Assembly: GCF_964213995.1 (NCBI RefSeq)
Contig: NW_027590159.1
Span: 1-64,000, forward strand
Direction of reading: 5' to 3'
Origin: Mustelus asterias
Lineage: Eukaryota
Length of the DNA: 64,000 bases
Shown here: positions 1 to 64,000 of the stretch, piece by piece
Numbering within the stretch: position 1 is the first letter of the stretch
How the letters are laid out: every line of letters begins with the position of its first letter
The notes under the pieces: generated by a model
Seen by the model: only the letters and a program-made list of their open reading frames with translations
Databases searched by the model: none
Told to the model about the DNA's origin: nothing
Position numbers and translations under genes: made by a program

Positions 1-284
1 CTTGTTAGTGATGGAGAGAGCGAATAGGGTGAATGAGGGGGCGGATAATCTTGTGGGTGGCTTTGCCCTGGATTGTGTCAAATTTCTTGAGTTTTTACAG
101 GTTTCCCTCATTGAAGAAAGGGGAAATTATTCAATTGCGACTGATTGCGAAAGATTTAAATGTTTTTCCAACCCTTGGCCCGCGCTCCGTATTGTGCTCA
201 CTTGTCACTCCCACTTACTGTGTGAATGGGTGAGTATGTGTGGAGTGACTGTGCTTTTCCAGACTGAATCAGCCAAATAGAGAC

Positions 285-1321
285 TTATACACATCACACA
301 CTCTCACACACATAAATACTCTCATATTCCCTCACACATGCACACACACACACACATACATACTCACACTTACTTTCTCTCTCATACGGTCTCTCTTACA
401 CACCCATACACATTCTCTCTCTCACGTTACACATACACTCTCTCAATACAAATACATACATCGTCTCACTCTCTCCATCAATCTCTCACATCCCCATACA
501 CAAAAGCGCTCACATCCCCACACACCCACCCATTCTCTCTTATACACAGACACACACTCTCACATAAGCACAGTCTCACACTCTCGCGCACGCACTCTCA
601 CATGCACTCTCTCTCTCTTCCACTCTCTGTCACACACGCTCAAGCTGTCTCACATTTCTTCACACGCTCTCTCACAATTCCTCTTGCACACGCATCTCTC
701 TCTCTCTCACACACACACGCACATATTTATATTTCTCTTGCGCACACTATCTCACACCTCTACATTCTTCCTCTCACACACTGGATCTCTCACAAACACT
801 CTCACAAACATAGAACATGCACACACTCTAACACACACTCTTACACAGAGACACGGTCTCTCACATAAGCACAGTCTCGCGCACACATTCTCTCTCTCAC
901 ACACACACATGCACTATGCCTCTCACATTCCCTCTTCCGTACACTCTCACTTTGTCTCACACACATTCCCATGCCCTCTCTCACTCATACGGACACTTGC
1001 ACACGCATTCTCTCACACAGGTACATATTTCTCTCTCTTTCACCCGCTCACTCCCTTACACATTGTCTCACACACGCACAATCTTGCTCTCAAACACTGT
1101 CTCTCACAAACACCCTCTCTTTCACACGCACACAATCTCGCACACAGTCTCTCCTCCTCTAATACACGAACACACATGTATATACAATGTATCTCTCTTT
1201 AAACACTCCACCTATCACAGACACATGTTCTCTCAACAGTCAATTCACTCACACACACTCACGCATCCACTCTGTCTAAGTTTCACACTTTTTCTCGCTC
1301 ACACACACTCTCCCCGCCCCT

Positions 1322-1367
<46 letters not shown>

Positions 1368-1879
1368 AAACACCCCACATTGCTTCTATCTCCCACACAC
1401 ATTGTACACATCTTTCGCACTCACACGCCATCCCATGCACAGTTTCACACACTGATGAACATATTATTTTGCTTTCCAATAGGCACTCCCTCTCACACAC
1501 ACTGTCTTTCACATGAACACAACACTCTCCCACACACATAACCTCCCTCTCAGGCACACACACTCTCTTTCACAGACATCGTGTATCTCAAATAGACACA
1601 CTCCCTTTCACATCAACGTACACACAATCACACACAGAAGTACTCTTTCACACAGACTCCCCACACACACTCTCCCCGCCCCTCCACACACATACATTTT
1701 CAAGAAGAGACACACTCTCACACACAAAGAATAACTCTTCAAACACACATTCTGTCTCTCACACACACATTATCTCACACATCCTTTCTCTCACGCACAC
1801 TCTCTCCTCTTGCACGCACAGCCCACTGTCTCACACACGTGCAAACGCATTCTATCATTCACAGGCATCCTCACACACA

Positions 1880-1925
<46 letters not shown>

Positions 1926-2030
1926 CTCCCTCTATCTCTCTCTCCCTCTATCGCTCTCTCTCTCTCGCTCTCTCTCACACACACACTTTCGATCTCACAT
2001 ACGTCAGAGTATCTGTCCTTGACACCATAG
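285..2030. repeat. CA/CT-rich low-complexity simple repeat region (J-Cmu intron)
   Basis: Degenerate (CA)n/(CT)n runs, e.g. pure (CA)n near 1323-1364 and (CT)n near 1883-1916; the ORFs here are His/Thr/Ser-rich artefacts. Confidence 0.9.
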
Positions 2031-2034
2031 AGTA

Positions 2035-2340
2035 GAATCATAGGATGCTACAGTGCAGAAGGAAGCCATTCAGCCCATCGAGTCTGCACCAACAGCAATC
2101 CCAGCAAAGCCCTATCCCCATAACCACATGTATTTACCCTAACTAGTCCCCCTGACACTAAGGGGCAATTTTAGCACGGCCAATCCACCGAACCCACATC
2201 GTTGGACTGTGGGAGGAAACAGGAGCACCGTAAGGAAACCCAAACAAACACGGGGGGAACTTGCAAACTCCACACAGACAGTGACCCAAGTCGGGAATCC
2301 AACTCTGAGGCAGCAGCGCTAATCACTGTGCCACCGCCAC
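2035..2340 (-). mobile_element. tRNA-derived shark SINE (HE1-like)
   Basis: Reverse complement reads GGCACAGTGATTAGCGCTGCTGCCTCA...GGGTCACTGTCTGTGTGGAGTTTGCA...CCCACAGTCCAA...GATGGGCTGAATGGC; the same family recurs many times in the window. Confidence 0.85.
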
Positions 2341-2959
2341 CGCCCCCCCCCCCCACCCCCGACCACCCCCCCCCCCCACCCCGATAGCCCCCCCCCCACC
2401 CCCACCCCCACCCCCACCCCGGTAGCATTTGAATGAGGGTGGGATCAAGGGGCCCGAGTAAAACTCAAGTCAATAAGAATGGGCGGGAAATTCTTCTCTG
2501 TTTGGAGTCATACTTAGCACAAAGCAACATGGTATTGGTGGTTGGAGGTCAAACATCTAGGTTCAGATTTCACTGCAGGATTTCGGCAGGGGAGTGTTCT
2601 GGGACGAACAATCTTCTACTGCTTCAACAGTGACAATACCCTCCAACATGAGGTCAGAAGTAGGAATTTCCATGTGTTACACCGGACACAAAAACCCAAA
2701 AAATAAGAAGGGAATTGGCTGAGACCAAGGCCGCCTGGCTCCCCAATACTGGTTGATTCCTGTGCGACCCATCCTAGTTTTGCTGTCAGCTTCCCTGCAG
2801 ATCCCTCAGTCTGACTATTTGTTCACTGGTACGTGTTTCTTAAAGAAAGACACCGACATTAAAGCAGCTGCCCGGTGATTTACACATCCCTGTTACTGAA
2901 AGCTGATCAATGTGGAGAATCGGGAAAAGATCGATGGAGAGGAAGAGGTGGAGGTGGCC

Positions 2960-4445
2960 CACTGACTCTCTCACCCTCACCCACACTTCCTCACTCACCC
3001 TCAATCTCTCATCCTCACTCAAAGAACTTGACTCACTCACCCTCACTTACCCACCTTCCCTCGCTGACACACTCTCACTCATTCATCCCAACTCACTCAT
3101 CCCAACTCACTCACCCTTGCTCACTCATCCACCCTCACACACTCAATTTCACACACTCAACCTCACACACTCAACCTCACACACTCAACTTCACACACTC
3201 AATTTCACGCACTCAACCTCAGAAACTCACTGATCCTCATTCACCCTGAGTCACTCACCCTCACACCCTCACTCACTCAAAATCACTCACACACATTCGC
3301 TCTCTCACTCTCACCCATCCTCACTCACTCACCCTCATTCACTCACATTCACACCCTCATTCCCTCACCAGCACTCACTCACTCACACTCACTCGCCCTC
3401 ACACACCCTCATTCACTCACTGTCACTCAGTCACCCACACTCACACGCTATCACTCACTCAACCTCACTCACTAACCCTCAGTCACTCACTCAGAGCCTC
3501 AGTCACTCACCAACACTCATAGTCACCTTCGTTCACTCATCCCACTAACCCACCCTCACTCACCCAGTCTCACTCACTCTCACTCACTCAGTCCACTTAC
3601 CCACCCTCACTTATCCAGTCTCAATCACTCTCACTCACCCTCACTCACCCCACTTACCCACCTTCACTCATCCAGTCTCAATCACTCTCACTCATTCACC
3701 GCACTTACCCTCCCTCACTCATCCAGTCTCAATCTCTCACACTCACCCTCACTCACTCACCACACTTACCCTCCCTCACTCACCCAGACGCACCCCCACA
3801 CACTCAAGCTCAATTACCCTCTCTCTCTCACGTACGCCACCTGACCCATTCAAACTCACTGAGACTCACGCAACTACATTCACTCACACACCCTCACATA
3901 TTCACCATCACTCACGTTCACCCACCCTAACTCACAGATCCTCAATCACTCATCCTCGGTCAAACACCTTTACTCACTCACCTTCACTCATCCACCCATC
4001 CACATTCATTCTCCCTCACACACTCTCACACACCACCCTCAATAACACACCCTGACTCACTCACTCTCTCACCCTCACTTACTAAGTCACATTCACTCCT
4101 CACCCTCATTCACTCGCTCTCACTCACCCACCTTCACTAACCTTCACGCATCCTCACTCACTCACCCTCATTCATTCTCTCTTACCGACACTCACTCACC
4201 CACCTTCACTCACACATTCAGCCACCTTCACTCACCCACCCTCTCTCACACACCCTCATTTACTCACGCTCTCTCACCCTCACCCACACTCACTCACTCA
4301 CCCTCAATCACTCATCCTCACTGAAAGAACTTCACTCACTCACCCTCACTTACCCACCTCCCGTCACTCACACACCATCACTCATCCACTCTCACTCCTT
4401 CAATCACTCACCCTCACGCACTCACATTCTCTCACTCACACTCGC
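2960..4445. repeat. (TCAC/ACTCAC)-rich degenerate simple repeat
   Basis: Hundreds of CACTCAC/CACCCTCAC motifs, C/A-rich on the + strand. Confidence 0.9.
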
Positions 4446-4544
4446 TAAACCTGTGTGTGGAGGTCTGCAATGAGAGAGAAGAAAGATCTCAAGCGGCAGT
4501 TTGGTGTTCAAATGTGGGAGCTGCCCTGCAAATGTGGAGAGCTG

Positions 4545-5160
4545 GGGGGAAACCCTGGGGGCTCAGGGCCAAGGACAATGGCAACGAGCCGGGGAGAACA
4601 GGAGGCGTGCTAAAGGGCAGAGAGCCGGGGGGGAAGGGCAGAGAGCCCGGGGAATGGGCCCACAGCCGGGCAACAGGGCTGAGAGCCGGGAAAGGGCAGA
4701 GAGTCAGGAGAAAGCGCAGAGAGCCAGAAGAAAGGGCAGAGAGCTAATAGAAAGGGCAGGGAGCCAGGTGAAAGGGCAGAGAACCAGGAGAAAGGGCAGA
4801 GAGACCAGGGAAAGAGGAGAGAGCCAGGATAAAGGGCAGGGAGGCCGGGGAAAGGACAGAGAGCCGAGGAAAAGTACAAGAGAGCCCAGAGGAAAGGGCA
4901 GAGAGTCAGGGGGAAAGGCAGAGAGTCAGGGGGAAAGGGCAGAGAGCCAGGGGAAAGGGCAAAGTGGATATGGAGCAGGGACACCGGGCAGAGAGCCGGG
5001 GGAAAGGGTAGGGAGCTGAGGGAAAGGGCAGGGAGCCGGGGGAGAGGGGACAGAGCTGGAGGGAAGTGTAGAGAGCCAGGTGAAAGGGGAAAAGAGCCAC
5101 AGGGAATAGCAGAGAGCCAGGGGAAAGCGCAGAGAGTCGGGGAAAATGGGCAGAGAGTGG
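4545..5160 (+). repeat. G-rich ~20-bp degenerate tandem repeat (GGGAAAGGGCAGAGAGCC-like) about 1 kb upstream of Cmu1
   Basis: Repeated AAAGGGCAGAGAGCC(A/G)GG units, strongly purine/G-rich on the non-template strand. Confidence 0.85.
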
Positions 5161-5483
5161 GTGATCGACGGGCGGAGTGAGGATGTGCAAAATAGAGCTA
5201 GCACCACAACCAGATCATCTGTAATCTCAGTGAATAATGGAGGAGACGTCAGGGCCCGAATGGCCAACTCTTGCTATTAATGTATGACCCTTCAATTAGT
5301 CAATGTTGCAATTATTTGAATTTGTAATCACATTTAGATTTTCCTGGTCATTCAGTAAGTATTCATTCCGAAGGTAGTTTTGAAGCAAAGTCACTAATCT
5401 TCGTTTTGTGGAGTGAGAGGCAGTGAGTTGGAGAGAGGAAGGGACATCAGTTAGTTTGTACACAGGCAATATCCAAAACTACA

Positions 5484-5605
5484 ATGTGGATATGCCGACA
5501 CTAGGTTGGGGTGGGCACAGTAAGGAGTCTCACAACACCAGGTTAAAGTACAACAGGCTTATTTGGAATCGTGAGCTTTTGGAGCTCTTGCATCAGGCGA
5601 GTGGC
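5484..5605 (-). mobile_element. Penelope-like element terminal fragment
   Basis: CACAACACCAGGTTAAAGTACAACAGG...ATTTGG...CATCAGGCGAGTG is the reverse complement of the Penelope terminus at 56650-56787. Confidence 0.6.
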
Positions 5606-6135
5606 TGATATGAATGAAGAGACACCGTCTTCATCACAAAGTGCTGTTGTTTGAGAAATAGCTCGTGCCTGAAGTAATGGAGAAACTCTTTACACTTCTC
5701 TGTTAATCCAATGAATGGTATGTCATTACAATGACATCAAAATGTTTTTGTCTTTCCAATCTGATAGAGGTCGAGACAGTGATGTGAGTTTCTACAAAGA
5801 TGGTGATTCTCAAATGATAGGAGTAACAGAATCTGAAAGGTGTATGTAGGTCTTAATCGGGAAATATTAAGTTAAGTTCATAATTCTAGACAAATCGTGA
5901 TGTAGAAACATAGAAAATAGAAGCAGGAGTAGGCCATTCGGCCCTTTGACCCTGCTCTACCATTCACTTTGATCACAGCTCATCAATATCCTGACCCCGT
6001 CTACTACCCATATCCATTGATCCCTTTAGCCCCAAGAGCTATACCTAATATAGAAACTTACTTGTATAAATATGTTTGACTAATTAATAAACGCAAGTAA
6101 GAGTCTAACTTGTTGAATCGACTATTCTTTCCCAG

Positions 6136-6435
6136 CGACACCGTCTCCGCCCACTCTCTACAGCCTCGTCTCTTCCTGTCAGCAACACAACCCCGGCGGC
6201 TCCATCACCTACGGCTGTTTGGCGATGGACTACTCTCCAGATGTCTCCAAACTGACCTGGAAGAAAAATGGGCAGCTGATCGCCACTGGATTTAAGACTT
6301 ATCCATCAGTGAGAAACGCGAATGGAACCTACACCCTGAGCAGCCAGTTAACCATCACCCAGTCAGAGGGAGAGTGCAGCAAAATCGACTGTGAGGTTCG
6401 ACACAGCGACTCCGTCAAGAGCATTGGAATGCAAT
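6136..6435 (+). CDS. IGHM: IgM heavy chain constant exon Cmu1
   Basis: Acceptor ttctttcccag|CG and donor CAAT|gtaagt. Translation [16 protein letters not shown]...GCLAMDYSP...LTWKKNG...YTLSSQL...CEVRH is a C1-set Ig domain typical of shark Cmu1. Confidence 0.95.
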
Positions 6436-7415
6436 GTAAGTGTTGTGGAACTTGGGCAAGACAGGAACGCTGTGATTGAACTGTCTAAGGCTTTAGTTAT
6501 AACTGATCTGTAGCATTCTGAAAAAAATTGAATTATTCAAAATCCAAGTAAGTGTCTACTGACTGAAAAGTTGTTCAGAACCAAAGAACAACAGGACTAT
6601 TACTGTGCAGAATGAGGCCATTGAGCCCATCATGTCTGTGCTGGCCAAAAGGGAGAACAAATAAACTAGCCAGACATTTGGAGCCCATTTTCCAGCCCTT
6701 GCGCCGTAGCCGTGCAGGTTAAAGCACCTGAGATGCAGACGTAATGACCTTTTAAATGACCATGCTTCCTGGTAATTGAGCCCTCGACTTGGGGAATGAA
6801 TTATTTCTGCCTACGTCCCTTCTAATTTTGTGAACCACAATTATGTCACGCCTCAGCCTCCTCTTTTTCTAAGGAGAAAAACCCCTGCCTATCCAATCTC
6901 GCCTCATGGCGGGAATTTTCAGTCCCTGGCAACATTCTTGTCAGCGTCATCTCTCTCTAGAGCCATAACGTCATTCCTGCAACGTGGTGACCAGAACTGA
7001 ACAGCAAACTCCAAACGTAGCCTAACTAGCGTTTTATACAGCTCCATCATTGCATCACTGTTTTTGCATTCAATATCTCACATAATAGAGGAACTAATCC
7101 GATATGCTTTCTTGATCAACTTTTCCAGTTGCCCTCCCATCTACAAGGACCTGTGGACATGCACTCTAAGGTCTTGCATTTCCTCAATCCCTCAAAATCT
7201 TCCATTTTATCGACTATTCCCTTGCTTTGTTTGCCCTCCCAAATTCATTGCGTGGCACTTTTGACGGTTGAATTCCATTCGCTATTTCCCTACCAATTCA
7301 ACCAAACCATGGATATAATTCTCAAATTGGCAGCTCCGGTGCTAAAATAAAAGCTATAATTTTATTTGTTGTCAGTTGAACCTTCAAGTAACGTCTGAAC
7401 GTGTGTTTGTTGAAG

Positions 7416-7721
7416 GCGACATCCCCCCAACCGTTATCCTCACCGTGAGTTCCAGTGAAGAAATCACAAGCAGGAAATTTGCAACCATCGTCTGTTCAAT
7501 CATCGATTTCCAGCCAAAGTCAATGACGGTGGAGTGGCTGAAGAATGGGCAGCCCATGGATTCAGGAATTGCCACCTCTCCTGCCTGTGAAGTGAACGGA
7601 AACTTCTCGGCGAGCAGTCGGCTGACAGTCTCCGCTGGGGAATGGTCCAGCAAAACGGTCTATACCTGCCAGGTCACTCATCAAGGACTCACTCAGAGTC
7701 AGAACATCACCGGATCTCTGG
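7416..7721 (+). CDS. IGHM: IgM heavy chain constant exon Cmu2
   Basis: Acceptor tttgttgaag|GC and donor CTGG|gtaagg, phase 1. [33 protein letters not shown]...WLKNG...YTCQVTH. Confidence 0.95.
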
Positions 7722-8613
7722 GTAAGGGATGCAAACCGAGGGAAAACAAATCATTCCGCTGTTAATCGGAATTAGAGATTTATTGAAGTTCGTGCGAAGC
7801 ACAGAGCTGTCATGTAGTTTGCTGCAGTCGGATAGCGCCTCATTCAGAATTTCATCACATCAGCAATTATTTTTATTCTGTCATGAGATGTTCTCCATGG
7901 CCCATCCCTGAGAGCACTTAAGAGTCGACGACGTTGCTGTGGATCTGGAGTCACATGCATGCCAGAGCAAGATAAAGACAGCAGATTTACATTTTAAAAG
8001 GGCATTCGTGAACCATTTACAGCAATGGCTTCATAATGATCGTTAGACTTTTAAATATCGTTTTGTAATCAAATCAAAGTTGACCATTTGTGGTGGTGAG
8101 ATTCGAATCTATGACCCCAGACTTTTGCCCTAGGTTACAAACCCATTGATAACACCACCATGCCACTGCCTCTCCTTGAAACAATGCGCCCTTCTAATTT
8201 GAAGTAATATAGTGACCGAGGCGGACTTGATGTCAGCTTCTCCTGACACAGCTGGTAAAATTTGGAGAAACAGTAGGTGTCGGACTGTTTCACAGGTCAC
8301 AGCGTAGGGGTAAAATGTTGGAAAGTGCATCCACCCTATTTATAAACCAACGGCCATTAATTTTTCCTGAGTTCAGGATGGTCTATTTGTGTGGGAATGC
8401 TGCAATGCTGATTCATCAGAATGATCCCGCTGCTACAATACTTTAATAAAGAGAATAATTTCACAGAGCAACCTGGTTTTCCATTCACCATAGAAGTTGA
8501 AAGGCGATAGTTAGAGTTTGATAACTCGAAGGCGACTTCGTCTCCTTTAGGCTGAATACTGCTGTCCTGCTTCTGAAGGAGAACTTGAGTTGGTTTTCAT
8601 TTTTCATTCACAG

Positions 8614-8922
8614 GTCCTTCCCACTGCCCGGATTCCACAGTGACAATACAACCACCACCAATAGAACAGGTCTTACTCGAGGCGACTGTGACCTTAACCT
8701 GTATCATTTTCAATTCTCCTTCCGGAGTCAACGTGTCCTGGATCCGAGACAGGAATTATTTGAAATCAGAGATTGCAGAAAAGCATGAAGAGGATCCTGA
8801 CAGCATGGTCAGCAACTTAAACATCTCGACACAAGCCTGGCTGAGTGGGGCTGTGTTTGACTGCGTGGTGAGCCATCAGGATCTGCCGACTCCTTTAAGA
8901 AAATCCATCCACAAGGAAAGAG
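8614..8922 (+). CDS. IGHM: IgM heavy chain constant exon Cmu3
   Basis: Acceptor ttcattcacag|GT and donor AGAG|gtgagc. [21 protein letters not shown]...VSW...[14 protein letters not shown]. Confidence 0.95.
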
Positions 8923-9398
8923 GTGAGCTGAGAGATTGAAGCAATAAATGCGTCACTGTGTCTATTTCCAGTGTAAGTGTAATGTTCAATACTTAGTATT
9001 CAGTGCATTACCACTCCTCTGAGTGGTAACTCTGCTAACTAAACGCTCTGGGCCTGTAGATATTTTTGCGTGGGACGTTGATGAATGAAAAGTGATCTGA
9101 AGAGAATGGTATTGGTTTATGATCGAATAAGTAGGGAGTAGTCTGGTGTGGTACACAAAACCCAACGCAGAACAGTTGGGCCGAATAGCCTGTTTCTGCG
9201 TTGTAATCTTTCTGAAACTTTCCAGTCTAGCCCCGAGTTATTTGAGAAAGCGATTGTGTTCCCCTCTCCTCGAAGCTGGAAGTCAAAAATGGAAACATTT
9301 AAATTCGAAAGCAAAGCATAATTTTCTGATATCTAACCAGTGGTTTCATTGTTTGCAGAGTTCTCCAGTTTATTGACATTTATTGCAATTTTCTGCAG

Positions 9399-9787
9399 AT
9401 CCAAATCCGCGGGAACCGTCCGTCTCTGTCCTCCTGCCCTCGGCAGAACAAATATCCGCTCAGAAATTCGTCTCCCTCAGCTGCTTAGTGAGAGATTTCT
9501 CCCCGCGAGAGGTCTTCGTCAAGTGGACCGTCAATGACAAGCCCGTGAATCCCGGGAACTACAGGAACACTGAGGTGGTGGCGGAGAACGGGAATGGCTC
9601 CTTCTTCATGTACAGCCTGTTATCCATTGCAGCGAAGGAGTGGGCCAGCGGCACTTCTTACTCCTGCGTGGTGGGACATGAAGCACTCCCCTTGAAGATC
9701 ATCAACAAAACAGTTGACAAATCCAGCGGTAAACCCAGTTTTGTGAACATTTCTCCTGTACTGGTGGACCCCGTTAGTTCATGTTAA
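9399..9787 (+). CDS. IGHM: IgM heavy chain Cmu4 plus secretory tailpiece (internal membrane-form donor at 9728|9729)
   Basis: Acceptor ttctgcag|[42 protein letters not shown]...[11 protein letters not shown]...DKSS|GKPSFVNIS...SSC*; internal donor AGCG|gtaaac. Confidence 0.95.
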
Positions 9788-9826
9788 TGAGAATTTATTG
9801 GTTATATTTCGAGCTGCAAGAAAAAT

Positions 9827-9832
9827 AATAAA
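9827..9832 (+). terminator. Poly(A) signal of secreted mu mRNA
   Basis: AATAAA 40 nt after the tailpiece stop codon. Confidence 0.75.
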
Positions 9833-9949
9833 GCTTTTTTCATCTGCTTATGAGTTAACCATCCAACCTGCTAATTCATTTTGATTCCTCTGTTAGCTAT
9901 GGGCATAAATGCTCCTCCGACAGCAGATACTTACCAGTGTCTTGCCTCC

Positions 9950-10245
9950 CTGTGGCACAGTGGTTAGCATTACTACTTCACAACACCAAGGACCTGGGTT
10001 GGATTCCTGGCTTGGGTGACTATCTGTGTGGAGTTTACACATTCTCCCCGTGTCTTCGTGGGTTTCCTCTGACTGTTTCGGTTTCCTCCCATAGTTTGAA
10101 AGACGTGCTTTTTAGATGCATTGGCCACGCTAGGTTCTTCCCCAGTGTACCCGAACAGGCAACGGTATGTAGCGACTAGGGAATTTACACAGTAAATTTA
10201 TCACAGTGTTACCGTAAGCCTACTGTGACACTAATAAAAAAAGCC
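9950..10245 (+). mobile_element. Shark tRNA-derived SINE
   Basis: GTGGCACAGTGGTTAGCATTACT...GGTTGGATTCC (A/B boxes)...TGTGACACTAATAAA. Confidence 0.8.
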
Positions 10246-12392
10246 ATAAAAAATAAACCTCAATCTTAGAGACCCAGCGCTCCAAATTGAGATAGAGTAC
10301 AGAATTAAGGTGGATTGGCGCTAATTAATTCAGTGATTACCCTGAGTAAGTTCAGCAAATTTCATCCAGTTACTGGTTGATGCGAAAACGTTCTAATTCC
10401 GAGCAACAAATGATTCACTTTTAAATATAGACGACTCGTCAATCCCATCAAAGTTTTGATCATTTCTTCGTTGCAGAATCGCACCCAGTGGGGACTGGAG
10501 TCAGAGCGACACAAGAATAACAACGGAAACTCTCATCCCCAGTCGCAGATAGGGCACTAGGCTGTTCAATCAATCCTCCATCAACTCGCCTGATAGAGAG
10601 GCGAGAAAATTGATTTTTTAACTCACTGTCCCCACTCACCTACCCGACAGAGGGGGAAAAGAGCAATTGTTTACCCATTAAACTCACTGTGCCAACAGAG
10701 AGAGGGGAAAGGGCGATGGTTAACCCATTATACTCCGCCTCGCCAAGGAGACAGAGTGGAAAGGCACCGCTCCCTATTTCTGTGGACTCAGTTTATATTG
10801 GTTCAAAGTTTCTAATGGTATGATGTATTAAATACTAACAGCCCAAAACTTCACTGGTGTTTGAATTCTTCTGGCTTTTTCCCGTTCTATCCCTGATGTT
10901 CTGAGGACTGCTGATTGAAATGCTTCTTTCATTCAGCTTGTTGTCACATTGCAGCTCACATTACACCACATGAATTCCCAGAAAGAGGCGAATATTCCAT
11001 TAATATCGTCTGACAGGGACAGTTCCGGTTCGGTTTATTTAGTAAAACTTGGAGCAATAATAATGATGTTCACGTACTGTCAGACACACAGAAACAGAGA
11101 TAAACACGCACATATACATCTCCACAAACACAGCACAAACCAGAAGAAAATACAAACATAAACATTAACAACCCATGCCCCCTCGCAAATTAAAACTAAA
11201 GCATTCCAATTAAGACTATCATAAACATTGACACGGGTGACCACTCATACACATGCATTAACAAACTCTAACATCCTTCCATAAACACAGGTCAACGGAT
11301 TCTCTGACCCATCACATAAACACACCAATAAATATTCACTCCCTCACAGTGAAAAGGGGTACACACAGAAGCAGGCACATTAACACACACATTAATTCAT
11401 AGAGATGGATAAACACTAAAATACACACATGGTCAATATATCCACATGATAGACTTAATTTCCAAATAAAACATACTTTAATTTAGATATCTATATGGCA
11501 GAACAGAAATTGAATATCGCTGAAAAAAGAAAGATGTTTAAGCTTTTCATCTTGCATTCCCCAGGCTCTTCACAGGAATAATAACTATCACGGGAACAGC
11601 AATTTATAATTCTTAGGGAGAGAGTGGCGAATGCAATGCATCTAACTGTGCGAGAAGCTGCATGCATTAAAGCACAGCACCCTATTCTTTGCAGAGATAA
11701 ATAACACATACAGACATTGTGTTTGTATCATCTGAACAAAATAGGAGACAGCCAAGATCTGATTCCTTTCTCAGGGCAATAACTTGACCAATTACTGTGA
11801 ATGTGTCTGCTCTGAACTTAAACAAAGCTTGGCAGTTCACTCTCAGTCAACGTTTAACTGTTACATTCATCATGGAATGTCTCCACTAATCACAGTCCAC
11901 TTGTCAACCAACATGTACTGTTTTCTCGTGAAGTATCAATTATTGCTCCATTTGCGTTTGATGTTTGTGCCATTGTCCTCTGACTACAAGACAAAAAACT
12001 TCAACATATCTCTTTCAAATATATTTATATCGACACCACGGTAACGTAACACATTCTCACACACAGGGGCACACAAACAAAGATTAAAACAGATCAGTAC
12101 ATCCCCATGTGCACATATACAGAGGCTAAAGCACAAACAAAAATGGAAGGCTTTCAGGAAAATTAAAATTCAGTTGTTTTTACTAAGGGGTCCGTGCTGC
12201 TGTATCAAAGCCTAAAACCATGTTCTCCTTTCGAAACTGACGTGAATAAATTAACTGCCAAATCCAAACAAACAAAGAGTATAATCCTTTCCATCTGTTA
12301 TCGATCATCATTTACAGTACCTCAATGAATAACTGTCTGAAGTTATCTCTAAAATCATCCAGGACGATTCGAAGAGCAAAATAAATAGTATC

Positions 12393-12725
12393 AGGGCAGC
12401 TTGGTGGCTCAATCGTTAGCATTGCTGCCTCACAGCTCCAGGGACCCAAGTTAAATTCCATTCTTGGGTGGCTGCCTGTGCGGAGTTTGCGTGCCTGCAT
12501 GGGTTTCCTCCAGGAGCTCCCGTTTAATCCCACAGTCCAAAAATGTACAGGTTAATTAGATTGGCCATGACAAATTGCCCCTTGGTGTCCCAAGATGTGT
12601 AGGGTATGTGGAATAGCCATGGGACTGTTGTGCAGTTATGGAGATGGGGTGGCTAGGTCCAATGTCGGTGAAGACTCGATGGGCCGAATGGCCTCTTCAG
12701 GACTGCAGTAATTCCATAATTCTAC
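12393..12725 (+). mobile_element. Shark tRNA-derived SINE (HE1-like)
   Basis: GGGCAGCTTGGTGGCTCAATCGTTAGCATTGCTGCCTCACAGC...CCCACAGTCCAA...GACTCGATGGGCCGAATGGCC. Confidence 0.8.
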
Positions 12726-13299
12726 GACTTGACCAGAGGTCCAATGTGCGTTACTTCAATATTCAAATAGCTGATGTCTGATATTGCCTCTTACTCCAGT
12801 TCCCACTTACTTCTCATATCCTTTATTACCCGATAAACCAAAACTATATCTGCCCCAGCCTTAAAAATATTCAATGATGGGGCATCCACAGTCCTCTCGG
12901 GCAGGCCACTCAGAAGAGTCATATCCCTAAGTGAAGGAATGTCTCCTCATCTCAGCCCTAAACGAGAGCACACCTATTCAAACGCCCGTTATTTTAAATT
13001 CCCCATCCAGAGGTAACAGCAGCTCAGTGTCCAACTTGTGAAACCCATTCGGATTATTTTGTCTCAATGTTATCGCCTCTCATTCTTCTAAACTAAAGAG
13101 AATGTAGACCCAAGTTGCTCAGTCCGCGTCAGTTATCTTCAGTCGTTTGGTCTTCATAATATTAGTTACTGATAGTTGGTACAAAATTAAACAAGACTAA
13201 ACGATCGCCTAAGATTAAATAATAAAATATATGTTCAAATACATATGTTCAAATCCAGTATGAGGAACATATTGGAAGGACGGGTGCGGAATTTGTAAC

Positions 13300-13845
13300 A
13301 CAGAAACTAGAAACGGGAGTACGCCTTCGAGCTGCTCCGCCATTCATTTTGAAAATGGCTGATCAACCAATTCAATATCCTGATTCTCGCCCCACCCCAT
13401 ATACCTTGATCCATTTAGCCCTAAGGGCTTGAATTCATACATTGTTTTGTCCTCAACTATTTTCTGTGGTAGTGAATTCCATACATTCACCATCTTCTGG
13501 GTGAAGAAATTTCTCCGCACCTCAGTTCAAAAAGGTTTACCTCTTATCCTCAAGCCATGACCGCTGGTTCTGGACTTATCCACCATCCTTTCTGAATCTA
13601 CCCTGTCTAACTCTGTTAGAATTTGATAAGTTGCTATGAGATCCCCTCTCATTCTTCTAAACTCCGGTGAATATAATCTTAACCGACTTAATTTCTCCTC
13701 ATATGACAGAACTGCATCCCAGCAATCAGCCTTGTAAAATTTCGCTTTACTCTCTCTATAGCAAGGACATTGTTCGTCAGATAAGAACACCAAAGCTGCA
13801 CACAATACTCCAGGTGCGGACCCACCAACGTCCTATATAATTGTA
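13300..13845 (-). mobile_element. CR1-clade LINE 3' fragment
   Basis: Minus-strand LSYEEKLSRLRLYSPEFRRMRGDLIATYQIL...RTSGHGLRIRGKPF is the CR1 ORF2 C-terminus. Confidence 0.85.
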
Positions 13846-14036
13846 GATTATATTACTGAGAGAGATTAATTTAATAATATATGCATTGACAATTTTATTA
13901 AGCGTTTAAGTTAATAACACATAGGCTTTGAAAAGTATATCAGAGAACAAAATAATACCTTAAGAAGGGAAAATGAATAACCAAAATAATATCCATGACG
14001 AGAAAAAAAATCTGAAAGTATTCCCTCTCCCCGTAG

Positions 14037-14161
14037 ATTCCGCAGAATCCACCTGGATTGAAGACCAGGATGATAACAGCAATATCTGGACAACTGCTTC
14101 GACATTCATAGTCCTGTTCTTCCTGAGCATGTCCTACAGCGCTGCCGTCACTCTGGTGAAG
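14037..14161 (+). CDS. IGHM: IgM transmembrane exon TM1
   Basis: Acceptor ccccgtag|AT. DSAESTWIEDQDDNSNIWTTASTFIVLFFLSMSYSAAVTLVK contains the conserved antigen-receptor TM motif; donor AAG|gtgaga. Confidence 0.95.
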
Positions 14162-14303
14162 GTGAGATGATTCAATCCACCCACATCTGAATCAGATAGG
14201 AGAGGTTTGAAAAATATCCAGAAGTCTCAATTTAGAAGAGCCTTTAGATAAATGTCTCAAACACATAAAATGGTTGTTGAATTATTTTATTTCTCTTTTG
14301 CAG

Positions 14304-14312
14304 GTCGGGTGA
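14304..14312 (+). CDS. IGHM: IgM transmembrane exon TM2 (V-G-stop)
   Basis: Strong acceptor tttctcttttgcag|GTC GGG TGA; AATAAA at 14373-14378. Confidence 0.75.
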   Translation, partial: VG

Positions 14313-15024
14313 TTGAATTTAGGAAATCTTGTGGTTTTCGCCCATCTGTCCGCTCACAGTGTGGTGCTGTGGAATAAAAATACGTTATCATTGTGATCCT
14401 CAAAGTTAATGTGCCTTCAGTGAACAGATTCGAATCCATAACTGAGATAGAATATAAGCTGGATTTCGTTTTTGTTTCTGTTTAAAATGAATGAGATAAT
14501 CGTGTCGACAATATAATTGTATTTTGGAGTTTCACCATTGTTCAAATTAATGTGTAAGTTAGTGGTTATTTCTTATTGAGAATTATTCACCGCCTTTTAT
14601 GTGGAGGCCCTGATTTCTTGATTTGATTTGATTTATTGTTGTCACAAGTATTAGCATACAGTGCAAAGTGTTGTTTCTTTCTTTAGTTAATTACAGTTAT
14701 AGACAATTGTCAGTTTAGGCGACAATGTTATGTTCTCACTGTGACGCTCAGTTTGTGTATTCACCTGGGGTCAACTTTAAACTGTATCTTATTGTAAAAT
14801 GTTCTCTGTGAAATTTTAAATAAATCTTGAATGACAAATTAAATGACTTAGAAGTTGCTACATGCTGAGCTCCACGGCATAACCTTATCACTCGATTTTC
14901 CAATCCGAACGCTCCCTCACTCACGACGCCCCTTTCAACCGATAGGGCTTTGTAATCAATCCTGTTTGGATTTTGATCAACCCGACGACACTTCAGTGAA
15001 GGTGCCGCTGCGCTATCCAGTGTC

Positions 15025-15790
15025 CCAAAAAACAAAGAACAAAGAAAATTACAGCACAGGAACAGGCCCTTCGGCCATCCAAGCCTGCACCGACCATGCT
15101 GCCCGAATGAACTAAAACCCCCTACCCTTCCGGGGACTATATCCCTCTATTCCCATCCTATTCATGTATTTGATAAGCCCCTAAAAAGTCACGATCGTAT
15201 CTGCTTCCACTACCTCCCGGTAGCAAGTTCCAGGCACCCACAACCCTCTGTGTAAAAAACTTGCCTCGTACATCTCCTTTACACTTTGCCCCTCGCGCTT
15301 TAAACCGATGCCCGCTACTCATTGACTCTTCCACCCTGGGAGAAAGCTTCTGACTATCCACTCTGTCCATGCTCCTCATAATCTTGTCGACTTCTACCAG
15401 TTCGCTCCTCAACATCCGTCGTTCTAGTGAGATTAAACCAAGTTTTTCCAACTTGTCCTCATAGCTAATGCCCTTCATATCAGGCAACTTCCTGGTAAAT
15501 CTTTTCTGCACCCTCTTCAAAGCCCCCATATCCTTCTGGCATCGTGGCGACCAGAATTGAATACTATATTCCAAGTGCGGCCTAACTAAGGTCCTATAAA
15601 GCTGCAATATGACTTGCCAATTTTTAAACTCAATGGCCCGGACAATGAAGACAATCATGCTTTATGCCTTCTTGACTACATTCTCCACCTGCGTTGCCAC
15701 TTTCAGTGACCTGTGTACCTGTGCACCCAGATCCCTCTGCCTATCAATATTCTTAAGGGTTCTGCCATTTACTGTATAAATCCCATTTGT
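15025..15790 (-). mobile_element. CR1-clade LINE 3' portion
   Basis: LQLYRTLVRPHLEYSIQFWSP...LKRVQKRFTR...FFTQRVVGAWN; 3' tail with TTCTTTG-type repeats. Confidence 0.9.
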
Positions 15791-15899
15791 GTAAAGACAC
15801 CTCTACATCTGCCTTTTCATATTAAGTGGCAGAAGCAATTGACGAAACAGTCAGCGGGAACACGTTGCTGACTTTATTCAATTATTAATCCGTTACGTT

Positions 15900-16310
15900 C
15901 ACATATGGGTTTCCATTACAGAGCAGGACTGTGCTGCTTCATAGCCTGACACAATGGAGTATAATGAAGCATCTGGTCTTCAGGCTCTGGAAGCAGATGA
16001 TCACAGAACAGTCGATAGTGAAAGCTACCGTCAGCCAAACTGACCCATCCTGTGTTGCAAAGACCAGTATGATGCCCACTGCACTCGTCAGAGTGGTGGA
16101 CAGAACATTGTTAGAAAAGTAGATGCGGCCGACATGGTTGAGGGTGACGGCAATGATGATGATCGGGAAATTGCTCATCGCTATCGGCACCAGGTAGTAG
16201 GTGATGCACCGGGAGATTCCGTAACGTCCACGGGATACGATTATAATCACCAACATGTTGGCTGTGAACGATAAAAACATGGAGAGATATCACCGCGCAA
16301 ACTCCAAACA
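15900..16310 (-). pseudogene. GPR139-like class A GPCR fragment (TM1-TM3), degenerate
   Basis: ANMLVIIIVSRGRYGISRCITYYLVPIAMSN...DGSVWLTVAFTIDCSVIICFQSLKTRC resembles the expanded shark GPR139-like family, but the DRF motif is lost and the reading frame is truncated. Confidence 0.7.
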
Positions 16311-16877
16311 CCAGCTACTGCCCCATCTAATCTGAATACTTGCTGACAATTCCCTTTGCCAGCTCCAGGTTACAAATCTTCCAAAGCTATTGGTGTTTGT
16401 TCTATACCCACTGGTGGGTGAAACGTGTCAATATAGTCACCATTCCAATCAGTCCCCGTCACACACAATGCTCTCTGGTTCCTGAATCAATCCAAGGGGC
16501 TCACTGTGCAGCGGAAGATTATCCGAAACATTTGGTCCCACTGCCTTTATGCAAGCCCATATCAAGCCCCTACTCGCTGATGTGCATTGGCTCCCAGTCT
16601 GGCAACGTCTGCGTTTTAATATCCTGATCCTTTGAATTGTCAATCACCTTCACTGTCTCACCCCTTCCCTCCCTGTTACTTCCTATAACTACCTGAGATC
16701 TCAGCGTATCCACAATCCTGCTCTACTGAGCATCTTTGATATTAATGTCTAGCGATTATGTCTCGCTATTGAGTATTTCATCTCTGAAATGCTCTCCCTC
16801 AAAACCTCTGAATTTTCTTCTTGCTTTTGGATGTTTAGTACATGGAAACATAGAAACTAGAAGCAGGAATAGGACAG

Positions 16878-17187
16878 GGACAATTGCTAAAGATTCAGTG
16901 TTTGAAGATCGATCAGAATTCAGGTTTCTGGAAGGACAGAACATAACATTGGACTTTAAATACTCGACTGCTGCTCTTCAAACTCTGTACAGGTACATCC
17001 AGTATCCCCGGCAAGCTCTGAGATTTTTGATGAAGACATGTAGCTTGGCAATACCGATATGACTCCACATTTCCCAGATAGATTGTCGGCTAATTTACAC
17101 AAAGGGAACAACACTTTTCCTTTAAATGTCACTAGAGCTCTTTTTTCTGACACCGTCGTGTATTTCTGTGTCATGGAGCCCACAGAG
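16878..17187 (+). pseudogene. T-cell receptor alpha/delta-like V segment pseudogene with degenerate RSS heptamer
   Basis: DSVFE...EGQNITLDFKYST...LYRYIQYPRQALRFLM / DRLSANL...TFPLNVTRALFSDTVVYFCVMEP, then CACAGAG (17181-17187). First Cys->Phe, Trp->Arg, and a frameshift near 17040-17060. Confidence 0.7.
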
Positions 17188-17589
17188 ATTTTGCGAAACC
17201 CGCACAGAGACCCCAGACTGGGAGTTCCAGTTAATGATCAGCAGAGGGCGCGCTCACACTGATAAACAGAAACAACAATTCAGTCTCAACAACGAGTGTC
17301 ACCGAATCATAAAAAAATCAAAACAAAACACAACACTCAAGAACAGCTGAGCCGCAGTTGGTTTTTAACTTGCAACTATATTAAAAATGCATTGATGCTT
17401 AGTTAACAACCCACCTTTAGTCTTTGCTGATAGTTCGTTGCATGTGTGAATTATTCTCCATCTTCACTCTCCATTTCGAGGTCACTTTGATCAATGGGCC
17501 TATTTAGTCAGAGTATTTTGCTGGCTAAGAGACAAGTTATCTAAAATATACACTTCACAAGTGTGTCATAGAACCATAGGACCTGTTTG

Positions 17590-18942
17590 GGGACTATCAA
17601 GCACTTGGAACTAAATTAAAGAACAGGTCCTCAAGGTTAATAATCTCAGGATTCCGACCCGAGCCACATGCAAATTGGCATAGGATTGAGAGAATTCCGG
17701 AAGTTAACACGTTATTAAAGGAATGGTGCGGGAAAGAGAGGTTCGAATTCATGAGGTATTGGCATCAGTATTGGAACAGGAGGGATCTGTACCGTTGGGA
17801 CTGTCTTCACCTGAACTGATCTGGGACAAGTTTTCTAGCGAAATGGATAAATTCGGTGGTCACAAGGTCTTCAAACTAACAATTTAGGGGGGAAGGGAAG
17901 AGTAAAACTACGGGAAATATAACGGCTAACAGAAAGAAAGCAGCAGGTTAGCATGTGGAGAGAAGGTTCCAACTACATCGGAAATCAGGGGAAAAAAGTT
18001 AATAGAGAGGAGACATGATTGCTGGATGGGAATGACTGAGAATTAAATATCCAGGGGTATCAGGCTGTTTGGAGGGACAGACAGGAAGTTAACAGAGGTA
18101 GTGTGGCTCTGATATTCAAGGATGACATCAGGGCGGTAATGAGAGATGATATAGGTTCCATGGAAAAAAGGTTGAATCCATTTGGGTGGAAATTAGAAAA
18201 GGTAAGGAGAAAAAGGTCACTGATAGGCGTACTCTATAGACCATCAAATTATAACATCATGGTAGGGCGAGAAATAATCAACTGATGCATATAAAACTGG
18301 TACAGCAATTATCATGAGCGATTTTAATCTACATGTCAATTGGTCAGACCAGGAAATGAGGAAATGGCTGAGGATTTGAACAGGTGTTTAGTGTCGGTCT
18401 TCACAGTGGAAGACACAAAAAGCATGTCAAAAATTGATGACATGAAGGCTATGGCAGGTGAGGACATAGAAACTAACATTATCACGGAAGAGATAGTGTT
18501 GGTCAAGCTAATGGGGTCTAAAGGTAGACAAGTCTCCTGGCCCTGATGGAATGCAGCCCAGGGGACTAAAGGAGATGGTGGGTGGAAGAGCAAATGCACT
18601 AGTGGTAATTTACCAAAATTCGGTGGATTCTGGGGTGGTTTCCGCAGGTTGGAAAAGAGCAAATGTGATGCCACTGTTTAAAAGAGGAGGTAAACAAAAG
18701 GCAGGTAACAATAGGCCGGTTAGCTTAACTTCTGTAGTCGGGAAAATGCTTGAATCTATCATCAAGGAAAAAATAGCGAGATATCTGGATAGAAATTGTC
18801 CCATTGGTAAGATGCAGCAGGGGTTCATGAAGGGCAGGTCATGTTTGACTAATTTGGTAGGATTATTTGAGAACATTACGTGCACAGTGGACAATGGGGA
18901 ACCTGTGGATGTGGTGTATCTGGATTTCCAGAAGGCATTTGC
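17590..18942 (+). mobile_element. CR1-clade LINE internal fragments (ORF1 esterase-like, endonuclease, RT N-terminus)
   Basis: LIGVLYRP...; WKRANVMPLFKRGGKQKAGNNRPVSLTSVVGKMLE...GRSCLTNL...VYLDFQKAF. Confidence 0.85.
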
Positions 18943-18944
18943 CT

Positions 18945-20000
18945 CCGTAACCAACACAGGCAAATACAAAATCAAATCAACCGTGTGCCAAAATAGTTAA
19001 CTCTCCTTACAACTTTTCAGACGGAACAAAACACCCATCTTGAAATTGCTTTTCCTTTCCCAACATGGCAGAGCTCAAATCTCTGTCGGATTCCTATTCT
19101 CGAAAATGACCATGAATCGCACAATTACATCCTCTCTCTCTGTGCCAAACACAGAAAGTCCGTGCTGCTTTTAACTCTTTACTCCCCTCTTTGGTCCAGG
19201 ATGCTTGAGACCAACCAATTTAACCCGTCTCTCTCTCTCACACAAGTGTCTCACAGGAGACCTGTGCTCCTGGGACCTCTCCCTGCTGGTTCTCTCACAC
19301 GGCCTTGTCCCTTCCTCTGGAACCCCTCCCTGTGAGTTCCTTGCGCCCGCGCCACCCGCCGTCTGTACACACGGTCTAGCCACTTGATGCTTCTGTAGTT
19401 ACATGGCAATTTCAGCTCCGCTGCATAGGAGTGTCCGAGAGTCCATCCCCGGCACCCTATGTTTAAGCATAGCATCTCTGCAAACTCCCCTTCTACTACG
19501 CGGCTTTTCGCTCCACTCCATAGGAGATCCGAGAGTCCGTCCCTGGCCCTTCTACGTTAAGTGTGGGCTCTTTACATACACACCACTTTTGCACCTCTCC
19601 CCCAGTCCGAGATACTCAACTTACAGCTTACGGCTGCCAGACGCAGAGCACCCTAACTGGTGGTATTGAAACAAAGTACTCACCCTCCTTTTGGGAACAC
19701 GTCCTGCCAGCGGTCACCGGTGAGTACCCTGCTGTCGCAGCGCCAAATTGTAAGAGGATTTTTCTCAGGTATCCCCTGAGGTGCTCTGTACTTGTTGAAC
19801 CTCACTCAATACACAGACTGCAAAAACAGTATATAGTTAAAGAACGAAAATGAATTTATTTGCTAATGCATGCATCAGGAGAGAGACAGTCAATGAGGGT
19901 TGACTGTCCTCTCTGACCTAATATTGCCTGGTTAAATTATTATATTATTCTGAACATTTCAATATCCCGCCGACTCTCAACAATCAGAGGGCCCAATCAC
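18945..20000 (-). mobile_element. LTR/ERV 5' remnant (LTR, primer-binding site, leader)
   Basis: On the minus strand: TATA-like motif (~19940), AATAAA (19855-19860), LTR end ...TACA, then ATT and TGGCGCTGCGACAGCAGGG (19745-19727), which resembles a tRNA-Ser PBS. Confidence 0.5.
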
Positions 20001-20004
20001 AATA

Positions 20005-20185
20005 TTCCAAAGATGTGCGGGTTAGGTTGATTGGCCAGGTTAAAAATTGCCCCTTAGAGTCCTGGGATGTGTAGGTTAGAGGGATTAGCGGGTAAATATG
20101 TGGGGGTAGGGCCTGGGTGGGATTGTGGTCGGTGCAGACTCGATGGGCCGAATGGCCTCCTTCTGCACTGTAGGGTTTCTATGAT
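20005..20185 (+). mobile_element. Shark SINE 3' half
   Basis: TCCAAAGATGTGCGGGTTAGGTTGATTGGCC...GACTCGATGGGCCGAATGGCCTCCTTCTGCACTGTAG. Confidence 0.8.
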
Positions 20186-20857
20186 GATTTATATGATGAT
20201 TCAACATTATATCAATGATAGAGCTGTATAAAACGCGAGGTAGGTCACGGTTGGAATTTGCTGTACAGTTCTCCTCACCACGTTGCAGGAAAGACGTAAT
20301 AAGTTTCCCAAGCCCCATTCCGGGATAGCTGATATGTTAGACAAAATATAGTAACGGCAACTCTGAGAAAAGTTTAAAATTGAAGGAGAAACACTGAAAT
20401 CCGACAGTGTGTCAGGTAAATGTGAGCTAAGAGTCAAATTTACATCCTGTCAATGTGTGGACCGAACTTTACTGAGGGTTTGAATCTTATCACTATTGCT
20501 GTGGCTTCAAATTGTGTAACACGAATATAGTTTATCAGAAAGGCCTGGAACATTCAAAACAGATAAAGCAATTGATGAAGATTCAAACTGAAATTCATAT
20601 TAGTTCCGTGCATGGGCCCTTCTGAATTTAATTACATTATAATAAGAATAATAGGAACAAGTAAAAATACAGCAGTATAATCGTGCAACAAGATCCTTCA
20701 GTAATCTGAAATTCATTGACCTCCCAAACAGAGGCCATTTACCTTACATCACCACCAGAGGGAGCTCCCTCACCGTGTTTGTGTGTTCACTGTTTTAGGA
20801 GTTGGTTCCATTACACACTGATATAGGGAGACATAAATCAGGAGAATTGGATTCATT

Positions 20858-21682
20858 AAGTGGTTCCCAAAGGGTGTGCGGCGCGCCACACTGGTGCGGC
20901 GAGAGAGGATGGCAAGTGTGGCGGGAAGATTCAAGGACAATCAAAGAAACATTTGAACATGGATAGATATTTTTCCAAAGTGAGAGCAAGACCATCAAGT
21001 GATGCTGAGGACGGTCCGGGTCCATATTGTGATCCAGAATCGCCGTTCGAACAGGGTGCTGAAGAACAGTCGTTTAATTCTACACCAGTAGCAGGCCCAA
21101 GCAAACCTCCAAAAAAGAAAGTTTGTCAACTATGTATGGATAGCTATCTGAGTCCCTGTTTCACATGGACTGGAGATGAAAACGTATCTCGGCCTATGTG
21201 TTTGATCTGTGGTGAGAAGCTTTCCAATTCCAACATGGTCCCAAGCACGATGAAAAGACATCTGTTGTCAAAACATGGAAATCTGGCAAACAAGGATGTT
21301 CAATATTTTGAAAGGCTTTTGGAACAGCAGAAATGCCAACGATCATATTTCGAAAAACGAATGACAGTCTCAGATAAGATGCAGATTGTATCTTACCAAG
21401 TGACTGAATTGATTGCTCAACAGACAAAACCACATAAAATAGCTGAAACATTGATTCAGCCTGCCTGCAGCTTGATTGCGAAAACTTTGTTTGGTGATGA
21501 TGCTGAGCGAGAAGTTATGGAAATTCCTTTGTCTGATAATACAATTCGCAGAAGAATAGTTGATATGTCAGCTCATATTGAGAAGCGTCTTTCTGAAAGT
21601 ATGAAGAATTCTAAATTTGCCATTCAAGTTGATGAATCGACTGACATTAGTGGAAAAGCACAGTTGCTTGCCTATATCAGAT
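20858..21682 (+). mobile_element. hAT (Buster/Charlie, ZBED5/ZBED8-like) DNA transposon, 5' part only
   Basis: TIR-like AGTGGTTCCCAAA. The ORF has BED finger PMCLICGEKLSN...KRHLLSKH, KPHKIAETLIQPAC, IPLSDNTIRRRI and FAIQVDESTD (first catalytic Asp); it ends abruptly at 21682. Confidence 0.9.
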
Positions 21683-22691
21683 TCTGGCAGCCACCACGCC
21701 CGCATGGGTGGGCCGAGAAGGCCCTGCCACCGGCGACGCTGGTGATGTCGCCATGGTATCAGGGGAAGTGCTACACCCACCCCGAGACTGCCCAGATGCA
21801 CGGCAGGGCGTATATGTGGAGGGAAAAATAAGGGAGGGTGGGGTAGGTGGGTAGGGGTGTAGGTGTTCTCTCCCCGGAGTGAGAGGGAGAGAGGAGGTCG
21901 GAGCAGTGGGAGGGAGATGAGGCACAAGGCCGGTGCCCCAGTCAGGAGGGAAAAAGGGGAGGGTGCACCAATCTTGGGGATAGCAGCAGTGGGTAGGGGA
22001 ATTAGGAAAAGGTCTTCACCCCCCCCACTGCAGATGGAGAAGAGACAGTCCAAACGCCTTCACCCCCCCCCCCCCTTCTCCTCCAGTTACTCTCTTCCTC
22101 CCTCCCCCCGGGGAGAGCGCACCCTCCAGAGGCCGGATGGCAGGCAAGCAGGCAGTCCAGACGGCAGGCAGCCCAGACGGCAGGCAGGCAGGCAGTCCAG
22201 ACGGCAGGCAGGCAGGTAGGTAAGCAGGCCAGACGGCAGGCAGGCAGGTAAGCAGGCCAGACGGCAGGCAGGCAGGTAAGCAGGCCAGACGGCAGGCAGG
22301 CAGTAAGCAGGCCAGACGGCAGGCAGGCAGGTAAGCAGGCCAGACGGCAGGCAGGCAGGTAAGCAGGCCAGACGGCAGGCAGGCAGGTAAGCAGGCCAGA
22401 CGGCAGGCAGGCAGGTAAGCAGGCCAGACGGCAGGCAGGCAGGTAAGCAGGCCAGACGGCAGGCAGGCAGGTAAGCAGGCCAGACGGCAGGCAGGCAGGC
22501 AACAGGCAGGCCGGGCAAGGCAGGCAGCAGCTCACCTCCCTCCTTCCTCCCCGCAGGGAGCCAAGAACAAGCAAACAAAACAAACAAAACAAGCAAACAA
22601 AACAAAACAAACAGAACCGGGCGTCTTCTTAAACAAACCCACCCCGGAAACAAAGTGCAGGCGCTGCCCCAGAGGAGGCACGTTTCAGGCC
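21683..22691 (-). mobile_element. Tx1-clade non-LTR retrotransposon copy A: 5' UTR plus first ~24 codons of ORF1 (3'-truncated)
   Basis: Clearly homologous to 28792-30123 (MATSPASPVAGPSRPT start, 28-bp minisatellite, CGTTTCAGGCC 5' end). Confidence 0.9.
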
Positions 22692-22845
22692 GTCTGAAGC
22701 TCAATCTTCATTCAGAGACCTCTTTTTAGGTCAAACCAAGTAAATAAACTCAAATTAAATCAGGACAAAGTAAAAGGGGCAGCTCCCCAAAAAGGAGGGG
22801 AAACAGCCCGAACAGAAATCAAAATGCAAAGGAAACTTAAAAACA

Positions 22846-25800
22846 TCAAATTAAAATGTGATTATTAGGGTCAATAATGCACCCCAACCCCTGCGGTGCC
22901 CAGTGGGCGCGGAAAGCGTCAACCTCGCCCGTGGACACCGCATGCTCCCTCTCCAGGGACACCTGGCCGCGAACGTAGCCGCGGTAGAGGGGAAGACAGT
23001 CAGGATGGACGGCCCCCTCGATCGCCCGCTGCCTGGACCGGTAAATGGCGCGTTTCGCCAGGCCCAGGAGCAGGTTCATGAGGAGGTCGCCATCCCGACC
23101 CTCCCCTCTCCGCACCGGGTGTCCGTAGATCAGGAGCGTGGGACTGAAGTGTAAACAAAACATCAATAAAAGGTTCTTCAGGAAAACATAAAGGGAGTGC
23201 AGCCTAAGACACTCAACATAGACATGGTCCACGGACTCCACAAGGCCACAGAAAGGGCAGTCTTCGGAGCCCGTGAACCAGTGAATCCTACGGTTGTGCG
23301 GAACTGCTGCATGCATCACCCTCCACCCCAGGTCCCCGACGTAATTGGGGGAGATCCCTCCGTAGAGGGACCTCCAGCGGGGACCTCCGCCGCCCGGCGG
23401 CAACAAGGCCCGCCAAGGTGTATCCGGGCGACAGGCGAGGAGGCGGTAGTGGAGGGTGTGCAGCAGCAGCCCGCACAGGAAATGCCTCCGTGCGGTAGAA
23501 AAAGGCACGGAGGGCATTTCCGCGAGGCGGCTCAGGCTGTAGGGCACCTCACCCAGGGGAGGGGGCTGAGGCTTTGGGCCAATGTGGAATTCCGCCCGAA
23601 CAGGGGAACGCTCGGGCGGGATCCCACCGCACGCCTGCGCCGTCTCAAGTTTGCGTGCAGTTTCGGGGCCGAGCACGACCGTCCTAAGGTCTAGGATGGC
23701 TTTGGCCGCGCGCCGGACGGACGTCCCCGCACGCTCAGCCAGCACGCGGGGACTCATCCAGCCCGCTCCTCCGCCATCGAGCATGTCCCCGATTCTGGTC
23801 ACCCCGGCGTCCACAGCCCCCCTCTCCGCCAGCCACCTGAAGTTATACGGCTGGAGGAGCGGATTCCTGAGCAGCGGCTCTCGCACGAGAGCCGCTACTC
23901 CTGACGGGGGAGAGCTGCGTCGCGAGGCGACCTTGTTCCAGACAGTGAGGAGGTCCTGGTAAAAGACGGGCAACTCCTGCAGGGCGGTCGAAGCACGCCC
24001 CAGTTCGATATGCAGGAGCTGCACGTCATAATTGAGGCCGTGCCACTGGCGGAAGAAATACGTCGCCATGGCACACCACTGTGGAGGGGGCTCAACGTAA
24101 AGGTACCTCTGCAGGGCCTGGAGGCGGAAGGTCGCTATCTGAGTGCGGAGGCACACCAGACCTTGTCCGCCCTCCTCAAGCGGGAGATACAGGACCGCAG
24201 CAGGGACCCAGTGCAGTCGATTGCCCCAGAAGAACCGCACGAGGGTTCTCTGGATATCGGTGACAAAGCCAGGGGGAGGGGTCAAAGGGACCAGCCGGTA
24301 CCACAGCATGGAGGCGACCAGCTGGTTTATGACGCGAGCTCGCGCCCCGTAGGACAGCACTCGGAGCAGTCCTGTCCAGCGACCCAGGCGGGCGGAGACT
24401 TTGGCCTCCAGCTCCCGCCAGTTCGCCGGCCAGGATTCCTCGGCTGGGCAGAGATGGGCCCCCAAGTAGAGGAGGTCGGTCCTGCTCCAGGTGAAAGGCC
24501 TGAGCTCCTCCGGGAGGGGGTCCGTCTCCCAAGGACCGACAAGGAGTCCGGAGCACTTGGCCCAGTTGATCCTGGCGGAGGACGCGGCGGAGTACACCGC
24601 CTGGCATTCTCGCATCCTCCGCAGGTCAGCCGGGTCCGTGAACATGAGGAGCACGTCGTCGGCGTAAGCTGACAGGACCACCCCTACGTCCGGTCCGCGC
24701 AGGACCAAACCTGACAACCTCCTCCGCAAGAGGCGCAGGAATGGCTCCACGCATACGGAATACAGTTGGCCGGACAAGGGGCAGCCCTGCCGTACTCCTC
24801 TCCCGAAGCGAAGGGGCGCCGTCAGGGACCCGTTAACCTTAATCAGACACTCTGCGGCAGAGTACAGTCATCGGATCCGGGCGACAAAATGCGTCCCGAA
24901 CCCGAATGCCCGCAGAGTCCCGAGTAAATACTCGTGCTCCACCCTGTCGAACGCCTTCTCCTGATCTATTGACAAGAAGGCGCCCGACAGACCAGCCCTC
25001 TGGGTGTGATGGATTAGGTCCCGGACCAGGTGGAGATTGTCATGTATGCAACGGCCCGGGACCGTGTAGGACTGGTCAGGGTGGATCAAGTGGTCCAGCA
25101 CGGATCCAAGGCGTGAAGCCATAGCCCTGGCAAAGATTTTATAATCCGTGCTGAGGAGGGAGACCGGGCGCCAGTTCTTGAGCAGGTGGAGATCCCCCTT
25201 CTTGGGCAGCAGGGCAATGACGGCCCTGCGCCACGAAAGGGGCATCTCCCCGGTAGCGACGCTCTCCCCCAGGACCCCCGCGTAGTCGCTCCCCAGGACG
25301 TCCCAGAACGCCCTGAAGAACTCTACTGTCAGCCCGTCCAGCCCAGGGGCCTTGCCCCGGCTGAGGCCATTTAGGGCGCCGGTCAGCTCGGCCATGGTGG
25401 TAGGGGCCTCGAGCCTGCCGACGCCCTCCGGGCCGACCTGCGGCAGGTCCTCCCACAGAAGTCTGCGGGCATCCTCGCTGGACGGATCCGGAGAGAAGAG
25501 CGAGGTGTAATACTCCCGGGCAATGGCCCGGATGCCCTCCGGATCCGAGACGGGGGAACCGTCGTCGGCCAGCAGCGTAAGGAGCTGCTGACGGTTAGCC
25601 CGCCCTCTTTCCAGCGAGTAGAAGAAGGGGGAGCCGCGGTCCAGGTCCACCTGGAACTGGAGCCGCGACCTCACGTACGCGCCGCGAGACCTGGCAAGCT
25701 GCAGGTCTCGCAGCGCGTCCTTCTTCTCCCTGTACTCCCAACGCAGGGCCGGGTCCGCGTCAGGCCGACTGAGACGTGCCTCCAGGTCGAGCACCTCCTT

Positions 25801-26739
25801 CTCCAACTCCTCGAGCCTGGATTTCCGCCTCTTTGTCGACCCCCTCGCGTACCCCTGACAGAAGGTACGGACGTGAGTCTTGCCCACATCCCACCAGAGC
25901 CTCAAGGAGGGGAAGCCTCCCCGCTTCCTTCTCCAGCCGGCCCAGAATCGACGGAACGAGTCCAGGAAGCGCTCGTCCTCCAGCAGCGTGTTGTTAAAGT
26001 GCCAGTACGCGGACCCCCGCCGGATGCGAGACGGCGCAAAGTCCGCCCACACCAGGCTGTGGTCCGTGCTCGACACCGGCCGCATGGAGACCGAGGACAC
26101 GCCGGACACGTGCGCCTTCGAAATGTAAAGGCGGTCGAGCCTGGACGCTCCGACTCCAGGCCTCACGAAAGTGAAGGCGCTGGAGCCAGGATGGAGATGT
26201 CTCCAGACGTCCACCAAGTCGTGGGACCCGATCAGGTCCCGCAACTTCACCACCGCCGGAGTGCGCAGCCAGGGGCCGGTGCGGTCCCGTGCCTCGAGGA
26301 TGCAGTTGAAATCTCCCCCGAGGATAATGCATTCGCCCCCCGCGATGGTGTCGATGTGAGCGGACACTTTCTCGTAGAAAGTCGTTTGCTGCGGTCCAGC
26401 GGTCGGGGCGTAGACATTCAGCAAGTGAATGACCACGCCCCCCTCACGGACCGTCAAGTGCAGCAACCGGCCTGGCACCGGCTCCTTGACCCCCAAGATC
26501 TCCGGCTTATAATGCGGGGCCAACAAGATAGCCACCCCGCAAGAAGCGAGCGTGAGGTGGCTCATGTAGACCCCCCCTCGCCACTCCAGGAGCCATTGGG
26601 CTTCGTCTCCCGGAACGGTGTGGGTTTCCTGCAGGAAACACACCGCATACTTCCCGTCACGGAGGACCGAGAAGTTCTGGAACCTGCGGTGTGGCCCACT
26701 GCTGCCGTTGATGTTGAGGCTGGCTATGGTCACCTTCAT
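22846..26739 (-). pseudogene. Tx1 ORF2 (APE endonuclease, reverse transcriptase, C-terminal CCHC) with one in-frame TGA at 24868-24870
   Basis: SLNING, FLQETH, GGDFN, SRLDRLY, TDH (APE); KNWRPVSLLSTDYK, IDQEKAFD, SAYADDV (RT); CPFC...H...C. ORFs 26739-24868 and 24777-22846 are in the same frame. Confidence 0.95.
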
Positions 26740-26767
26740 GTCAGCAGCTTTGTGCCACCGTCACCAC

Positions 26768-28863
26768 TTAACTAGGTGTGTGGGGGGGCGCTGGCGCAAT
26801 TCTCACCAGTCCACCCCCCACCTTTTCGAGCCTGTGGAGGAACCGCAGTACCCAGCGCCGCTCTATTTTCTCCAGGCCCGCGGAGGCATGCGAGCATGCC
26901 TTCACGGACCGGACGAGCTGCGCCAGGTCCGGCCAGCGGCCGAGGGCTAGCCGGATTATGTCGGAGCGACCGGAATGGCTACGGATAAAGACCCCGAGGT
27001 CCTTGGAGGGGATGAGGGCCGACTCGGTGGGGGGCACGAGGGAGTCCCCCGCCTCGCTCTGGGCAGACTCTGAAAGTGTCCCCGTGCCCTCCACCGAGCC
27101 GCTGACCTCCTCAGGGCGGTCGCCCCTCGACTCCGAGTCCCCCGCCGCAGGACGTACGGCGGGCGGCACGGAGCCACCAACTAGCCCTAGCCCCTCCCCG
27201 ATCCCACCCCCAGGATCGGTGGAGGAGGGGTTCCCCCCGGGCTCACCTTTCCTGGATTGCGGGCCCCCGTGCGACGGCGGCCCAGCCCCCCCCCCCGCCC
27301 CAGACGCTTGGACACCCCCCAGGTCCGGTGTATCCTTCGGACTGAGGTTGGGGATGTCCAGCGTCCAAGGTCGGGACGGAGAGGACGAGTGGATCGTCTC
27401 TTCGCCGCCGCCGCACGAGGACATGAACATTGGAGTGTCGCCCCAGTCCCCCGACAGACTGAAGAAGAACTCCGGGTTGTAACCGGCCGGGTGGAACGGA
27501 ACCGTGGGGGCCCCGCTGCCACCCGGCCCCGGAGACTCCTCGCCGGGGGACTGAGGCAACACATGCTTCGATTTGCAGGGTGCCTTGCCCCCTTTTTTCA
27601 GGGGACAAGGCACAAGGACAGGTGGGGGCACGGCAGGAGATGACTCACAAGGGGGGAGGGGCACGCAGACCTCGAACTCTACGGTGCCCGAGGGGCCCCG
27701 CCTCTTTTTGTTAACCTGCCCTCGGGCAGGCGAGGCCCCTCGCCCTCCGCCCCTCTTCGCCTTGCCGCGCCCCCCCTGCTCTCCCGTCACTTCCCCCCGA
27801 GGTGGCGGCGTCGCCAGTTTTGCCGGCTCGGGGTCGCTTACCCCCCCCATGCTCGGGCCCATGATCCCGGGCGCCGGACCCAGCACTAGGCCCCGGAGAG
27901 CCCACGGGCCCGGCAGATGGTGGTGGTGGGGGGGGGGCGCAGGTGGAGACTGAGGCGGTCCCCGAGCCGGCTGCCGGGGTGGTTGGGGTGTCTTTACTGC
28001 GGGCCGGGGTTCCGGTACCCCCCTTCTTTTTCGTGGGTCCCTTCTGGGCCCTTTGGTCGCGCGGGGGCTCCGCTCCCCCCCCCGCCGGCAGCTGAGGTGG
28101 CAGCTGCTGCCGGCGTGGCCTCCCCTCGCGGGGGGGCAGATGGTACTCGCTTGGGGGGAGAGGGGGCTGCGGTGCCAGCTGCGGCCGCCTTGGGTTGGTG
28201 GTCGGCGGCCTTGGAGACGGGGCAGTTTTTCCTCACGTGCCCCGCCTCCTTACAGGCATGGCACCGCACACCGTCCGCGGACCAAAAGACCCGGTACGTG
28301 GTCCCCTCGTGGGGGACATTGAAACCTCCCTCCAGTTCCTCCTCCCGGGCCAGGCGGACAAAAACCTGGCGCCGGAAGGAGTATATGTGGCGGAGGGAGG
28401 GGTCCCGAAGGCCGAGCGGGATCGGCTGCACCCCGGACCTGACCTCCCCCAGTAGATGGAGGTGGGGGAGGAGGAGCTCACTCGGTAGGAAGGGCGGGAC
28501 GTTCGATATTACTATCTTGTGGGCGGTGGCCTCCAATGGGTCCACCGCCAGGAACGTCCCGCCCACCGTGAGCCCCTTTTCCAGGGCGAGGCGAACCGCC
28601 CGCTCGGCCTTCAGGAAGAATACGGCCCGGCCGTACATCTTTGAGGCCGCGACAATGGCTGAGGGGCCGACAACCCCAGCCATTGCCTTAACGCAGGCCT
28701 CGATAGACATGTCGGGGTGGGCGTAGCACTTCACCCCGAGCTGCCGTGTGATTAAAGAGAATGGTGGCAGGGCCTTGGGAGCGGCGGGGGCTCTGGCAGC
28801 CGCCACGCCCGCATAGGTGGGCCGAGAAGGCCCTGCCACCGGCGACGCTGGTGATGTCGCCAT
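26768..28863 (-). pseudogene. Tx1 ORF1 (RNA-binding, CCHC zinc knuckle), interrupted near 27994
   Basis: MATSPASP...IVAASKMYGRAVFFL...ISNVPPFLPSELL...SFRRQVF...CHACKEAGHVRKNC; continues as a Pro/Gly-rich ORF at 27886-26768. Confidence 0.85.
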
Positions 28864-29264
28864 GGTATCAGGGGAAGTGCTACACCCACCCCGAGACTGC
28901 CCAGATGCACGGCAGGGCGTATGTGGGATGGGGAAGATAAGGCAGGGTGGGGTAGGCGGGGAAGGGTGTAGGTGCTCTCTCCCCGGAGCGAGAGAGGGAG
29001 AGAGGAGGTTGGAGGCGCAGGAGGGAGATGAGGCACAAGGCCGGTGCCCCAGTCAGGAGGGAAAAGGGGAGGGGGTGCCGGTCCCGGGGGCAGCAGTAGT
29101 GGGTAGGGGAAATAGGAAAGGTCTTCACCCCCCCCCACTGCAGATGGAAAAGAGACAGTCCAAACGCCTTCGCCCCCCCCCCTCTCCTCCAGTCACTCCC
29201 TGTCCTCTCTTCCTCCCCCCCCCCCCCCCGGGGAGAGCGCACCCTCCAGAGGCCGGATGGCAGG

Positions 29265-29870
29265 GAAGCAGGCAGTCAGGCAGTCCAGACGGCAGGCAGG
29301 CTAGACGGCAAGCAGGCAGGCAGGCAGTCCAGACGGCAGGCAGGCAGGTAGGTAAGCAGGCCAGACGGCAGGCAGGCAGGTAAGCAGGCCAGACGGCAGG
29401 CAGGCAGGTAAGCAGGCCAGACGGCAGGCAGGCAGGTAAGCAGGCCAGACGGCAGGCAGGCAGGTAAGCAGGCCAGACGGCAGGCAGGCAGGTAAGCAGG
29501 CCAGACGGCAGGCAGGCAGGTAAGCAGGCCAGACGGCAGGCAGGCAGGTAAGCAGGCCAGACGGCAGGCAGGCAGGTAAGCAGGCCAGACGGCAGGCAGG
29601 CAGGTAAGCAGGCCAGACGGCAGGCAGGCAGGTAAGCAGGCCAGACGGCAGGCAGGCAGGTAAGCAGGCCAGACGGCAGGCAGGCAGGTAAGCAGGCCAG
29701 ACGGCAGGCAGGCAGGTAAGCAGGCCAGACGGCAGGCAGGCAGGTAAGCAGGCCAGACGGCAGGCAGGCAGGTAAGCAGGCCAGACGGCAGGTAAGCAGG
29801 CCAGACGGCAGGCAGGCAGGTAAGCAGGCCAGACGGCAGGCAGGCAACAGGCAGGCCGGGCAAGGCAGGC
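29265..29870. repeat. 28-bp minisatellite in Tx1 5' UTR (TAAGCAGGCCAGACGGCAGGCAGGCAGG)n; shorter copy at 22135-22530
   Basis: Direct inspection of near-perfect tandem units. Confidence 0.95.
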
Positions 29871-30149
29871 AGCAGCTCACCTCTCTCCTTCCTCCCCGCA
29901 GGGAGCGAAAAACAAACAAACCCAACAAAACAAAAACAAAAACCGGGCGTCTCCGTGAGCAAAAACGAAAAAAAATAAAGGTACTCACAAAAAGAAAAGA
30001 AAACAAACCCAAAATTTCCGCCCGGCTCCGACCCGGGGCCCCCCGCTACTCGGGCGAACGTGAACTCACCCCACCCCCGAAACAAAGTGCAGGCGCTGCC
30101 TCGGAGGAGGCACGTTTCAGGCCGTCTGAAGCTCAATTTTCATTCAGAG

Positions 30150-30640
30150 AGAGAGCAGCAGCAGCTTCGCTGGGCAGGAATGAGCAGCTGAACAAGCTCA
30201 TTGTGCAACTTCCGCATTCAGACAATGTGGGAGCTCTGATTGGCTGGAGGATTAAAGAACTTCCGGTCCTCCAGAGTTTCCATTGGTCAAACCCCGCTGA
30301 CAGACAATGAGGGGCGGAGCCCCACGTGGGGGTGGGCGGGACTTTGTCCTCCAGCCGCGCTGAGCTGTTGTCCAATGGGAAAGGCAGGAAGAGCCGGACA
30401 GACAATGGTCAGTGCGCCGGCTTTGTCCCGGCCCCGCCCCACAATGGCACATGCGCATTCCCCCCAAAATCTGCACATGCGCACCTTTGATTCACGGCCC
30501 CTTACTAGCTCTGGCCAACAGGAAGAGTTGGAGGACCGGAAGGATTCTGGTCCCCAGCCATTGAAAGCGCGGGCCTTGTGTGAGTGAAGATGGAGTTTCA
30601 GAGAGAGTCAAACTTCTTCCTGTCGGCCACATCTGTGAGT
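30150..30640. promoter_or_regulatory. Bidirectional (head-to-head) ZNF-type CpG promoter with two divergent non-coding exon-1 arms
   Basis: Several CCAAT/ATTGG boxes, GC boxes, GCACATGCGCA (NRF1-like) twice, and inverted CTTCCGGTCCTCCA / TGGAGGACCGGAAG ETS-like modules. The right arm 30565-30640 matches the minus-strand ZNF exon 1 at 55448-55530. Confidence 0.8.
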
Positions 30641-33600
30641 GGGAAAGATTGGATTGTCCAGCCAGTCCACCATATTGGCCGTTCGCTTTGCGTGTTGGCC
30701 AGTATAGTGTGCTCCAGGCAGGGGGCGGGCAGAGGATAAGGAGTTCAAGGCGGGCTTAATGCGCGCCTTGCGGTGAGCTTTTGGAAATGTGGCCGCTGGG
30801 AGGAACGCCTTGGTCGGCGTGAAGTTTCTGTTTCAAGTGCTTGGGTTCGTGACTTGTGCAAGAACTTTTTGTTTCGGCTGGGGCTTGTTGAATGCTGCTC
30901 TCGCTGGGATTCCTGTGCCTTGAAAGGCGTGGCCCAGGTAGATGCAATCTCGGAAGACCCAAGCCAGGGAGGAGCCATTTGGGAACTATGGTTTCGGAAG
31001 GTTCAGCCGCGGAAGGTGTGACCGCAGACGGTGCAGCCCCAGTGGGTGTGATTTTGGAAGTTCTGGCCCGGAGTGGTGGACTTTGGAGGACTGTAGTTGA
31101 GCGTTGTCGACTTCGGACGGTGGAATGTTGATGGGCGAAGCTCTGGAAGGCGATGCCTCCGAAATGTTTCACAATTGTATGGTTGTTCATGGATTGTTTG
31201 TTATTGTAATATGTGGTTTTCCTGTTATGGTAGTTGGTGGTTTGTTCCGGCCCCCGTCTATTTTCTTGCGTTATTTGTGGCCTGGGGGGCATCCCCCCCT
31301 GGATGGAGTCACCCCCGGGGGGTGTGACATCCACTTGGGGAAAGTTCTGGGTGGTGAAGCCCCGGACATAGTAACACCAGAGGGATTTTTATTCTCCGGG
31401 AGAAAAATTGGGAAGGCAGGCCCGAACTGAGTACCCTGGAGAGACTCTCCCACCGCCCCGGCTGAAATTCCGGAAGGCAGTCCGGATTGAGTAGGCGGGG
31501 TGGTTTCCCCATTTCCCCCCTCCGGCTGAACATCCGTAAGGTGTAACCCCCCGGATATGAGTACCACTGGAGGGTTGCATCCCCCGGCAGGTGGACAAAC
31601 CCAGGGGACGGTGCCCTTATGCTTCAGTGTTTATTTTTTTGTTGTGTACAGTTGTAGTGTTGTGTTAATGTTTGTAGATTTGTAGATTATGATTTGTAAA
31701 TGGAGGTGTATTTTGAGGGCAATGCCCTGGAAAACTGTAATTGACGATGAACTCTTCCGAAATGGAAGGTAGTAATTGATAAATGGATGGTGTTAGCCAT
31801 CGGTAATGTATTTTTCATGAATTGTTTGTTATTGTAATATGTGGTTTTCCTGTTATGGTAGTTGGTGGTTTGTTCCGGCCCCCGTCTATTTTCTTGCATT
31901 ATTTGTGGCCTGGGGGGCATCCCCCCCTGGATAAAGTCACCCCCGGGGGGTGTGACATCCACTTGGGGAAAGTTCTGGGTGGTGAAGCCCCGGACATAGT
32001 AACACCAGAGGGATTTTTATTCTCCGGGAGAAAAATTGGGAAGGCAGGCCCGAACTGAGTACCCTGGAGAGACTCTCCCACCGCCCCGGCTGAAATTCCG
32101 GAAGGAATTCCGGATTGAGTAGGCGGGGTGGTTTCCCCCATTTCCCCCCTCTGGCTGAACATCCGTAAGGTGTAACCCCCGGATATGAGTACCACTGGAG
32201 GGTTGCATCCCCCGGCAGGTGGACAAACCCAGGGGACGGTGCCCTTATGCTTCAGTGTTTATTTTTTGTTGTGTACAGTTGTAGTGTTGTGTTAATGTTT
32301 GTAGATTTGTAGATTATGATTTGTAAATGGAGGTGTATTTTGAGGGCAATGCCCTGGAAAACTGTAATTGACGATGAACCCTTCCGAAATGGAAGGTAGT
32401 AACTGATAAATGGATGGCATTAGCCATTGGTAATGTATTTTTTTTACATTTGTTCTTTGTGTATTTGTAATTGTTTTGTATTAACGTATTTGTAATAAAC
32501 AAAAAGAAATCCACATCTGTGAGTGGGAAAGATTGGATTGTCCAGCCAGTCCACCATATTGGCCGTTCGCTTTGCGTGTTGGCCAGTATGGTGTGCTCCA
32601 GGCAGGGGGCGGGCAGAGGATAAGGAGTTCAAGGCGGGCTTAATGCGCGCCTTGCGGTGAGCTTTTGGAAATGTGGCCGCTGGGAGGAACGCCTTGGTCG
32701 GCGTGAAGTTTCTGTTTCAAGTGCTTGGGTTCGTGACTTGTGCAAGAACTTTTTGTTTCGGCTGGGGCTTGTTGAATGCTGCTCTCGCTGGGATTCCTGT
32801 GCCTTGAAAGGCGTGGCCCGGGTGGATGCAGTCTCGGAGGGCCCAAGCCAGGGAGGAGCCATTTGGGAACTATGGTTTCGGAAGGTTCAGCCGCGGAAGG
32901 TGTGACCCCAGACGGTGCAGCCCCAGTGGGTGTGATTTTGGAAGTTCTGGCCCGGAGTGGTGGACTTTGGAGGACTGTAGTTGAGCGTTGTCGACTTCGG
33001 ACGGTGGAATGTTGATGGGCGAAGCTCTGGAAGGCGATGCCTCCGAAATGTTTCACAATTGTATGGTTGTTCATGGATTGTTTGTTATTGTAATATGTGG
33101 TTTTCCTGTTATGATAGTTGGTGGTTTGTTCCGGCCCCCGTCTATTTTCTTGCGTTATTTGTGGCCTGGGGGGCATCCCCCCCTGGATAAAGTCACCCTC
33201 GGGGGGTGTGACATCCACTTGGGGAAAGTTCTGGGTGGTGAAGCCCCGGACATAGTAACACCAGAGGGATTTTTATTCTCCGGGAGAAAAATTGGGAAGG
33301 CAGGCCCGAACTGAGTACCCTGGAGAGACTCTCCCACCGCCCCGGCTGAAATTCCGGAAGGGATTCCGGATTGAGTAGGTTCGGGGTGGTTTCCCCATTT
33401 CCCCCCTCCGACTGAACATCCGTAAGGTGTAACCCCCGGATATGAGTACCACTGGAGGGTTGCATCCCCCGGCAGGTGGACAAACCCAGGGGACGGTGCC
33501 CTTATGCTTCAGTGTTTATTTTTTGTTGTGTATAGTTGTAGTGTTGTGTTAATGTTTGTAGATTTGTAGATGATGATTTGTAAATGGAGGTGTATTTTGA

Positions 33601-36600
33601 GGGCAATGCCCTGGAAAACTGTAATTGATGATGAACCCTTCCGAAATGGAAGGTAGTAATTGATAAATGGATGGTGTTAGCCATCGGTAATGTATTTTTC
33701 AGATTTGTTCTTTGTTCATTTGTAATTGTTTTGTAATATCGTGTTTGTACTAACCAACGGAAAATCTTTGCATTGTTTGTGGCCTGGGGGGTATCCCCCC
33801 CCCCCCCCCCTTGGATAGAGTGACCCCCGGGGGGTGTGACATCCAGTTGGGGAAAGTGTCCGGGGCACCCAGAGGGGTAACACCGGGGGGGTTTTGTTCT
33901 CCGGGAGAAAAATTGGGAAGGCAGGCCGAATTGAGTATCCCGGAGAGCTTTTCTCACCGCCCCAGCCGAAAATCCGGAAGGCAGTCCGGATTGAGTAGGT
34001 TCGGGGTGGTTTTCCTGTCCCCCCGCCTCCAGTCGAACATCCGTCAGGTGGAACCCCCGGACCTGAGTACCTCTGGAGGGTTGCATCCCCCGGCAGGGGA
34101 AAAACCCAGGGGACGGTGCCCTTATGCTTCAGTGTTTATTTTTTGTTGTGTACAGTTGTAGTGTTGTGTTCATGTTTGTAGATTTGTAGATTATGATTTG
34201 TAAATGGAGGTGTATTTTGAGGGCAATGCCCTGGAAAATTGTAATTGACGATGAACCCTTCCGAAATGGAAGGTAGTAACTGATAAATGGATGGCGTTAG
34301 CCATTGGTAATGTATTTTTTTCACATTTGTTCTTTGTGTATTTGTAACTGTTTTGTATTAACGTATTTGTAATAAACAAAAAGAAACCAACATCTGTGAG
34401 TGGGAAAGATTGGATTGTCCAGCCAGTCCACCATATTGGCCGTTCGCTTTGCGTGTTGACCAGTATGGTGTGCTCCAGGCAGGGGGCGGGCAGAGGATAA
34501 GGAGTTCAAGGCGGGCTTAATGCGCGCCTTGCGGTGAGCTTTTGGAAATGTGGCCGCTGGGAGGAACGCCTTGGTCGGCGTGAAGTTTTTGTTTCAAGTG
34601 CTTGGGTTCGTGACTTGTGCAAGAACTTTTTGTTTCGGCTGGGGCTTGTTGAATGCTGCTCTCGCTGGGATTCCTGTGCCTTGAAAGGCGTGGCCCAGGT
34701 AGATGCAATCTCGGAAGACCCAAGCCAGGGAGGAGCCATTTGGGAACTATGGTTTCGGAAGGTTCAGCCGCGGAAGGTGTGACCCCAGACGGTGCAGCCC
34801 CAGTGGGTGTGATTTTGGAAGATCTGGCCCGGAGTGGTGGACTTTGGAGGACTGTAGTTGAGCGTTGTCGACTTCGGACGGTGGAATGTTGATGGGCGAA
34901 GCTCTGGAAGGCGGTGCCTCCGAAATGTTTCACAATTGTATGGTTGTTCATGGATTGTTTGTTATTGTAATATGTGGTTTTCCTGTTATGATAGTTGGTG
35001 GTTTGTTCCGGCCCCCGTCTATTTTCTTGCGTTATTTGTGGCCTGGGGGGCATCCCCCCCTGGATAAAGTCACCCCCGGGGGGTGTGACATCCACTTGGG
35101 GAAAGTTCTGGGTGGTGAAGCCCCGGACATAGTAACACCAGAGGGATTTTTATTCTCCGGGAGAAAAATTGGGAAGGCAGGCCCGAACTGAGTACCCTGG
35201 AGAGACTCTCCCACCGCCCCGGCTGAAATTCCGGAAGGGATTCCGGATTGAGTAGGTTCGGGGTGGTTTCCCCCATTTCCCCCCTCCGGCTGAACATCCG
35301 TAAGGTGTAACCCCCGGATATGAGTACCACTGGAGGGTTGCATCCCCCGGCAGGTGGACAAACCCAGGGGACGGTGCCCTTATGCTTCAGTGTTTATTTT
35401 TTGTTGTGTACAGTTGTAGTGTTGTGTTAATGTTTGTAGATTTGTAGATTATGATTTGTAAATGGAGGTGTATTTTGAGGGCAATGCCCTGGAAAACTGT
35501 AATTGATGATGAACCCTTCCGAAATGGAAGGTAGTAATTGATAAATGGATGGTGTTAGCCATTGGTAATGTATTTTTCAGATTTGTTCTTTGTTCATTTG
35601 TAATTGTTTTGTAATATCGTGTTTGTACTAACCAACGGAAAATCTTTGCATTGTTTGTGGCCTGGGGGGTATCCCCCTCCCCCCCCCCCTGGATAGAGTG
35701 ACCCCCGGGGGGTGTGACATCCAGTTGGGGAAAGTGTCCGGGGCACCCAGAGGGGTAACACCGGGGGGGTTTTGTTCTCCGGGAGAAAAATTGGGAAGGC
35801 AGGCCGAATTGAGTATCCCGGAGAGCTTTTCCCACCGCCCCAGCCGAAAATCCGGAAGGCAGTCCGGATTGAGTAGGTTCGGGGTGGTTTTCCTGTCCCC
35901 CCGCCTCCAGTCGAACATCCGTCAGGTGGAACCCCCGGACCTGAGTACCTCTGGAGGGTTGCATCCCCCGGCAGGGGAAAAACCCAGGGGACGGTGCCCT
36001 TATGCTTCAGTGTTTATTTTTTGTTGTGTACAGTTGTAGTGTTGTGTTAATGTTTGTAGATTTGTAGATTATGATTTGTAAATGGAGGTGTATTTTGAGG
36101 GCAATGCCCTGGAAAACTGTAATTGATGATGAACCCTTCCGAAATGGAAGGTAGTAACTGATAAATGGATGGCGTTAGCCACTGGTAATGTATTTTTTTC
36201 ACATTTGTTCTTTGTGTATTTGTAATTGTTTTGTATTAACGTATTTGTAATAAACAAAAAGAAACCAACATCTGTGAGTGGGAAAGATTGGATTGTCCAG
36301 CCAGTCCACCATATTGGCCGTTCGCTTTGCGTGTTGGCCAGTATAGTGTGCTCCAGGCAGGGGGCGGGCAGAGGATAAGGAGTTCAAGGCGGGCTTAATG
36401 CGCGCCTTGCGGTGAGCTTTTGGAAATGTGGCCGCTGGGAGGAACGCCTTGGTCGGCGTGAAGTTTCTGTTTCAAGTGCTTGGGTTCGTGACTTGTGCAA
36501 GAACTTTTTGTTTCGGCTGGGGCTTGTTGAATGCTGCTCTCGCTGGGATTCCTGTGCCTCGAAAGGCGTGGCCCAGGTAGATGCAATCTCGGAAGACCCA

Positions 36601-39600
36601 AGCCAATAAGGAGCCATTTGGGAACTATGGTTTCGGAAGGTTCAGCCGCGGAAGGTGTGACCGCAGACGGTGCAGCCCCAGTGGGTGTGATTTTGGAAGT
36701 TCTGGCCCGGAGTGGTGGACTTTGGAGGACTGTAGTTGAGCGTTGTCGACTTCGGACGGTGGAATGTTGATGGGCGAAGCTCTGGAAGGCGATGCCTCCG
36801 AAATGTTTCACAATTGTATGGTTGTTCATGGATTGTTTGTTATTGTAATATGTGGTTTTCCTGTTATGATAGTTGGTGGTTTGTTCCGGCCCCCGTCTAT
36901 TTTCTTGCGGTATTTGTGGCCTGGGGGGCATCCCCCCCTGGATAAAGTCACCCCCGGGGGGTGTGACATCCACTTGGGGAAAGTTCTGGGTGGTGAAGCC
37001 CCGGACATAGTAACACCAGAGGGATTTTTATTCTCCGGGAGAAAAATTGGGAAGGCAGGCCCGAATTGAGTACCCTGGAGAGACTCTCCCACCGCCCCGG
37101 CTGAAATTCCGGAAGGGATTCCGGATTGAGTAGGCGGGGTGGTTTCCCCCATTTCCCCCCTCCGGCTGAACATCCGTAAGGTGTAACCCCCGGATATGAG
37201 TACCACTGGAGGGTTGCATCCCCCGGCAGGTGGACAAACCCAGGGGACGGTGCCCTTATGCTTCAGTGTTTATTTTTTGTTGTGTACAGTTGTAGTGTTG
37301 TGTTAATGTTTGTAGATTTGTAGATTATGATTTGTAAATGGAGGTGTATTTTGAGGGCAATGCCCTGGAAAACTGTAATTGATGATGAACCCTTCCGAAA
37401 TGGAAGGTAGTAATTGATAAATGGATGGTGTTAGCCATCGGTAATGTATTTTTCAGATTTGTTCTTTGTTCATTTGTAATTGTTTTGTAATATCGTGTTT
37501 GTACTAACCAACGGAAAATCTTTGCATTGTTTGTGGCCTGGGGGGTATCCCCCCCCCCCCCTGGATAGAGTGACCCCCGGGGGGTGTGACATCCAGTTGG
37601 GGAAAGTGTCCGGGGCACCCAGAGGGGTAACACCGGGGGGGTTTTGTTCTCCGGGAGAAAAATTGGGAAGGCAGGCCGAATTGAGTATCCCGGAGAGCTT
37701 TTCCCACCGCCCCAGCCGAAAATCCGGAAGGCAGTCCGGATTGAGTAGGTTCGGGGTGGTTTTCCTGTCCCCCCGCCTCCAGTCGAACATCCGTCAGGTG
37801 GAACCCCCGGACCTGAGTACCTCTGGAGGGTTGCATCCCCCGGCAGGGGAAAAACCCAGGGGACGGTGCCCTTATGCTTCAGTGTTTATTTTTTTGTTGT
37901 GTACAGTTGTAGTGTTGTGTTAATGTTTGTAGATTTGTAGATTATGATTTGTAAATGGAGGTGTATTTTGAGGGCAATGCCCTGGAAAACTGTAATTGAC
38001 GATGAACCCTTCCGAAATGGAAGGTAGTAATTGATAAATGGATGGTGTTAGCCATCGGTAATGTATTTTTCATGGATTGTTTGTTATTGTAATATGTGGT
38101 TATCCTGTTATGGTAGTTGGTGGTTTGTTCCGGCCCCCGTCTATTTTCTTGCGTTATTTGTGGCCTGGGGGGCATCCCCCCCTGGATAAAGTCACCCCCG
38201 GGGGGTGTGACATCCACTTGGGGAAAGTTCTGGGTGGTGAAGCCCCGGACATAGTAACACCAGAGGGATTTTTATTCTCCGGGAGAAAAATTGGGAAGGC
38301 AGGCCCGAACTGAGTACCCTGGAGAGACTCTCCCACCGCCCCGGCTGAAATTCCGGAAGGGATTCCGGATTGAGTAGGCGGGGTGGTTTCCCCCATTTCC
38401 CCCCTCCGGCTGAACATCCGTAAGGTGTAACCCCCGGATATGAGTAGCACTGGAGGGTTGCATCCCCCGGCAGGTGGACAAACCCAGGGGACGGTGCCCT
38501 TATGCTTCAGTGTTTATTTTTTGTTGTGTACAGTTGTAGTGTTGTGTTAATGCTTGTAGATTTGTAGATTATGATTTGTAAATGGAGGTGTATTTTGAGG
38601 GCAATGCCCTGGAAAACTGTAATTGACGATGAACCCTTCCGAAATGGAAGGTAGTAACTGATAAATGGATGGCGTTAGCCATTGGTAATGTATTTTTTCA
38701 CATTTGTTCTTTGTGTATTTGTAATTGTTTTGTATTAACGTATTTGTAATAAACAAAAAGAAACCAACATCTGTGAGTGGGAAAGATTGGATTGTCCAGC
38801 CAGTCCACCATATTGGCCGTTCGCTTTGCGTGTTGGCCAGTATAGTGTGCTCCAGGCAGGGGGCGGGCAGAGGATAAGGAGTTCAAGGCGGGCTTAATGC
38901 GCGCCTTGCGGTGAGCTTTTGGAAATGTGGCCGCTGGGAGGAACGCCTTGGTCGGCGTGAAGTTTCTGTTTCAAGTGCTTGGGTTCGTGACTTGTGCAAG
39001 AACTTTTTGTTTCGGCTGGGGCTTGTTGAATGCTGCTCTCGCTGGGATTCCTGTGCCTTGAAAGGCGTGGCCCAGGTAGATGCAATCTCGGAAGACCCAA
39101 GCCAGGGAGGAGCCATTTGGGAACTATGGTTTCGGAAGGTTCAGCCGCGGAAGGTGTGACCCCAGACGGTGCAGCCCCAGTGGGTGTGATTTTGGAAGTT
39201 CTGGCCCGGAGTGGTGAACTTTGGAGGACTGTAGTTGAGCGTTGTCGACTTCGGACGGTGGAATGTTGATGGGCGAAGCTCTGGAAGGCGATGCCTCCGA
39301 AATGTTTCACAATTGTATGGTTGTTCATGGATTGTTTGTTATTGTAATATGTGGTTTTCCTGTTATGATAGTTGGTGGTTTGTTCCGGCCCCCGTCTATT
39401 TTCTTGCGTTATTTGTGGCCTGGGGGGCATCCCCCCCTGGATAAAGTCACCCCCGGGGGGTGTGACATCCACTTGGGGAAAGTTCTGGGTGGTGAAGCCC
39501 CGGACATAGTAACACCAGAGGGATTTTTATTCTCCGGGAGAAAAATTGGGAAGGCAGGCCCGAACTGAGTACCCTGGAGAGACTCTCCCACCGCCCCGGC

Positions 39601-41897
39601 TGAAATTCCGGAAGGGATTCCGGATTGAGTAGGTTCGGGGTGGTTTCCCCCATTTCCCCCCTCCGGCTGAACATCCGTAAGGTGTAACCCCCGGATATGA
39701 GTACCACTGGAGGGTTGCATCCCCCGGCAGGTGGACAAACCCAGGGGACGGTGCCCTTATGCTTCAGTGTTTATTTTTTGTTGTGTACAGTTGTAGTGTT
39801 GTGTTAATGTTTGTAGATTTGTAGATTATGATTTGTAAATGGAGGTGTATTTTGAGGGCAATGCCCTGGAAAACTGTAATTGATGATGAACCCTTCCGAA
39901 ATGGAAGGTAGTAATTGATAAATGGATGGTGTTAGCCATTGGTAATGTATTTTTCAGATTTGTTCTTTGTTCATTTGTAATTGTTTTGTAATATCGTGTT
40001 TGTACTAACCAACGGAAAATCTTTGCATTGTTTGTGGCCTGGGGGGTATCCCCCTCCCCCCCCCCCTGGATAGAGTGACCCCCGGGGGGTGTGACATCCA
40101 GTTGGGGAAAGTGTCCGGGGCACCCAGAGGGGTAACACCGGGGGGGTTTTGTTCTCCGGGAGAAAAATTGGGAAGGCAGGCCGAATTGAGTATCCCGGAG
40201 AGCTTTTCCCACCGCCCCAGCCGAAAATCCGGAAGGCAGTCCGGATTGAGTAGGTTCGGGGTGGTTTTCCTGTCCCCCCGCCTCCAGTCGAACATCCGTC
40301 AGGTGGAACCCCCGGACCTGAGTACCTCTGGAGGGTTGCATCCCCCGGCAGGGGAAAAACCCAGGGGACGGTGCCCTTATGCTTCAGTGTTTATTTTTTG
40401 TTGTGTACAGTTGTAGTGTTGTGTTAATGTTTGTAGATTTGTAGATTATGATTTGTAAATGGAGGTGTATTTTGAGGGCAATGCCCTGGAAAACTGTAAT
40501 TGATGATGAACCCTTCCGAAATGGAAGGTAGTAACTGATAAATGGATGGCGTTAGCCACTGGTAATGTATTTTTTTCACATTTGTTCTTTGTGTATTTGT
40601 AATTGTTTTGTATTAACGTATTTGTAATAAACAAAAAGAAACCAACATCTGTGAGTGGGAAAGATTGGATTGTCCAGCCAGTCCACCATATTGGCCGTTC
40701 GCTTTGCGTGTTGGCCAGTATAGTGTGCTCCAGGCAGGGGGCGGGCAGAGGATAAGGAGTTCAAGGCGGGCTTAATGCGCGCCTTGCGGTGAGCTTTTGG
40801 AAATGTGGCCGCTGGGAGGAACGCCTTGGTCGGCGTGAAGTTTCTGTTTCAAGTGCTTGGGTTCGTGACTTGTGCAAGAACTTTTTGTTTCGGCTGGGGC
40901 TTGTTGAATGCTGCTCTCGCTGGGATTCCTGTGCCTCGAAAGGCGTGGCCCAGGTAGATGCAATCTCGGAAGACCCAAGCCAATAAGGAGCCATTTGGGA
41001 ACTATGGTTTCGGAAGGTTCAGCCGCGGAAGGTGTGACCGCAGACGGTGCAGCCCCAGTGGGTGTGATTTTGGAAGTTCTGGCCCGGAGTGGTGGACTTT
41101 GGAGGACTGTAGTTGAGCGTTGTCGACTTCGGACGGTGGAATGTTGATGGGCGAAGCTCTGGAAGGCGATGCCTCCGAAATGTTTCACAATTGTATGGTT
41201 GTTCATGGATTGTTTGTTATTGTAATATGTGGTTTTCTTGTTATGATAGTTGGTGGTTTGTTCCGGCCCCCGTCTATTTTCTTGCGGTATTTGTGGCCTG
41301 GGGGGCATCCCCCCCTGGATAAAGTCACCCCCGGGGGGTGTGACATCCACTTGGGGAAAGTTCTGGGTGGTGAAGCCCCGGACATAGTAACACCAGAGGG
41401 ATTTTTATTCTCCGGGAGAAAAATTGGGAAGGCAGGCCCGAACTGAGTACCCTGGAGAGACTCTCCCACCGCCCCGGCTGAAATTCCGGAAGGGATTCCG
41501 GATTGAGTAGGCGGGGTGGTTTCCCCATTTCCCCCCTCCGGCTGAACATCCGTAAGGTGTAACCCCCGGATATGAGTACCACTGGAGGGTTGCATCCCCC
41601 GGCAGGTGGACAAACCCAGGGGACGGTGCCCTTATGCTTCAGTGTTTATTTTTTGTTGTGTACAGTTGTAGTGTTGTGTTAATGTTTGTAGATTTGTAGA
41701 TTATGATTTGTAAATGGAGGTGTATTTTGAGGGCAACATGCACTGGAAAACTGTAATTGACGATGAACCCTTCCGAAATGGAAGGTAGTAACTGATAAAT
41801 GGATGGCGTTAGCCATTGGTAATGTATTTTTTCACATTTGTTCTTTGTGTATTTGTAATTGTTTTGTATTAACGTATTTGTAATAAACAAAAAGAAA
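30641..41897 (+). repeat. Tandem array of six non-coding retroelement-like units (1.24-2.5 kb), starting at 30641, 32525, 34402, 36280, 38779 and 40657
   Basis: Each unit has a ~550-bp head, 1-3 copies of a ~620-bp module and a tail ending AATAAACAAAAAGAAA, and is preceded by C(C/A)ACATCTGTGAGT. No recognisable protein ORF. Confidence 0.9.
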
Positions 41898-42011
41898 CCA
41901 ACAGTGTTGTTGTGTGTGTTAGCAGCATTGAATTTGCTGCTGCAAATCGTCAACATTTCTTTGCATGTGAAAGCACTGGTTGAAAGAACTGAGCAGCTTT
42001 CTCTGCCCTGT

Positions 42012-42082
42012 GCATTGGTGGTTCAGTGGTAGAATTCTTGCCTGTCATGCGGGAGGCCTGGGTTCGATTCCTGGGCAATGCA
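42012..42082 (+). tRNA. tRNA-Gly(GCC)-derived gene/pseudogene with anticodon changed to GTC
   Basis: GCATTGGTGGTTCAGTGGTAGAATTCTTGCCT-GTC-ATGCGGGAGGCCTGGGTTCGATTCCTGGGCAATGCA. The body is the vertebrate tRNA-Gly-GCC with CpG decay; A/B boxes are intact and a TTTT follows at about 42093. Confidence 0.85.
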
Positions 42083-42893
42083 AAGCCGCTTCTTTTACCT
42101 TAAAAGAGGCCCACATCTGTGAGTAAAACACTTTCTTTTCTCCCCCTTTCCATTTCTTTTCTCATTCTGGGGGAAATTGGGAACTTGCAGCAACTGAAGG
42201 GAAAGGAAGTGAATCCAGTCTGTACATTCCACACATTGTTAGCCCAGTCAGATAGACAAATATCTGTCTGGCAGCCTGCATGGAGATTTTCAGCTCTCTG
42301 TGTCCAGGAGAGGAAGCAGTGAGCACGGATCTGTTAATCAGCCTCAATCAGCACCTTCAGGAGAATTGGGAGGGTGAATATTAGATACAGCAGAGTGAGA
42401 ATGGAGGGAGAGTGTGTGGGATGGAGATTTACAGCTTTTCGGGAATGAGAGAGGAAAGAATGTTCCATAGAAACTAGAATTGTCTGTTCTGAATTTCTAT
42501 CCTGTGCTGACATTGATGAATTTTTCAAACTCGTTTACAGGATATGAGAAGGTGAGGATTGACAGACAGAGGATTGAAACAAACATCACATCAGCATCTG
42601 ACACCCTCACTCAATTCATCGGACCTGAATATTATCGGCCTTTGAATCCTGGAGAAATGTTTCTCTGTTCTGTCTGCGTCAACAGGCCTTTAATATCAAT
42701 GTGACTGGAAAAGCACCAAGACACAGATACACCCGAGTGGGAGTGTTCCAGTGCACTGAGTGTGGAAAGAGCTTTAACCAGTTACACAGCCTGAAAATAC
42801 ATCGCAGCATTCACAGCGGGAGAGACTGTACCCGTGTTCTGTGTGAGATTTAACTGATTGTTTAACCTGGAGAGTCACAAGGACACCTGCACC

Positions 42894-44324
42894 ATGGAGA
42901 AACCGTGGAAATGTGGGGACTGTGGGAAGAGATACAGAGCCCCCTGTAAACTGGAAATTCATCGACGCAATCACACCGAGGAGAGGCCATTCATCTGCTC
43001 TGTGTGTGGGCAGAGATTCACTCGGTTATCTCATCTGCAGCGACATCAGCAGGTTCACACTGGAGAAAGAGCGTTCATCTGCTTTGAGTGTGGGAACGGA
43101 TTCGCTCATTTACCCGATCTGCAGAGACACCAGCGCGTTCACACTGGAGAGAGACCATTCACCTGCTTGGTGTGTGGGAAAGGATTTATGCAGTTATCCA
43201 ATCTGTCAAAACACAAAGTCACTCACAGCAATGAGAGACCCTTTAAATGCTCTGACTGTGGGCGTGATTTCAAAAGCTCTCGGGAACTGATGATTCACCA
43301 GCGCGTTCATACTGGGGAGAGACCGTTCAGCTGCTTGGTGTGTGGGAAAGGATTGACGCAGTTATCTAACCTGTCAAAACACAAAGTCACTCACAGCCAG
43401 GAGAGACCCTTTAAATGCTCTGACTGTGGGAGTGGTTTCAAAAGCTCTCGGGAACTGATTATCCACCAGCGCATTCACACTGGGGAGAGACCATTCAGCT
43501 GCTCTCACTGCGCAAAGAAATTTAGAGCATCATCCCACCTGCGGATACACCAGCGAGTTCACACTGGGGAGAGACCGTTCACCTGCTCTGTGTGTGGGAA
43601 GGGATTCACTCAGTCATCCAGCCTGCAGAACCACAATCTCACTCACACCAATGAGAGACCGTTTAAATGTTCTGACTGTGGGCGTGATTTCAAAAGCTCT
43701 CGGGAACTGATGATTCACCAGCGCGTTCATACTGGGGAGAGACCGTTCAGCTGCTTGGTGTGTGGGAAAGGATTGACGCAGTTATCTAACCTGTCAAAAC
43801 ACAAAGTCACTCACAGCCAGGAGAGACCCTTTAAATGCTCTGACTGTGGGAGTGGTTTCAAAAGCTCTCGGGAACTGATTATCCACCAGCGCATTCACAC
43901 TGGGGAGAGACCATTCAGCTGCTCTCACTGCGCAAAGAAATTTAGAGCATCATCCCACCTGCGGATACACCAGCGAGTTCACACTGGGGAGAGACCGTTC
44001 ACCTGCTCTGTGTGTGGGAAGGGATTCACTCAGTCATCCAGCCTGCAGAACCACAATCTCACTCACACCAATGAGAGACCGTTTAAATGTTCTGACTGTG
44101 GGCGTGATTTCAAAAGCTCTCGGGAACTGATGATCCACCAGCGCACTCACACTGGGGAGAGACCGTTCAGCTGCTCTCACTGCTCAAAGAGATTTAGAAC
44201 ATCATCCCACCTGCAGATACACCAGCGAGTTCACACTGGGGAGAGACTGTTCACTTGCTGTGTGTGTGGGAAGGGATTCACTCAGTCATCCAGCCTGCGG
44301 ACACACCAGCAAGTTCACAAGTGA
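42894..44324 (+). CDS. KRAB-less C2H2 zinc-finger protein, 17 fingers (gastrula zinc finger XlCGF-like)
   Basis: MEKPWKCGDCGK... with HTGERPF linkers, intact ORF. Upstream non-coding exon donor CATCT|gtgagt at 42118/42119 and acceptor tttacag|G at 42540. Confidence 0.9.
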   Translation: MEKPWKCGDCGKRYRAPCKLEIHRRNHTEERPFICSVCGQRFTRLSHLQRHQQVHTGERAFICFECGNGFAHLPDLQRHQRVHTGERPFTCLVCGKGFMQLSNLSKHKVTHSNERPFKCSDCGRDFKSSRELMIHQRVHTGERPFSCLVCGKGLTQLSNLSKHKVTHSQERPFKCSDCGSGFKSSRELIIHQRIHTGERPFSCSHCAKKFRASSHLRIHQRVHTGERPFTCSVCGKGFTQSSSLQNHNLTHTNERPFKCSDCGRDFKSSRELMIHQRVHTGERPFSCLVCGKGLTQLSNLSKHKVTHSQERPFKCSDCGSGFKSSRELIIHQRIHTGERPFSCSHCAKKFRASSHLRIHQRVHTGERPFTCSVCGKGFTQSSSLQNHNLTHTNERPFKCSDCGRDFKSSRELMIHQRTHTGERPFSCSHCSKRFRTSSHLQIHQRVHTGERLFTCCVCGKGFTQSSSLRTHQQVHK

Positions 44325-44734
44325 TGACGGGTTGGATTCTGCTGTTATTCCTGCCATTAATCACATCCAGGAGTGAACCATGTTTATTCTTATAGTTGGT
44401 GAAGTGGAAGGGTAGGAGAGATTCTTTCTGCTGGACTGGCCGATCGCACGACTTTGCTTCCAGTGGGGCTAATGCTCTTTGAGCCTGGGAGAGCACATTG
44501 CCACTGAAATGATCCACAAAAGCTGATGAAGGACATTTACTTTATCCTGGATAGTAAATAGTGTTTTTCCCCCCACTACAGGTAGGTCTAAAATAAATAC
44601 AGAAAGGACTGGAAAAACGCAGCAGGTCTGGCAGCATCTCTGGAGAGAGAAACAGAGTTAACATTTCACACTACTGGATTGGGAATCAATCTCGTAAATC
44701 TCCTCTGAACTGCTTCCATGGTATTTATAAAATG

Positions 44735-45056
44735 GGGCAGCACGGCAGCACAGTGGTTAGCACTGCTGCATCATAACACCAGGGACCCAGGTTCAATTCC
44801 AGCCTGGGTCACTGTCTGTGTGGAGTTTGCACGTTCTCCCCATGTCTGTGTGGGTTTCATCCGGGTGCTCCGGTTTCCTCCCACAGTCCAAAGATGTGTG
44901 GGTTAGGTGGATTGGCCATGCTAAATTGACCCTTGTGTCGGGGGGATTAGCAGGGTAAATGTGTGGGGTTATGGGAATAGGGCCTGGGTGGGATGCTGTT
45001 TGGTACAGACTCGATGGACAGAACGGCCTCTGTCTGTACTGTAGGGATTCTACGAT
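44735..45056 (+). mobile_element. Shark tRNA-derived SINE (HE1-like), full length
   Basis: GGGCAGCACGGCAGCACAGTGGTTAGCACTGCTG...GGTTCAATTCC...CCCACAGTCCAAAGATGTG...CTGTAGGGATTCTACGAT. Confidence 0.85.
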
Positions 45057-45629
45057 CCTTTGTTTAATTGGAGACAAAGCTGCACCCAGTGTTCAAGATG
45101 CAGTCTCAGTAACGCCCTGTATAACTGAAGCAGAATATCTACTTCTATGTTCAATTTCTCTCATAATAAAGGATAGCATTCCATTTGTGAGAATGTTGAT
45201 TTATTTGAACTAAGACTTATGAGGTTCTCTTGTTTACAATAACTCCATAACTGTAAATCACACCAGGTTCCAGTGACTTAACCATGTGGCTCGAAAGAAT
45301 ACTTTAAATGGTGAATTCAGGAAGTTTATTAACCATTAAAAATGTAACAAGTCAGAAAGATAAAAAAGGAAAGTATCGATTAACAGTAAGAGAAAGCTCA
45401 GCTTTAACAATTGAATGTATGAACTTATGAAATGTTATGGGGAGAAGCAGGAACTAGGGATGAGGAGCATATCAGCCATGATCGAATGATTCGATGGGCC
45501 GAATGGCCTAATTCTGCTCCAAGATCTTATGAACAGATTTCTCTCTATCCTTTTCAGACCAGGACATGAAGTGATGGCTCCGAAACCATGGATAACTTGT
45601 AAAATCAACAGCTCCCAACACCTCTCTGT

Positions 45630-46088
45630 AGGGCACAGTGGTTTGCACTGCTGCCTCACAGCGCCAGGGACCTGGGTTCGACTCCCGGCTTGGGTCACAG
45701 TCTGCACATTCTCCCCGTGTCTGCGTGGGTTTCCTTCGGGTGCTTCGGTTTCCTCCTACAGTCCGAAAGACATGCTGGTTTTCAGAGTAACTTCAATGCA
45801 GTGTTAATGTAAGCCGACTTGTGACACTAATAAATGAAGTTCCTGGGAAAATCCCCGAGTCACCGCACTCTGGCATCTGTTCGGGTACACTGAGGGAGAA
45901 TTTAGCATGGTCAATGCACCTAACCAGCACATCTTTCGGACTGTGGGAGGAAACCAGAGCTCCCGGAAGAAAACCCGGCAGACATGGGAACAACGTGCAA
46001 AATCCACAGAGTCTCCCAAGCCGGGAATCAAACCGAGGTCCCTGGTGCTGAGGCAACAGAGCTAACCAGTGTACCACCGGGCCACCCT
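45630..46088. mobile_element. Two shark SINE copies in opposite orientation
   Basis: Plus-strand head at 45630 and minus-strand head at about 46085. Confidence 0.7.
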
Positions 46089-46929
46089 AACAAGTCTTGT
46101 CATGTTTTTTTCTATTCTGTTGGCATCAGAAGGCAATATCTTATAATTCCCACACATTTTAACCATTCTTATTATGTTTATAATTCTAAAAGTTAAGAAC
46201 TTTTGTGTTCAAATTTACATTTCCATCCTAACAACTGTATTAATGAATCATTCATTCTTTAATTATCTCTCAATTCAGGCTGTCCATTTAACTATTCTCC
46301 TGCTTTACAATTGTGGGAACTTCAGTCCACAGATAAGGTAGTCAAATGCATTGTTAAAAGCAGGATGTTCTTTATATAAATAAATAACAACGATTAAAAA
46401 TCATTGGAAAACAAAAGGAAACAGGAGCATTGGAATCAGCCTGGACTTGCAGACTGAAACCCCGCCCAAAACCCGCACGTGCTCAGAAGGGAGAGAGGTT
46501 GAGGAGAACACTCTGTAACACTTCTCCTCCCCTTAAATTTCAATCCCCCATCAGGACAGAAATACAACAAAGTAATGTCTTTAACAATACGGAAGTCTGT
46601 CAGGAGCTTTGTGGTTTCATTGCGACCTGTACAATACCACTGGTAAATCTTGTAATGGTGTTTCTGGAATGGGAGGTGAAGAGGTAGTTTGAGAATCTGT
46701 ACATGAACATTCCTCTTCCACTCCCACAGCAGAGTCAACTGGCAAAGCTGGAACCATTTCCTGGTGAACATCCACAGCAGCATGATCCTCTGCCATGTTC
46801 TCAGTAATGGTTGCTGACTCTGAAACTGTTCCTGACTCGGGGTCACACCGCAAGTGAATATGGTCTTGGTGTCTGCGAACAACTCTTCCGTTTCACAGTC
46901 TCACCACCCAAGATACTGGACCACTTTGG

Positions 46930-47830
46930 TTTAAAATTATTCCCGGTAACCACCTTTAGTTAGTCCCAAAGTTTCTGATGTAAACCTGATCACCCGGTTT
47001 GAACTGCCTCTCTTTGGCGCGGTAGTCCTGTCCCTCCTTCTGCTTCTCTTGTCTCCTGCTCACTTTTGCTCTGAGATCTGGATGAAGCAGATCCAGATGA
47101 GAATTCAACCTTCTACCAAAAAATTCCACAGGAGAGAGTCCGGTTGTGGATTGTGGTGTGATGCGAAACTGGAACAAAAATCTTGAGAGCTTGTTCTTAA
47201 AGTATCGCCTTCCATTCTCTTCAATCCCTCCTTCAGAGTTTGAACAGCTCTTTCTGCGAGACCGTTTGTACAGTCAGAAGTTTAACAACACTAGGTTAAA
47301 GTCCAACAGGTTTATTTGTTAGCAAATGCCACGAGCTAACAAATGCCTTTGCTAACAAATAAATCCGTTGGACTTTAACCTGGTGTTGTTAAACTTCCTA
47401 CTGTGTTTACCCCAGTCCCACACCGGCATCCCCACATCATGAAGACCATTTGTAGCCAGATGAAACGGTGCAGTATGCACATGGCGTAGCCCATTCCTTT
47501 ACAGGAATTCCTGAAACACCTCACTTGTTAACAGAGTGTCGTTATCTGAAACAAGCCAATCTGGTAACCCAGGGCTTGTGAAAATTTGACAGAGCTTCTC
47601 TATTGTCACAGGAGCTGGAATATTACTCATGATCTGTGCTTCCAACCATTTTGAATGCACATTTACAACGACCAAACACATGTGATTCATGAAAGGCCCC
47701 CCAAAGGCCACATTTATTCTGGACCACGGCCTATCAGGCCACTCCCAAGGATGAAGTGGGAATGTACCCAATGTGTTGTGCCTGATTCAATCGACAAACA
47801 GTTTATTGAGTTACGCCAGCGGGGAGAAGC
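46930..47830 (-). mobile_element. Gypsy LTR-retrotransposon integrase remnant, interrupted by a Penelope fragment at ~47275-47440
   Basis: LHPWEWPDRPWSRI...GPF...LVVVNVHSKWLE...GLPDWLVSDN...SEVFQEFL and FRITPQSTTGLSPVE...LDLLHP...FKPGDQVYIRNF. Confidence 0.85.
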
Positions 47831-49362
47831 CACAGGGGCTGACCATGTGCAACTCCACCAAACAAAGAATATCATCAATTCTGATCCAGTTACTCAGCCC
47901 ATCCCGGCTGGACATAATCCAATCAGAATGGCGATAGATTACATACATTATACGTTCAATAAAATTAGTATCTGGGCATTATGGGGCTTTGTGATCATCT
48001 CATGGACAGGTGCCCCCATCATGATGCTTTCCAGACCCCCCTTGGGGGGGTCTTTCTTGGGCTTTCTTTGTACATCGACTCCCTTAGTTAGAAATGGGGT
48101 GGATTAAAAGTTCTCAAATGGACGTCAGCACCCTTCCTTTGTTTTAATCGAATGACCACATGGTCTGGCAACATTTCTTATTAATAATCTCTCTTTTTAA
48201 ACTCTTTTCTTCAGGATCCAATTCCAGAATTTTCCTTTTCTTTGCGTTACTTGCGTCAGGAATAAATCTTTGGACCTGACAGGAAGTTTAACCCAAGATC
48301 AATCCAACACAGGATTGGTCAGAATCATTTCACATGTGTCAAATTTTAAATAATCATTACAAATTAAAACTCTCATTCTCACATGGGTGAATTGTATCCG
48401 GATTAAAATTCCCACATGTTTAGTAAAATATACTGGAATCCTGTCTCTGGCCAGTAAATATGGCTCCAGGTTCATAACTTCTGAACAAAAAAAGGTTTTA
48501 TTGATCACACTTCCTTTTTTAAAAATCTGTTTGATTTAAATCACAGACAGAAAACCTCAAAGCTTGAAGCGTTCATCCCACAAATATCATCCACACACAA
48601 ACAGAGAAACTTAGCATGTGCTTTACAACAACAATAACCAAAATTAATTACTTAAGCGTTCTTGTGATCCTGTTTTAAACTCCCAAAAATGCCTTTAATT
48701 AAAGACTCAAGATCAGGTTAATTCTCCAGAAAGATAAACCTGAACAAATGTAGCCCAAAACAATGATAAAACACATCTACAAACATCCACATAAAACAAA
48801 CAAAACACACAGATTCTCACAGCTCGTAAATTTCAAACAATGAATCCTCAGCATTCTCTCTCGCAGCTGGAGCTTCTTAAAGCGACAGAGCACTACAAGC
48901 TCACAACTCCTTGATTAAAATAAGATCCAAGATCCTTCATGATAACTTCACCTTTTTTAAGCTAACCTACAATGACTGATTTTAGAGGCAACATCTTGTC
49001 TTTGGTGATCTAAAATCCCAAACACATTACCACCAGCAAAATCTTTGTTCTTTATCTGGGGATAAAACTCTCAGTTATTCCAAATTCCTCCAGGCTATGC
49101 TTAATATTTCCACAATTAACTTATTCCCAGAAATCCTCAATTATAAACTAAAACAGACACATGAATTTCCGGGCAGTCACAGGAATATGGTCAAGATAGT
49201 CCAGTCCCACAATGCCTCACATTCAATCTGCAGTCCTTCAATTATAACAGAATATGTGGCTGTATGTAGCTGCCTTGGCCATGGTCAACCCCAAGGGTGC
49301 CTTCTTGAACTGTTGCAATACCTAAGGTGTACCTACACCCACAGTGCTGTTAGGAAGGGACT

Positions 49363-50880
49363 TCCAGTTACTGAGAGAGACAAGAGATGAAATTGCTGGG
49401 CCTCTAACAGAAATCTTTGTTTCTTCATTGGACACAGGTGAGGTCCCAGAGGATTGGAGAATAGCAAATGTGGTCCCGTTATTTAAGAAGGGTAGCAAGG
49501 ATAACCCGGGTAATTATAGGCCAATGAGCTTGACGTCCGTGGTAGGGAAATTGTTGGAGAAGATTCTTAGAGATAGGATCTGTACACATTTAGAACTGAA
49601 TAATCTCATTAGCGACAGACAACATGGTTTTGTGCGAGGGAGGTCATGCCTCACAAATTTGGTTGAGATTTTTGAGGAGGTGACAAAAAGGACTGACGAG
49701 GGAAGGGCCGTGGATGTCGTCTGCATGGATTTTAGTAAAGCATTTGACAAGGTCCCTCATGGCAGGCTGGTGCAAAAGGTTAAATCTCACGGGATCAAAG
49801 GCAAACTAGCGAGATGGGTACAGAACTGGCTTGGCCATAGAAGACAGAGGGTAGCAGTGGAGGGGTCTTTTTCTGATTGGAGGTCTGTGACTAGTGGTGT
49901 TCCACAGGGCTGTGTACTGGGACCTCTGCTGTTTGTGATATATACAAATGATTTGGAAGAAGATGTAGCTGGTCTGATTAGTAAGTTTGCGGACAACACA
50001 AAGATTGCTGGAGTTGCGGATAGTGATGAACATTGTCAGAGAATTCATCAGGATGTAGATAGGCTGGAAAATTGGACGGAGAAATGGCAGATGGAATTTA
50101 ATCGAGATAAATGCGAAGTGATGCATTTTAGTAGATCTAATGCAGGGGAGCTATACAATAAATGGCAGAACCATCAGGAGTATAGACACGCAGAGGGATC
50201 TCGATGTGCAAGTCCACAGAATCTTAAAGGTGGCAACACAGGTGGAAAGGGGGGTGAAGAAGGCATATGGCATGCTTGCTATTATTGGGTGGGGCATAGA
50301 GTATAAAAGTTGGCACATGATGTTGCAGTTATATAGAACATTGGTTCGGCCACATTTGGAATACTGCGTCCAGTTCCAGTCACCACACGACCAGAAGGAC
50401 GTGGAGGCTTTGGAGAGAGTATAGAAAAGGTTTACCAGGATGTTGCCTGGCATGGAGGGTATTCGCTATGAGGAGAGATTGAGTAAACTAGGGTTGTTCT
50501 CCCTGGAAAGACAGAGGTTGAGGGGCGGTCTAATAGAAGTTTATAAAATTATGAAGGGCATAGATAGGGTGAACAGTTGGAAGCTTTTTCCCAGGTCAGA
50601 AATGACAAACACAAGGGGTCACAAGTTCAAGGTAAGGGGGGCAAGGTTCAATACAGATATGCGGGGGACGTATTTTACACAGAGGGTGGTGGGGGCCTGG
50701 AATGTTCTACCAAGCAAGGTGGTTGAGGCAGACATGCTAGGATCATTTAAGACTTATCTCGATAGCCACATGAACAGACTGGGAATAGAGGGATACAAAC
50801 GGATGGTCCAGTTAGGAGCGCATGATCGGTGCAGGCTTGGAGGGCCGAAGGGCCTGTTCCTGTGCTGTATTGTTCTTTGT
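49363..50880 (+). mobile_element. CR1-clade LINE, RT and 3' end, with frameshifts
   Basis: VPEDWRIANVVPLFKKG...DFSKAFDKVPH...SGVPQGCVLGPLLF...KFADNTK; 3' tail TGTTCTTTG. Confidence 0.95.
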
Positions 50881-51402
50881 ACATATTCCAGACTTTCACT
50901 AGACTGTAGGTGGATATCAGATTGATATATTTCATTCAACCACACCCAAGGTGAGTTATTCCAATTCCTTTATTGTCCAGGACAATATATTCACAATATC
51001 TTTAAAACAGAAGTTAAACATTCCCATTTGATTTCAGACAGTAACATATTCTATTAGTTTGTTCTTTATTGTCGATGTCAGGCTGGGGTTGTTCTCCTTG
51101 GAGCAAAGGAGGTTGAGGGGAGATTTGATAGAGGTGGACAAGATTCTGACAGGTTTAGATAAGGTGGACAAAGAAAAGCTGTTCCTATTAGCTGATGGGA
51201 CAAGGACGAGGGGGACACAGATTTCTTGTTTTGGGTCAGAGATGCAAGGGATGGGGCGGCGGCGGGGGGGGGGGGGTGGATGTGAGGAAGAATATTCTGA
51301 TGCAGCGAATGGTAATGACCTGAAACTCGCTGCCTACGAGGGTGGAGGAAGTGGAGAAAATAAACAATTAAAAAGGAAATTGGATGGACATCTGGGATGT
51401 TC

Positions 51403-52800
51403 CAAACAGAACAAAGAAAATTACAGCACAGAAACAAGCCCTTTGGCCCTCCAAGCCTGCAGCAACCATGCTGCCCGTCTGAACTAAAACCCCCTCCCCT
51501 TCCGGGGATCATATCCCTCTATTCCTCTGCTATTCATATATTTGTCAAGACACATCTTAAAAGTCACTATCATATCTGCTTCCACTACCTTCCCCGGCAA
51601 CGAGTTCCAGGCACCCACCACCCTCTGTGTAAAAAAACCTGCCTTGTACATCTCCTTTAAACCTTGCCCCTCGCACCTTAAACCTGTCTCCCTAGTAATT
51701 GACTCTTCCACCCTGGGAAAAAGCTTCTGATTATCCACTCTGTCCATGTCCCTCATAATCTTGTAGACTTCTATCAGGTCGCCCTCTTCAACCTCCATCG
51801 CTCCAGTGAGAACAAACCAAGTTTCTCCAACCTCTCCTCATAGCTAATGCCCTACACACCAGGCAACATCCTGTTAAATATTTTCCGTACCCTCTCCAAA
51901 GCCTCCACATCCTTCTGGCAGTGTGGTGACCAGAATTGAACACGAGGTTCCAAGTGTGGTCTAACTAAGGTTCGATAAAGCTGCAACATGACTTGCCAAT
52001 TTTTAAACTCAATCATAGAAATCATAGAAACCCTACAGTGCAGAAGGAGGCCATTCGGCCCATCGAGTCTGCACCGACCACATTCCCATCCAGGCCCTAC
52101 CCCCACATATTTTACCCGCTAATCCCTCTAACCTACACATCCCAGGACTCTAAGGGGCAATTTTCTTAACATGGCCAATCTAACCCGCACATCTTTGGAG
52201 TGTGGGTGGAAACCGGAGCACCCGGAGGAAACCCACGCAGACACGAGGAGAATGTGCAAACTCCACACAGACAGCGACCCGAGCCGGGAATCGAACCCGG
52301 AACCCTGGAGCTGTGAAGCAGCAGTGCTAACCACTGTGCTACCGTGCATGTCCCGGCCGATGAAGGCAAGCATGCCGTATGCCTTCTTGATGACCTTCTC
52401 CACCTGCATTGCCACTTTCAATGACCTGTGTACCTGTACACCCAGATCCCTCTGCCTATGAATACTCTTAAGGGTTCTGCCATTTACTGTATATTTCCCA
52501 TCTGTATTAGACCTTCCAAAATGCATTACCTCACATTTGTCCGGATTAAACTTCATCTGCCATCTCTCCGCCCAAGTCTCCAACTGCTCTATATCCTGCT
52601 GTATCCTCTGCCGGTCCCCATCGCTATCCGCAATTCCACCAACCTTTGTGTCGTCCACAATCTTACCAATCAAACCAGTTACATTTTCCTCCAAGTCATT
52701 TATATATATTACAAACAGCAAAAGTCCCAGCACTGATCCCTGAGGAATGTCACTTGTCACAGCCCTCCATTCAGAAATGTATCTTTGCACTGCCAACTTC
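51403..52800 (-). mobile_element. CR1-clade LINE 3' part with a nested SINE (52012-52346)
   Basis: IPQGSVLGLLLFVIYINDL...DDTK...FFTQRVVGAWN; the SINE interrupts between AFIGRD and IEFKNWQ. Confidence 0.9.
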
Positions 52801-53047
52801 TGTTTTCTTCTGACTAAATATCTCTAAACTTCCTGACACCCTGTCACTCTGTGATCCTTATGACATTTGAAACCAGCTATTCGCAAAAAGACTCAAAGAG
52901 CATCAGCCCACTGGAGGCTGAGACCAGCCAGTCCAGCACAAAGAAACCCTCTGACCCTTCCCATTGACCAACTGTGAGAATGAACAAAATGCAGTCCTGG
53001 AGGCAACTGAGAGCAGAAACAATGACAGCAGAATCCAACCCCTGTCA

Positions 53048-54737
53048 TCACTCGTGAACTTGCTGGTGTCTCAGCAGCTCGGATGAAACTCTGAATCCCT
53101 TCCCACATACAGAGCAGGTGAACGGCCTCTCCCCAGTGTGAACTCGCTGGTGTCTCTGCAGGTTGGATAACTGAGTGAATTCTTGCCCACACTGAGAGCA
53201 GGTGAACGGCGTCTCCCCTGTGTGAACTCGCTTGTGTGTTTGCAGGTTGGATAGTTGAGTGAATCCCTTCCCACACACACAGCAGGTAAACGGCCTCTCC
53301 CCAGTGTGAACTCGCTGGTGTGTCCGCAGGCTGGATAACTGAGTGAATCCCTGCCCACACTGAGAGCAGATGAATGGTCTCTCCCCAGTGTGAACTCGCT
53401 GGTGTGCCCGCAGGTCGGATGACCGAGTGAATCCCTTCCCACACTCAGAGCAGGTGAACGGCCTCTCCCCAGTGTGAACTCGCTGGTGTGACTGCAGGCT
53501 GGATAACTGAGTGAATCCGTTTCCACACTGAGAACAGGTGAATGGCCTCTCCCCAGTGTGAACTCGCTGGTGTGTCTGCAGATTGGATGACCGAGTGAAT
53601 CCCTTCCCACACTGAGAGCAGGTGAATGGGGGTTTCTCCCCAGTGTGAACTCGCTGGTGTGTCTGCAGGTGGGATGACAGAGTGAATCCCTTTCTACACT
53701 GAGAGCAGGTGAACGGTCTCTCCCCAGTGTGAACTTGCTGGTGTCTCTGCAGATTGGATGGCCGAGTGAATCCCTTCCCACACTGAGAGCAGGTGAATGG
53801 GGGTCTCTCCCCAGTGTGAACTCGCTGGTGTGCCTGCAGGCTGGATGACTGAGTGAATCCTTCCCCACACTGAGAGCAGGTGAATGGCCTCTCCCCAGTG
53901 TGAACTCGCTGGTGTGCCCGCAGGTTGGATACCTGAGTGAATCCCTTCCCACACTGAGAGCAGGTGAATGGCCTCTCCCCAGTGTGAACTCGCTGGTGTC
54001 TCTGTAGGCTGGATAACTGAATGAATCCCTTCCCACACTGAGAGCAGGTAAATGGCCTCTCCCCAGTGTGAACTCGCTGGTGTGTCTGCAGGTGGGATGA
54101 CCGACTGAATCCCTCCCCACACTGAGAGCAGGTGAACGGCCTCTCCCCAGTGTGAACTCGCTGGTGTGTCAGCAGGCTGGATAAATGAGTGAATCCCTTC
54201 CCACATTGAGAGCAGGTGAACGGCCTCTCCCCAGTGTGAACTCGCTGGTGTATCAGCAGGCTGGATAAATGAGTGAATCCCTTCCCACATTGAGAGCAGG
54301 TGAATGGCCTCTCCCCAGTGTGAACTCGCTGGTGTGTCTGCAGGTGGGATGACTGAGTGAATCCCTTCCCACACTGCGAGCAGGTGAATGGCCTCTCTCC
54401 AGTGTGAACTCGCTGGTGTGACTGCAGGCTGGATAAATGAGTGAAGTCCTTCTCACACTGAGAGCAGGTGAACGGCCTCTCTCCAGTGTGAACTCGCTGG
54501 TGTATCTGCAGGCTGGATAACCGAGTGAATCCCTTCCCACACTGAGAGCAGGTAAATGGCCTCTCTCCAGTGTGAACTCGCTGGTGTCTCTGCAGGTTGG
54601 AAACCTGACTGAATCCCTTCCCACCACGGAGAGCAGATGAACGGCCTCTCTCCAGTGTGGCTGCGCCGATGAGTTTCCAGCTCTGATGGGGTTCCGTATC
54701 CCTTCCCACAGTCCACACATTTCCATGGTTTCTCCAT
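53048..54737 (-). pseudogene. KRAB-less C2H2 zinc-finger gene (~20 fingers) with a +1 frameshift in finger 2
   Basis: ATG GAG AAA CCA TGG AAA TGT start at 54737. TGC TCT CCG TGG TGG GAA shifts frame near 54625; 18 intact fingers follow in another frame. Intron 55453-55089 with donor CATTT|gtgagt. Confidence 0.8.
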
Positions 54738-55789
54738 GGTGCAGGTGTCCTTACCTCTCTCTTGAGTGGACAATTAGTTGAAACTTCGTCCACACACAGA
54801 ACAAGATTACAGTCTCTACCCGCTGTGAATGGTGTGATATTTATTCAGACTGTGTAACTGGTTAAAGCTCTTTAGTCAGTGCATTGGAACACACTCACTC
54901 GAGTGTGGCAGTGTGTTGATGCATTTTCACTCACACTGACATTTCAAATCTTTTCAAATCGACAGACTGGACAATCATTTCTCCTTCTGGATTCAAAGTC
55001 CGATGATATTCAGCTCCCAAGGAATATGACTCTATCAGATCGAGACGTGACGTTTGAGATTTCAGCCTGTGATTCCTCTTTCAATGTCCTGTAAAATGAG
55101 TTTACAAAAGTCATCAGTGTCAGTACAGGATAGAAATTCAGAACAGACAATTTCGTTGGAACATAGAACATAGAACAGTACAGCACAGAACAGGCCCTTC
55201 GGCCCACGATGTTGTGCCGAGCTTTATCTGAAACCAAGATCAAGCTATCCCACTCCCTATCATCCTGGTGTGCACATTCTTTCCTCTCTCATTCCCGAAA
55301 AGCTGAAAAGAGAGAGAGACCTGGGCCAACCTTTCCAGAGTCTGCACCCTCCCTGGATTCACTTCCTTTCCCTTCAGTTGCTGCAAGTCCCCAATTTCCC
55401 CCAGAATGAGAAAAGAAATGGAAAGGGGGTTGAAAAGAAAGTGTTTCACTCACAAATGTTGGCCTCTTTTAAGGGTAGGAAGTTTGAGTCTGTCTGAAGA
55501 TCAATCTTCATTCACACAAAGCCCGCGCTCAGATTAGAACAAGAACAACAAAGAACAAAGAACAATACAGCACAGGAACAGGCCCTTCGGCCCTCCAAGC
55601 CCGCGCCGCTCCCCGGTCCAGGATTGAATCCTGAATCCAGGATCCCCGCCCAATTTTCCAGCCTATCTACATCCTAATATCCTATCCACCGAGCTGTCCC
55701 TCACAACCTATTAACTCACCCCCACCCCCCCATTCCAGACCATGTGATCTCCAGGGAGAGGCGAAAACCGAGAGTGAAAAGAATTACCT

Positions 55790-56200
55790 GGAAGACCAGA
55801 GTCCTTCCGGTCCTCCAACTCTTCCCATTGGTCAACACCTCAGCATGGAGATCAGAGGGTGGGCTCTCCCCAGCACATGCGCAGCTTCCCCTCTCCCTCG
55901 CACATTTTGCAGTCCCGGGCCAGGGGGAGCTCACCGAGCGGCTTCTCGCTCCAGCCGGAGCCATCAGCCGGTTGCCTGGAAACCTTGGCTCCAGTCGGTG
56001 CAGGGGGAGGGGAACAATGGGTGGGGGCGGGGCTCCCGGGTCCACGTGCTCGGGCCTGCGCACTGGAACCCGGAGACATCACCGCGGAGCAGAGTGATTC
56101 CTATTGGCTGATTCAGGCAGGGCTCTATCGTGGCGTCACAATGTGGATGTTGTCCAATGAGCTTCAGAGTGAAACTTCCACCTCTGGGCAACATCTGGGA
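55790..56200. promoter_or_regulatory. Second bidirectional ZNF-type promoter; the right arm leads to a decayed exon 1/intron 1 (56140-56395)
   Basis: CTTCCGGTCCTCCAACTCTTCCCATTGGTC, GCACATGCGCA, GC box and ATTGG. 56210-56395 is homologous to ZNF intron 1 at 42140-42340. Confidence 0.75.
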
Positions 56201-56397
56201 GGAAATCAATGTTTCCCCCTTTCCATTTCTTTTCTCATTCTGGGGGAAATTGGGGACTTGCAGCAAATGAATTCGGTCTGTCTATACCACACATTTTTAC
56301 TCCAGTAATGTAGACATTTATCTGTCTGGCAGCCTGCATGGAAATTTTCAGCTCTCTGCGTCCAGGACAGGAAGCAGTGAGCATGGATCTGTCAATC

Positions 56398-56787
56398 ACA
56401 CATGAGGACGGCCTCAACCGGGATCTTGGGTTCATGACACACTATCTGTAACCCCCACGACTTGCCTGGGCTTGCAAAATCTCACTAACTGTCCTGGCTG
56501 GACACAATACACATCACTTTAACCTGTGCTTAACCCTCTCTCCACTCACATTGTCTGTGCCTTTAAGACTTGATTACCTGTAAATTCGCATTCCAACCAT
56601 TATCTTGTAAATTGAGTTTGTGTCTTTATATGCCCTGTTTGTGAACAGAACTCCCACTCACCTGATGAAGGGGCAGCGCTCCGAAAGCCTGTGGCTTATG
56701 CTACTAAATTAACCTGTTGGATTTTAACCTGGTGTTGTGAGATTACTTACTGTGCTTACCCCAGTCCAATGCCGGCATCTCCACACT
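56398..56787 (+). mobile_element. Penelope-like element 3' end (GIY-YIG C-terminus plus pseudo-LTR)
   Basis: THEDGLNRDLGFM motif, then CACCTGATGAAGGGGCAGCGCTCCGAAAGC and TTTAACCTGGTGTTGTGAGA. Confidence 0.8.
56655..56695 (+). ncRNA. Minimal hammerhead ribozyme core in Penelope pseudo-LTR
   Basis: CTGATGA - stem II (GGGGC/GCTCC) - GAAA. Confidence 0.6.
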
Positions 56788-57214
56788 CTGAGTGGAAACA
56801 GAGACAAGTAGGAGAGGCCGGAGGTGAGGAGAGAGATTTAATACATCTACAACTCAACAGGAACTTGGACAGAATTTCCAAACCCTGTGAACACCATCAG
56901 CTCCAAGTTCCTCTCCAACCCACACACCATCCTGACTTGTCTGACATCCAGTACTGAAAGAACAGAAATTTATTTCATATAAATACTGGGAAGACTGAAC
57001 CCATTGTGTTCAGTCCCCACTACAAACTCCACTCCCTCACCAACAACTTTATCTCTCCTCCTGGCAACTGTCTGAGGCTGAACCAGGCTGTTCACAACCA
57101 GGGTGAAATAGTTCATCCCAAGACGAGCTTCCAGCCACATGTCCACATCATCATCAAGACCACCTTCATTCATAGAAGCATTAATAGTAATTAATTAATA
57201 ATAATGAATAATAA

Positions 57215-57512
57215 AGTACAGTGTAGAAGGAGGCCATTCAGCCCATCGAGCCTGCACCGACAACAATCCCATCCAGGCCCTATCCACATATTTACCTGTT
57301 AATCCCCCTGATACCAAGTGGCAATTTATCATGGCCAATCCGTCTAACCGGCACATCTTTGGACTGTGGAAGGAAACCGGAACACCCGGAGGAAACCCCC
57401 ACAGACACGGGGAGAATGTAGAAACTCTGCACAGACAGGGACCCGAGGCTGGAATTGAACCCGGGTCCCTGGCGCTGTTAGGCAGCTGCACTAACCACTG
57501 TGCCACCGGGCC
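57215..57512 (-). mobile_element. Shark SINE (another copy at 58700-59022, minus strand)
   Basis: Reverse complement GTGGCACAGTGGTTAGTGCAGCTGCC...GGTTCAATTCC...GATGGGCTGAATGGCCTCC. Confidence 0.8.
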
Positions 57513-57879
57513 ACATGTCAGTGCCATCGCCCGACTCCAGCCCAGTCTCAGCTCATCTGGAACCCTCACCCATTCCATTGTGACGTCACACTCTCACCCA
57601 TTCCATTGTGACGTCACACTCTCACCCATTCCATTGTGACGTCAGGGCTTCCCTCTCCGATCACAATCCCTGCCGGCCTCCCACATGCAGCCTCAATGGC
57701 GGCAGTCAGCCCGGGTCTAACACTACAAGCTGCCGCTCCATTTGGTACAAAGGGGGGGACCGGGAAGTTCATTTCCGGGGTTTGGGTTTGAACAACATGT
57801 TGACAAAGTCTCTCCACCCACCCGCCACATTTATCATTCCCCGCACGCCGCCCTCTACCTCGTATTGATCTCGCTTCCA

Positions 57880-58130
57880 AGTTAAAACCAACCGTCTGTC
57901 CGTCGCCATTACCCGCACTGCGCATGCTTCAGGTCCCGCCCCTCATTCACTCTGATTGGTCGGAGGACCAGCCGCTCCCGCTCAGTCCTCCAGCCCCGCC
58001 CCCTCTTCCTATTGGTCCGGAGCTGCCGTCAATCAGTCCCCGGGCATTGTGATGTGGAGCATGCGCAGTGTCATTGCTGTCCTTGGCGCTTGTTTGTCCC
58101 GGAGAAGCGGAGTCAGCGTTAGGCGGTGGC
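57880..58130 (+). promoter_or_regulatory. CpG promoter (NRF1-like TGCGCATGC, CCAAT and GC boxes), probably of the ZNF relic at 59.7-60.2 kb
   Basis: TGCGCATGC, CCCGCCC, CTGATTGG, CTATTGG and GCATGCGCA clustered in 250 bp. Confidence 0.6.
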
Positions 58131-59739
58131 TGGGAGGATTTGGAAACACTTTGTGGATCCGCAAACCCTTCAGAATCATTGTCAGCTCCCTGGTTTGCAG
58201 CTGCGGGGCTTCTCCCTCCCTCCCTCCCGGGAACAGGCCCAGGTTAACGGCCCCATCCTGGCTCAGCCACTGGAGGATGGTTCACATCAGAGGATGGGGG
58301 AGGGGGACAATAAATAAGAGGTTACACTTTGGCCTCAAATCAATGAGGACTCTGATCTCTGGGAAGGAAGGAAACCCTGGGAGGTGGGCGGGGAGGATTC
58401 ACAAACACCCGCTGGAGGCCCCAACACCCCCAGTAAAAAGCTGCAGCTCCCGGGTTTGCAGCTTTTTCTCGGGAGGGAGTTGGGGAAGTTTAGTGGAGAC
58501 AATTCCCGGCTGGTTCAGTTAGTGGTTCCTGGAGCTCAGAAACCCTGAGATAGAATCCTGAACCCCACACTGGATGGTTGTTTTATTAAATACTTTTTAT
58601 TTATTAATCATCTGTTGAAGAAAATATTAATTTGTTTTGAAAAATCATTTTATAGCATTTGTGAAAATACCCATTGAAATAGCAATTCTCCCAATGTATT
58701 TCATAGAATCCCTACAGTGCTGAAGGAGGTTATTCGGCCCATCGAGTCTGCACCGACAACAATCACACCTATGCTCTATTCCCACATGTGTAACCTGCTA
58801 ATCCCTCTTAACCTACTCATCCCAGGACACTAAGGGGCAATTTAGCATGGCCAATGCACCTAACTGGCATTTCTTTGGACGATAGGAGGAAACTGGAGCA
58901 TCTGGAGAAAACCCACACAGACATGGGGAGAACGGGCAGACTCCACACGGGCAGTGACCCAAGTTGGGAATCGAACCCAGGTCCCTGGAGCTGTGAGGCA
59001 GCAGTGCAAACCACTGTGCTGCCTTCATTGCTGATGAGAATTTTAATTTACTGACTTGGGAATTAATTCTCGGGAATAGTCATTCTGAAAATGACCATTA
59101 AAATGTGTTTAATTTACCGCATAATTGCAGATTTCAGTTTGCATTTCAAAATTGAATTGAGAATGTCTGGGAGCAAATGGTAAAATGAGGTTTGAAACAC
59201 CAGCTGCAATTATTTTCTGTGACTGATGATACCTTTGTGCCTGTGCAGGAGGTAATTCCCCTGCTGTTGTGGCACAAATAAAATGGAGCCTTTCCTCGGA
59301 ACAGGCCCATGTTAATGGTCACCGTGGTGTTTCATTGGTGAGCAGAGCACATGTGCCCATTGTGGTAACAACAGAGTCAGTGGGGCTGCACGTCCCTGAC
59401 TTGGAAGGAAAATAATTGACTCCTTGATTGTACTCTCAATCTGCACATGGTCTGGAGGACTGAATCCAGCTGGAGGGAGAGGGAGCTGGGCTCAGAGTGG
59501 AGATGGGGCAATGAGTTTGATTTCAGCTCAGGGACAAGAGAGAGTGTGTGGGATGGGGATCACAGCTCAAGATAAATGAAATAGAGAAATGTTTCGTGGA
59601 AACTGAAATTGTTCTGAATTAGTTTTTTAAAATTCTTTTTGCGGGGAACTTGATGAGGAAGATTCACAGACAGGAAACTCAAACTAAACTTCAGATCAAA
59701 GTCTGACAGAGCCATTCGATTCATCATGACCTAAATATG

Positions 59740-60170
59740 ATTGCTTTTGACAGTGGAGGGAGAAGTCATTCCCTGTTTTGTCAATGGGAGAACATTTCAA
59801 AATTCAACCTGGAGAGACACAAGGACTCTGGCACCATGGAGAAACAGTGGAAATGGGAGGATTGTGGGAAGGGATTCAATTACCCATCTGCACTGAAAAC
59901 TCATCAATGCAGTCACACTGGGGTAGAGGCTGTTCAGTTGTGCTGACTGTGGGAAGGGATTCACTCAGTCATCTGCTCTGCAGAAACAGCAAGTTCACAC
60001 TGGAGAGAGACCATTCACCTGCTCTGAGTTTGGGAAAGGATTCACTGAGTCATCATCTGTGGAGAAACCAGAGAGTTCATCTTGGTGAGAGGCCATTTAC
60101 TGGCACTCAGTGTGGGAGCAAAAGAATGATTCAACCCCTGTTGAGACATTATGGCAATCACTCAGATTAG
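59740..60170 (+). pseudogene. Degenerate C2H2 zinc-finger pseudogene
   Basis: [29 protein letters not shown] followed by frameshifted finger remnants. Confidence 0.8.
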
Positions 60171-60380
60171 ACACATTATCTGCTCCAACTCTGGGTGTTA
60201 ACTAAATTATTTGAGATTAAATATATACAAATGGAGGGCATTGATTGGACGAGTGCAAATAAAGAGACACTGTCACAGAGTGGAGTTGGGAGGTATGTAC
60301 TTGTAATGTTTTACTCTGCAAATAAATCTATTCCAAATAAAGGTTAGCTTCAGTTTCTTCCTTCACCATAATGCTGTCAT

Positions 60381-60845
60381 AATTGCCCCCCCCCGAATTG
60401 CCCCCCCCCGAATTGCCCCCCCCCGAATTGCCCTCCCCCGAATTGCCCCCCCCGAATGCCCCCCCCCCGAATGGCCCCCCCCCCCCCGAATGGCCCCCCC
60501 CCCCCGAATGGCCCCCCCCCCCCGAATTGCCCGCCCCCGAATTGCCCGCCCCCGAATTGCCCCCCCCGAATTGCCCCCCCCCGAATTGCCCGCCCCCGAA
60601 TTGCCCCCCCCCGAATTGCCCCCCCCCCGAATGGCCCCCCCCGAATGGCCCCCCCCCCGAATGGCCCCCCCCCCCCGAATGGCCCCCCCCCCCCGAATTG
60701 CCCGCCCCCGAATTGCCCGCCCCCGAATTGCCCCCCCCCCGAATTGCCCCCCCCCGAATTGCCCGCCCCCGAATTGCCCGCCCCCGAATTGCCCGCCCCC
60801 GAATTGCCCGCCCCCGAATTGCCCGCCCCCCGAATTGCCCCCCCA
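60381..60845. repeat. ~15-bp C-rich minisatellite (GAATTGCCCCCCCCC / GAATGGCCCCCCCC)n
   Basis: About 30 tandem units; the overlapping Pro-/Gly-rich ORFs are artefacts. Confidence 0.95.
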
Positions 60846-63289
60846 ATCCCACTCTAATCACCCCCCCACTCACTCTCTCTCAGGAACTCACCGCCAAAGC
60901 CCTCTGAGCCACTCCCAATCCTTCTCAACCCGCTGCCCTCAATCTCCACTAATTCCCCCCCAAACCTCCTCTTTCCCCCACCTGATTCCCTGTCCCTCTG
61001 CACGATCTGCTTTAATCCGACTCTGTAAGCACCCCCTCCCCCCGCTCAATCTCTCTGACACCCACTGCCAATCTGACTCTCAGCCCCCTGAATCCTCCAA
61101 GTTCCTGTCCCAAATCCTCAGCCCCCCCCCCAAAGGCTCCCTTTGCCCCCCCTGCCAAAATCAAGCCACCCAATCCTTCCGCAGTCCTCCCCACCCCTGA
61201 ATCCCTCTGAGTCACCCCCCCACTCCGAATCGCTCGACACCCCCCCAATTCTAACCCTGATGCAAGGCCCCACCCTAAATCCCTCTCTGAATTTCCCCCC
61301 TCCCAAATCCCTATAAATCCACCCCGCCCTCAATCCCTTTCCCTCCACCCCGACTCGCCCCCCCGCTAACTCCCTCTGACTCCCTACCCCATCCAGACCC
61401 TCCCCAGATTCTAAGCCCCTGAGATTCCTCTGGAATCCCCCCTGAATGTCTCCTGAGATCGCACCCACCCTCGCCACATTCCTCTGCCCCCGAATCCTGC
61501 TCCCTCTCCAATCCCACCCCTTCAATCTGTCTGAGCACCAAACCATGTCTTTTAATCCCCGTAAACCCCCCAATCCCTCCTGTATCCCTCAGAACCCCAG
61601 AAATCCCCCTCTGAGCCCCCTCTTCCCAAATCCCCCTCAATTCCCCCCCGATTCCCTCCCTCTCAGCCCCGCTAAATCCCAAAGTCCCCATGAGACCCTT
61701 AAATCCCCCTGAATCCCTCTAATTCCCGACCACAATCCCTGAGTCTACCCCTACATCCCTCTCCACTCTCCCCCTTTAATCCCCCTCAATCCCCCCCCAC
61801 TCCAGCCAAATCTGTCGTCCCTCCTCACAATCCCTCTAAATCTCCCGATCCTTCCCTCTGAGCCCCGTATCCCTCTAAGTTCCCCTCTTTCCCCCCCCGC
61901 CCCTCTCAACCTGGCAAATTCCCACTCCCTCCCTGTGAACAGCCTCTGGACTGACAGATACCCCCCTTTCTAATTAGTACCCCCCCCCCCCCCCTCCGCG
62001 CGTCCATCCCCGTCCACCACCCCCCTGTAAACAGCTCCTGGTGGAGTTGGATGTGGAAACTCTGCCCATTTTAAACATTAACGTTCAAATGACTAATTCC
62101 CTTGACACTGAGCAGCCTGTGTTATAACATCCCCCACCCCCATCCTGTACAACAGACCCCCTGTCTGATTCCCCCTCCCCCCTCCTCCATTGCCCCCTTT
62201 CTCTGATAACCCCTGACTCTGGTCAGCCTGTGTTATAATATTCCCCCCTCTTGTACAACAGCCTCCCCCACCGGCCCCTTCCCTCTCTGTCTAATAGCCC
62301 CTGGCTCTGAACAAACCCCTGTATTACACACTCCCCCCTTTCAGCAGTGCTGAATCCCTCTGAATTGCCCCCGATTCCCTCCCTCTGCGTTCCTGGGCCT
62401 TTGCTGCTTGTGAACAGCAAACCTGTGATCTGGCCCGTCCCCCACGAGAGAGCAGAGAGAGAGAGAGATATAAGAGACAGAGAAGCAGAGATAGAGAGAT
62501 GGAGATAGAGAGAATGCTGCTGTAATTCAGACAGAATGATTCACAGAGAGGGGGAAGCAGAGATCAGAGAGATGGAGATGGGGAGGATGCGACTGTAATT
62601 CAGACTGATTCACAGAGAAGGAAGCAGAGATCAGAGAGAGGGGGAAGCAGATAGAGAGAGGGAAGCGATAGAGAGAGAGATAAGAGACAAATAAAAGCAG
62701 AGTTAAAGTTAAAATTTTATTTGTTAATCACAAGTAGGCTTACATTAACACTGCAATGAAGTTATTGTGAAAAGATATAGAGATGGGGAGAGAGAGAGAA
62801 TGCTGCTGTACTTCAGACAGAATGAGTCACAGAGAGGGAGCAGAGATAGACAGAGGGGGGAGCAGAGATAGAGAGAGAGACGGAGAGGAGGCTGCTGTGA
62901 TTGAGATAAAATGATCCAGAGAGAGAGAGAGATGTCCAGAGAGGCTGAGATACAAAGTGAGATGTGGAGATAAGTAGAAAGTGGGGCTTTGGCAAGACAG
63001 AGTGACAATGTTTCAGAGAGAGTGAAAGACAGAGAGGAGAGAAAAAGGGAAAGATGCTGCCATTGTGAGAGGCTGAGGTATAAAGGATGGGGAGAGACAG
63101 GGATTGGAAAGATGTGGAGAAACAGTTCTGAGGATGGGGGAGTTGCACAGACAGAGCTTCAGGGAGAGGGATTGAAATCTGTGGGATTACATTGGAGCAG
63201 GGATCACTGGGAATACCCCCTCCCCCTGACACACAGACCACTAACCCTCCGTGTAAAAGCCCCACCAGTCGATCTGTGAATAAAAATGA

Positions 63290-63409
63290 ACGACAAAGAC
63301 ACGGGGACTTTTATTAATATTTTTCTCTCTGGTTATAGCTCTTGTCCGAGGATTCCTCACGGCAAAACTATTCGCTCTCTGCATCGCCAAAGTTTCCAAA
63401 GGAATTCTC
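63290..63409 (-). other. Possible 3'-terminal exon of a minus-strand gene extending beyond the window
   Basis: Strong acceptor ttttctctttctctcttccaag|GAG AAT TCC...GAA TAG, AATAAA at 63315-63310, and a GU-rich downstream element. Confidence 0.3.
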
Positions 63410-63675
63410 CTTGGAAGAGAGAAAGAGAAAATAAAGTGAAATTTGATTAAACACAAAACAAAAGCTGATTAAAAACAATAAAAGGCACAGCAAGATCCCA
63501 GGACTTGCTGAAATTCACAATCTCACTGGGGGGGGGCGGTGGGGGAAACATTCATTTTCACCTCCTCATTATTAAACCCTGACAAAATGGGAACACGTTT
63601 CAAATGCAATGAACTGCCTCCTGACTGTCCCGATATTGAATTTATTAAACACGTCAAAGCATTCTGGGGGCTTTA

Positions 63676-64000
63676 CATAGAACATAGAACATAGAACATA
63701 GAACATTACAGCGCAGAACAGGCCCTTCGGCCCACGATGTTGCACCGACCAGTTACTAAAAAAAAAACACTGTGACCCTCCAACCTAAACCAATTTCTTT
63801 TCGTCCATGAATCTATCTACGGCTCTCTTAAACGCCCCCAAACTAGGCGCATTTACAACTGATGCTGGCAGGGCATTCCAATCCCTCACCACTCTCTGGG
63901 TAAAGAACCTACCCCTGATATCGGTCCTATAACTACCCCCCCTCAATTTAAAGCCATGCCCCCTCGTGCTGGATTTCTCCATCAGAGGAAAAAGGCTATC
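63676..64000 (-). mobile_element. CR1-clade LINE 3' end with (TTCTATG)n tail
   Basis: TRGHGFKLRGGSYRTDIRGRFFTQRVVRDWNALP and (CATAGAA)n on the + strand. Confidence 0.9.

Follow-up and report, generated by a model that had tools for sequence, protein, structure and literature searches.

The window, a 64,000-nt stretch of the Mustelus asterias genome (contig NW_027590159.1, positions 1 to 64,000), carries a head-to-head promoter region of the C2H2 zinc-finger (ZNF) type from which two exon-1 arms diverge (Table 1). Inspection of these arms (30150-30640) bears out the divergent arrangement given in a preliminary description of the locus, as promoter and exon match those at 55479-55844. On the left arm, whose ZNF gene body is missing from the window, one of the two tandem Tx1 LINEs described there is full length; the second amounts to about 1 kb only and is cut against a hAT-like fragment. 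The right arm leads, as described, into six tandem non-coding units that start at 30641, 32525, 34402, 36280, 38779 and 40657 and measure 1870, 1863, 1864, 2485, 1864 and 1242 bp. Two exon-1 sequences that had been taken as free of elements are not: 42100-42130 belongs to the array-bearing exon itself, as its downstream half, and follows a tRNA-Gly-derived insert with a Tx1-B tail, and 55448-55517, in the paralogous ZNF gene, contains a 12-nt Tx1-B tail footprint (55463-55474). A tRNA-Asp called by ARAGORN at 42011-42083 was rejected as the origin of that insert, because what it matches at ~92% on C1 and C2058 proves to be tRNA arrays, with neighbouring copies that read GCC. An Rfam search of window positions 19000-46000 did not find U2. 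The GTGAGT inside the Tx1 5' UTR represents a relic of the target, because its context in B copies still matches the host donor.

Table 1. Features of the locus, with positions in the window.
Feature	Position	Strand	Remark
hAT-like transposase fragment (zf-BED, DUF4371; weak matches)	20860..21682	+	adjoins cut end of Tx1 copy 2
Tx1-A copy 2, 5' UTR and ORF1 start only (~1 kb), 3' part lost	21683..22691	-	
Site-1 target motif between tandem Tx1 copies, 27 nt	22692..22718	-	~15 nt are true duplication, the rest is leader brought by the element
Tx1-A copy 1, full length (7.4 kb), without poly(A) tail, 3' end ...AAAAAGAGG	22719..30123	-	
Tx1-A ORF2: APE endonuclease, RT, C-terminal zinc motif	22846..26739	-	one in-frame stop, 24868-24870
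Tx1-A ORF1, weak CCHC zinc-knuckle match, frameshifted in the window copy	26768..28863	-	
28-bp tandem repeat, Tx1 5' UTR	29259..29846	-	
Internal GTGAGT in Tx1 5' UTR	29983..29988	-	context in B copies still matches host donor
Degenerate tRNA-Val-like head, stems retained, loop boxes decayed	30013..30083	-	tRNA clearer in subfamily B
Tx1-A leader, divergent version of ZNF exon 1 (3' part)	30084..30123	-	
Left-arm ZNF exon 1, 5' part, with TC-rich site 1	30124..30200	-	
Promoter region of ZNF type, head to head, with CCAAT and GC boxes (putative function)	30200..30560	.	
Right-arm ZNF exon 1 and intact donor GTGAGT (30635-30640), site 2, upstream copy	30560..30640	+	
Six tandem non-autonomous units, 1.2-2.5 kb	30641..41897	+	a site-2 donor motif copy separates each
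tRNA-Gly-locus chimera ending in Tx1-B 3' tail, inserted at site 2	41904..42109	+	
Host-side site-2 copy, donor 42119-42124, intron to acceptor AG 42539-42540	42110..42540	+	
ZNF exon 2, open C2H2 ORF from ATG 42894	42541..44324	+	17 Pfam zf-C2H2 stretches
ZNF paralogue with a C2H2 ORF in exon 2; exon 1 to 55454, intron 55453-55089	53048..55520	-	

The ~70-nt motif at which these elements lie corresponds to a spliced 5' exon together with its donor, and belongs to a C2H2-ZNF family that occurs in clusters. A pattern search returned 845 exact donor motifs in the genome, 0 of them on contigs C1-C11; reversed patterns gave 0-3 matches versus 112-845 for the real ones. Listings here follow contig order and are not random, and whole-genome ratios rest on differing anchors. 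Among the first 30 donors listed of the 845, a same-strand C2H2 array lies downstream of 19; for another 7 the intron end or the exon-2 UTR lies within 1.5 kb, 1 was not extended, and 3 have nothing in ~7.5 kb. Taken together, 26 of the 30 sampled sites show the motif collinear with an intron, an acceptor, an exon-2 UTR and a ZNF on the same strand. An element occupies 16 of these 30 donors. Opposite-strand donor pairs occur on C71 at a spacing of 450-770 bp. Contigs of four sequencing runs, from which no start sites or levels are readable, were searched for splicing: one contig from run X1 (depth 3.1; the RNA nature of the run is guessed) has exons 1 and 2 joined at the predicted GT/AG, as read by eye, and the canonical joint was absent among 15 of the 22 joints tabulated. 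By eye only, exon 1 resembles the start of zebrafish FiNZ.

Two fixed insertion positions, both used in sense only, lie ~55 nt apart in this exon, where site 2 is at the donor, downstream of site 1. The young Tx1 subfamily A inserts at site 1; its sister Tx1-B, the 1.9-kb non-coding unit and tRNA-Gly chimeras all insert at site 2, and a 5S copy is inserted between the two. Full-length 5' ends of A fall at site 1 in 95 of the 100 heads listed (of 121). Its 3' ends are on target at 24 of the 30 best-scoring loci and in 39 of the first 100 listed, where 15 of the 39 form one local 132-bp array on C89 and 43 of the 44 on C1-C69 are off-target. For B, 93 of the first 100 3' ends listed are off-target, all on C1-C23. 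On-target junctions number 139 for A and 134 for the B tail. The unit has all 100 of its listed 5' ends (of 170) on target, and 112 of its 3' ends lie at site 2 versus 204 overall, counted with different anchors. These ends support the earlier proposal that elements target the ZNF first exon and donor, and add B and the tRNA-Gly chimeras to it; full-length A heads are mostly at the target, but truncated copies are often elsewhere. Off-target sites have just 2-4 bases in common with the target, beginning with TC at 21 of 29 loci for A and with CC at 90 of 93 for B, and truncated copies bear duplications of 10-16 nt. According to the available text of PMC4494074, a target-specific Tx1 has one sequence type in >20% of its flanks; both Tx1-A (39 of the first 100 3' ends, 95 of 100 heads) and the unit (112 versus 204, on different anchors) exceed that fraction. 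The targeting is a strong preference and not an exclusive one. We consider it likely that a small radiation of Tx1-clade LINEs, together with non-autonomous passengers, uses the conserved non-coding ZNF first exon, present with at least 845 donors, as a multicopy landing site.

Comparison of elements with their surroundings separates insertion from duplication. Median element identity is 99.7%, versus flank identities of 69% for A (n=11) and 60% for the unit (n=13), and clustering of flanks at 98% leaves 10 clusters for A and 12 for the unit. Because nearly identical elements sit in flanks this divergent, the comparison indicates independent insertions into divergent paralogues, with sequential tandem stacking. 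Leader variants differ between copies of a four-copy array on C91, and truncation points vary among on-target copies; some occupied loci are duplicates, with flank identity up to 100%. A comparison of ORF decay between occupied and empty paralogues would tell little, given how recent the insertions are.

The junction motifs first described are a real target, but part of each travels with the element. Element-only variants appear in 43 of 76 heads versus 0 of 51 host-side junctions, and 21 of 27 head/end pairs differ. As judged from these variants, the upstream (5') motif copy is inherited with the element, and the 'TSD' of 27-29 nt at full-length A copies was not accepted as a genuine duplication. 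Copies far from ZNF genes do in part hold the motif internally, but host-side 3' junctions still show targeting. The first ~40 nt of A align with the remainder of exon 1. An L228-type leader aligns with exon 1 at a score reached by 0 of 2000 shuffles; the more diverged leader of the window's own A copy is not significant (295 of 2000). The alignment identifies the A leader as captured exon 1. A polyadenylated retrocopy on C3 spans an element 3' end, the target and the next head, which constitutes read-through.

The ORF2 of the LINE is 48% identical to that of Xenopus Tx1 (P0005) over 100% coverage, and groups with Xenopus Tx1L at an SH-aLRT of 98; the tree, a quick IQ-TREE run, had 21 rows (20 picked from 120 matches) and no L1 outgroup. 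PF03372 (APE endonuclease) and PF00078 (RT) score above cut-off in ORF2, and ORF1 matches PF00098 (CCHC) at E=0.002 and 18.6 bits, below the 20.8 cut-off. Tx1 copies carry the marks of target-primed reverse transcription (TPRT): a fixed 3' end, 5' truncation and target-site duplication. The ORF2 frame is open over 1304 codons in the genomic sisters L222, L225 and L227. Between the endonucleases of A (site 1) and B (site 2) there are 13 fixed amino-acid differences, some flanking the hairpin region, and the hairpin loop is identical. Both subfamilies carry tRNA-like heads, which could be, or could have been, a Pol III promoter.

A ~540-bp 5' part opens the unit; a ~630-bp block follows, present 1-3 times, and then AATAAA with an A-rich end. 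The unit also possesses its own CCAAT and GC boxes. Non-coding, with a fixed 3' end and dispersed, 5'-truncated copies flanked by 10-15-nt duplications, it has the features of a non-autonomous retroposon; these duplications and truncations led us to drop Penelope, retrozyme and satellite readings. The target motif lies between array units, unlike a satellite without insertion marks, and no hammerhead core was seen by eye or in Rfam. Blastn and tblastx gave no significant match to A or B, with no tail in common, tblastn gave no credible match to 120 ORF2 homologues, and no coding remnant was found. In the array, ARAGORN called no tRNA head and Rfam gave no tRNA, 5S or 7SL match at gathering score; weak Rfam snoRNA matches fall below that score and were taken as chance. 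All 30 of the best 5'-end loci are unit sequence to the unit end, with no longer autonomous version among them. The unit had been called unrelated to Tx1, and this holds for similarity to A and B, but its nick position is that of Tx1-B. One sublineage was re-targeted to an LTR after capture of an LTR leader, and LTR-target copies on C3, C19 and C26, at non-ZNF loci, keep a ~29-nt relic of exon 1. The LTR-lineage deletion is found in 5 of 6 informative off-target units starting TC versus 0 of 7 starting CC (p=0.005). Unit sublineages are ~97% alike and encode nothing, and their off-target first bases track the home target. We lean toward mobilisation of the unit in trans by the ORF2 proteins of these Tx1 LINEs.

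Among Tx1-clade elements, Dewa targets tRNA-array spacers. Keno, Kibi and Koshi share the Tx1-clade preference for a target, and the off-target sites of A are TC-rich like those of Kibi; their targets are U2 genes or microsatellites (PMC4494074), in contrast to the ZNF 5' exon as main target here. Xenopus Tx1L, on the same branch, is likewise an APE-type target-preferring LINE, but its target, Tx1D, is a non-autonomous DNA transposon (PMC4494074) and not a host gene 5' exon with its donor. Crocodilian Tx1-Mar and SINEU come close in organization: Tx1 LINEs and non-autonomous retroposons share one multicopy target and prefer two positions in it, a duplication lies sandwiched between tandem copies, the 5' extensions derive from the target, and transcription from the flank was proposed (PMC4494074). 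Their target is Mariner-N4 and their passengers derive from snRNA, with no gene exon or splice donor in the available text of PMC4494074. In Drosophila melanogaster-type R1/R2, RNA-borne upstream target anneals and appears at off-target copies, and R2 is co-transcribed with its target; that target is 28S rDNA (Pol I) (PMC2718515), versus an mRNA gene family here. A protein-coding multigene family had seemed unrecognised as a target, but the trypanosome RHS genes set a precedent, as a hot spot for the LINE ingi and its non-autonomous partner RIME, where a site holds one element or several, over half of the family members are predicted to be disrupted, and a role in element control was proposed (PMC7563717). 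The shark locus does not belong to that type, as its host gene is a C2H2-ZNF and its element Tx1, not ingi/RIME; insertion in RHS is into the 5' coding region (PMC7563717), in contrast to a non-coding exon at a spliceosomal donor by a Pol II-type promoter. The turtle protein P0019 (KRAB-ZNF plus RT) was rejected as a parallel, because its LINE part lies downstream of the fingers.

Of the proposal that ZNF promoters serve as landing pad and ready-made promoter, the landing pad stands, and promoter use is suggested by leader and relic. Because the A leader aligns with exon 1 and units at non-ZNF loci keep the relic, the RNA template would have begun in or upstream of the exon. Element RNA probably begins at the ZNF promoter or an upstream copy and reads through into the downstream target. 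The chances seem even that the RNA's own flanks help to aim insertion, as RNA-flank-assisted TPRT in which base pairing would link the 3' read-through to the nicked primer strand, and annealing would bring the 5' leader onto the upstream target. Each lineage would return in this way to the site it was transcribed from, and capture of a new flank would change the site; the endonuclease probably adds a short preference, to judge from the 13 fixed A/B differences. The elements would gain a redundant, transcribed site, and damage by the unit would be limited because a complete donor is retained ahead of the array, which itself is intronic. A more far-reaching version, which we hold tentatively and think doubtful, is that target-captured RNA flanks largely program target choice, with a re-aimable ORF2, a homing-like and self-reinforcing colonisation of Pol II first exons and a ZNF dosage dial. 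Re-aiming, from site 2 to site 1 or from the ZNF donor to an LTR promoter, might then come about through a new read-through tail and leader, and about half of the paralogues of a putative repressor family might be reached in some clusters.

A rival account explains the two sites by protein alone. The endonucleases of Tx1 A, of Tx1 B and of a third partner would in that case read exon DNA, leaders and read-through would be passive, and promoters internal. Available text of PMC4494074 has the endonuclease mainly setting target choice, tRNA-like heads exist in A and B, and the 13 fixed differences, some beside the hairpin region, permit a protein-only shift between sites. The hairpin loop, for which PMC1950540 describes a role, is nevertheless unchanged between A and B, off-target sites hold only 2-4 bases of the target, and unit sublineages that encode no protein keep differing first bases matching their home target; we regard protein-only specificity as unlikely. 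A local preference of 3-4 nt (TC-rich and Kibi-like, or CCA) acting in open ZNF-promoter chromatin, where segmental duplication or gene conversion would have swollen the counts, would fit the TC and CC starts of off-target sites and the duplicate loci. It is highly improbable given two exact positions in a ~70-nt exon within a 3.68-Gb genome, flanks far more divergent than the elements, different variants in tandem copies, and truncation points that differ among on-target copies (independent points at the same nucleotide are partly seen).

A target consisting of a repeated mobile module in ZNF clusters, for example a MITE, and not of a host exon would recall Mariner-N4 for Tx1-Mar, as DNA transposons are among the Tx1 targets known from the available text of PMC4494074, and 3 of the 30 sampled sites have no ZNF body within ~7.5 kb. 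We give this very little credence, as the motif is absent on C1-C11 and collinear with a ZNF gene structure at 26 of 30 sites, and one contig is spliced. Counter-defence, in which selection would have favoured elements that disable or hijack ZNFs presumed to repress them, had also been raised and found no support. ZNF number does track transposon load in metazoans and knockdown of zebrafish FiNZ-ZNF derepresses transposons (PMC10547256, in whose available text 'cartilaginous' and 'chondrichth' occur 0 times), Tx1-A inserts 7.4 kb between promoter and donor, and occupancy of the sampled donors is high. The site is nonetheless common to hundreds of paralogues, so that no specific repressor is selected; the upstream donor is complete in nearly all 100 unit copies listed (one change in 3), the ZNF ORF behind the window array is open (42894-44324), the 25 Pfam families found in the window include no KRAB match, and one unit lineage moved to an LTR instead. 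Selection for counter-defence is accordingly very improbable.

The preferred reading, a ZNF first exon serving as multicopy landing site, has no earlier report as a LINE target in the literature searched, which lay outside Repbase and most subscription journals; further Tx1 targets are listed in the supplement of PMC4494074 and may bear on novelty. It would be an unusual case of a vertebrate retroelement with protein-coding genes as landing pad, that is, a vertebrate LINE radiation that treats the first exon of a ~850-member transcription-factor family as its rDNA. The radiation includes young copies with intact ORF2 (L222, L225 and L227), and the locus set records natural retargeting with captured flanks, which makes protein versus RNA control of LINE targeting directly testable. 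The question of LINE target choice bears on site-specific gene-insertion tools. Many gene models for ZNFs of cartilaginous fishes may have a chimeric or disrupted exon 1.

The association between retroelements and the first exon of C2H2-ZNF genes noted in the window is real and larger than first described. Inspection of the window, which is the beginning of contig C127 in the 3.68-Gb assembly searched here, confirms divergent exon-like arms at the positions first assigned to them, with Tx1-clade LINEs on the left and six copies of a non-coding element (the unit) on the right. The preliminary description counted two tandem Tx1 elements, of which the first is full-length while the second is a fragment. 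It also took two exon sequences to be element-free, and neither is: 42100-42130 is the downstream half of the array-occupied exon, and 55448-55517 carries 12 nt from the tail of a sister Tx1.

Features of the window, in order of position
Feature	Position	Observation
Low-complexity arrays	249-5160	contig start; long, CA/CT-rich and GA-rich
Another RT-bearing LINE	15036-15790, 49326-50306, 51408-52808	pieces
hAT-like transposase fragment	20860-21831 (+)	zf-BED, DUF4371 (weak matches); at deletion that removed left-arm gene
Second Tx1 copy	left, beyond 27-nt motif	~1 kb; cut off against hAT-like fragment
Full-length Tx1, left arm, sense	30123-22719	followed by 27 nt of target motif
tRNA-Val-like head in Tx1 5' UTR	30013-30083 (-)	also at loci L212, L217, L222
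Head-to-head promoter-like region	30150-30640	arms alike; both resemble paralogous 55479-55844
Six units, right arm	downstream of donor	1.2-2.5 kb each; donor motif between all units
tRNA-Gly-derived insert	right arm, after six-unit array	followed by host-side donor copy
Right-arm gene	after array	host-side donor copy, ~420-bp intron, acceptor, open C2H2 ORF
Third, short ZNF remnant	59803-60117 + 60381-60844	followed by C-rich 15-bp tandem array

The exon-intron donor motif has 845 exact matches in the genome (control, 0). The 100 listed in contig order start at C12 and concentrate on C12, C23 and C71, and the exact search found none on C1-C11. Among the first 30 listed sites, a same-strand C2H2 array lies within 1.5 kb of the donor in 11, and extension by ~6 kb reveals one further on in 8 of another 11. 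Seven reach an intron end or exon-2 UTR in the available DNA (one with an inverted ZNF piece), three have no ZNF body in view and one was not extended. In sequencing run X1, only guessed to be RNA, a single contig (depth 3.1) jumps from 55477 to 55085, and 24 letters separate the two points; by eye, these letters match the exon-1 end (17/21) and the first three exon-2 bases (2/3), which is the join predicted for a donor at 55453 and an acceptor at 55089. The canonical joint appears in none of the 15 joints shown for runs. Most of the weight for the exon identity of the motif lies on gene anatomy, above this contig.

Two positions within this exon are occupied. Site 1, its TC-rich part, is the target of the subfamily Tx1-A, whose exact 3' end occurs 220 times; a shorter anchor gives 139 site-1 junctions. 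Among the first 100 3' ends listed, 1 of 44 on C1-C69 is on target versus 38 of 56 on C71-C91, although 15 of those 38 belong to one local array (G000:C89:2431500-2433800) of ~132-bp tandem Tx1 3'-end/target repeats, 15 among the matches listed. Full-length 5' ends (heads) total 121, with the target motif directly upstream in 95 of 100 listed; the other five look like chance matches. Two element-only variants occur in 43 of 76 heads versus 0 of 51 host-side junctions (0 of 66 with the 15 C89-array rows), a comparison that took in 76 of the 121 heads and 100 of the 139 junctions. Motif copies at head and end differ in 21 of 27 pairs, and the longer apparent duplication at full-length copies is, on sequence comparison, not a copy of the local target. 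At L005/L246 (C462), L027/L245 (C91) and L014/L247 (C71), Tx1-A copies or arrays meet non-target 3' flanks (CpG-rich promoter-like sequence; antisense right-arm exon), reflecting either rearrangement or off-target insertion.

Site 2 is the splice donor, ~55 nt downstream, to which the tail of the sister subfamily Tx1-B is joined 134 times. Tx1-B is more diverse than Tx1-A and ~93% identical to it in ORF2 DNA. Among the first 100 of its 208 listed 3' ends, which lie on C1-C23, 93 are off-target, and 90 of these sites begin CC; those of a third Tx1 haplotype (L062, L065, L066, L070, L071, L077) begin ACAA. Thirteen endonuclease residues differ between six site-1 and up to six site-2 copies, with no difference in the hairpin loop itself. 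The first ~40 nt of Tx1-A, its leader, can be aligned to the remaining part of exon 1 found at Tx1-B junctions; 0 of 2000 shuffles reach the score of an L228-type leader, versus 295 of 2000 for the window's own more diverged one. After the leader region, both subfamilies carry a tRNA-Val-like head. Together, leader and head argue that Tx1-A most likely descends from a B-like site-2 copy whose RNA had its start in exon 1, and has since shifted its insertion point ~55 nt upstream. In Tx1-A the stems of this head still pair and its loop boxes have decayed, and its role may be structural rather than that of a promoter.

The unit, which failed SINE tests, is a non-autonomous retroposon that shares its nick position with Tx1-B and does not share its tail. 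It has 204 3' ends in the genome, with 112 at site 2 (the latter counted with a shorter anchor), and 170 5' ends, with the donor motif upstream in all 100 listed. Chimeras of tRNA-Gly also use site 2 (17 of 30 loci fetched), and 16 of the first 30 donors in contig order, a non-random sample, carry a site-2 insertion. A 5S rRNA-derived insert lies in exon 1 between the two sites, behind a Tx1-A copy (L016 and L022, 1863-1971); at L187 and L205, other short repeats adjoin the site-1 region.

The unit has a second preferred target in an LTR-like repeat found on C3, C7, C13, C16, C19 and C26 (L123, L125, L130, L139-L143, L146-L147, L149-L150, L242, L248, L249), where it uses the palindromic CCAAT region; a sublineage sits there on C3, C13, C16, C19 and C26. 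Junctions at this repeat show apparent 200-330-bp duplications switching into an element-borne leader, and 5' junctions on C3, C19 and C26 join a leader derived from the LTR to ~29 nt of ZNF exon 1. One deletion characterises LTR-target copies (7/9, not all independent) and recurs in 5 of 6 off-target copies at TC-starting sites versus 0 of 7 at CC-starting sites (p=0.005, leaving out five off-target rows too short for scoring). The haplotype of a unit copy is predictive of the bases with which its off-target site begins.

Duplication of a few ancestral insertions fails to explain these counts, because the elements (99.7% identical) have diverged much less than their flanks (69% identical for Tx1-A, 60% for the unit) and truncation points differ among on-target copies. 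The marks of target-primed reverse transcription are present in truncated copies, with a fixed 3' end and duplications of 10-16 nt. Tandem arrays are read through: a polyadenylated retrocopy (L228, C3:156439263), flanked by a ~10-nt duplication of its own, runs from a Tx1-A 3' end across the target and into the next head. We propose that transcription of the element would begin at the target promoter or in an upstream copy, giving RNA with target sequence at both ends; the 3' read-through would pair with the nicked primer and the 5' leader would anneal upstream. Lineages would return to their home site and would switch site by capturing new flanks, and the endonuclease may contribute a short sequence preference. 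Melanogaster-type R1 uses 28S flank sequence in like manner, according to excerpts of PMC2718515.

Insertion would have differing consequences for host genes. The unit inserts 6 nt into the intron and leaves a complete donor upstream, so exon 1 could be spliced across it; its sense AATAAA could end transcripts early. Tx1-A places ~7.4 kb between ZNF promoter and donor and is likely to silence the paralogue concerned. Inside the element, a GTGAGT after the head (9 of 15 printed heads; the weaker GTGAGC in three more) might permit splicing out. The suggestion that the elements disable or hijack ZNF repressors as a counter-defence is unsupported, since nothing in the analysis shows that these ZNFs repress transposons; it is a weak rival because the repression link comes from zebrafish and cross-metazoan data (PMC10547256, in excerpt).

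The element is a Tx1-clade LINE, and the named ORF2 homologues of highest identity are from stingray (70% over 34% of the query) and horn shark (64% over 27%), in keeping with a cartilaginous-fish host. P0019, a turtle gene model that joins a KRAB-ZNF to a downstream Tx1-like RT, is probably an annotation chimera. On-target insertion exceeds the 20% threshold for target specificity in the excerpted text of PMC4494074, where crocodilian Tx1-Mar and SINEU likewise combine a shared target, two positions, tandem copies and target-derived 5' extensions. The shark element differs by target from Keno, Kibi, Koshi, Tx1L and Tx1-Mar, and the system works like trypanosome ingi/RIME in RHS genes as excerpted in PMC7563717. 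Our literature search, which lay outside Repbase, found no ZNF-exon target of this kind. The machinery is known and the class of vertebrate target is new, and the loci preserve a history of retargeting through captured flanks.

What the first reader, a model, noticed from the sequence alone, without database searches (positions are those of the whole stretch)
30627..41903. Non-coding, poly(A)-signal-terminated element arrayed immediately behind a regenerated 5' splice site
Every unit begins straight after C(C/A)ACATCT|GTGAGT, the ZNF exon-1/intron-1 junction (native copies 42111-42124 and 55462-55448), and ends AATAAACAAAAAGAAA like a LINE-mobilised RNA. Insertion at intron position +7 keeps the donor intact. 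The host could splice out the whole 11.3 kb array (donor 30634 to acceptor 42540), while unspliced RNA polyadenylated at a unit end would be the element's transposition intermediate. That would be a self-hiding, promoter-borrowing, non-autonomous retroelement. No ORF or Pol III box is visible. Caveat: the last unit is followed only by CCAACA and then unrelated sequence, so the right-hand duplication is incomplete.
Basis: partly seen in the sequence, partly recalled or inferred. Interest (0 to 1): 0.85.

Follow-up and report, generated by a model that had tools for sequence, protein, structure and literature searches.

The report
Repeat array inserted behind ZNF splice donor
A 1.9-kb non-coding sequence, copied six times in a row, lies in a block of DNA inserted just behind the first splice site of a shark zinc-finger gene, probably by a neighbouring jumping gene, and the insertion duplicated the splice site so the gene can still be spliced.

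Summary
Six head-to-tail units (30641-41897) each follow C(C/A)ACATCT|GTGAGT and end AATAAACAAAAAGAAA.

The array is not the whole story. Together with a 207-nt piece (41904-42110), it sits between two perfect 14-nt copies of the exon-1-end/donor sequence (30627-30640 and 42111-42124) of one ZNF gene. That piece holds a tRNA-Asp copy. Its last bases before the right copy match the 3' terminus of the window's LINE at 15 of 17 positions.

- The unit shares no significant tail with the LINE and has no poly(A) tail or Pol III boxes.
- It has no copy at the 3 other exon-1 ends in the window.
- Hybrid subrepeats show that local unequal recombination reshapes the array, and I infer it also expanded it.

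Whether the unit is a multi-copy mobile family, and whether it is transcribed or spliced out, could not be tested.

Unchecked first-stage notes report similar donor-site insertions elsewhere in this genome.

The parts
30359..30565 (+). ZNF-type promoter region of the interrupted gene. The motif at 30512-30552 is shared with paralogue P. An inverted copy of the motif at 30244-30290 faces the LINE.
   Evidence: (30512-30552 vs 55834-55794 at 90%; 30244-30290 vs 55788-55835 at 77%)
30566..30634 (+). Exon 1, apparently non-coding. It is a complete 'type II' exon end (no TAAAAGA block). The TSS was not determined.
30627..30640 (+). Left copy of the 14-nt target sequence CCACATCT|GTGAGT. The donor GT is at 30635.
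30641..32509 (+). Unit S1 (A, alpha, alpha/beta hybrid, tail). It ends AATAAACAAAAAGAAA.
32510..32524 (+). Junction J1: T plus the exact 14-mer CCACATCTGTGAGT.
32525..34386 (+). Unit S2 (A, alpha, beta, tail).
34387..34401 (+). Junction J2: CCAACATCTGTGAGT, the 14-mer with 1 mismatch.
34402..36264 (+). Unit S3 (A, alpha, beta, tail).
36265..36279 (+). Junction J3.
36280..38763 (+). Unit S4 (A, alpha, beta/alpha hybrid, alpha/beta hybrid, tail). It has three B subrepeats.
38764..38778 (+). Junction J4.
38779..40641 (+). Unit S5 (A, alpha, beta, tail).
40642..40656 (+). Junction J5.
40657..41897 (+). Unit S6 (A, one alpha/beta hybrid B, tail). Its A part is identical to that of S4.
41898..41903 (+). 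CCAACA: a truncated junction copy or microhomology at the right end of the array.
41904..42010 (+). Segment X, of unknown origin. It starts with a GT-only run, has CpG o/e 0.20, and matches neither S nor the LINE.
42011..42083 (+). tRNA-Asp(GTC) copy.
42084..42110 (+). Linker plus LINE-like 3' tail. 42093-42109 matches the LINE's terminal 17 nt at 15 of 17.
42111..42124 (+). Right copy of the 14-nt target sequence, followed by the native intron.
42125..42540 (+). Native intron 1, shared with paralogue P. CpG o/e is 0.16 and the acceptor AG is at 42539-42540.
42541..44324 (+). Downstream exon with the C2H2 zinc-finger ORF (ATG at 42894, stop at 44322-44324).
22719..30155 (-). LINE with APE endonuclease, reverse transcriptase and a CCHC ORF1. 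Its 3' terminus ...TTTGACCTAAAAAGAGG ends at 22719. It is the candidate source of the insertion machinery.
55084..55834 (-). Uninterrupted paralogue P, used as the 'empty site' reference: promoter motif, exon 1, donor, intron, acceptor.

Best explanation
The array is the bulk of an 11.47-kb insertion complex (30641-42110) lodged in one ZNF gene, between two perfect 14-nt copies of its exon-1-end/donor sequence.

The most likely route is target-primed reverse transcription by the LINE family present 0.5 kb upstream. On this reading the bottom strand is nicked 8 nt upstream of the donor and the top strand just after GTGAGT. The 14-nt duplication then leaves exon 1 joined to an intact donor and makes everything inserted formally intronic.

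The 3'-most component is a tRNA-Asp copy with a LINE-like tail. The 1.86-kb non-coding unit S came in by the same route, either as its own insertion or by template switching.

S was then amplified locally from one copy to six. The first duplication would have used the short CCA(A)CA homology; later growth used unequal homologous recombination. That recombination is still gaining and losing the internal 625-nt subrepeats.

Shown: the anatomy, the flanking repeats, the tail match and the recombinant subrepeats. Inferred: the RNA intermediate, the enzyme, the order of events and the splicing outcome.
For: 1. One gene, one interruption. Paralogue P aligns to 30512-30552 and 30566-30616 on the left. 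It aligns to 42098-42218 (95%), 42428-42463 and 42478-42545 on the right. The two break points are 5 nt apart in P.
2. Exon 1 on the left is complete. It aligns straight through with the third paralogue.
3. The exact 14-mer lies at both outer borders.
4. The LINE's terminal 17-mer has only one other match in the window at up to 3 mismatches. It lies at 42093-42109, one base before the right 14-mer. Local score is 13 and 0 of 2000 shuffles reach it.
5. The LINE encodes APE and RT.
6. CpG o/e is 0.76 in A and 0.54-0.58 in B, against 0.16-0.20 in the flanking intron and X. The units are therefore younger or less methylated than their surroundings.
7. Local recombination is visible. The A parts are 97.8-100% alike, with A4 identical to A6. 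The last B of units 1, 4 and 6 is alpha-type and switches to beta-type at its 3' end. Unit 4's middle B is beta-type and switches to alpha-type. Units 4 (3 B) and 6 (1 B) look like reciprocal products.
8. The array starts and ends in the same phase, at CCA(A)CA.
9. Array sequence exists in other data. Five runs from 4 samples and 2 studies of the same organism hold 0.49-0.62 of the sampled words of 38767-42900. Only 24% of that stretch is non-array.
10. There is a precedent for tandem elements sandwiching a 16-bp target duplication, mobilised by target-specific Tx1 (PMC4494074).
Against: - S itself has no significant 3' similarity to the LINE (36 of 500 shuffles score as well; 485 of 2000).
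- S has no poly(A) tail.
- The LINE-like 17-mer also resembles the exon end of paralogue P (11 of 12). It could therefore be a native 'type I' exon fragment of a second, 5'-truncated gene.
- The LINE copy in this window is not itself inserted at this site. Its tail is followed by the start of another LINE 5' region.
- Segment X is unexplained.
- The last unit's junction copy is only 6 nt long.
- No other copy of S was found anywhere I could look: the rest of the window, JGI metagenomes and the protein collections. The exception is one diverged B-like ORF.
- The LINE clade (Tx1) was not verified, because the hit names are uninformative.
Confidence: 0.5

Rival explanations
1. S is a multi-copy, non-autonomous retroelement that specifically targets ZNF exon-1 donors. 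On this model the six units are sequential independent insertions. The intermediate is host-promoter-driven unspliced RNA ending at the unit's AATAAA.
For: - A 14/15-nt target-like sequence lies at all 5 internal junctions and the left border.
- The unit ends 10 nt after its only AATAAA, a normal distance to a cleavage site.
- There is a precedent for sequential tandem insertions (PMC4494074).
- A diverged B-like ORF exists in an unrelated ENA contig. It is 66-67% identical over about 120 aa to alpha copies.
- Small runs of the same organism hold array words.
- Unchecked first-stage notes report donor-site insertions, a 1940-letter one among them, on other pieces of the genome. These are leads only.
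Against: - 0 of 3 other exon-1 ends in the window are occupied, while one site would have been hit six times.
- The hybrid B copies and the identical A4 and A6 show recombination, not independent copies.
- There is no poly(A) and no significant LINE tail.
- RNA started at the host promoter should carry the whole of exon 1, but the junctions keep only its last 8 nt.
- The right end lacks a full duplication.
Confidence: 0.2
2. Purely DNA-level history with no retrotransposition. S is ordinary sequence behind the donor of one ZNF gene. It was tandemly duplicated by microhomology (CCA(A)CA) and unequal crossing-over. The array then adjoins a tRNA gene and a second, 5'-truncated ZNF paralogue. The repeated donor is simply part of the repeat unit.
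For: - The array begins and ends in phase at CCA(A)CA, as a tandem duplication predicts.
- The structure is hierarchical (tail homologous to the spacer before beta; A, alpha and beta parts) and shows recombinant subrepeats.
- AATAAA-N16-CA followed by a GT-only run at the right end looks like a native poly(A) site.
- The left exon end is 'type II' and the right piece is 'type I', as if from two genes.
- No other copy of S was seen.
- Other donor-containing tandem arrays are noted in this genome (unchecked).
Against: - It needs two paralogues truncated at nearly complementary points.
- It needs an identical 14-mer that differs from both other paralogues.
- The right piece is closer to the LINE tail (15 of 17) than to P's exon; P is not within 3 mismatches of the 17-mer.
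- CpG content of the units is far above that of the neighbouring intron.
Confidence: 0.25
3. Assembly artefact: a collapsed or expanded repeat.
For: None directly. Tandem repeats of 98-99% identity are error-prone in assemblies.
Against: - The units differ in structure (1, 2 or 3 B copies) and by scattered substitutions.
- The window has no N.
- Runs from two studies hold array words.
Confidence: 0.03

Closest known systems
Tx1-Mar LINEs and SINEU-3 of crocodilians (Kojima 2015, PMC4494074; passages read)
   Same: - A target-specific APE-type LINE and non-autonomous passengers share one target sequence.
- The target duplication is about 16 bp.
- Tandem passenger copies sandwich the duplication.
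- Small-RNA-derived pieces are added by template switching.
- Some passengers share no 3' terminus with any LINE.
   Different: - The target there is a Mariner transposon. Here it is the first-exon/5' splice-site boundary of a Pol II zinc-finger gene.
- SINEU elements are short with poly(A) tails. S is 1.86 kb, has internal subrepeats and has no poly(A).
- Six copies here against mostly two there.
- Multi-copy status of S is untested.
Spliced-leader-exon-specific LINEs (named NeSL in PMC4640811, passages read; SLACS, CZAR and CRE are recalled)
   Same: Retroelements that insert at a fixed point in a short non-coding 5' exon of a multicopy gene. This is regarded as a 'safe' target.
   Different: - Those encode restriction-like endonucleases and target trans-spliced leader genes.
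- Here the enzyme is APE-type, the genes are cis-spliced, and the duplication regenerates the donor.
Macrosatellites / higher-order tandem repeats such as D4Z4 or DXZ4 (recalled, no paper opened)
   Same: Kilobase units at 98-99% identity, with internal substructure and gain and loss of subrepeats by unequal exchange.
   Different: - This array is bounded by a target duplication.
- It sits directly behind a splice donor, next to a LINE-tailed tRNA copy.
- Copy-number variation was not tested.
SVA/LAVA composite VNTR retroelements (PMC3287187 and PMC5174737: search listing and start of abstract only)
   Same: Non-coding, non-autonomous composite elements with an internal variable tandem repeat and a poly(A) signal, mobilised in trans by a LINE.
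   Different: - SVA has an Alu-like part, a SINE-R part, a poly(A) tail and thousands of dispersed copies with L1-type target sites.
- None of these was shown for S.
LINE-mediated chimeric retrocopies by template switching (small RNA fused 5' of a LINE or mRNA 3' part; cited within PMC4494074)
   Same: The order passenger, then small RNA (tRNA), then LINE 3' end, flanked by a target duplication.
   Different: - The classical cases have poly(A) and L1 target sites.
- Here the tail is a 17-nt LINE terminus at a specific target, and the 5' passenger has been tandemly amplified.

Membership tests
LINE-dependent, target-specific non-autonomous retroelement (SINEU-3/Tx1-Mar type) | Flanked by a target-site duplication of LINE-typical length | tested here: inconclusive
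   The whole complex is flanked by an exact 14-mer. All 5 internal junctions carry it with 0-1 mismatch. The last unit is followed by only CCAACA.
LINE-dependent, target-specific non-autonomous retroelement (SINEU-3/Tx1-Mar type) | 3' terminus shared with the partner LINE, or a poly(A) tail | tested here: not met
   For S, only AAAAAGA is shared (485 of 2000 shuffles score as well; 36 of 500), and there is no A run beyond AAAAAGAAA. For the tRNA-Asp piece the feature is met: 15 of 17, with 0 of 2000 shuffles reaching the score.
LINE-dependent, target-specific non-autonomous retroelement (SINEU-3/Tx1-Mar type) | Same insertion site as the autonomous LINE | tested here: inconclusive
   The LINE's terminal motif ACCTWAAAAGAGG precedes the target 14-mer region in the right flank and in P. 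That is 3 matches at up to 1 mismatch against 0.23 expected. The LINE copy in the window is not at that site.
LINE-dependent, target-specific non-autonomous retroelement (SINEU-3/Tx1-Mar type) | Many copies at independent target sites | not testable with these tools
   0 of 3 other exon-1 ends in the window are occupied. nhmmer found no A or B relative outside the array.
LINE-dependent, target-specific non-autonomous retroelement (SINEU-3/Tx1-Mar type) | Transcribed RNA intermediate | not testable with these tools
Pol III SINE | Internal A and B boxes or a tRNA/7SL/5S head in the unit | tested here: not met
   0 matches at up to 1 mismatch on either strand of the array. ARAGORN and Rfam find no small-RNA gene in the array.
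Macrosatellite / higher-order tandem repeat | Head-to-tail kilobase units of high identity | tested here: met
   Six units. The A parts are 97.8-100% identical. Whole units are 93-99% identical to unit 2.
Macrosatellite / higher-order tandem repeat | Signs of unequal exchange (variable subrepeat number, hybrid subrepeats) | tested here: met
   1, 2 or 3 B copies per unit. 4 of the 12 B copies examined switch type near their 3' end, judged on 88 diagnostic columns.
Macrosatellite / higher-order tandem repeat | Restricted to one locus, copy number variable between individuals | not testable with these tools
   No genome or read-level access.
Chimeric retrocopy by template switching | Order 5'-passenger, small RNA, LINE 3' end-3', between target duplications | tested here: met
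   S array, X, tRNA-Asp, LINE-like 17-mer, between exact 14-mers.
Chimeric retrocopy by template switching | Poly(A) tail at the 3' end | tested here: not met
   The complex ends ...AAAAGAGGC directly before the 14-mer.
Tx1 clade (partner LINE) | APE endonuclease plus RT in ORF2 | tested here: met
   Exo_endo_phos 4.2e-11 and RVT_1 1.6e-18.
Tx1 clade (partner LINE) | RT phylogeny places it in the Tx1 clade | not tested
   The one search hits (turtles, sturgeon, teleosts, Heterodontus francisci at 64%) carry no clade names. 'Tx1' comes only from first-stage notes.

The most novel reading that the evidence does not exclude
S, the tRNA copy and the LINE tail together form a composite, SVA-like non-autonomous retrotransposon. 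Its partner would be a LINE lineage whose endonuclease is specific for the exon-1/5' splice-site boundary of a shark C2H2 zinc-finger gene family. Because the 14-nt target duplication regenerates the donor, every insertion is spliced out with intron 1. It is also co-transcribed from the host promoter. That would be a target-specific LINE/SINE system living on the first splice site of Pol II protein-coding genes, in the very gene family that usually silences transposons.
Probability: 0.2. Interest if true: 0.8.

Novelty: new variant of a known kind. Interest (0 to 1): 0.55.

Why it matters

A system that lands a fixed 8 nt before the first splice donor of a zinc-finger gene family would add a new kind of 'safe harbour', one that the spliceosome hides. 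It rebuilds the donor through its target duplication.

It would also show how a single retro-insertion can seed a kilobase-unit tandem array that lengthens an intron about 28-fold, from 0.42 kb to 11.9 kb.

My two searches aimed at this listed no paper describing it. That covers only the open-access library that was searched.

If the array is only a local duplication, it is an ordinary intronic macrosatellite.

Tried and rejected
1. Shared LINE/S 3' tail. Local and end-anchored alignments are not significant. One search was anchored 2 nt short of the true LINE end; this was corrected.

2. S start homologous to the exon-1 START motif. Score 10, and 96 of 1000 shuffles score as well. Rejected.

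3. Structured RNA in subrepeat B. z = -1.66 on the + strand and -0.92 on the - strand, no better than shuffles. In Rfam E-value mode, run on units 1 and 2, there were only sub-threshold hits (SNORA64 18.5-24.3 bits against a gathering score of 35, P37, snoZ6, sR5). Rejected as chance.

4. Coding potential. The 3 unit ORFs tested have no Pfam hit. The 192-aa ORF has no homologue. The 9 exact look-ups were absent. The full HMMER scan with the 194-aa ORF gave 1 hit (P0001, E = 2.2e-6, a singleton from a 2771-nt ENA contig). It matches B copies by tblastn, but I could not fetch its DNA.

5. Other copies. The rest of the window has none by blastn or by nhmmer with A and B profiles. The two JGI metagenome scans were empty. 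The findings look-up by sequence was blank.

6. 'Segmental insertion into mid-exon 1 with a 6-nt CTTCTT duplication'. Rejected, because the left exon aligns without a break to the third paralogue.

7. LINE clade. The hit names are uninformative.

8. TSD length of Xenopus Tx1L. The two papers are not held, so I make no claim about it.

9. U1 snRNP suppression of a poly(A) site by a nearby 5' splice site is recalled knowledge. No paper was opened for it.

10. I did not ask for any supplementary files. Supplementary figures S3-S5 of PMC4494074 (target alignments) may bear on the comparison.


Full report
WHAT IS THERE. Between 30627 and 41903 the + strand carries six head-to-tail units. Start-to-start spacing is 1884, 1877, 1878, 2499 and 1878 nt, and the last unit is 1258 nt. 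Every unit is preceded by C(C/A)ACATCT|GTGAGT. CATCTGTGAGT occurs 7 times in the window against 0.07 expected, and the seventh copy is at 42114. All 6 units end AATAAACAAAAAGAAA. Unit boundaries inside a tandem array are arbitrary, so only the two outer ends and comparison with paralogues can say what happened.

INTERNAL BUILD. A unit has three parts: a 554-nt part A, ~625-nt subrepeats B, and a 75-nt T-rich tail.
- B comes in two variants, alpha and beta, 86-87% alike and separated by 88 diagnostic columns.
- The layouts are: u1 A-alpha-alpha; u2, u3 and u5 A-alpha-beta; u4 A-alpha-beta-alpha; u6 A-alpha.
- The tail is homologous to the spacer in front of beta, so it belongs to the older 625-nt period. 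The AATAAA exists only in the terminal tail.
- The last B of units 1, 4 and 6 is alpha-type and turns beta-type in its last four diagnostic columns. Unit 4's middle B does the reverse.
- The A parts are 97.8-100% identical, and A4 is identical to A6.

These are footprints of unequal homologous exchange. Units 4 (three B) and 6 (one B) look like reciprocal products.

WHAT THE UNIT IS NOT.
- Not coding. The 3 unit ORFs tested have no Pfam hit. The 192-aa ORF has no homologue. The 9 exact ORF look-ups were absent.
- Not a Pol III SINE. There are 0 A-box or B-box matches at up to 1 mismatch, and no tRNA or Rfam gene in the array.
- Not a recognisable RNA family. In E-value mode, run on units 1 and 2, there were only sub-threshold hits.
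- Not unusually structured. Fold z-scores are -1.66 and -0.92.
- Not found elsewhere in the window, by blastn or by nhmmer with A and B profiles at E up to 10.

THE FLANKS. An uninterrupted paralogue P lies on the minus strand at 55084-55834. It aligns to the left flank at its promoter motif (30512-30552, 90%) and the exon-1 5' part (30566-30616, 86%). It aligns to the right flank from 42098 onward: 122 nt at 95%, then 36 nt at 97% and 69 nt at 88% up to the acceptor at 42540. The two break points are 5 nt apart in P.

The left exon 1 is complete. It aligns without a break to a third paralogue (56148-56201). Both lack a 7-nt TAAAAGA block that P and the right flank have.

The exact 14-mer CCACATCTGTGAGT stands at 30627-30640, at the first internal junction (32511) and at 42111-42124. 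The other four junctions read CAACATCTGTGAGT. After 42124 the native intron continues.

So 30641-42110 is an 11.47-kb block between two perfect 14-nt direct repeats in what reads as a single gene: promoter, exon 1, donor | block | the same 14 nt, intron, acceptor, zinc-finger exon (ORF 42894-44324).

After the sixth unit come CCAACA, then 107 nt of unknown origin (X), then a tRNA-Asp copy. Next come 9 nt, then TTTTACCTTAAAAGAGG (42093-42109), one C, and the right 14-mer.

That 17-mer matches the 3' terminus of the LINE in this window (TTTGACCTAAAAAGAGG, 22719-22735, minus strand) at 15 of 17 positions. It is the only other match in 64 kb at up to 3 mismatches, and 0 of 2000 shuffles reach its local score.

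The LINE encodes an APE endonuclease, a reverse transcriptase and a CCHC ORF1. Its 5' end abuts the same bidirectional promoter region from the other side.

A shorter form of the motif, ACCTWAAAAGAGG, also precedes the donor-proximal 9 nt in P. That gives 3 matches at up to 1 mismatch against 0.23 expected. The LINE tail and the 'type I' exon end are therefore related sequences, which leaves some ambiguity. The right-flank piece is nevertheless nearer the LINE (15 of 17) than P is; P is not within 3 mismatches.

MOST LIKELY HISTORY (confidence about 0.5). A LINE-type target-primed reverse transcription event at this site had its 3' junction 8 nt upstream of the donor and made a 14-nt staggered-cut duplication that includes GTGAGT. 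It inserted a tRNA-Asp/LINE-tail piece and the non-coding sequence S, either in separate events or as one template-switch chimera.

The left duplicate keeps exon 1 attached to a consensus donor. All inserted DNA therefore lengthens intron 1 from 0.42 to 11.9 kb instead of breaking the gene. S was then amplified locally. I give three reasons for preferring local amplification:
- The array starts (CCACA|TCTG) and ends (CCAACA|GTGT) in one phase, as a microhomology-seeded tandem duplication predicts.
- The recombinant subrepeats are there.
- One site hit six times while 0 of 3 other exon-1 ends in the window are hit is hard to reconcile with independent insertions.

CpG o/e in the units (0.76 in A, 0.54-0.58 in B) against 0.16-0.20 in X and the native intron fits a young arrival.

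Each internal AATAAA is followed within 20 nt by a consensus 5' splice site. From recalled knowledge, U1 snRNP bound close to a poly(A) site suppresses its use. I offer that only as an inference about why the array might be tolerated.

WHAT SPEAKS AGAINST THIS.
- S's own end shares only AAAAAGA with the LINE tail, which is not significant.
- There is no poly(A) tail.
- X is unexplained.
- The window's LINE copy is followed by another LINE 5' region, not by the 14-mer.
- A purely DNA-level reading survives at about 0.25. In it, two paralogues (one 3'-truncated, one 5'-truncated) flank a native tandem repeat. It is helped by the native-looking poly(A) site at the array's right end, AATAAA-N16-CA followed by a GT-only run.

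This means a multi-copy, self-hiding, promoter-borrowing retroelement with sequential insertions. I put it at about 0.2. It is not excluded. It has a direct precedent in SINEU-3 and Tx1-Mar, where tandem copies sandwich a 16-bp duplication (PMC4494074, passages read).

EVIDENCE FROM OUTSIDE THE WINDOW IS THIN.
- Five runs of one organism (4 samples, 2 studies, one run of only 33 million letters) hold 0.49-0.62 of the sampled words of 38767-42900. Only 24% of that stretch is non-array, so array sequence is present in independent data. None of these runs is on record as RNA.
- Other organisms hold 0.13-0.17 or less, and I cannot say which part they hold.
Depth, junctions, splicing and RNA ends could therefore not be examined.
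- One diverged relative of subrepeat B exists as an ORF on a 2771-nt ENA contig. It is 66-67% identical over about 120 aa to alpha copies.

FIRST-STAGE NOTES. Notes on other pieces of the same genome speak of Tx1 LINEs, tRNA-headed pieces with a Tx1 tail, and a 'non-autonomous partner' at ZNF first-exon donors. They are unchecked AI notes. They led me to compare the right flank with the LINE tail, a comparison I then tested here. They do not count as support.

COMPARISON WITH WHAT IS KNOWN. [quoted passage not shown] The first-exon/5' splice-site boundary of a cis-spliced protein-coding gene family is not on that list. My two searches on this listed no paper describing it, within the open-access library only.

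If the retro-origin holds, this is a new variant of a known kind. If not, it is an ordinary intronic macrosatellite that happens to include a donor.

VERDICT.
- Observation: confirmed.
- Interpretation: partly supported.
- Interest: 0.55.
- The decisive test is a whole-genome search for solo copies and an empty site. I could not run it.

Noticed in passing
window 22100-22735 and 29250-30155: The LINE (minus strand) is followed at its 3' end by a second copy of its own 5' region. That region holds a ZNF exon-1-like START motif and a 28-nt minisatellite of about 21 copies at 29259-29846, with a similar array at about 22130-22500. The upstream copy carries an extra stretch beginning GTGAGT of about 85-130 nt (the two copies do not align cleanly there) that the downstream copy lacks.
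   Followed up: partly
window 42011-42110: A tRNA-Asp(GTC) copy (46.7 bits) is followed after 9 nt by a 17-nt match to the LINE 3' terminus. The whole is about 100 nt and looks like a tRNA-headed, LINE-tailed SINE-like piece.
   Followed up: partly
window 30566-30640, 42084-42124, 55448-55535 (-), 56148-56201: The exon-1 ends come in two forms. One has a TAAAAGA block (P and the right flank). The other lacks it (the left exon and the third paralogue). The block is part of the motif shared with the LINE tail.
   Followed up: partly
window 30150-30570 and 55794-56165: ZNF 5' modules stand head to head around short shared promoter regions with inverted copies of one motif.
   Followed up: no
P0001 (ENA contig of 2771 nt, not fetchable): This is the only protein-level relative of the unit among 1.84 billion representatives. 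It is a 154-aa ORF that tblastn matches to B copies across the array, up to 67% identity over about 120 aa.
   Followed up: partly
window 43119-44175: The zinc-finger ORF contains 2.5 copies of a 420-nt block at 95% identity, a recent internal duplication of five-finger blocks.
   Followed up: no
window 42640-42893: Upstream of the ATG at 42894 there are finger-like codons broken by stops and frame changes. The 5' part of the coding exon looks decayed.
   Followed up: no
window 15028-15092, 50824-50890, 51408-51460, 55160-55205, 55544-55611, 63678-63748: A short dispersed repeat (85-95% alike, about 45-65 nt matched) recurs on both strands. Two copies lie inside paralogue P's promoter and intron.
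   Followed up: no
window 20860-21831: A 323-aa ORF has a weak zf-BED hit (E = 0.0016), just beyond the truncated second LINE copy.
   Followed up: no
runs X6-X20: Runs of about ten other organisms hold 5-17% of the sampled words of 38767-42900, small and large runs alike. Which part is shared is unknown.
   Followed up: no

Follow-up and report, generated by a model that had tools for sequence, protein, structure and literature searches.

The window analysed here, a stretch of 64,000 nucleotides from a Mustelus asterias contig (NW_027590159.1), carries many copies of a GC-rich module in which hairpins with a GAA/AGUA internal loop recur. The locus raises the question of what such a module belongs to, how the same loop came to be repeated within it and whether its fold is maintained by selection. 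The module is an internal domain of a retroposon and not a free-standing RNA gene. The retroposon itself is very probably a non-autonomous, non-coding element of 1.2–2.5 kb that spreads by target-primed reverse transcription (TPRT).

The region 30641–41897 is an array of six tandem units of 1241–2484 nt each (Table 1). Every unit starts with GGGAAAGATTGG and finishes with AATAAACAAAAAGAAA, and the 15-bp sequence upstream ends with CATCTGTGAGT in all six. Within the window there are 12 structured cores of ~341 nt, eight of variant A and four of variant B, starting at 31276, 31904, 33160, 33778, 35037, 35656, 36915, 37532, 38159, 39414, 40033 and 41292; this count agrees with the 12 copies in two variants given in a preliminary description of the DNA. 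Identity is 97–100% among the A cores and 98.5–100% among the B cores, and 81–84% between the variants. Each core has CCTGGG at one end and CCCAGG at the other, with three GAGTA inside. These two sequences bound the core as had been suggested, but in the fold of variant A CCCAGG pairs with a second CCTGG (31297) and not with that at 31281.

Table 1. Positions of the retroposon array, its structured domain and its neighbours in the window.
Feature	Position	Strand	Remarks
Neighbouring Tx1-type LINE	22717..30150	-	ORF1 with zinc knuckle; APE-RT ORF2 frameshifted near 24867; belongs to the candidate mobiliser lineage
Inferred ZNF promoter and exon 1	30300..30634	+	same sequence upstream of empty donors elsewhere
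15-bp target site	30626..30640	+	with predicted splice donor GTGAGT (30635-30640); repeats at 32510, 34387, 36265, 38764, 40642
Retroposon unit 1	30641..32509	+	5' region, modules A, A and 3' end
5' region of unit	30641..31170	+	starts CCAAT/GC-box-like; decayed ~15-nt repeats with homology to older members of the family follow; plus strand lacks a long ORF
Structured core, variant A	31276..31616	+	1 of 12 in window
Predicted long-range 11-bp helix P2	31318..31328	+	5' strand; partner 31574-31584
Hairpin H1	31333..31383	+	fourth copy of the unit; AGTA at 31370; weak in A, rearranged in B
Hairpin H2	31394..31441	+	GAA 31402 opposite AGTA 31430; AGTA retained in 26/26 aligned copies
Hairpin H3	31450..31503	+	GAA 31464 / AGTA 31490; best local fold
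Hairpin H4	31518..31574	+	GAA 31528 / AGTA 31560; loop-closing pair non-Watson-Crick
Tail hairpin H5	31746..31776	+	GAAC/TAGTA loop
Retroposon unit 2	32525..34386	+	A, B
Structured core, variant B	33778..34121	+	further B cores at 35656, 37532, 40033
Retroposon unit 3	34402..36264	+	A, B
Retroposon unit 4	36280..38763	+	A, B, A
Retroposon unit 5	38779..40641	+	A, B
Retroposon unit 6	40657..41897	+	A; ends with AATAAA and a short A-rich fixed end
Short Tx1-like 3' end	42094..42124	+	followed by another donor-site copy
Host C2H2 zinc-finger coding exon	42541..44324	+	AG acceptor ends 42540; ORF 42858-44324

Genome-wide, 179 exact 5' starts and 458 matches to the tail hairpin at no more than one mismatch were found (controls, 0). 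Dispersed copies keep a constant 3' end and are truncated at varied points on the 5' side. Perfect TSDs of 11–16 bp are present in 8 of 17 dispersed copies and a near-perfect one in one more; the other eight have none. Taken together, the constant 3' end, the 5' truncations and the TSDs are hallmarks of TPRT, and the 5' truncations plus the 11–16 bp TSDs reject an LTR or tyrosine-recombinase origin. The plus strand of the unit has no long ORF. No same-strand RT lies directly upstream of the element in the scanned loci (1.5-kb flanks), and no autonomous element carrying the module occurs among the matches listed (the best 40 or the first 30 loci, with 1.5-kb flanks). The connection to a retroelement, at first a guess, has gained support beyond it: the TPRT retroposon that contains the module and a Tx1 LINE insert at one and the same nucleotide. 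Two further origins were considered and rejected. The monomers described below read PEGVT or PDRVT, but neither old nor young copies keep one reading frame from unit to unit, which argues against a protein-coding origin; and the module is not the 5' UTR of the adjacent Tx1, which is on the opposite strand and absent from most arrays. Four sequencing runs of other organisms gave short near-identical pieces only, at a depth of 2.5–4; these are possibly carry-over and were left out.

The insertion site is itself informative. At empty sites the 15-mer is single, lies between exon-1-like and intron-like sequence and holds a consensus donor. Full-length starts have 50 distinct 5' flanks, 48 of which finish with the donor site; by class, the flanks are ZNF exon 1 (29), a previous unit (18) or an LTR-like leader (3). 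A same-strand ZNF coding exon is found downstream of the array in the window and in 4 of the 6 other arrays examined. Judged from these sequences, the 15-bp site is likely to contain the splice donor of exon 1 in C2H2 zinc-finger genes. Other subfamilies use LTR and Myb/SANT-transposon sites as targets. Ig C1-set exons and C2H2 arrays were also detected, and one protein match is a stingray protein of 65% identity, which together suggest a cartilaginous fish. The 3' neighbours of dispersed young copies are CCA, TCC or CCC in 16 of 17 cases and resemble the source flanks; in an older subfamily TTGAC comes next on the 3' side, resembling the flank of its own cluster. Since the flanks of both the young and the older subfamily match those of their sources, we infer that a few flank bases carried on the RNA prime at matching DNA. 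Moreover, the A19 tail of one copy lies 3 nt into the target and has ZNF exon-1 sequence behind it, consistent with an RNA that Pol II initiated in exon 1 and that was polyadenylated. The literature searched (Repbase, most subscription papers and supplements lay outside its scope) yielded no description of the element family or of a LINE that targets ZNF donors, and both the family and the target class appear to be undescribed.

Which proteins mobilise the element? The best named relatives of the neighbouring LINE are fish pol-like proteins; Q76IM5 is presumably a Kibi/Koshi-type (Tx1) protein. The young subfamily of this LINE (99% alike) is inserted mostly at the TCTCTCTG stretch of the same ZNF exon 1. 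At the donor, 89 Tx1 3' ends are cut at the element's own insertion nucleotide (control, 0). Among 12 donor-site Tx1 copies examined, ORF2 is 88–96% identical to that of the window's Tx1, and none of the 12 has an intact ORF2. The 3' tails of the element and of the window's Tx1 have only a terminal AAAAAGA in common (score 39.5 versus 49±6 when shuffled). Because the insertion target is shared, it is probable that Tx1 proteins mobilise the element; the argument is circumstantial and of the kind made for SINEU and Tx1-Mar in the available part of PMC4494074.

Turning to the hairpins, a descriptor for GAA opposite AGUA between stems, composed after the motif had been seen, gives five sites when module A is taken together with its tail, and four in B, compared with a mean of 0.13–0.14 and a maximum of 2 in 500 dinucleotide shuffles and with no site on the minus strand. 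Shuffling in 15-nt blocks gives a mean of 0.4 sites, and the observed count was reached in 0 of 300 shuffles. The comparison bears out the earlier proposal of three opposed GAA/AGUA loops per core in predicted hairpins. The hairpin at 33966–33999 also proved to be as described, with a z of −5.2 when the lower stem is included. Local folding is strong for H3 (z −4.4 and −5.2) and for H2 of variant B (z −4.0), and weak for H1, H4 and H2 of variant A. A canonical pair closing the G-A side is seen in H3 and variant B H2, and is missing in H4 and variant A H2. The hairpin with GTCAC/GTGAC is present in variant A, but it is absent from B, and the predicted fold puts those bases into a long-range helix. 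For the tail hairpin, a degenerate H5 pattern that allows other stems gave five matches versus three in the control. In the available part of PMC4695836, loop E is defined by AGUA opposed to GAA; the element resembles loop E, the sarcin-ricin loop and the S-turn in that 5'-AGUA faces 5'-GAA in an internal loop between helices. It differs in having three to five copies that arose by unit duplication, some of them lacking the canonical closing pair, and it is known here from predicted folds.

By the same type of prediction, folding of the core as a whole exceeds that of shuffles only by a modest margin: the z is −1.9 for variant A (5/100) and −2.5 for variant B (1/100), compared with −1.1 for the minus strand. 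Over all copies folded, older ones included, it ranges from −0.2 to −2.5, and folding is stronger in young copies than in older ones. In number, the opposed GAA/AGUA loops in predicted hairpins are far above shuffles. A comparison with Rfam, which had been put forward as a check, matched no family: at gathering and E-value thresholds, the units and three older copies had no match above the gathering score, and no ribozyme, IRES, snRNA, tRNA, 5S or 7SL family matched inside the units.

The recurrence of the loop can be traced. A decayed copy used as query retrieved older relatives that are 65–89% identical, and within one old copy the four hairpins that carry AGUA are 65–76% alike (z 5.9–8.5). 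As aligned, the core consists of tandem copies of a single ~60-nt unit predicted to be self-complementary. At either end it is closed by a half-unit, in which young copies have, through drift, AGTC or AGTG where the family has AGTA. The ~60-nt unit is built of ~15-nt (~15–20 nt) CCGGA-centred monomers, which recur in the 5' region and in older 3' blocks. The AGTA-bearing monomer also occurs in plain direct arrays without a GAA partner, at one locus in more than 100 copies. As the four AGUA hairpins descend from one duplicated unit, the recurrence of the loop is inherited and not convergent; having arisen by internal duplication, the threefold loop does not represent three independent pieces of evidence.

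Whether the structure is under selection was approached through subfamily and variant counts, for which 87 of 239 matches were kept after copies more than 98.5% alike, rows of fewer than 200 letters and one duplicate misaligned row had been dropped; poly-C linker columns were left out, as was H1 of variant B, where that region is rearranged. A 72-pair model, with helices modelled on a mid-family copy and thereby favouring that group, is 88.6% paired in 26 diverse copies versus 31–59% when slid. By a measure robust to relatedness, 14 pairs changed on both sides, compared with 11.3±2.4 in shuffles (87/500), so that covariation across diverged copies is not significant; cell counts, which relatedness inflates, were matched by 0 of 500 shuffles. 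RNAalifold on the 26 copies recovered the short H2 and H3 stems together with a different long-range pairing, with a covariation term of −1.4. The two pairing-preserving changes quoted in the preliminary description did keep pairing, but both fall within a CCGG, at its CpG, and in one of them only one side of the pair changed (G-U to A-U).

The rate of change in stems gives a different picture at some steps of the family's history. From the mid to the young subfamily, 17 of 144 stem columns changed versus 35 of 142 unpaired columns (p 0.006), with two transversions in stems versus 12 in unpaired columns (p 0.011); motif columns changed in 3 of 32 cases (p 0.06). The step from old to mid-old is similar (stem 4/114 versus unpaired 15/113), while the step from mid-old to mid gives no sign of constraint on stems (7/131 versus 7/128). 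Wobble-keeping transitions are 9:3 in stems and 19:4 in unpaired columns (p 0.67), and the excess in stems, being equalled in unpaired columns, reflects a mutational bias. For this reason the comparison of shared with private variants, which kept pairing in 45/98 and 14/75 cases respectively (87 copies), was discounted: transition bias confounds it. In 29 older copies, conservation is 93% for AGTA columns and 85% for other non-CpG columns, and several changes of the young subfamily create extra pairs beside the loops. A sister lineage with 33 of 52 positions paired and one AGTA gone has nonetheless spread, and copies with a weakened H5 stem have also moved. Homogenisation between the internal repeats could be an alternative reason for the smaller number of stem changes. 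Collectively, the original claim of selection on RNA structure retains modest support, from stems that change less than linkers and in spite of the robust covariation result, and we lean somewhat towards the fold being under some selection.

These data have to be weighed against a reading in which the retroposon is the same and the hairpins are a neutral by-product: minisatellite monomers with a quasi-palindromic CCGGA would have given rise to one self-complementary ~60-nt unit, later duplicated and homogenised, with fold and loops functionless. The likeness of the units in the old copy, the direct AGTA arrays without GAA, the non-significant robust covariation, the CpG position of both quoted changes and the sister lineage without the fold all favour it. 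It accounts less well for stems and motifs that, at two of the three steps between subfamilies, changed less often than linkers did, for lower stems with complementary sequences specific to each unit, for the conservation of the AGTA columns and for the better folding of young copies; we consider it rather unlikely, though with real weight. The unit-specific lower stems are equally unexplained if the repeats act as DNA, with the CCGGAAG arrays and the CCAAT/GC boxes forming an internal promoter or enhancer and the hairpins following from palindromic CCGG. CCGGAAG, which we take to be an ETS-like motif, has similar words across the 5' region, the core and the older 3' blocks, and the loop letters AAG are conserved to the same degree as the stems. 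However, the element is nearly always behind a host donor and gains host 5' flanks, so that a promoter of its own seems unneeded, and this reading has only a slender chance of being right. An unclassified self-cleaving ribozyme that frees unit-length RNA from the host pre-mRNA would fit precise-ended, tandem units, but no ribozyme family matched, AATAAA and the poly(A)-tailed copy account for the 3' end, and the core is at least 600 nt from the 5' end of the unit and ~270 nt from its 3' end, where cleavage would not give the observed unit; its probability is close to negligible.

Alu captures LINE ORF2 protein through SRP9/14, and a comparable strategy can be imagined here. In one version, the loop-E array would mimic 5S rRNA or the sarcin-ricin loop and bind TFIIIA-type zinc fingers or uL18/L5; the RNA would in this way reach ribosomes or the storage particles of oocytes and capture LINE ORF2 protein there. 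AGUA/GAA fits the definition in the available part of PMC4695836, there are four to five loops per module and the motif is the best-conserved column class; against this, the element has no 5S or other Rfam likeness, H4 is without a canonical closing pair and the recurrence is explained by duplication, which leaves the idea very improbable. A wider scenario, in our view improbable, is that a retroposon lineage of long standing evolved an array of sarcin-ricin-like loops that docks its RNA on zinc-finger or ribosomal proteins and steals the Tx1 RT in an Alu-like hijack through loop-E mimicry. The element would home to the first donor of ZNF genes, gaining a promoter, staying spliced out and supplying U1 sites as well as poly(A) signals, through which transposon-policing genes might be tuned.

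We rate a more restrained account slightly above even: the module would be the GC-rich repeated domain of a donor-targeting non-coding retroposon that is likely transcribed from host promoters and copied by Tx1, with the fold aiding the loading of the RNA. Pol II read-through from ZNF exon 1 would make the element RNA, which would be cleaved right after AATAAA. The 2–5 nt of 3' flank on this RNA would prime and in this way set the target choice, and arrays would expand via repeat insertion and unequal crossover. The least certain step is selection on source copies for the fold and its loop-E-like loops, which would act in cis to promote RNP loading or to stabilise the RNA. By analogy with the LAVA VNTR, which affects mobilisation according to the available part of PMC4432496, a cis-determinant that loads or stabilises the RNA would be the most economical function.

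The locus is of interest in that a non-coding retroposon and a Tx1 LINE both use one nucleotide of a likely splice donor in a large zinc-finger gene family, a target that would be a safe harbour also providing a Pol II promoter. The subfamilies, old to young and with or without the fold, form a natural series in which to ask what governs trans-mobilisation and Tx1 target choice, the structure of the RNA or read-through into the 3' flank, a question that bears on the engineering of site-specific retrotransposons. Should the loop-E array bind a host RNP, the problem that Alu solves via SRP would have been solved a second time, independently; should it not, the module is a warning that duplicated palindromic units can imitate a conserved multi-motif RNA.

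Among known systems, the neighbouring LINE resembles Kibi, Koshi and Keno, the Tx1-clade target-specific LINEs treated in the available part of PMC4494074, in its APE-RT, its target preference and its tandem 5'-truncated arrays. It differs in targeting two sites of ZNF exon 1, the TCTCTCTG stretch and the donor, and the literature searched contains no report of this kind of target. The element itself differs from classical Pol III SINEs in having no tRNA, 5S or 7SL head by Rfam. The closest parallel in mode of life is SINEU, which in crocodilians is mobilised by Tx1-Mar, a partner inferred from the shared target; as far as the available part of PMC4494074 describes it, SINEU is likewise non-coding and target-preferring, with tandem copies that sandwich the TSD, no internal Pol III promoter and 5' additions from host loci. 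In contrast to SINEU, the element has no U1/U2 head (no Rfam snRNA match), is much longer at 1.2–2.5 kb, contains a repeated hairpin domain and targets the likely splice donor of a protein gene (LTR and Myb/SANT-transposon sites in other subfamilies). With SVA/LAVA, as presented in the available part of PMC4432496, it shares non-autonomy, mobilisation in trans, a central GC-rich tandem-repeat domain in subfamily-specific arrays and captured 5' flanks. Unlike SVA/LAVA, it is usually without a poly(A) tail, prefers particular sites and likely has Tx1 rather than L1 as partner; it is described without Alu-like or SINE-R parts, the sequences are unrelated as far as tested, and the SVA/LAVA family is hominoid-specific. 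The element thus works like SINEU and SVA/LAVA and belongs to neither.

Exon 1 of the C2H2 zinc-finger (ZNF) genes carries two preferred insertion sites of one lineage of Tx1 LINEs, a TCTCTCTG stretch and the likely splice donor, and 89 Tx1 ends were located at the latter. Around some of these Tx1 insertions the full 15-bp duplication is present with just ~14 nt of the 3′ end kept, and at one locus ~20 Tx1 3′ fragments of 255 bp are arranged in tandem. The Tx1 5′ UTR in the window contains a 28-bp tandem repeat, and a fragment of a BED-finger transposase adjoins a second, partial Tx1 5′ copy.

Within an array at locus L036, one copy of the hairpin-bearing element ends in an A19 tail that is followed by ZNF exon-1 sequence. 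Judged by its sequence, this copy is apparently the trace of a polyadenylated transcript together with a 5′ transduction.

Features of the element, of Tx1 and of the window (L, loci fetched from the same genome; G000 with C-numbers, genome-wide positions)
Feature	Location
Tx1 lineage with two ZNF exon-1 sites	window 22717-30150 (-); loci L081-L110, L336-L377
Tx1 28-bp repeat, 13 copies	window 22168-22527
Tx1 28-bp repeat, 21 copies	window 29259-29846
BED-finger transposase fragment	window 20860-21690
Partial Tx1 5′ copy	window 21690-22716
A19-tailed copy	L036:6678-6820
AGTA monomer array (L312)	G000 C69:27,532,740-27,535,500
Old copy in ZNF promoter	L308:1190-1270 and 1300-1500
Arrays with LTR-like leader	G000 C19:82.813-82.833 Mb; C13:31.835-31.843 Mb; C26:13.562-13.570 Mb; C16:67.880-67.884 Mb
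tRNA-like sequence	window 42012-42082 (+)
Immunoglobulin exons	window 6117-9787 (+)
C-rich minisatellite	window 60381-60844

Near the array in the window, a tRNA-like sequence (Rfam 46.7 bits) lies between the array and a second donor, and a similar junction is present at locus L142. Adjoining the ZNF cluster, the window also contains constant-region exons of an immunoglobulin heavy chain (C1-set), the end of which resembles a secretory tail. Elsewhere in the window there is a C-rich minisatellite with a 15-bp unit (~30 copies).

In one old element, an AGTA-bearing monomer of 16-20 nt is present in >100 tandem copies. Another old copy is contained in a bidirectional ZNF promoter, where local inverted duplications have produced long perfect hairpins. 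Units of a second array type have an LTR-like leader of ~230 nt (CCAAT, TATA) and are inserted at TCC(C/T)TGATT; the C19 array also has 5′-truncated ends of 168 nt in tandem. In a sister lineage, represented by L254 and L262 together with related copies on cluster contigs, the 3′ repeat blocks are longer and the hairpins have decayed; this lineage has a target of its own, TTGACTC(T/A)CA. Copies of a mid-age subfamily at L192, L198, L188 and L310 have a Myb/SANT ORF, which we take to be Harbinger-like, directly downstream; on their 5′ side they carry the upstream sequence of this Myb/SANT element and another GTAAG donor-like site.
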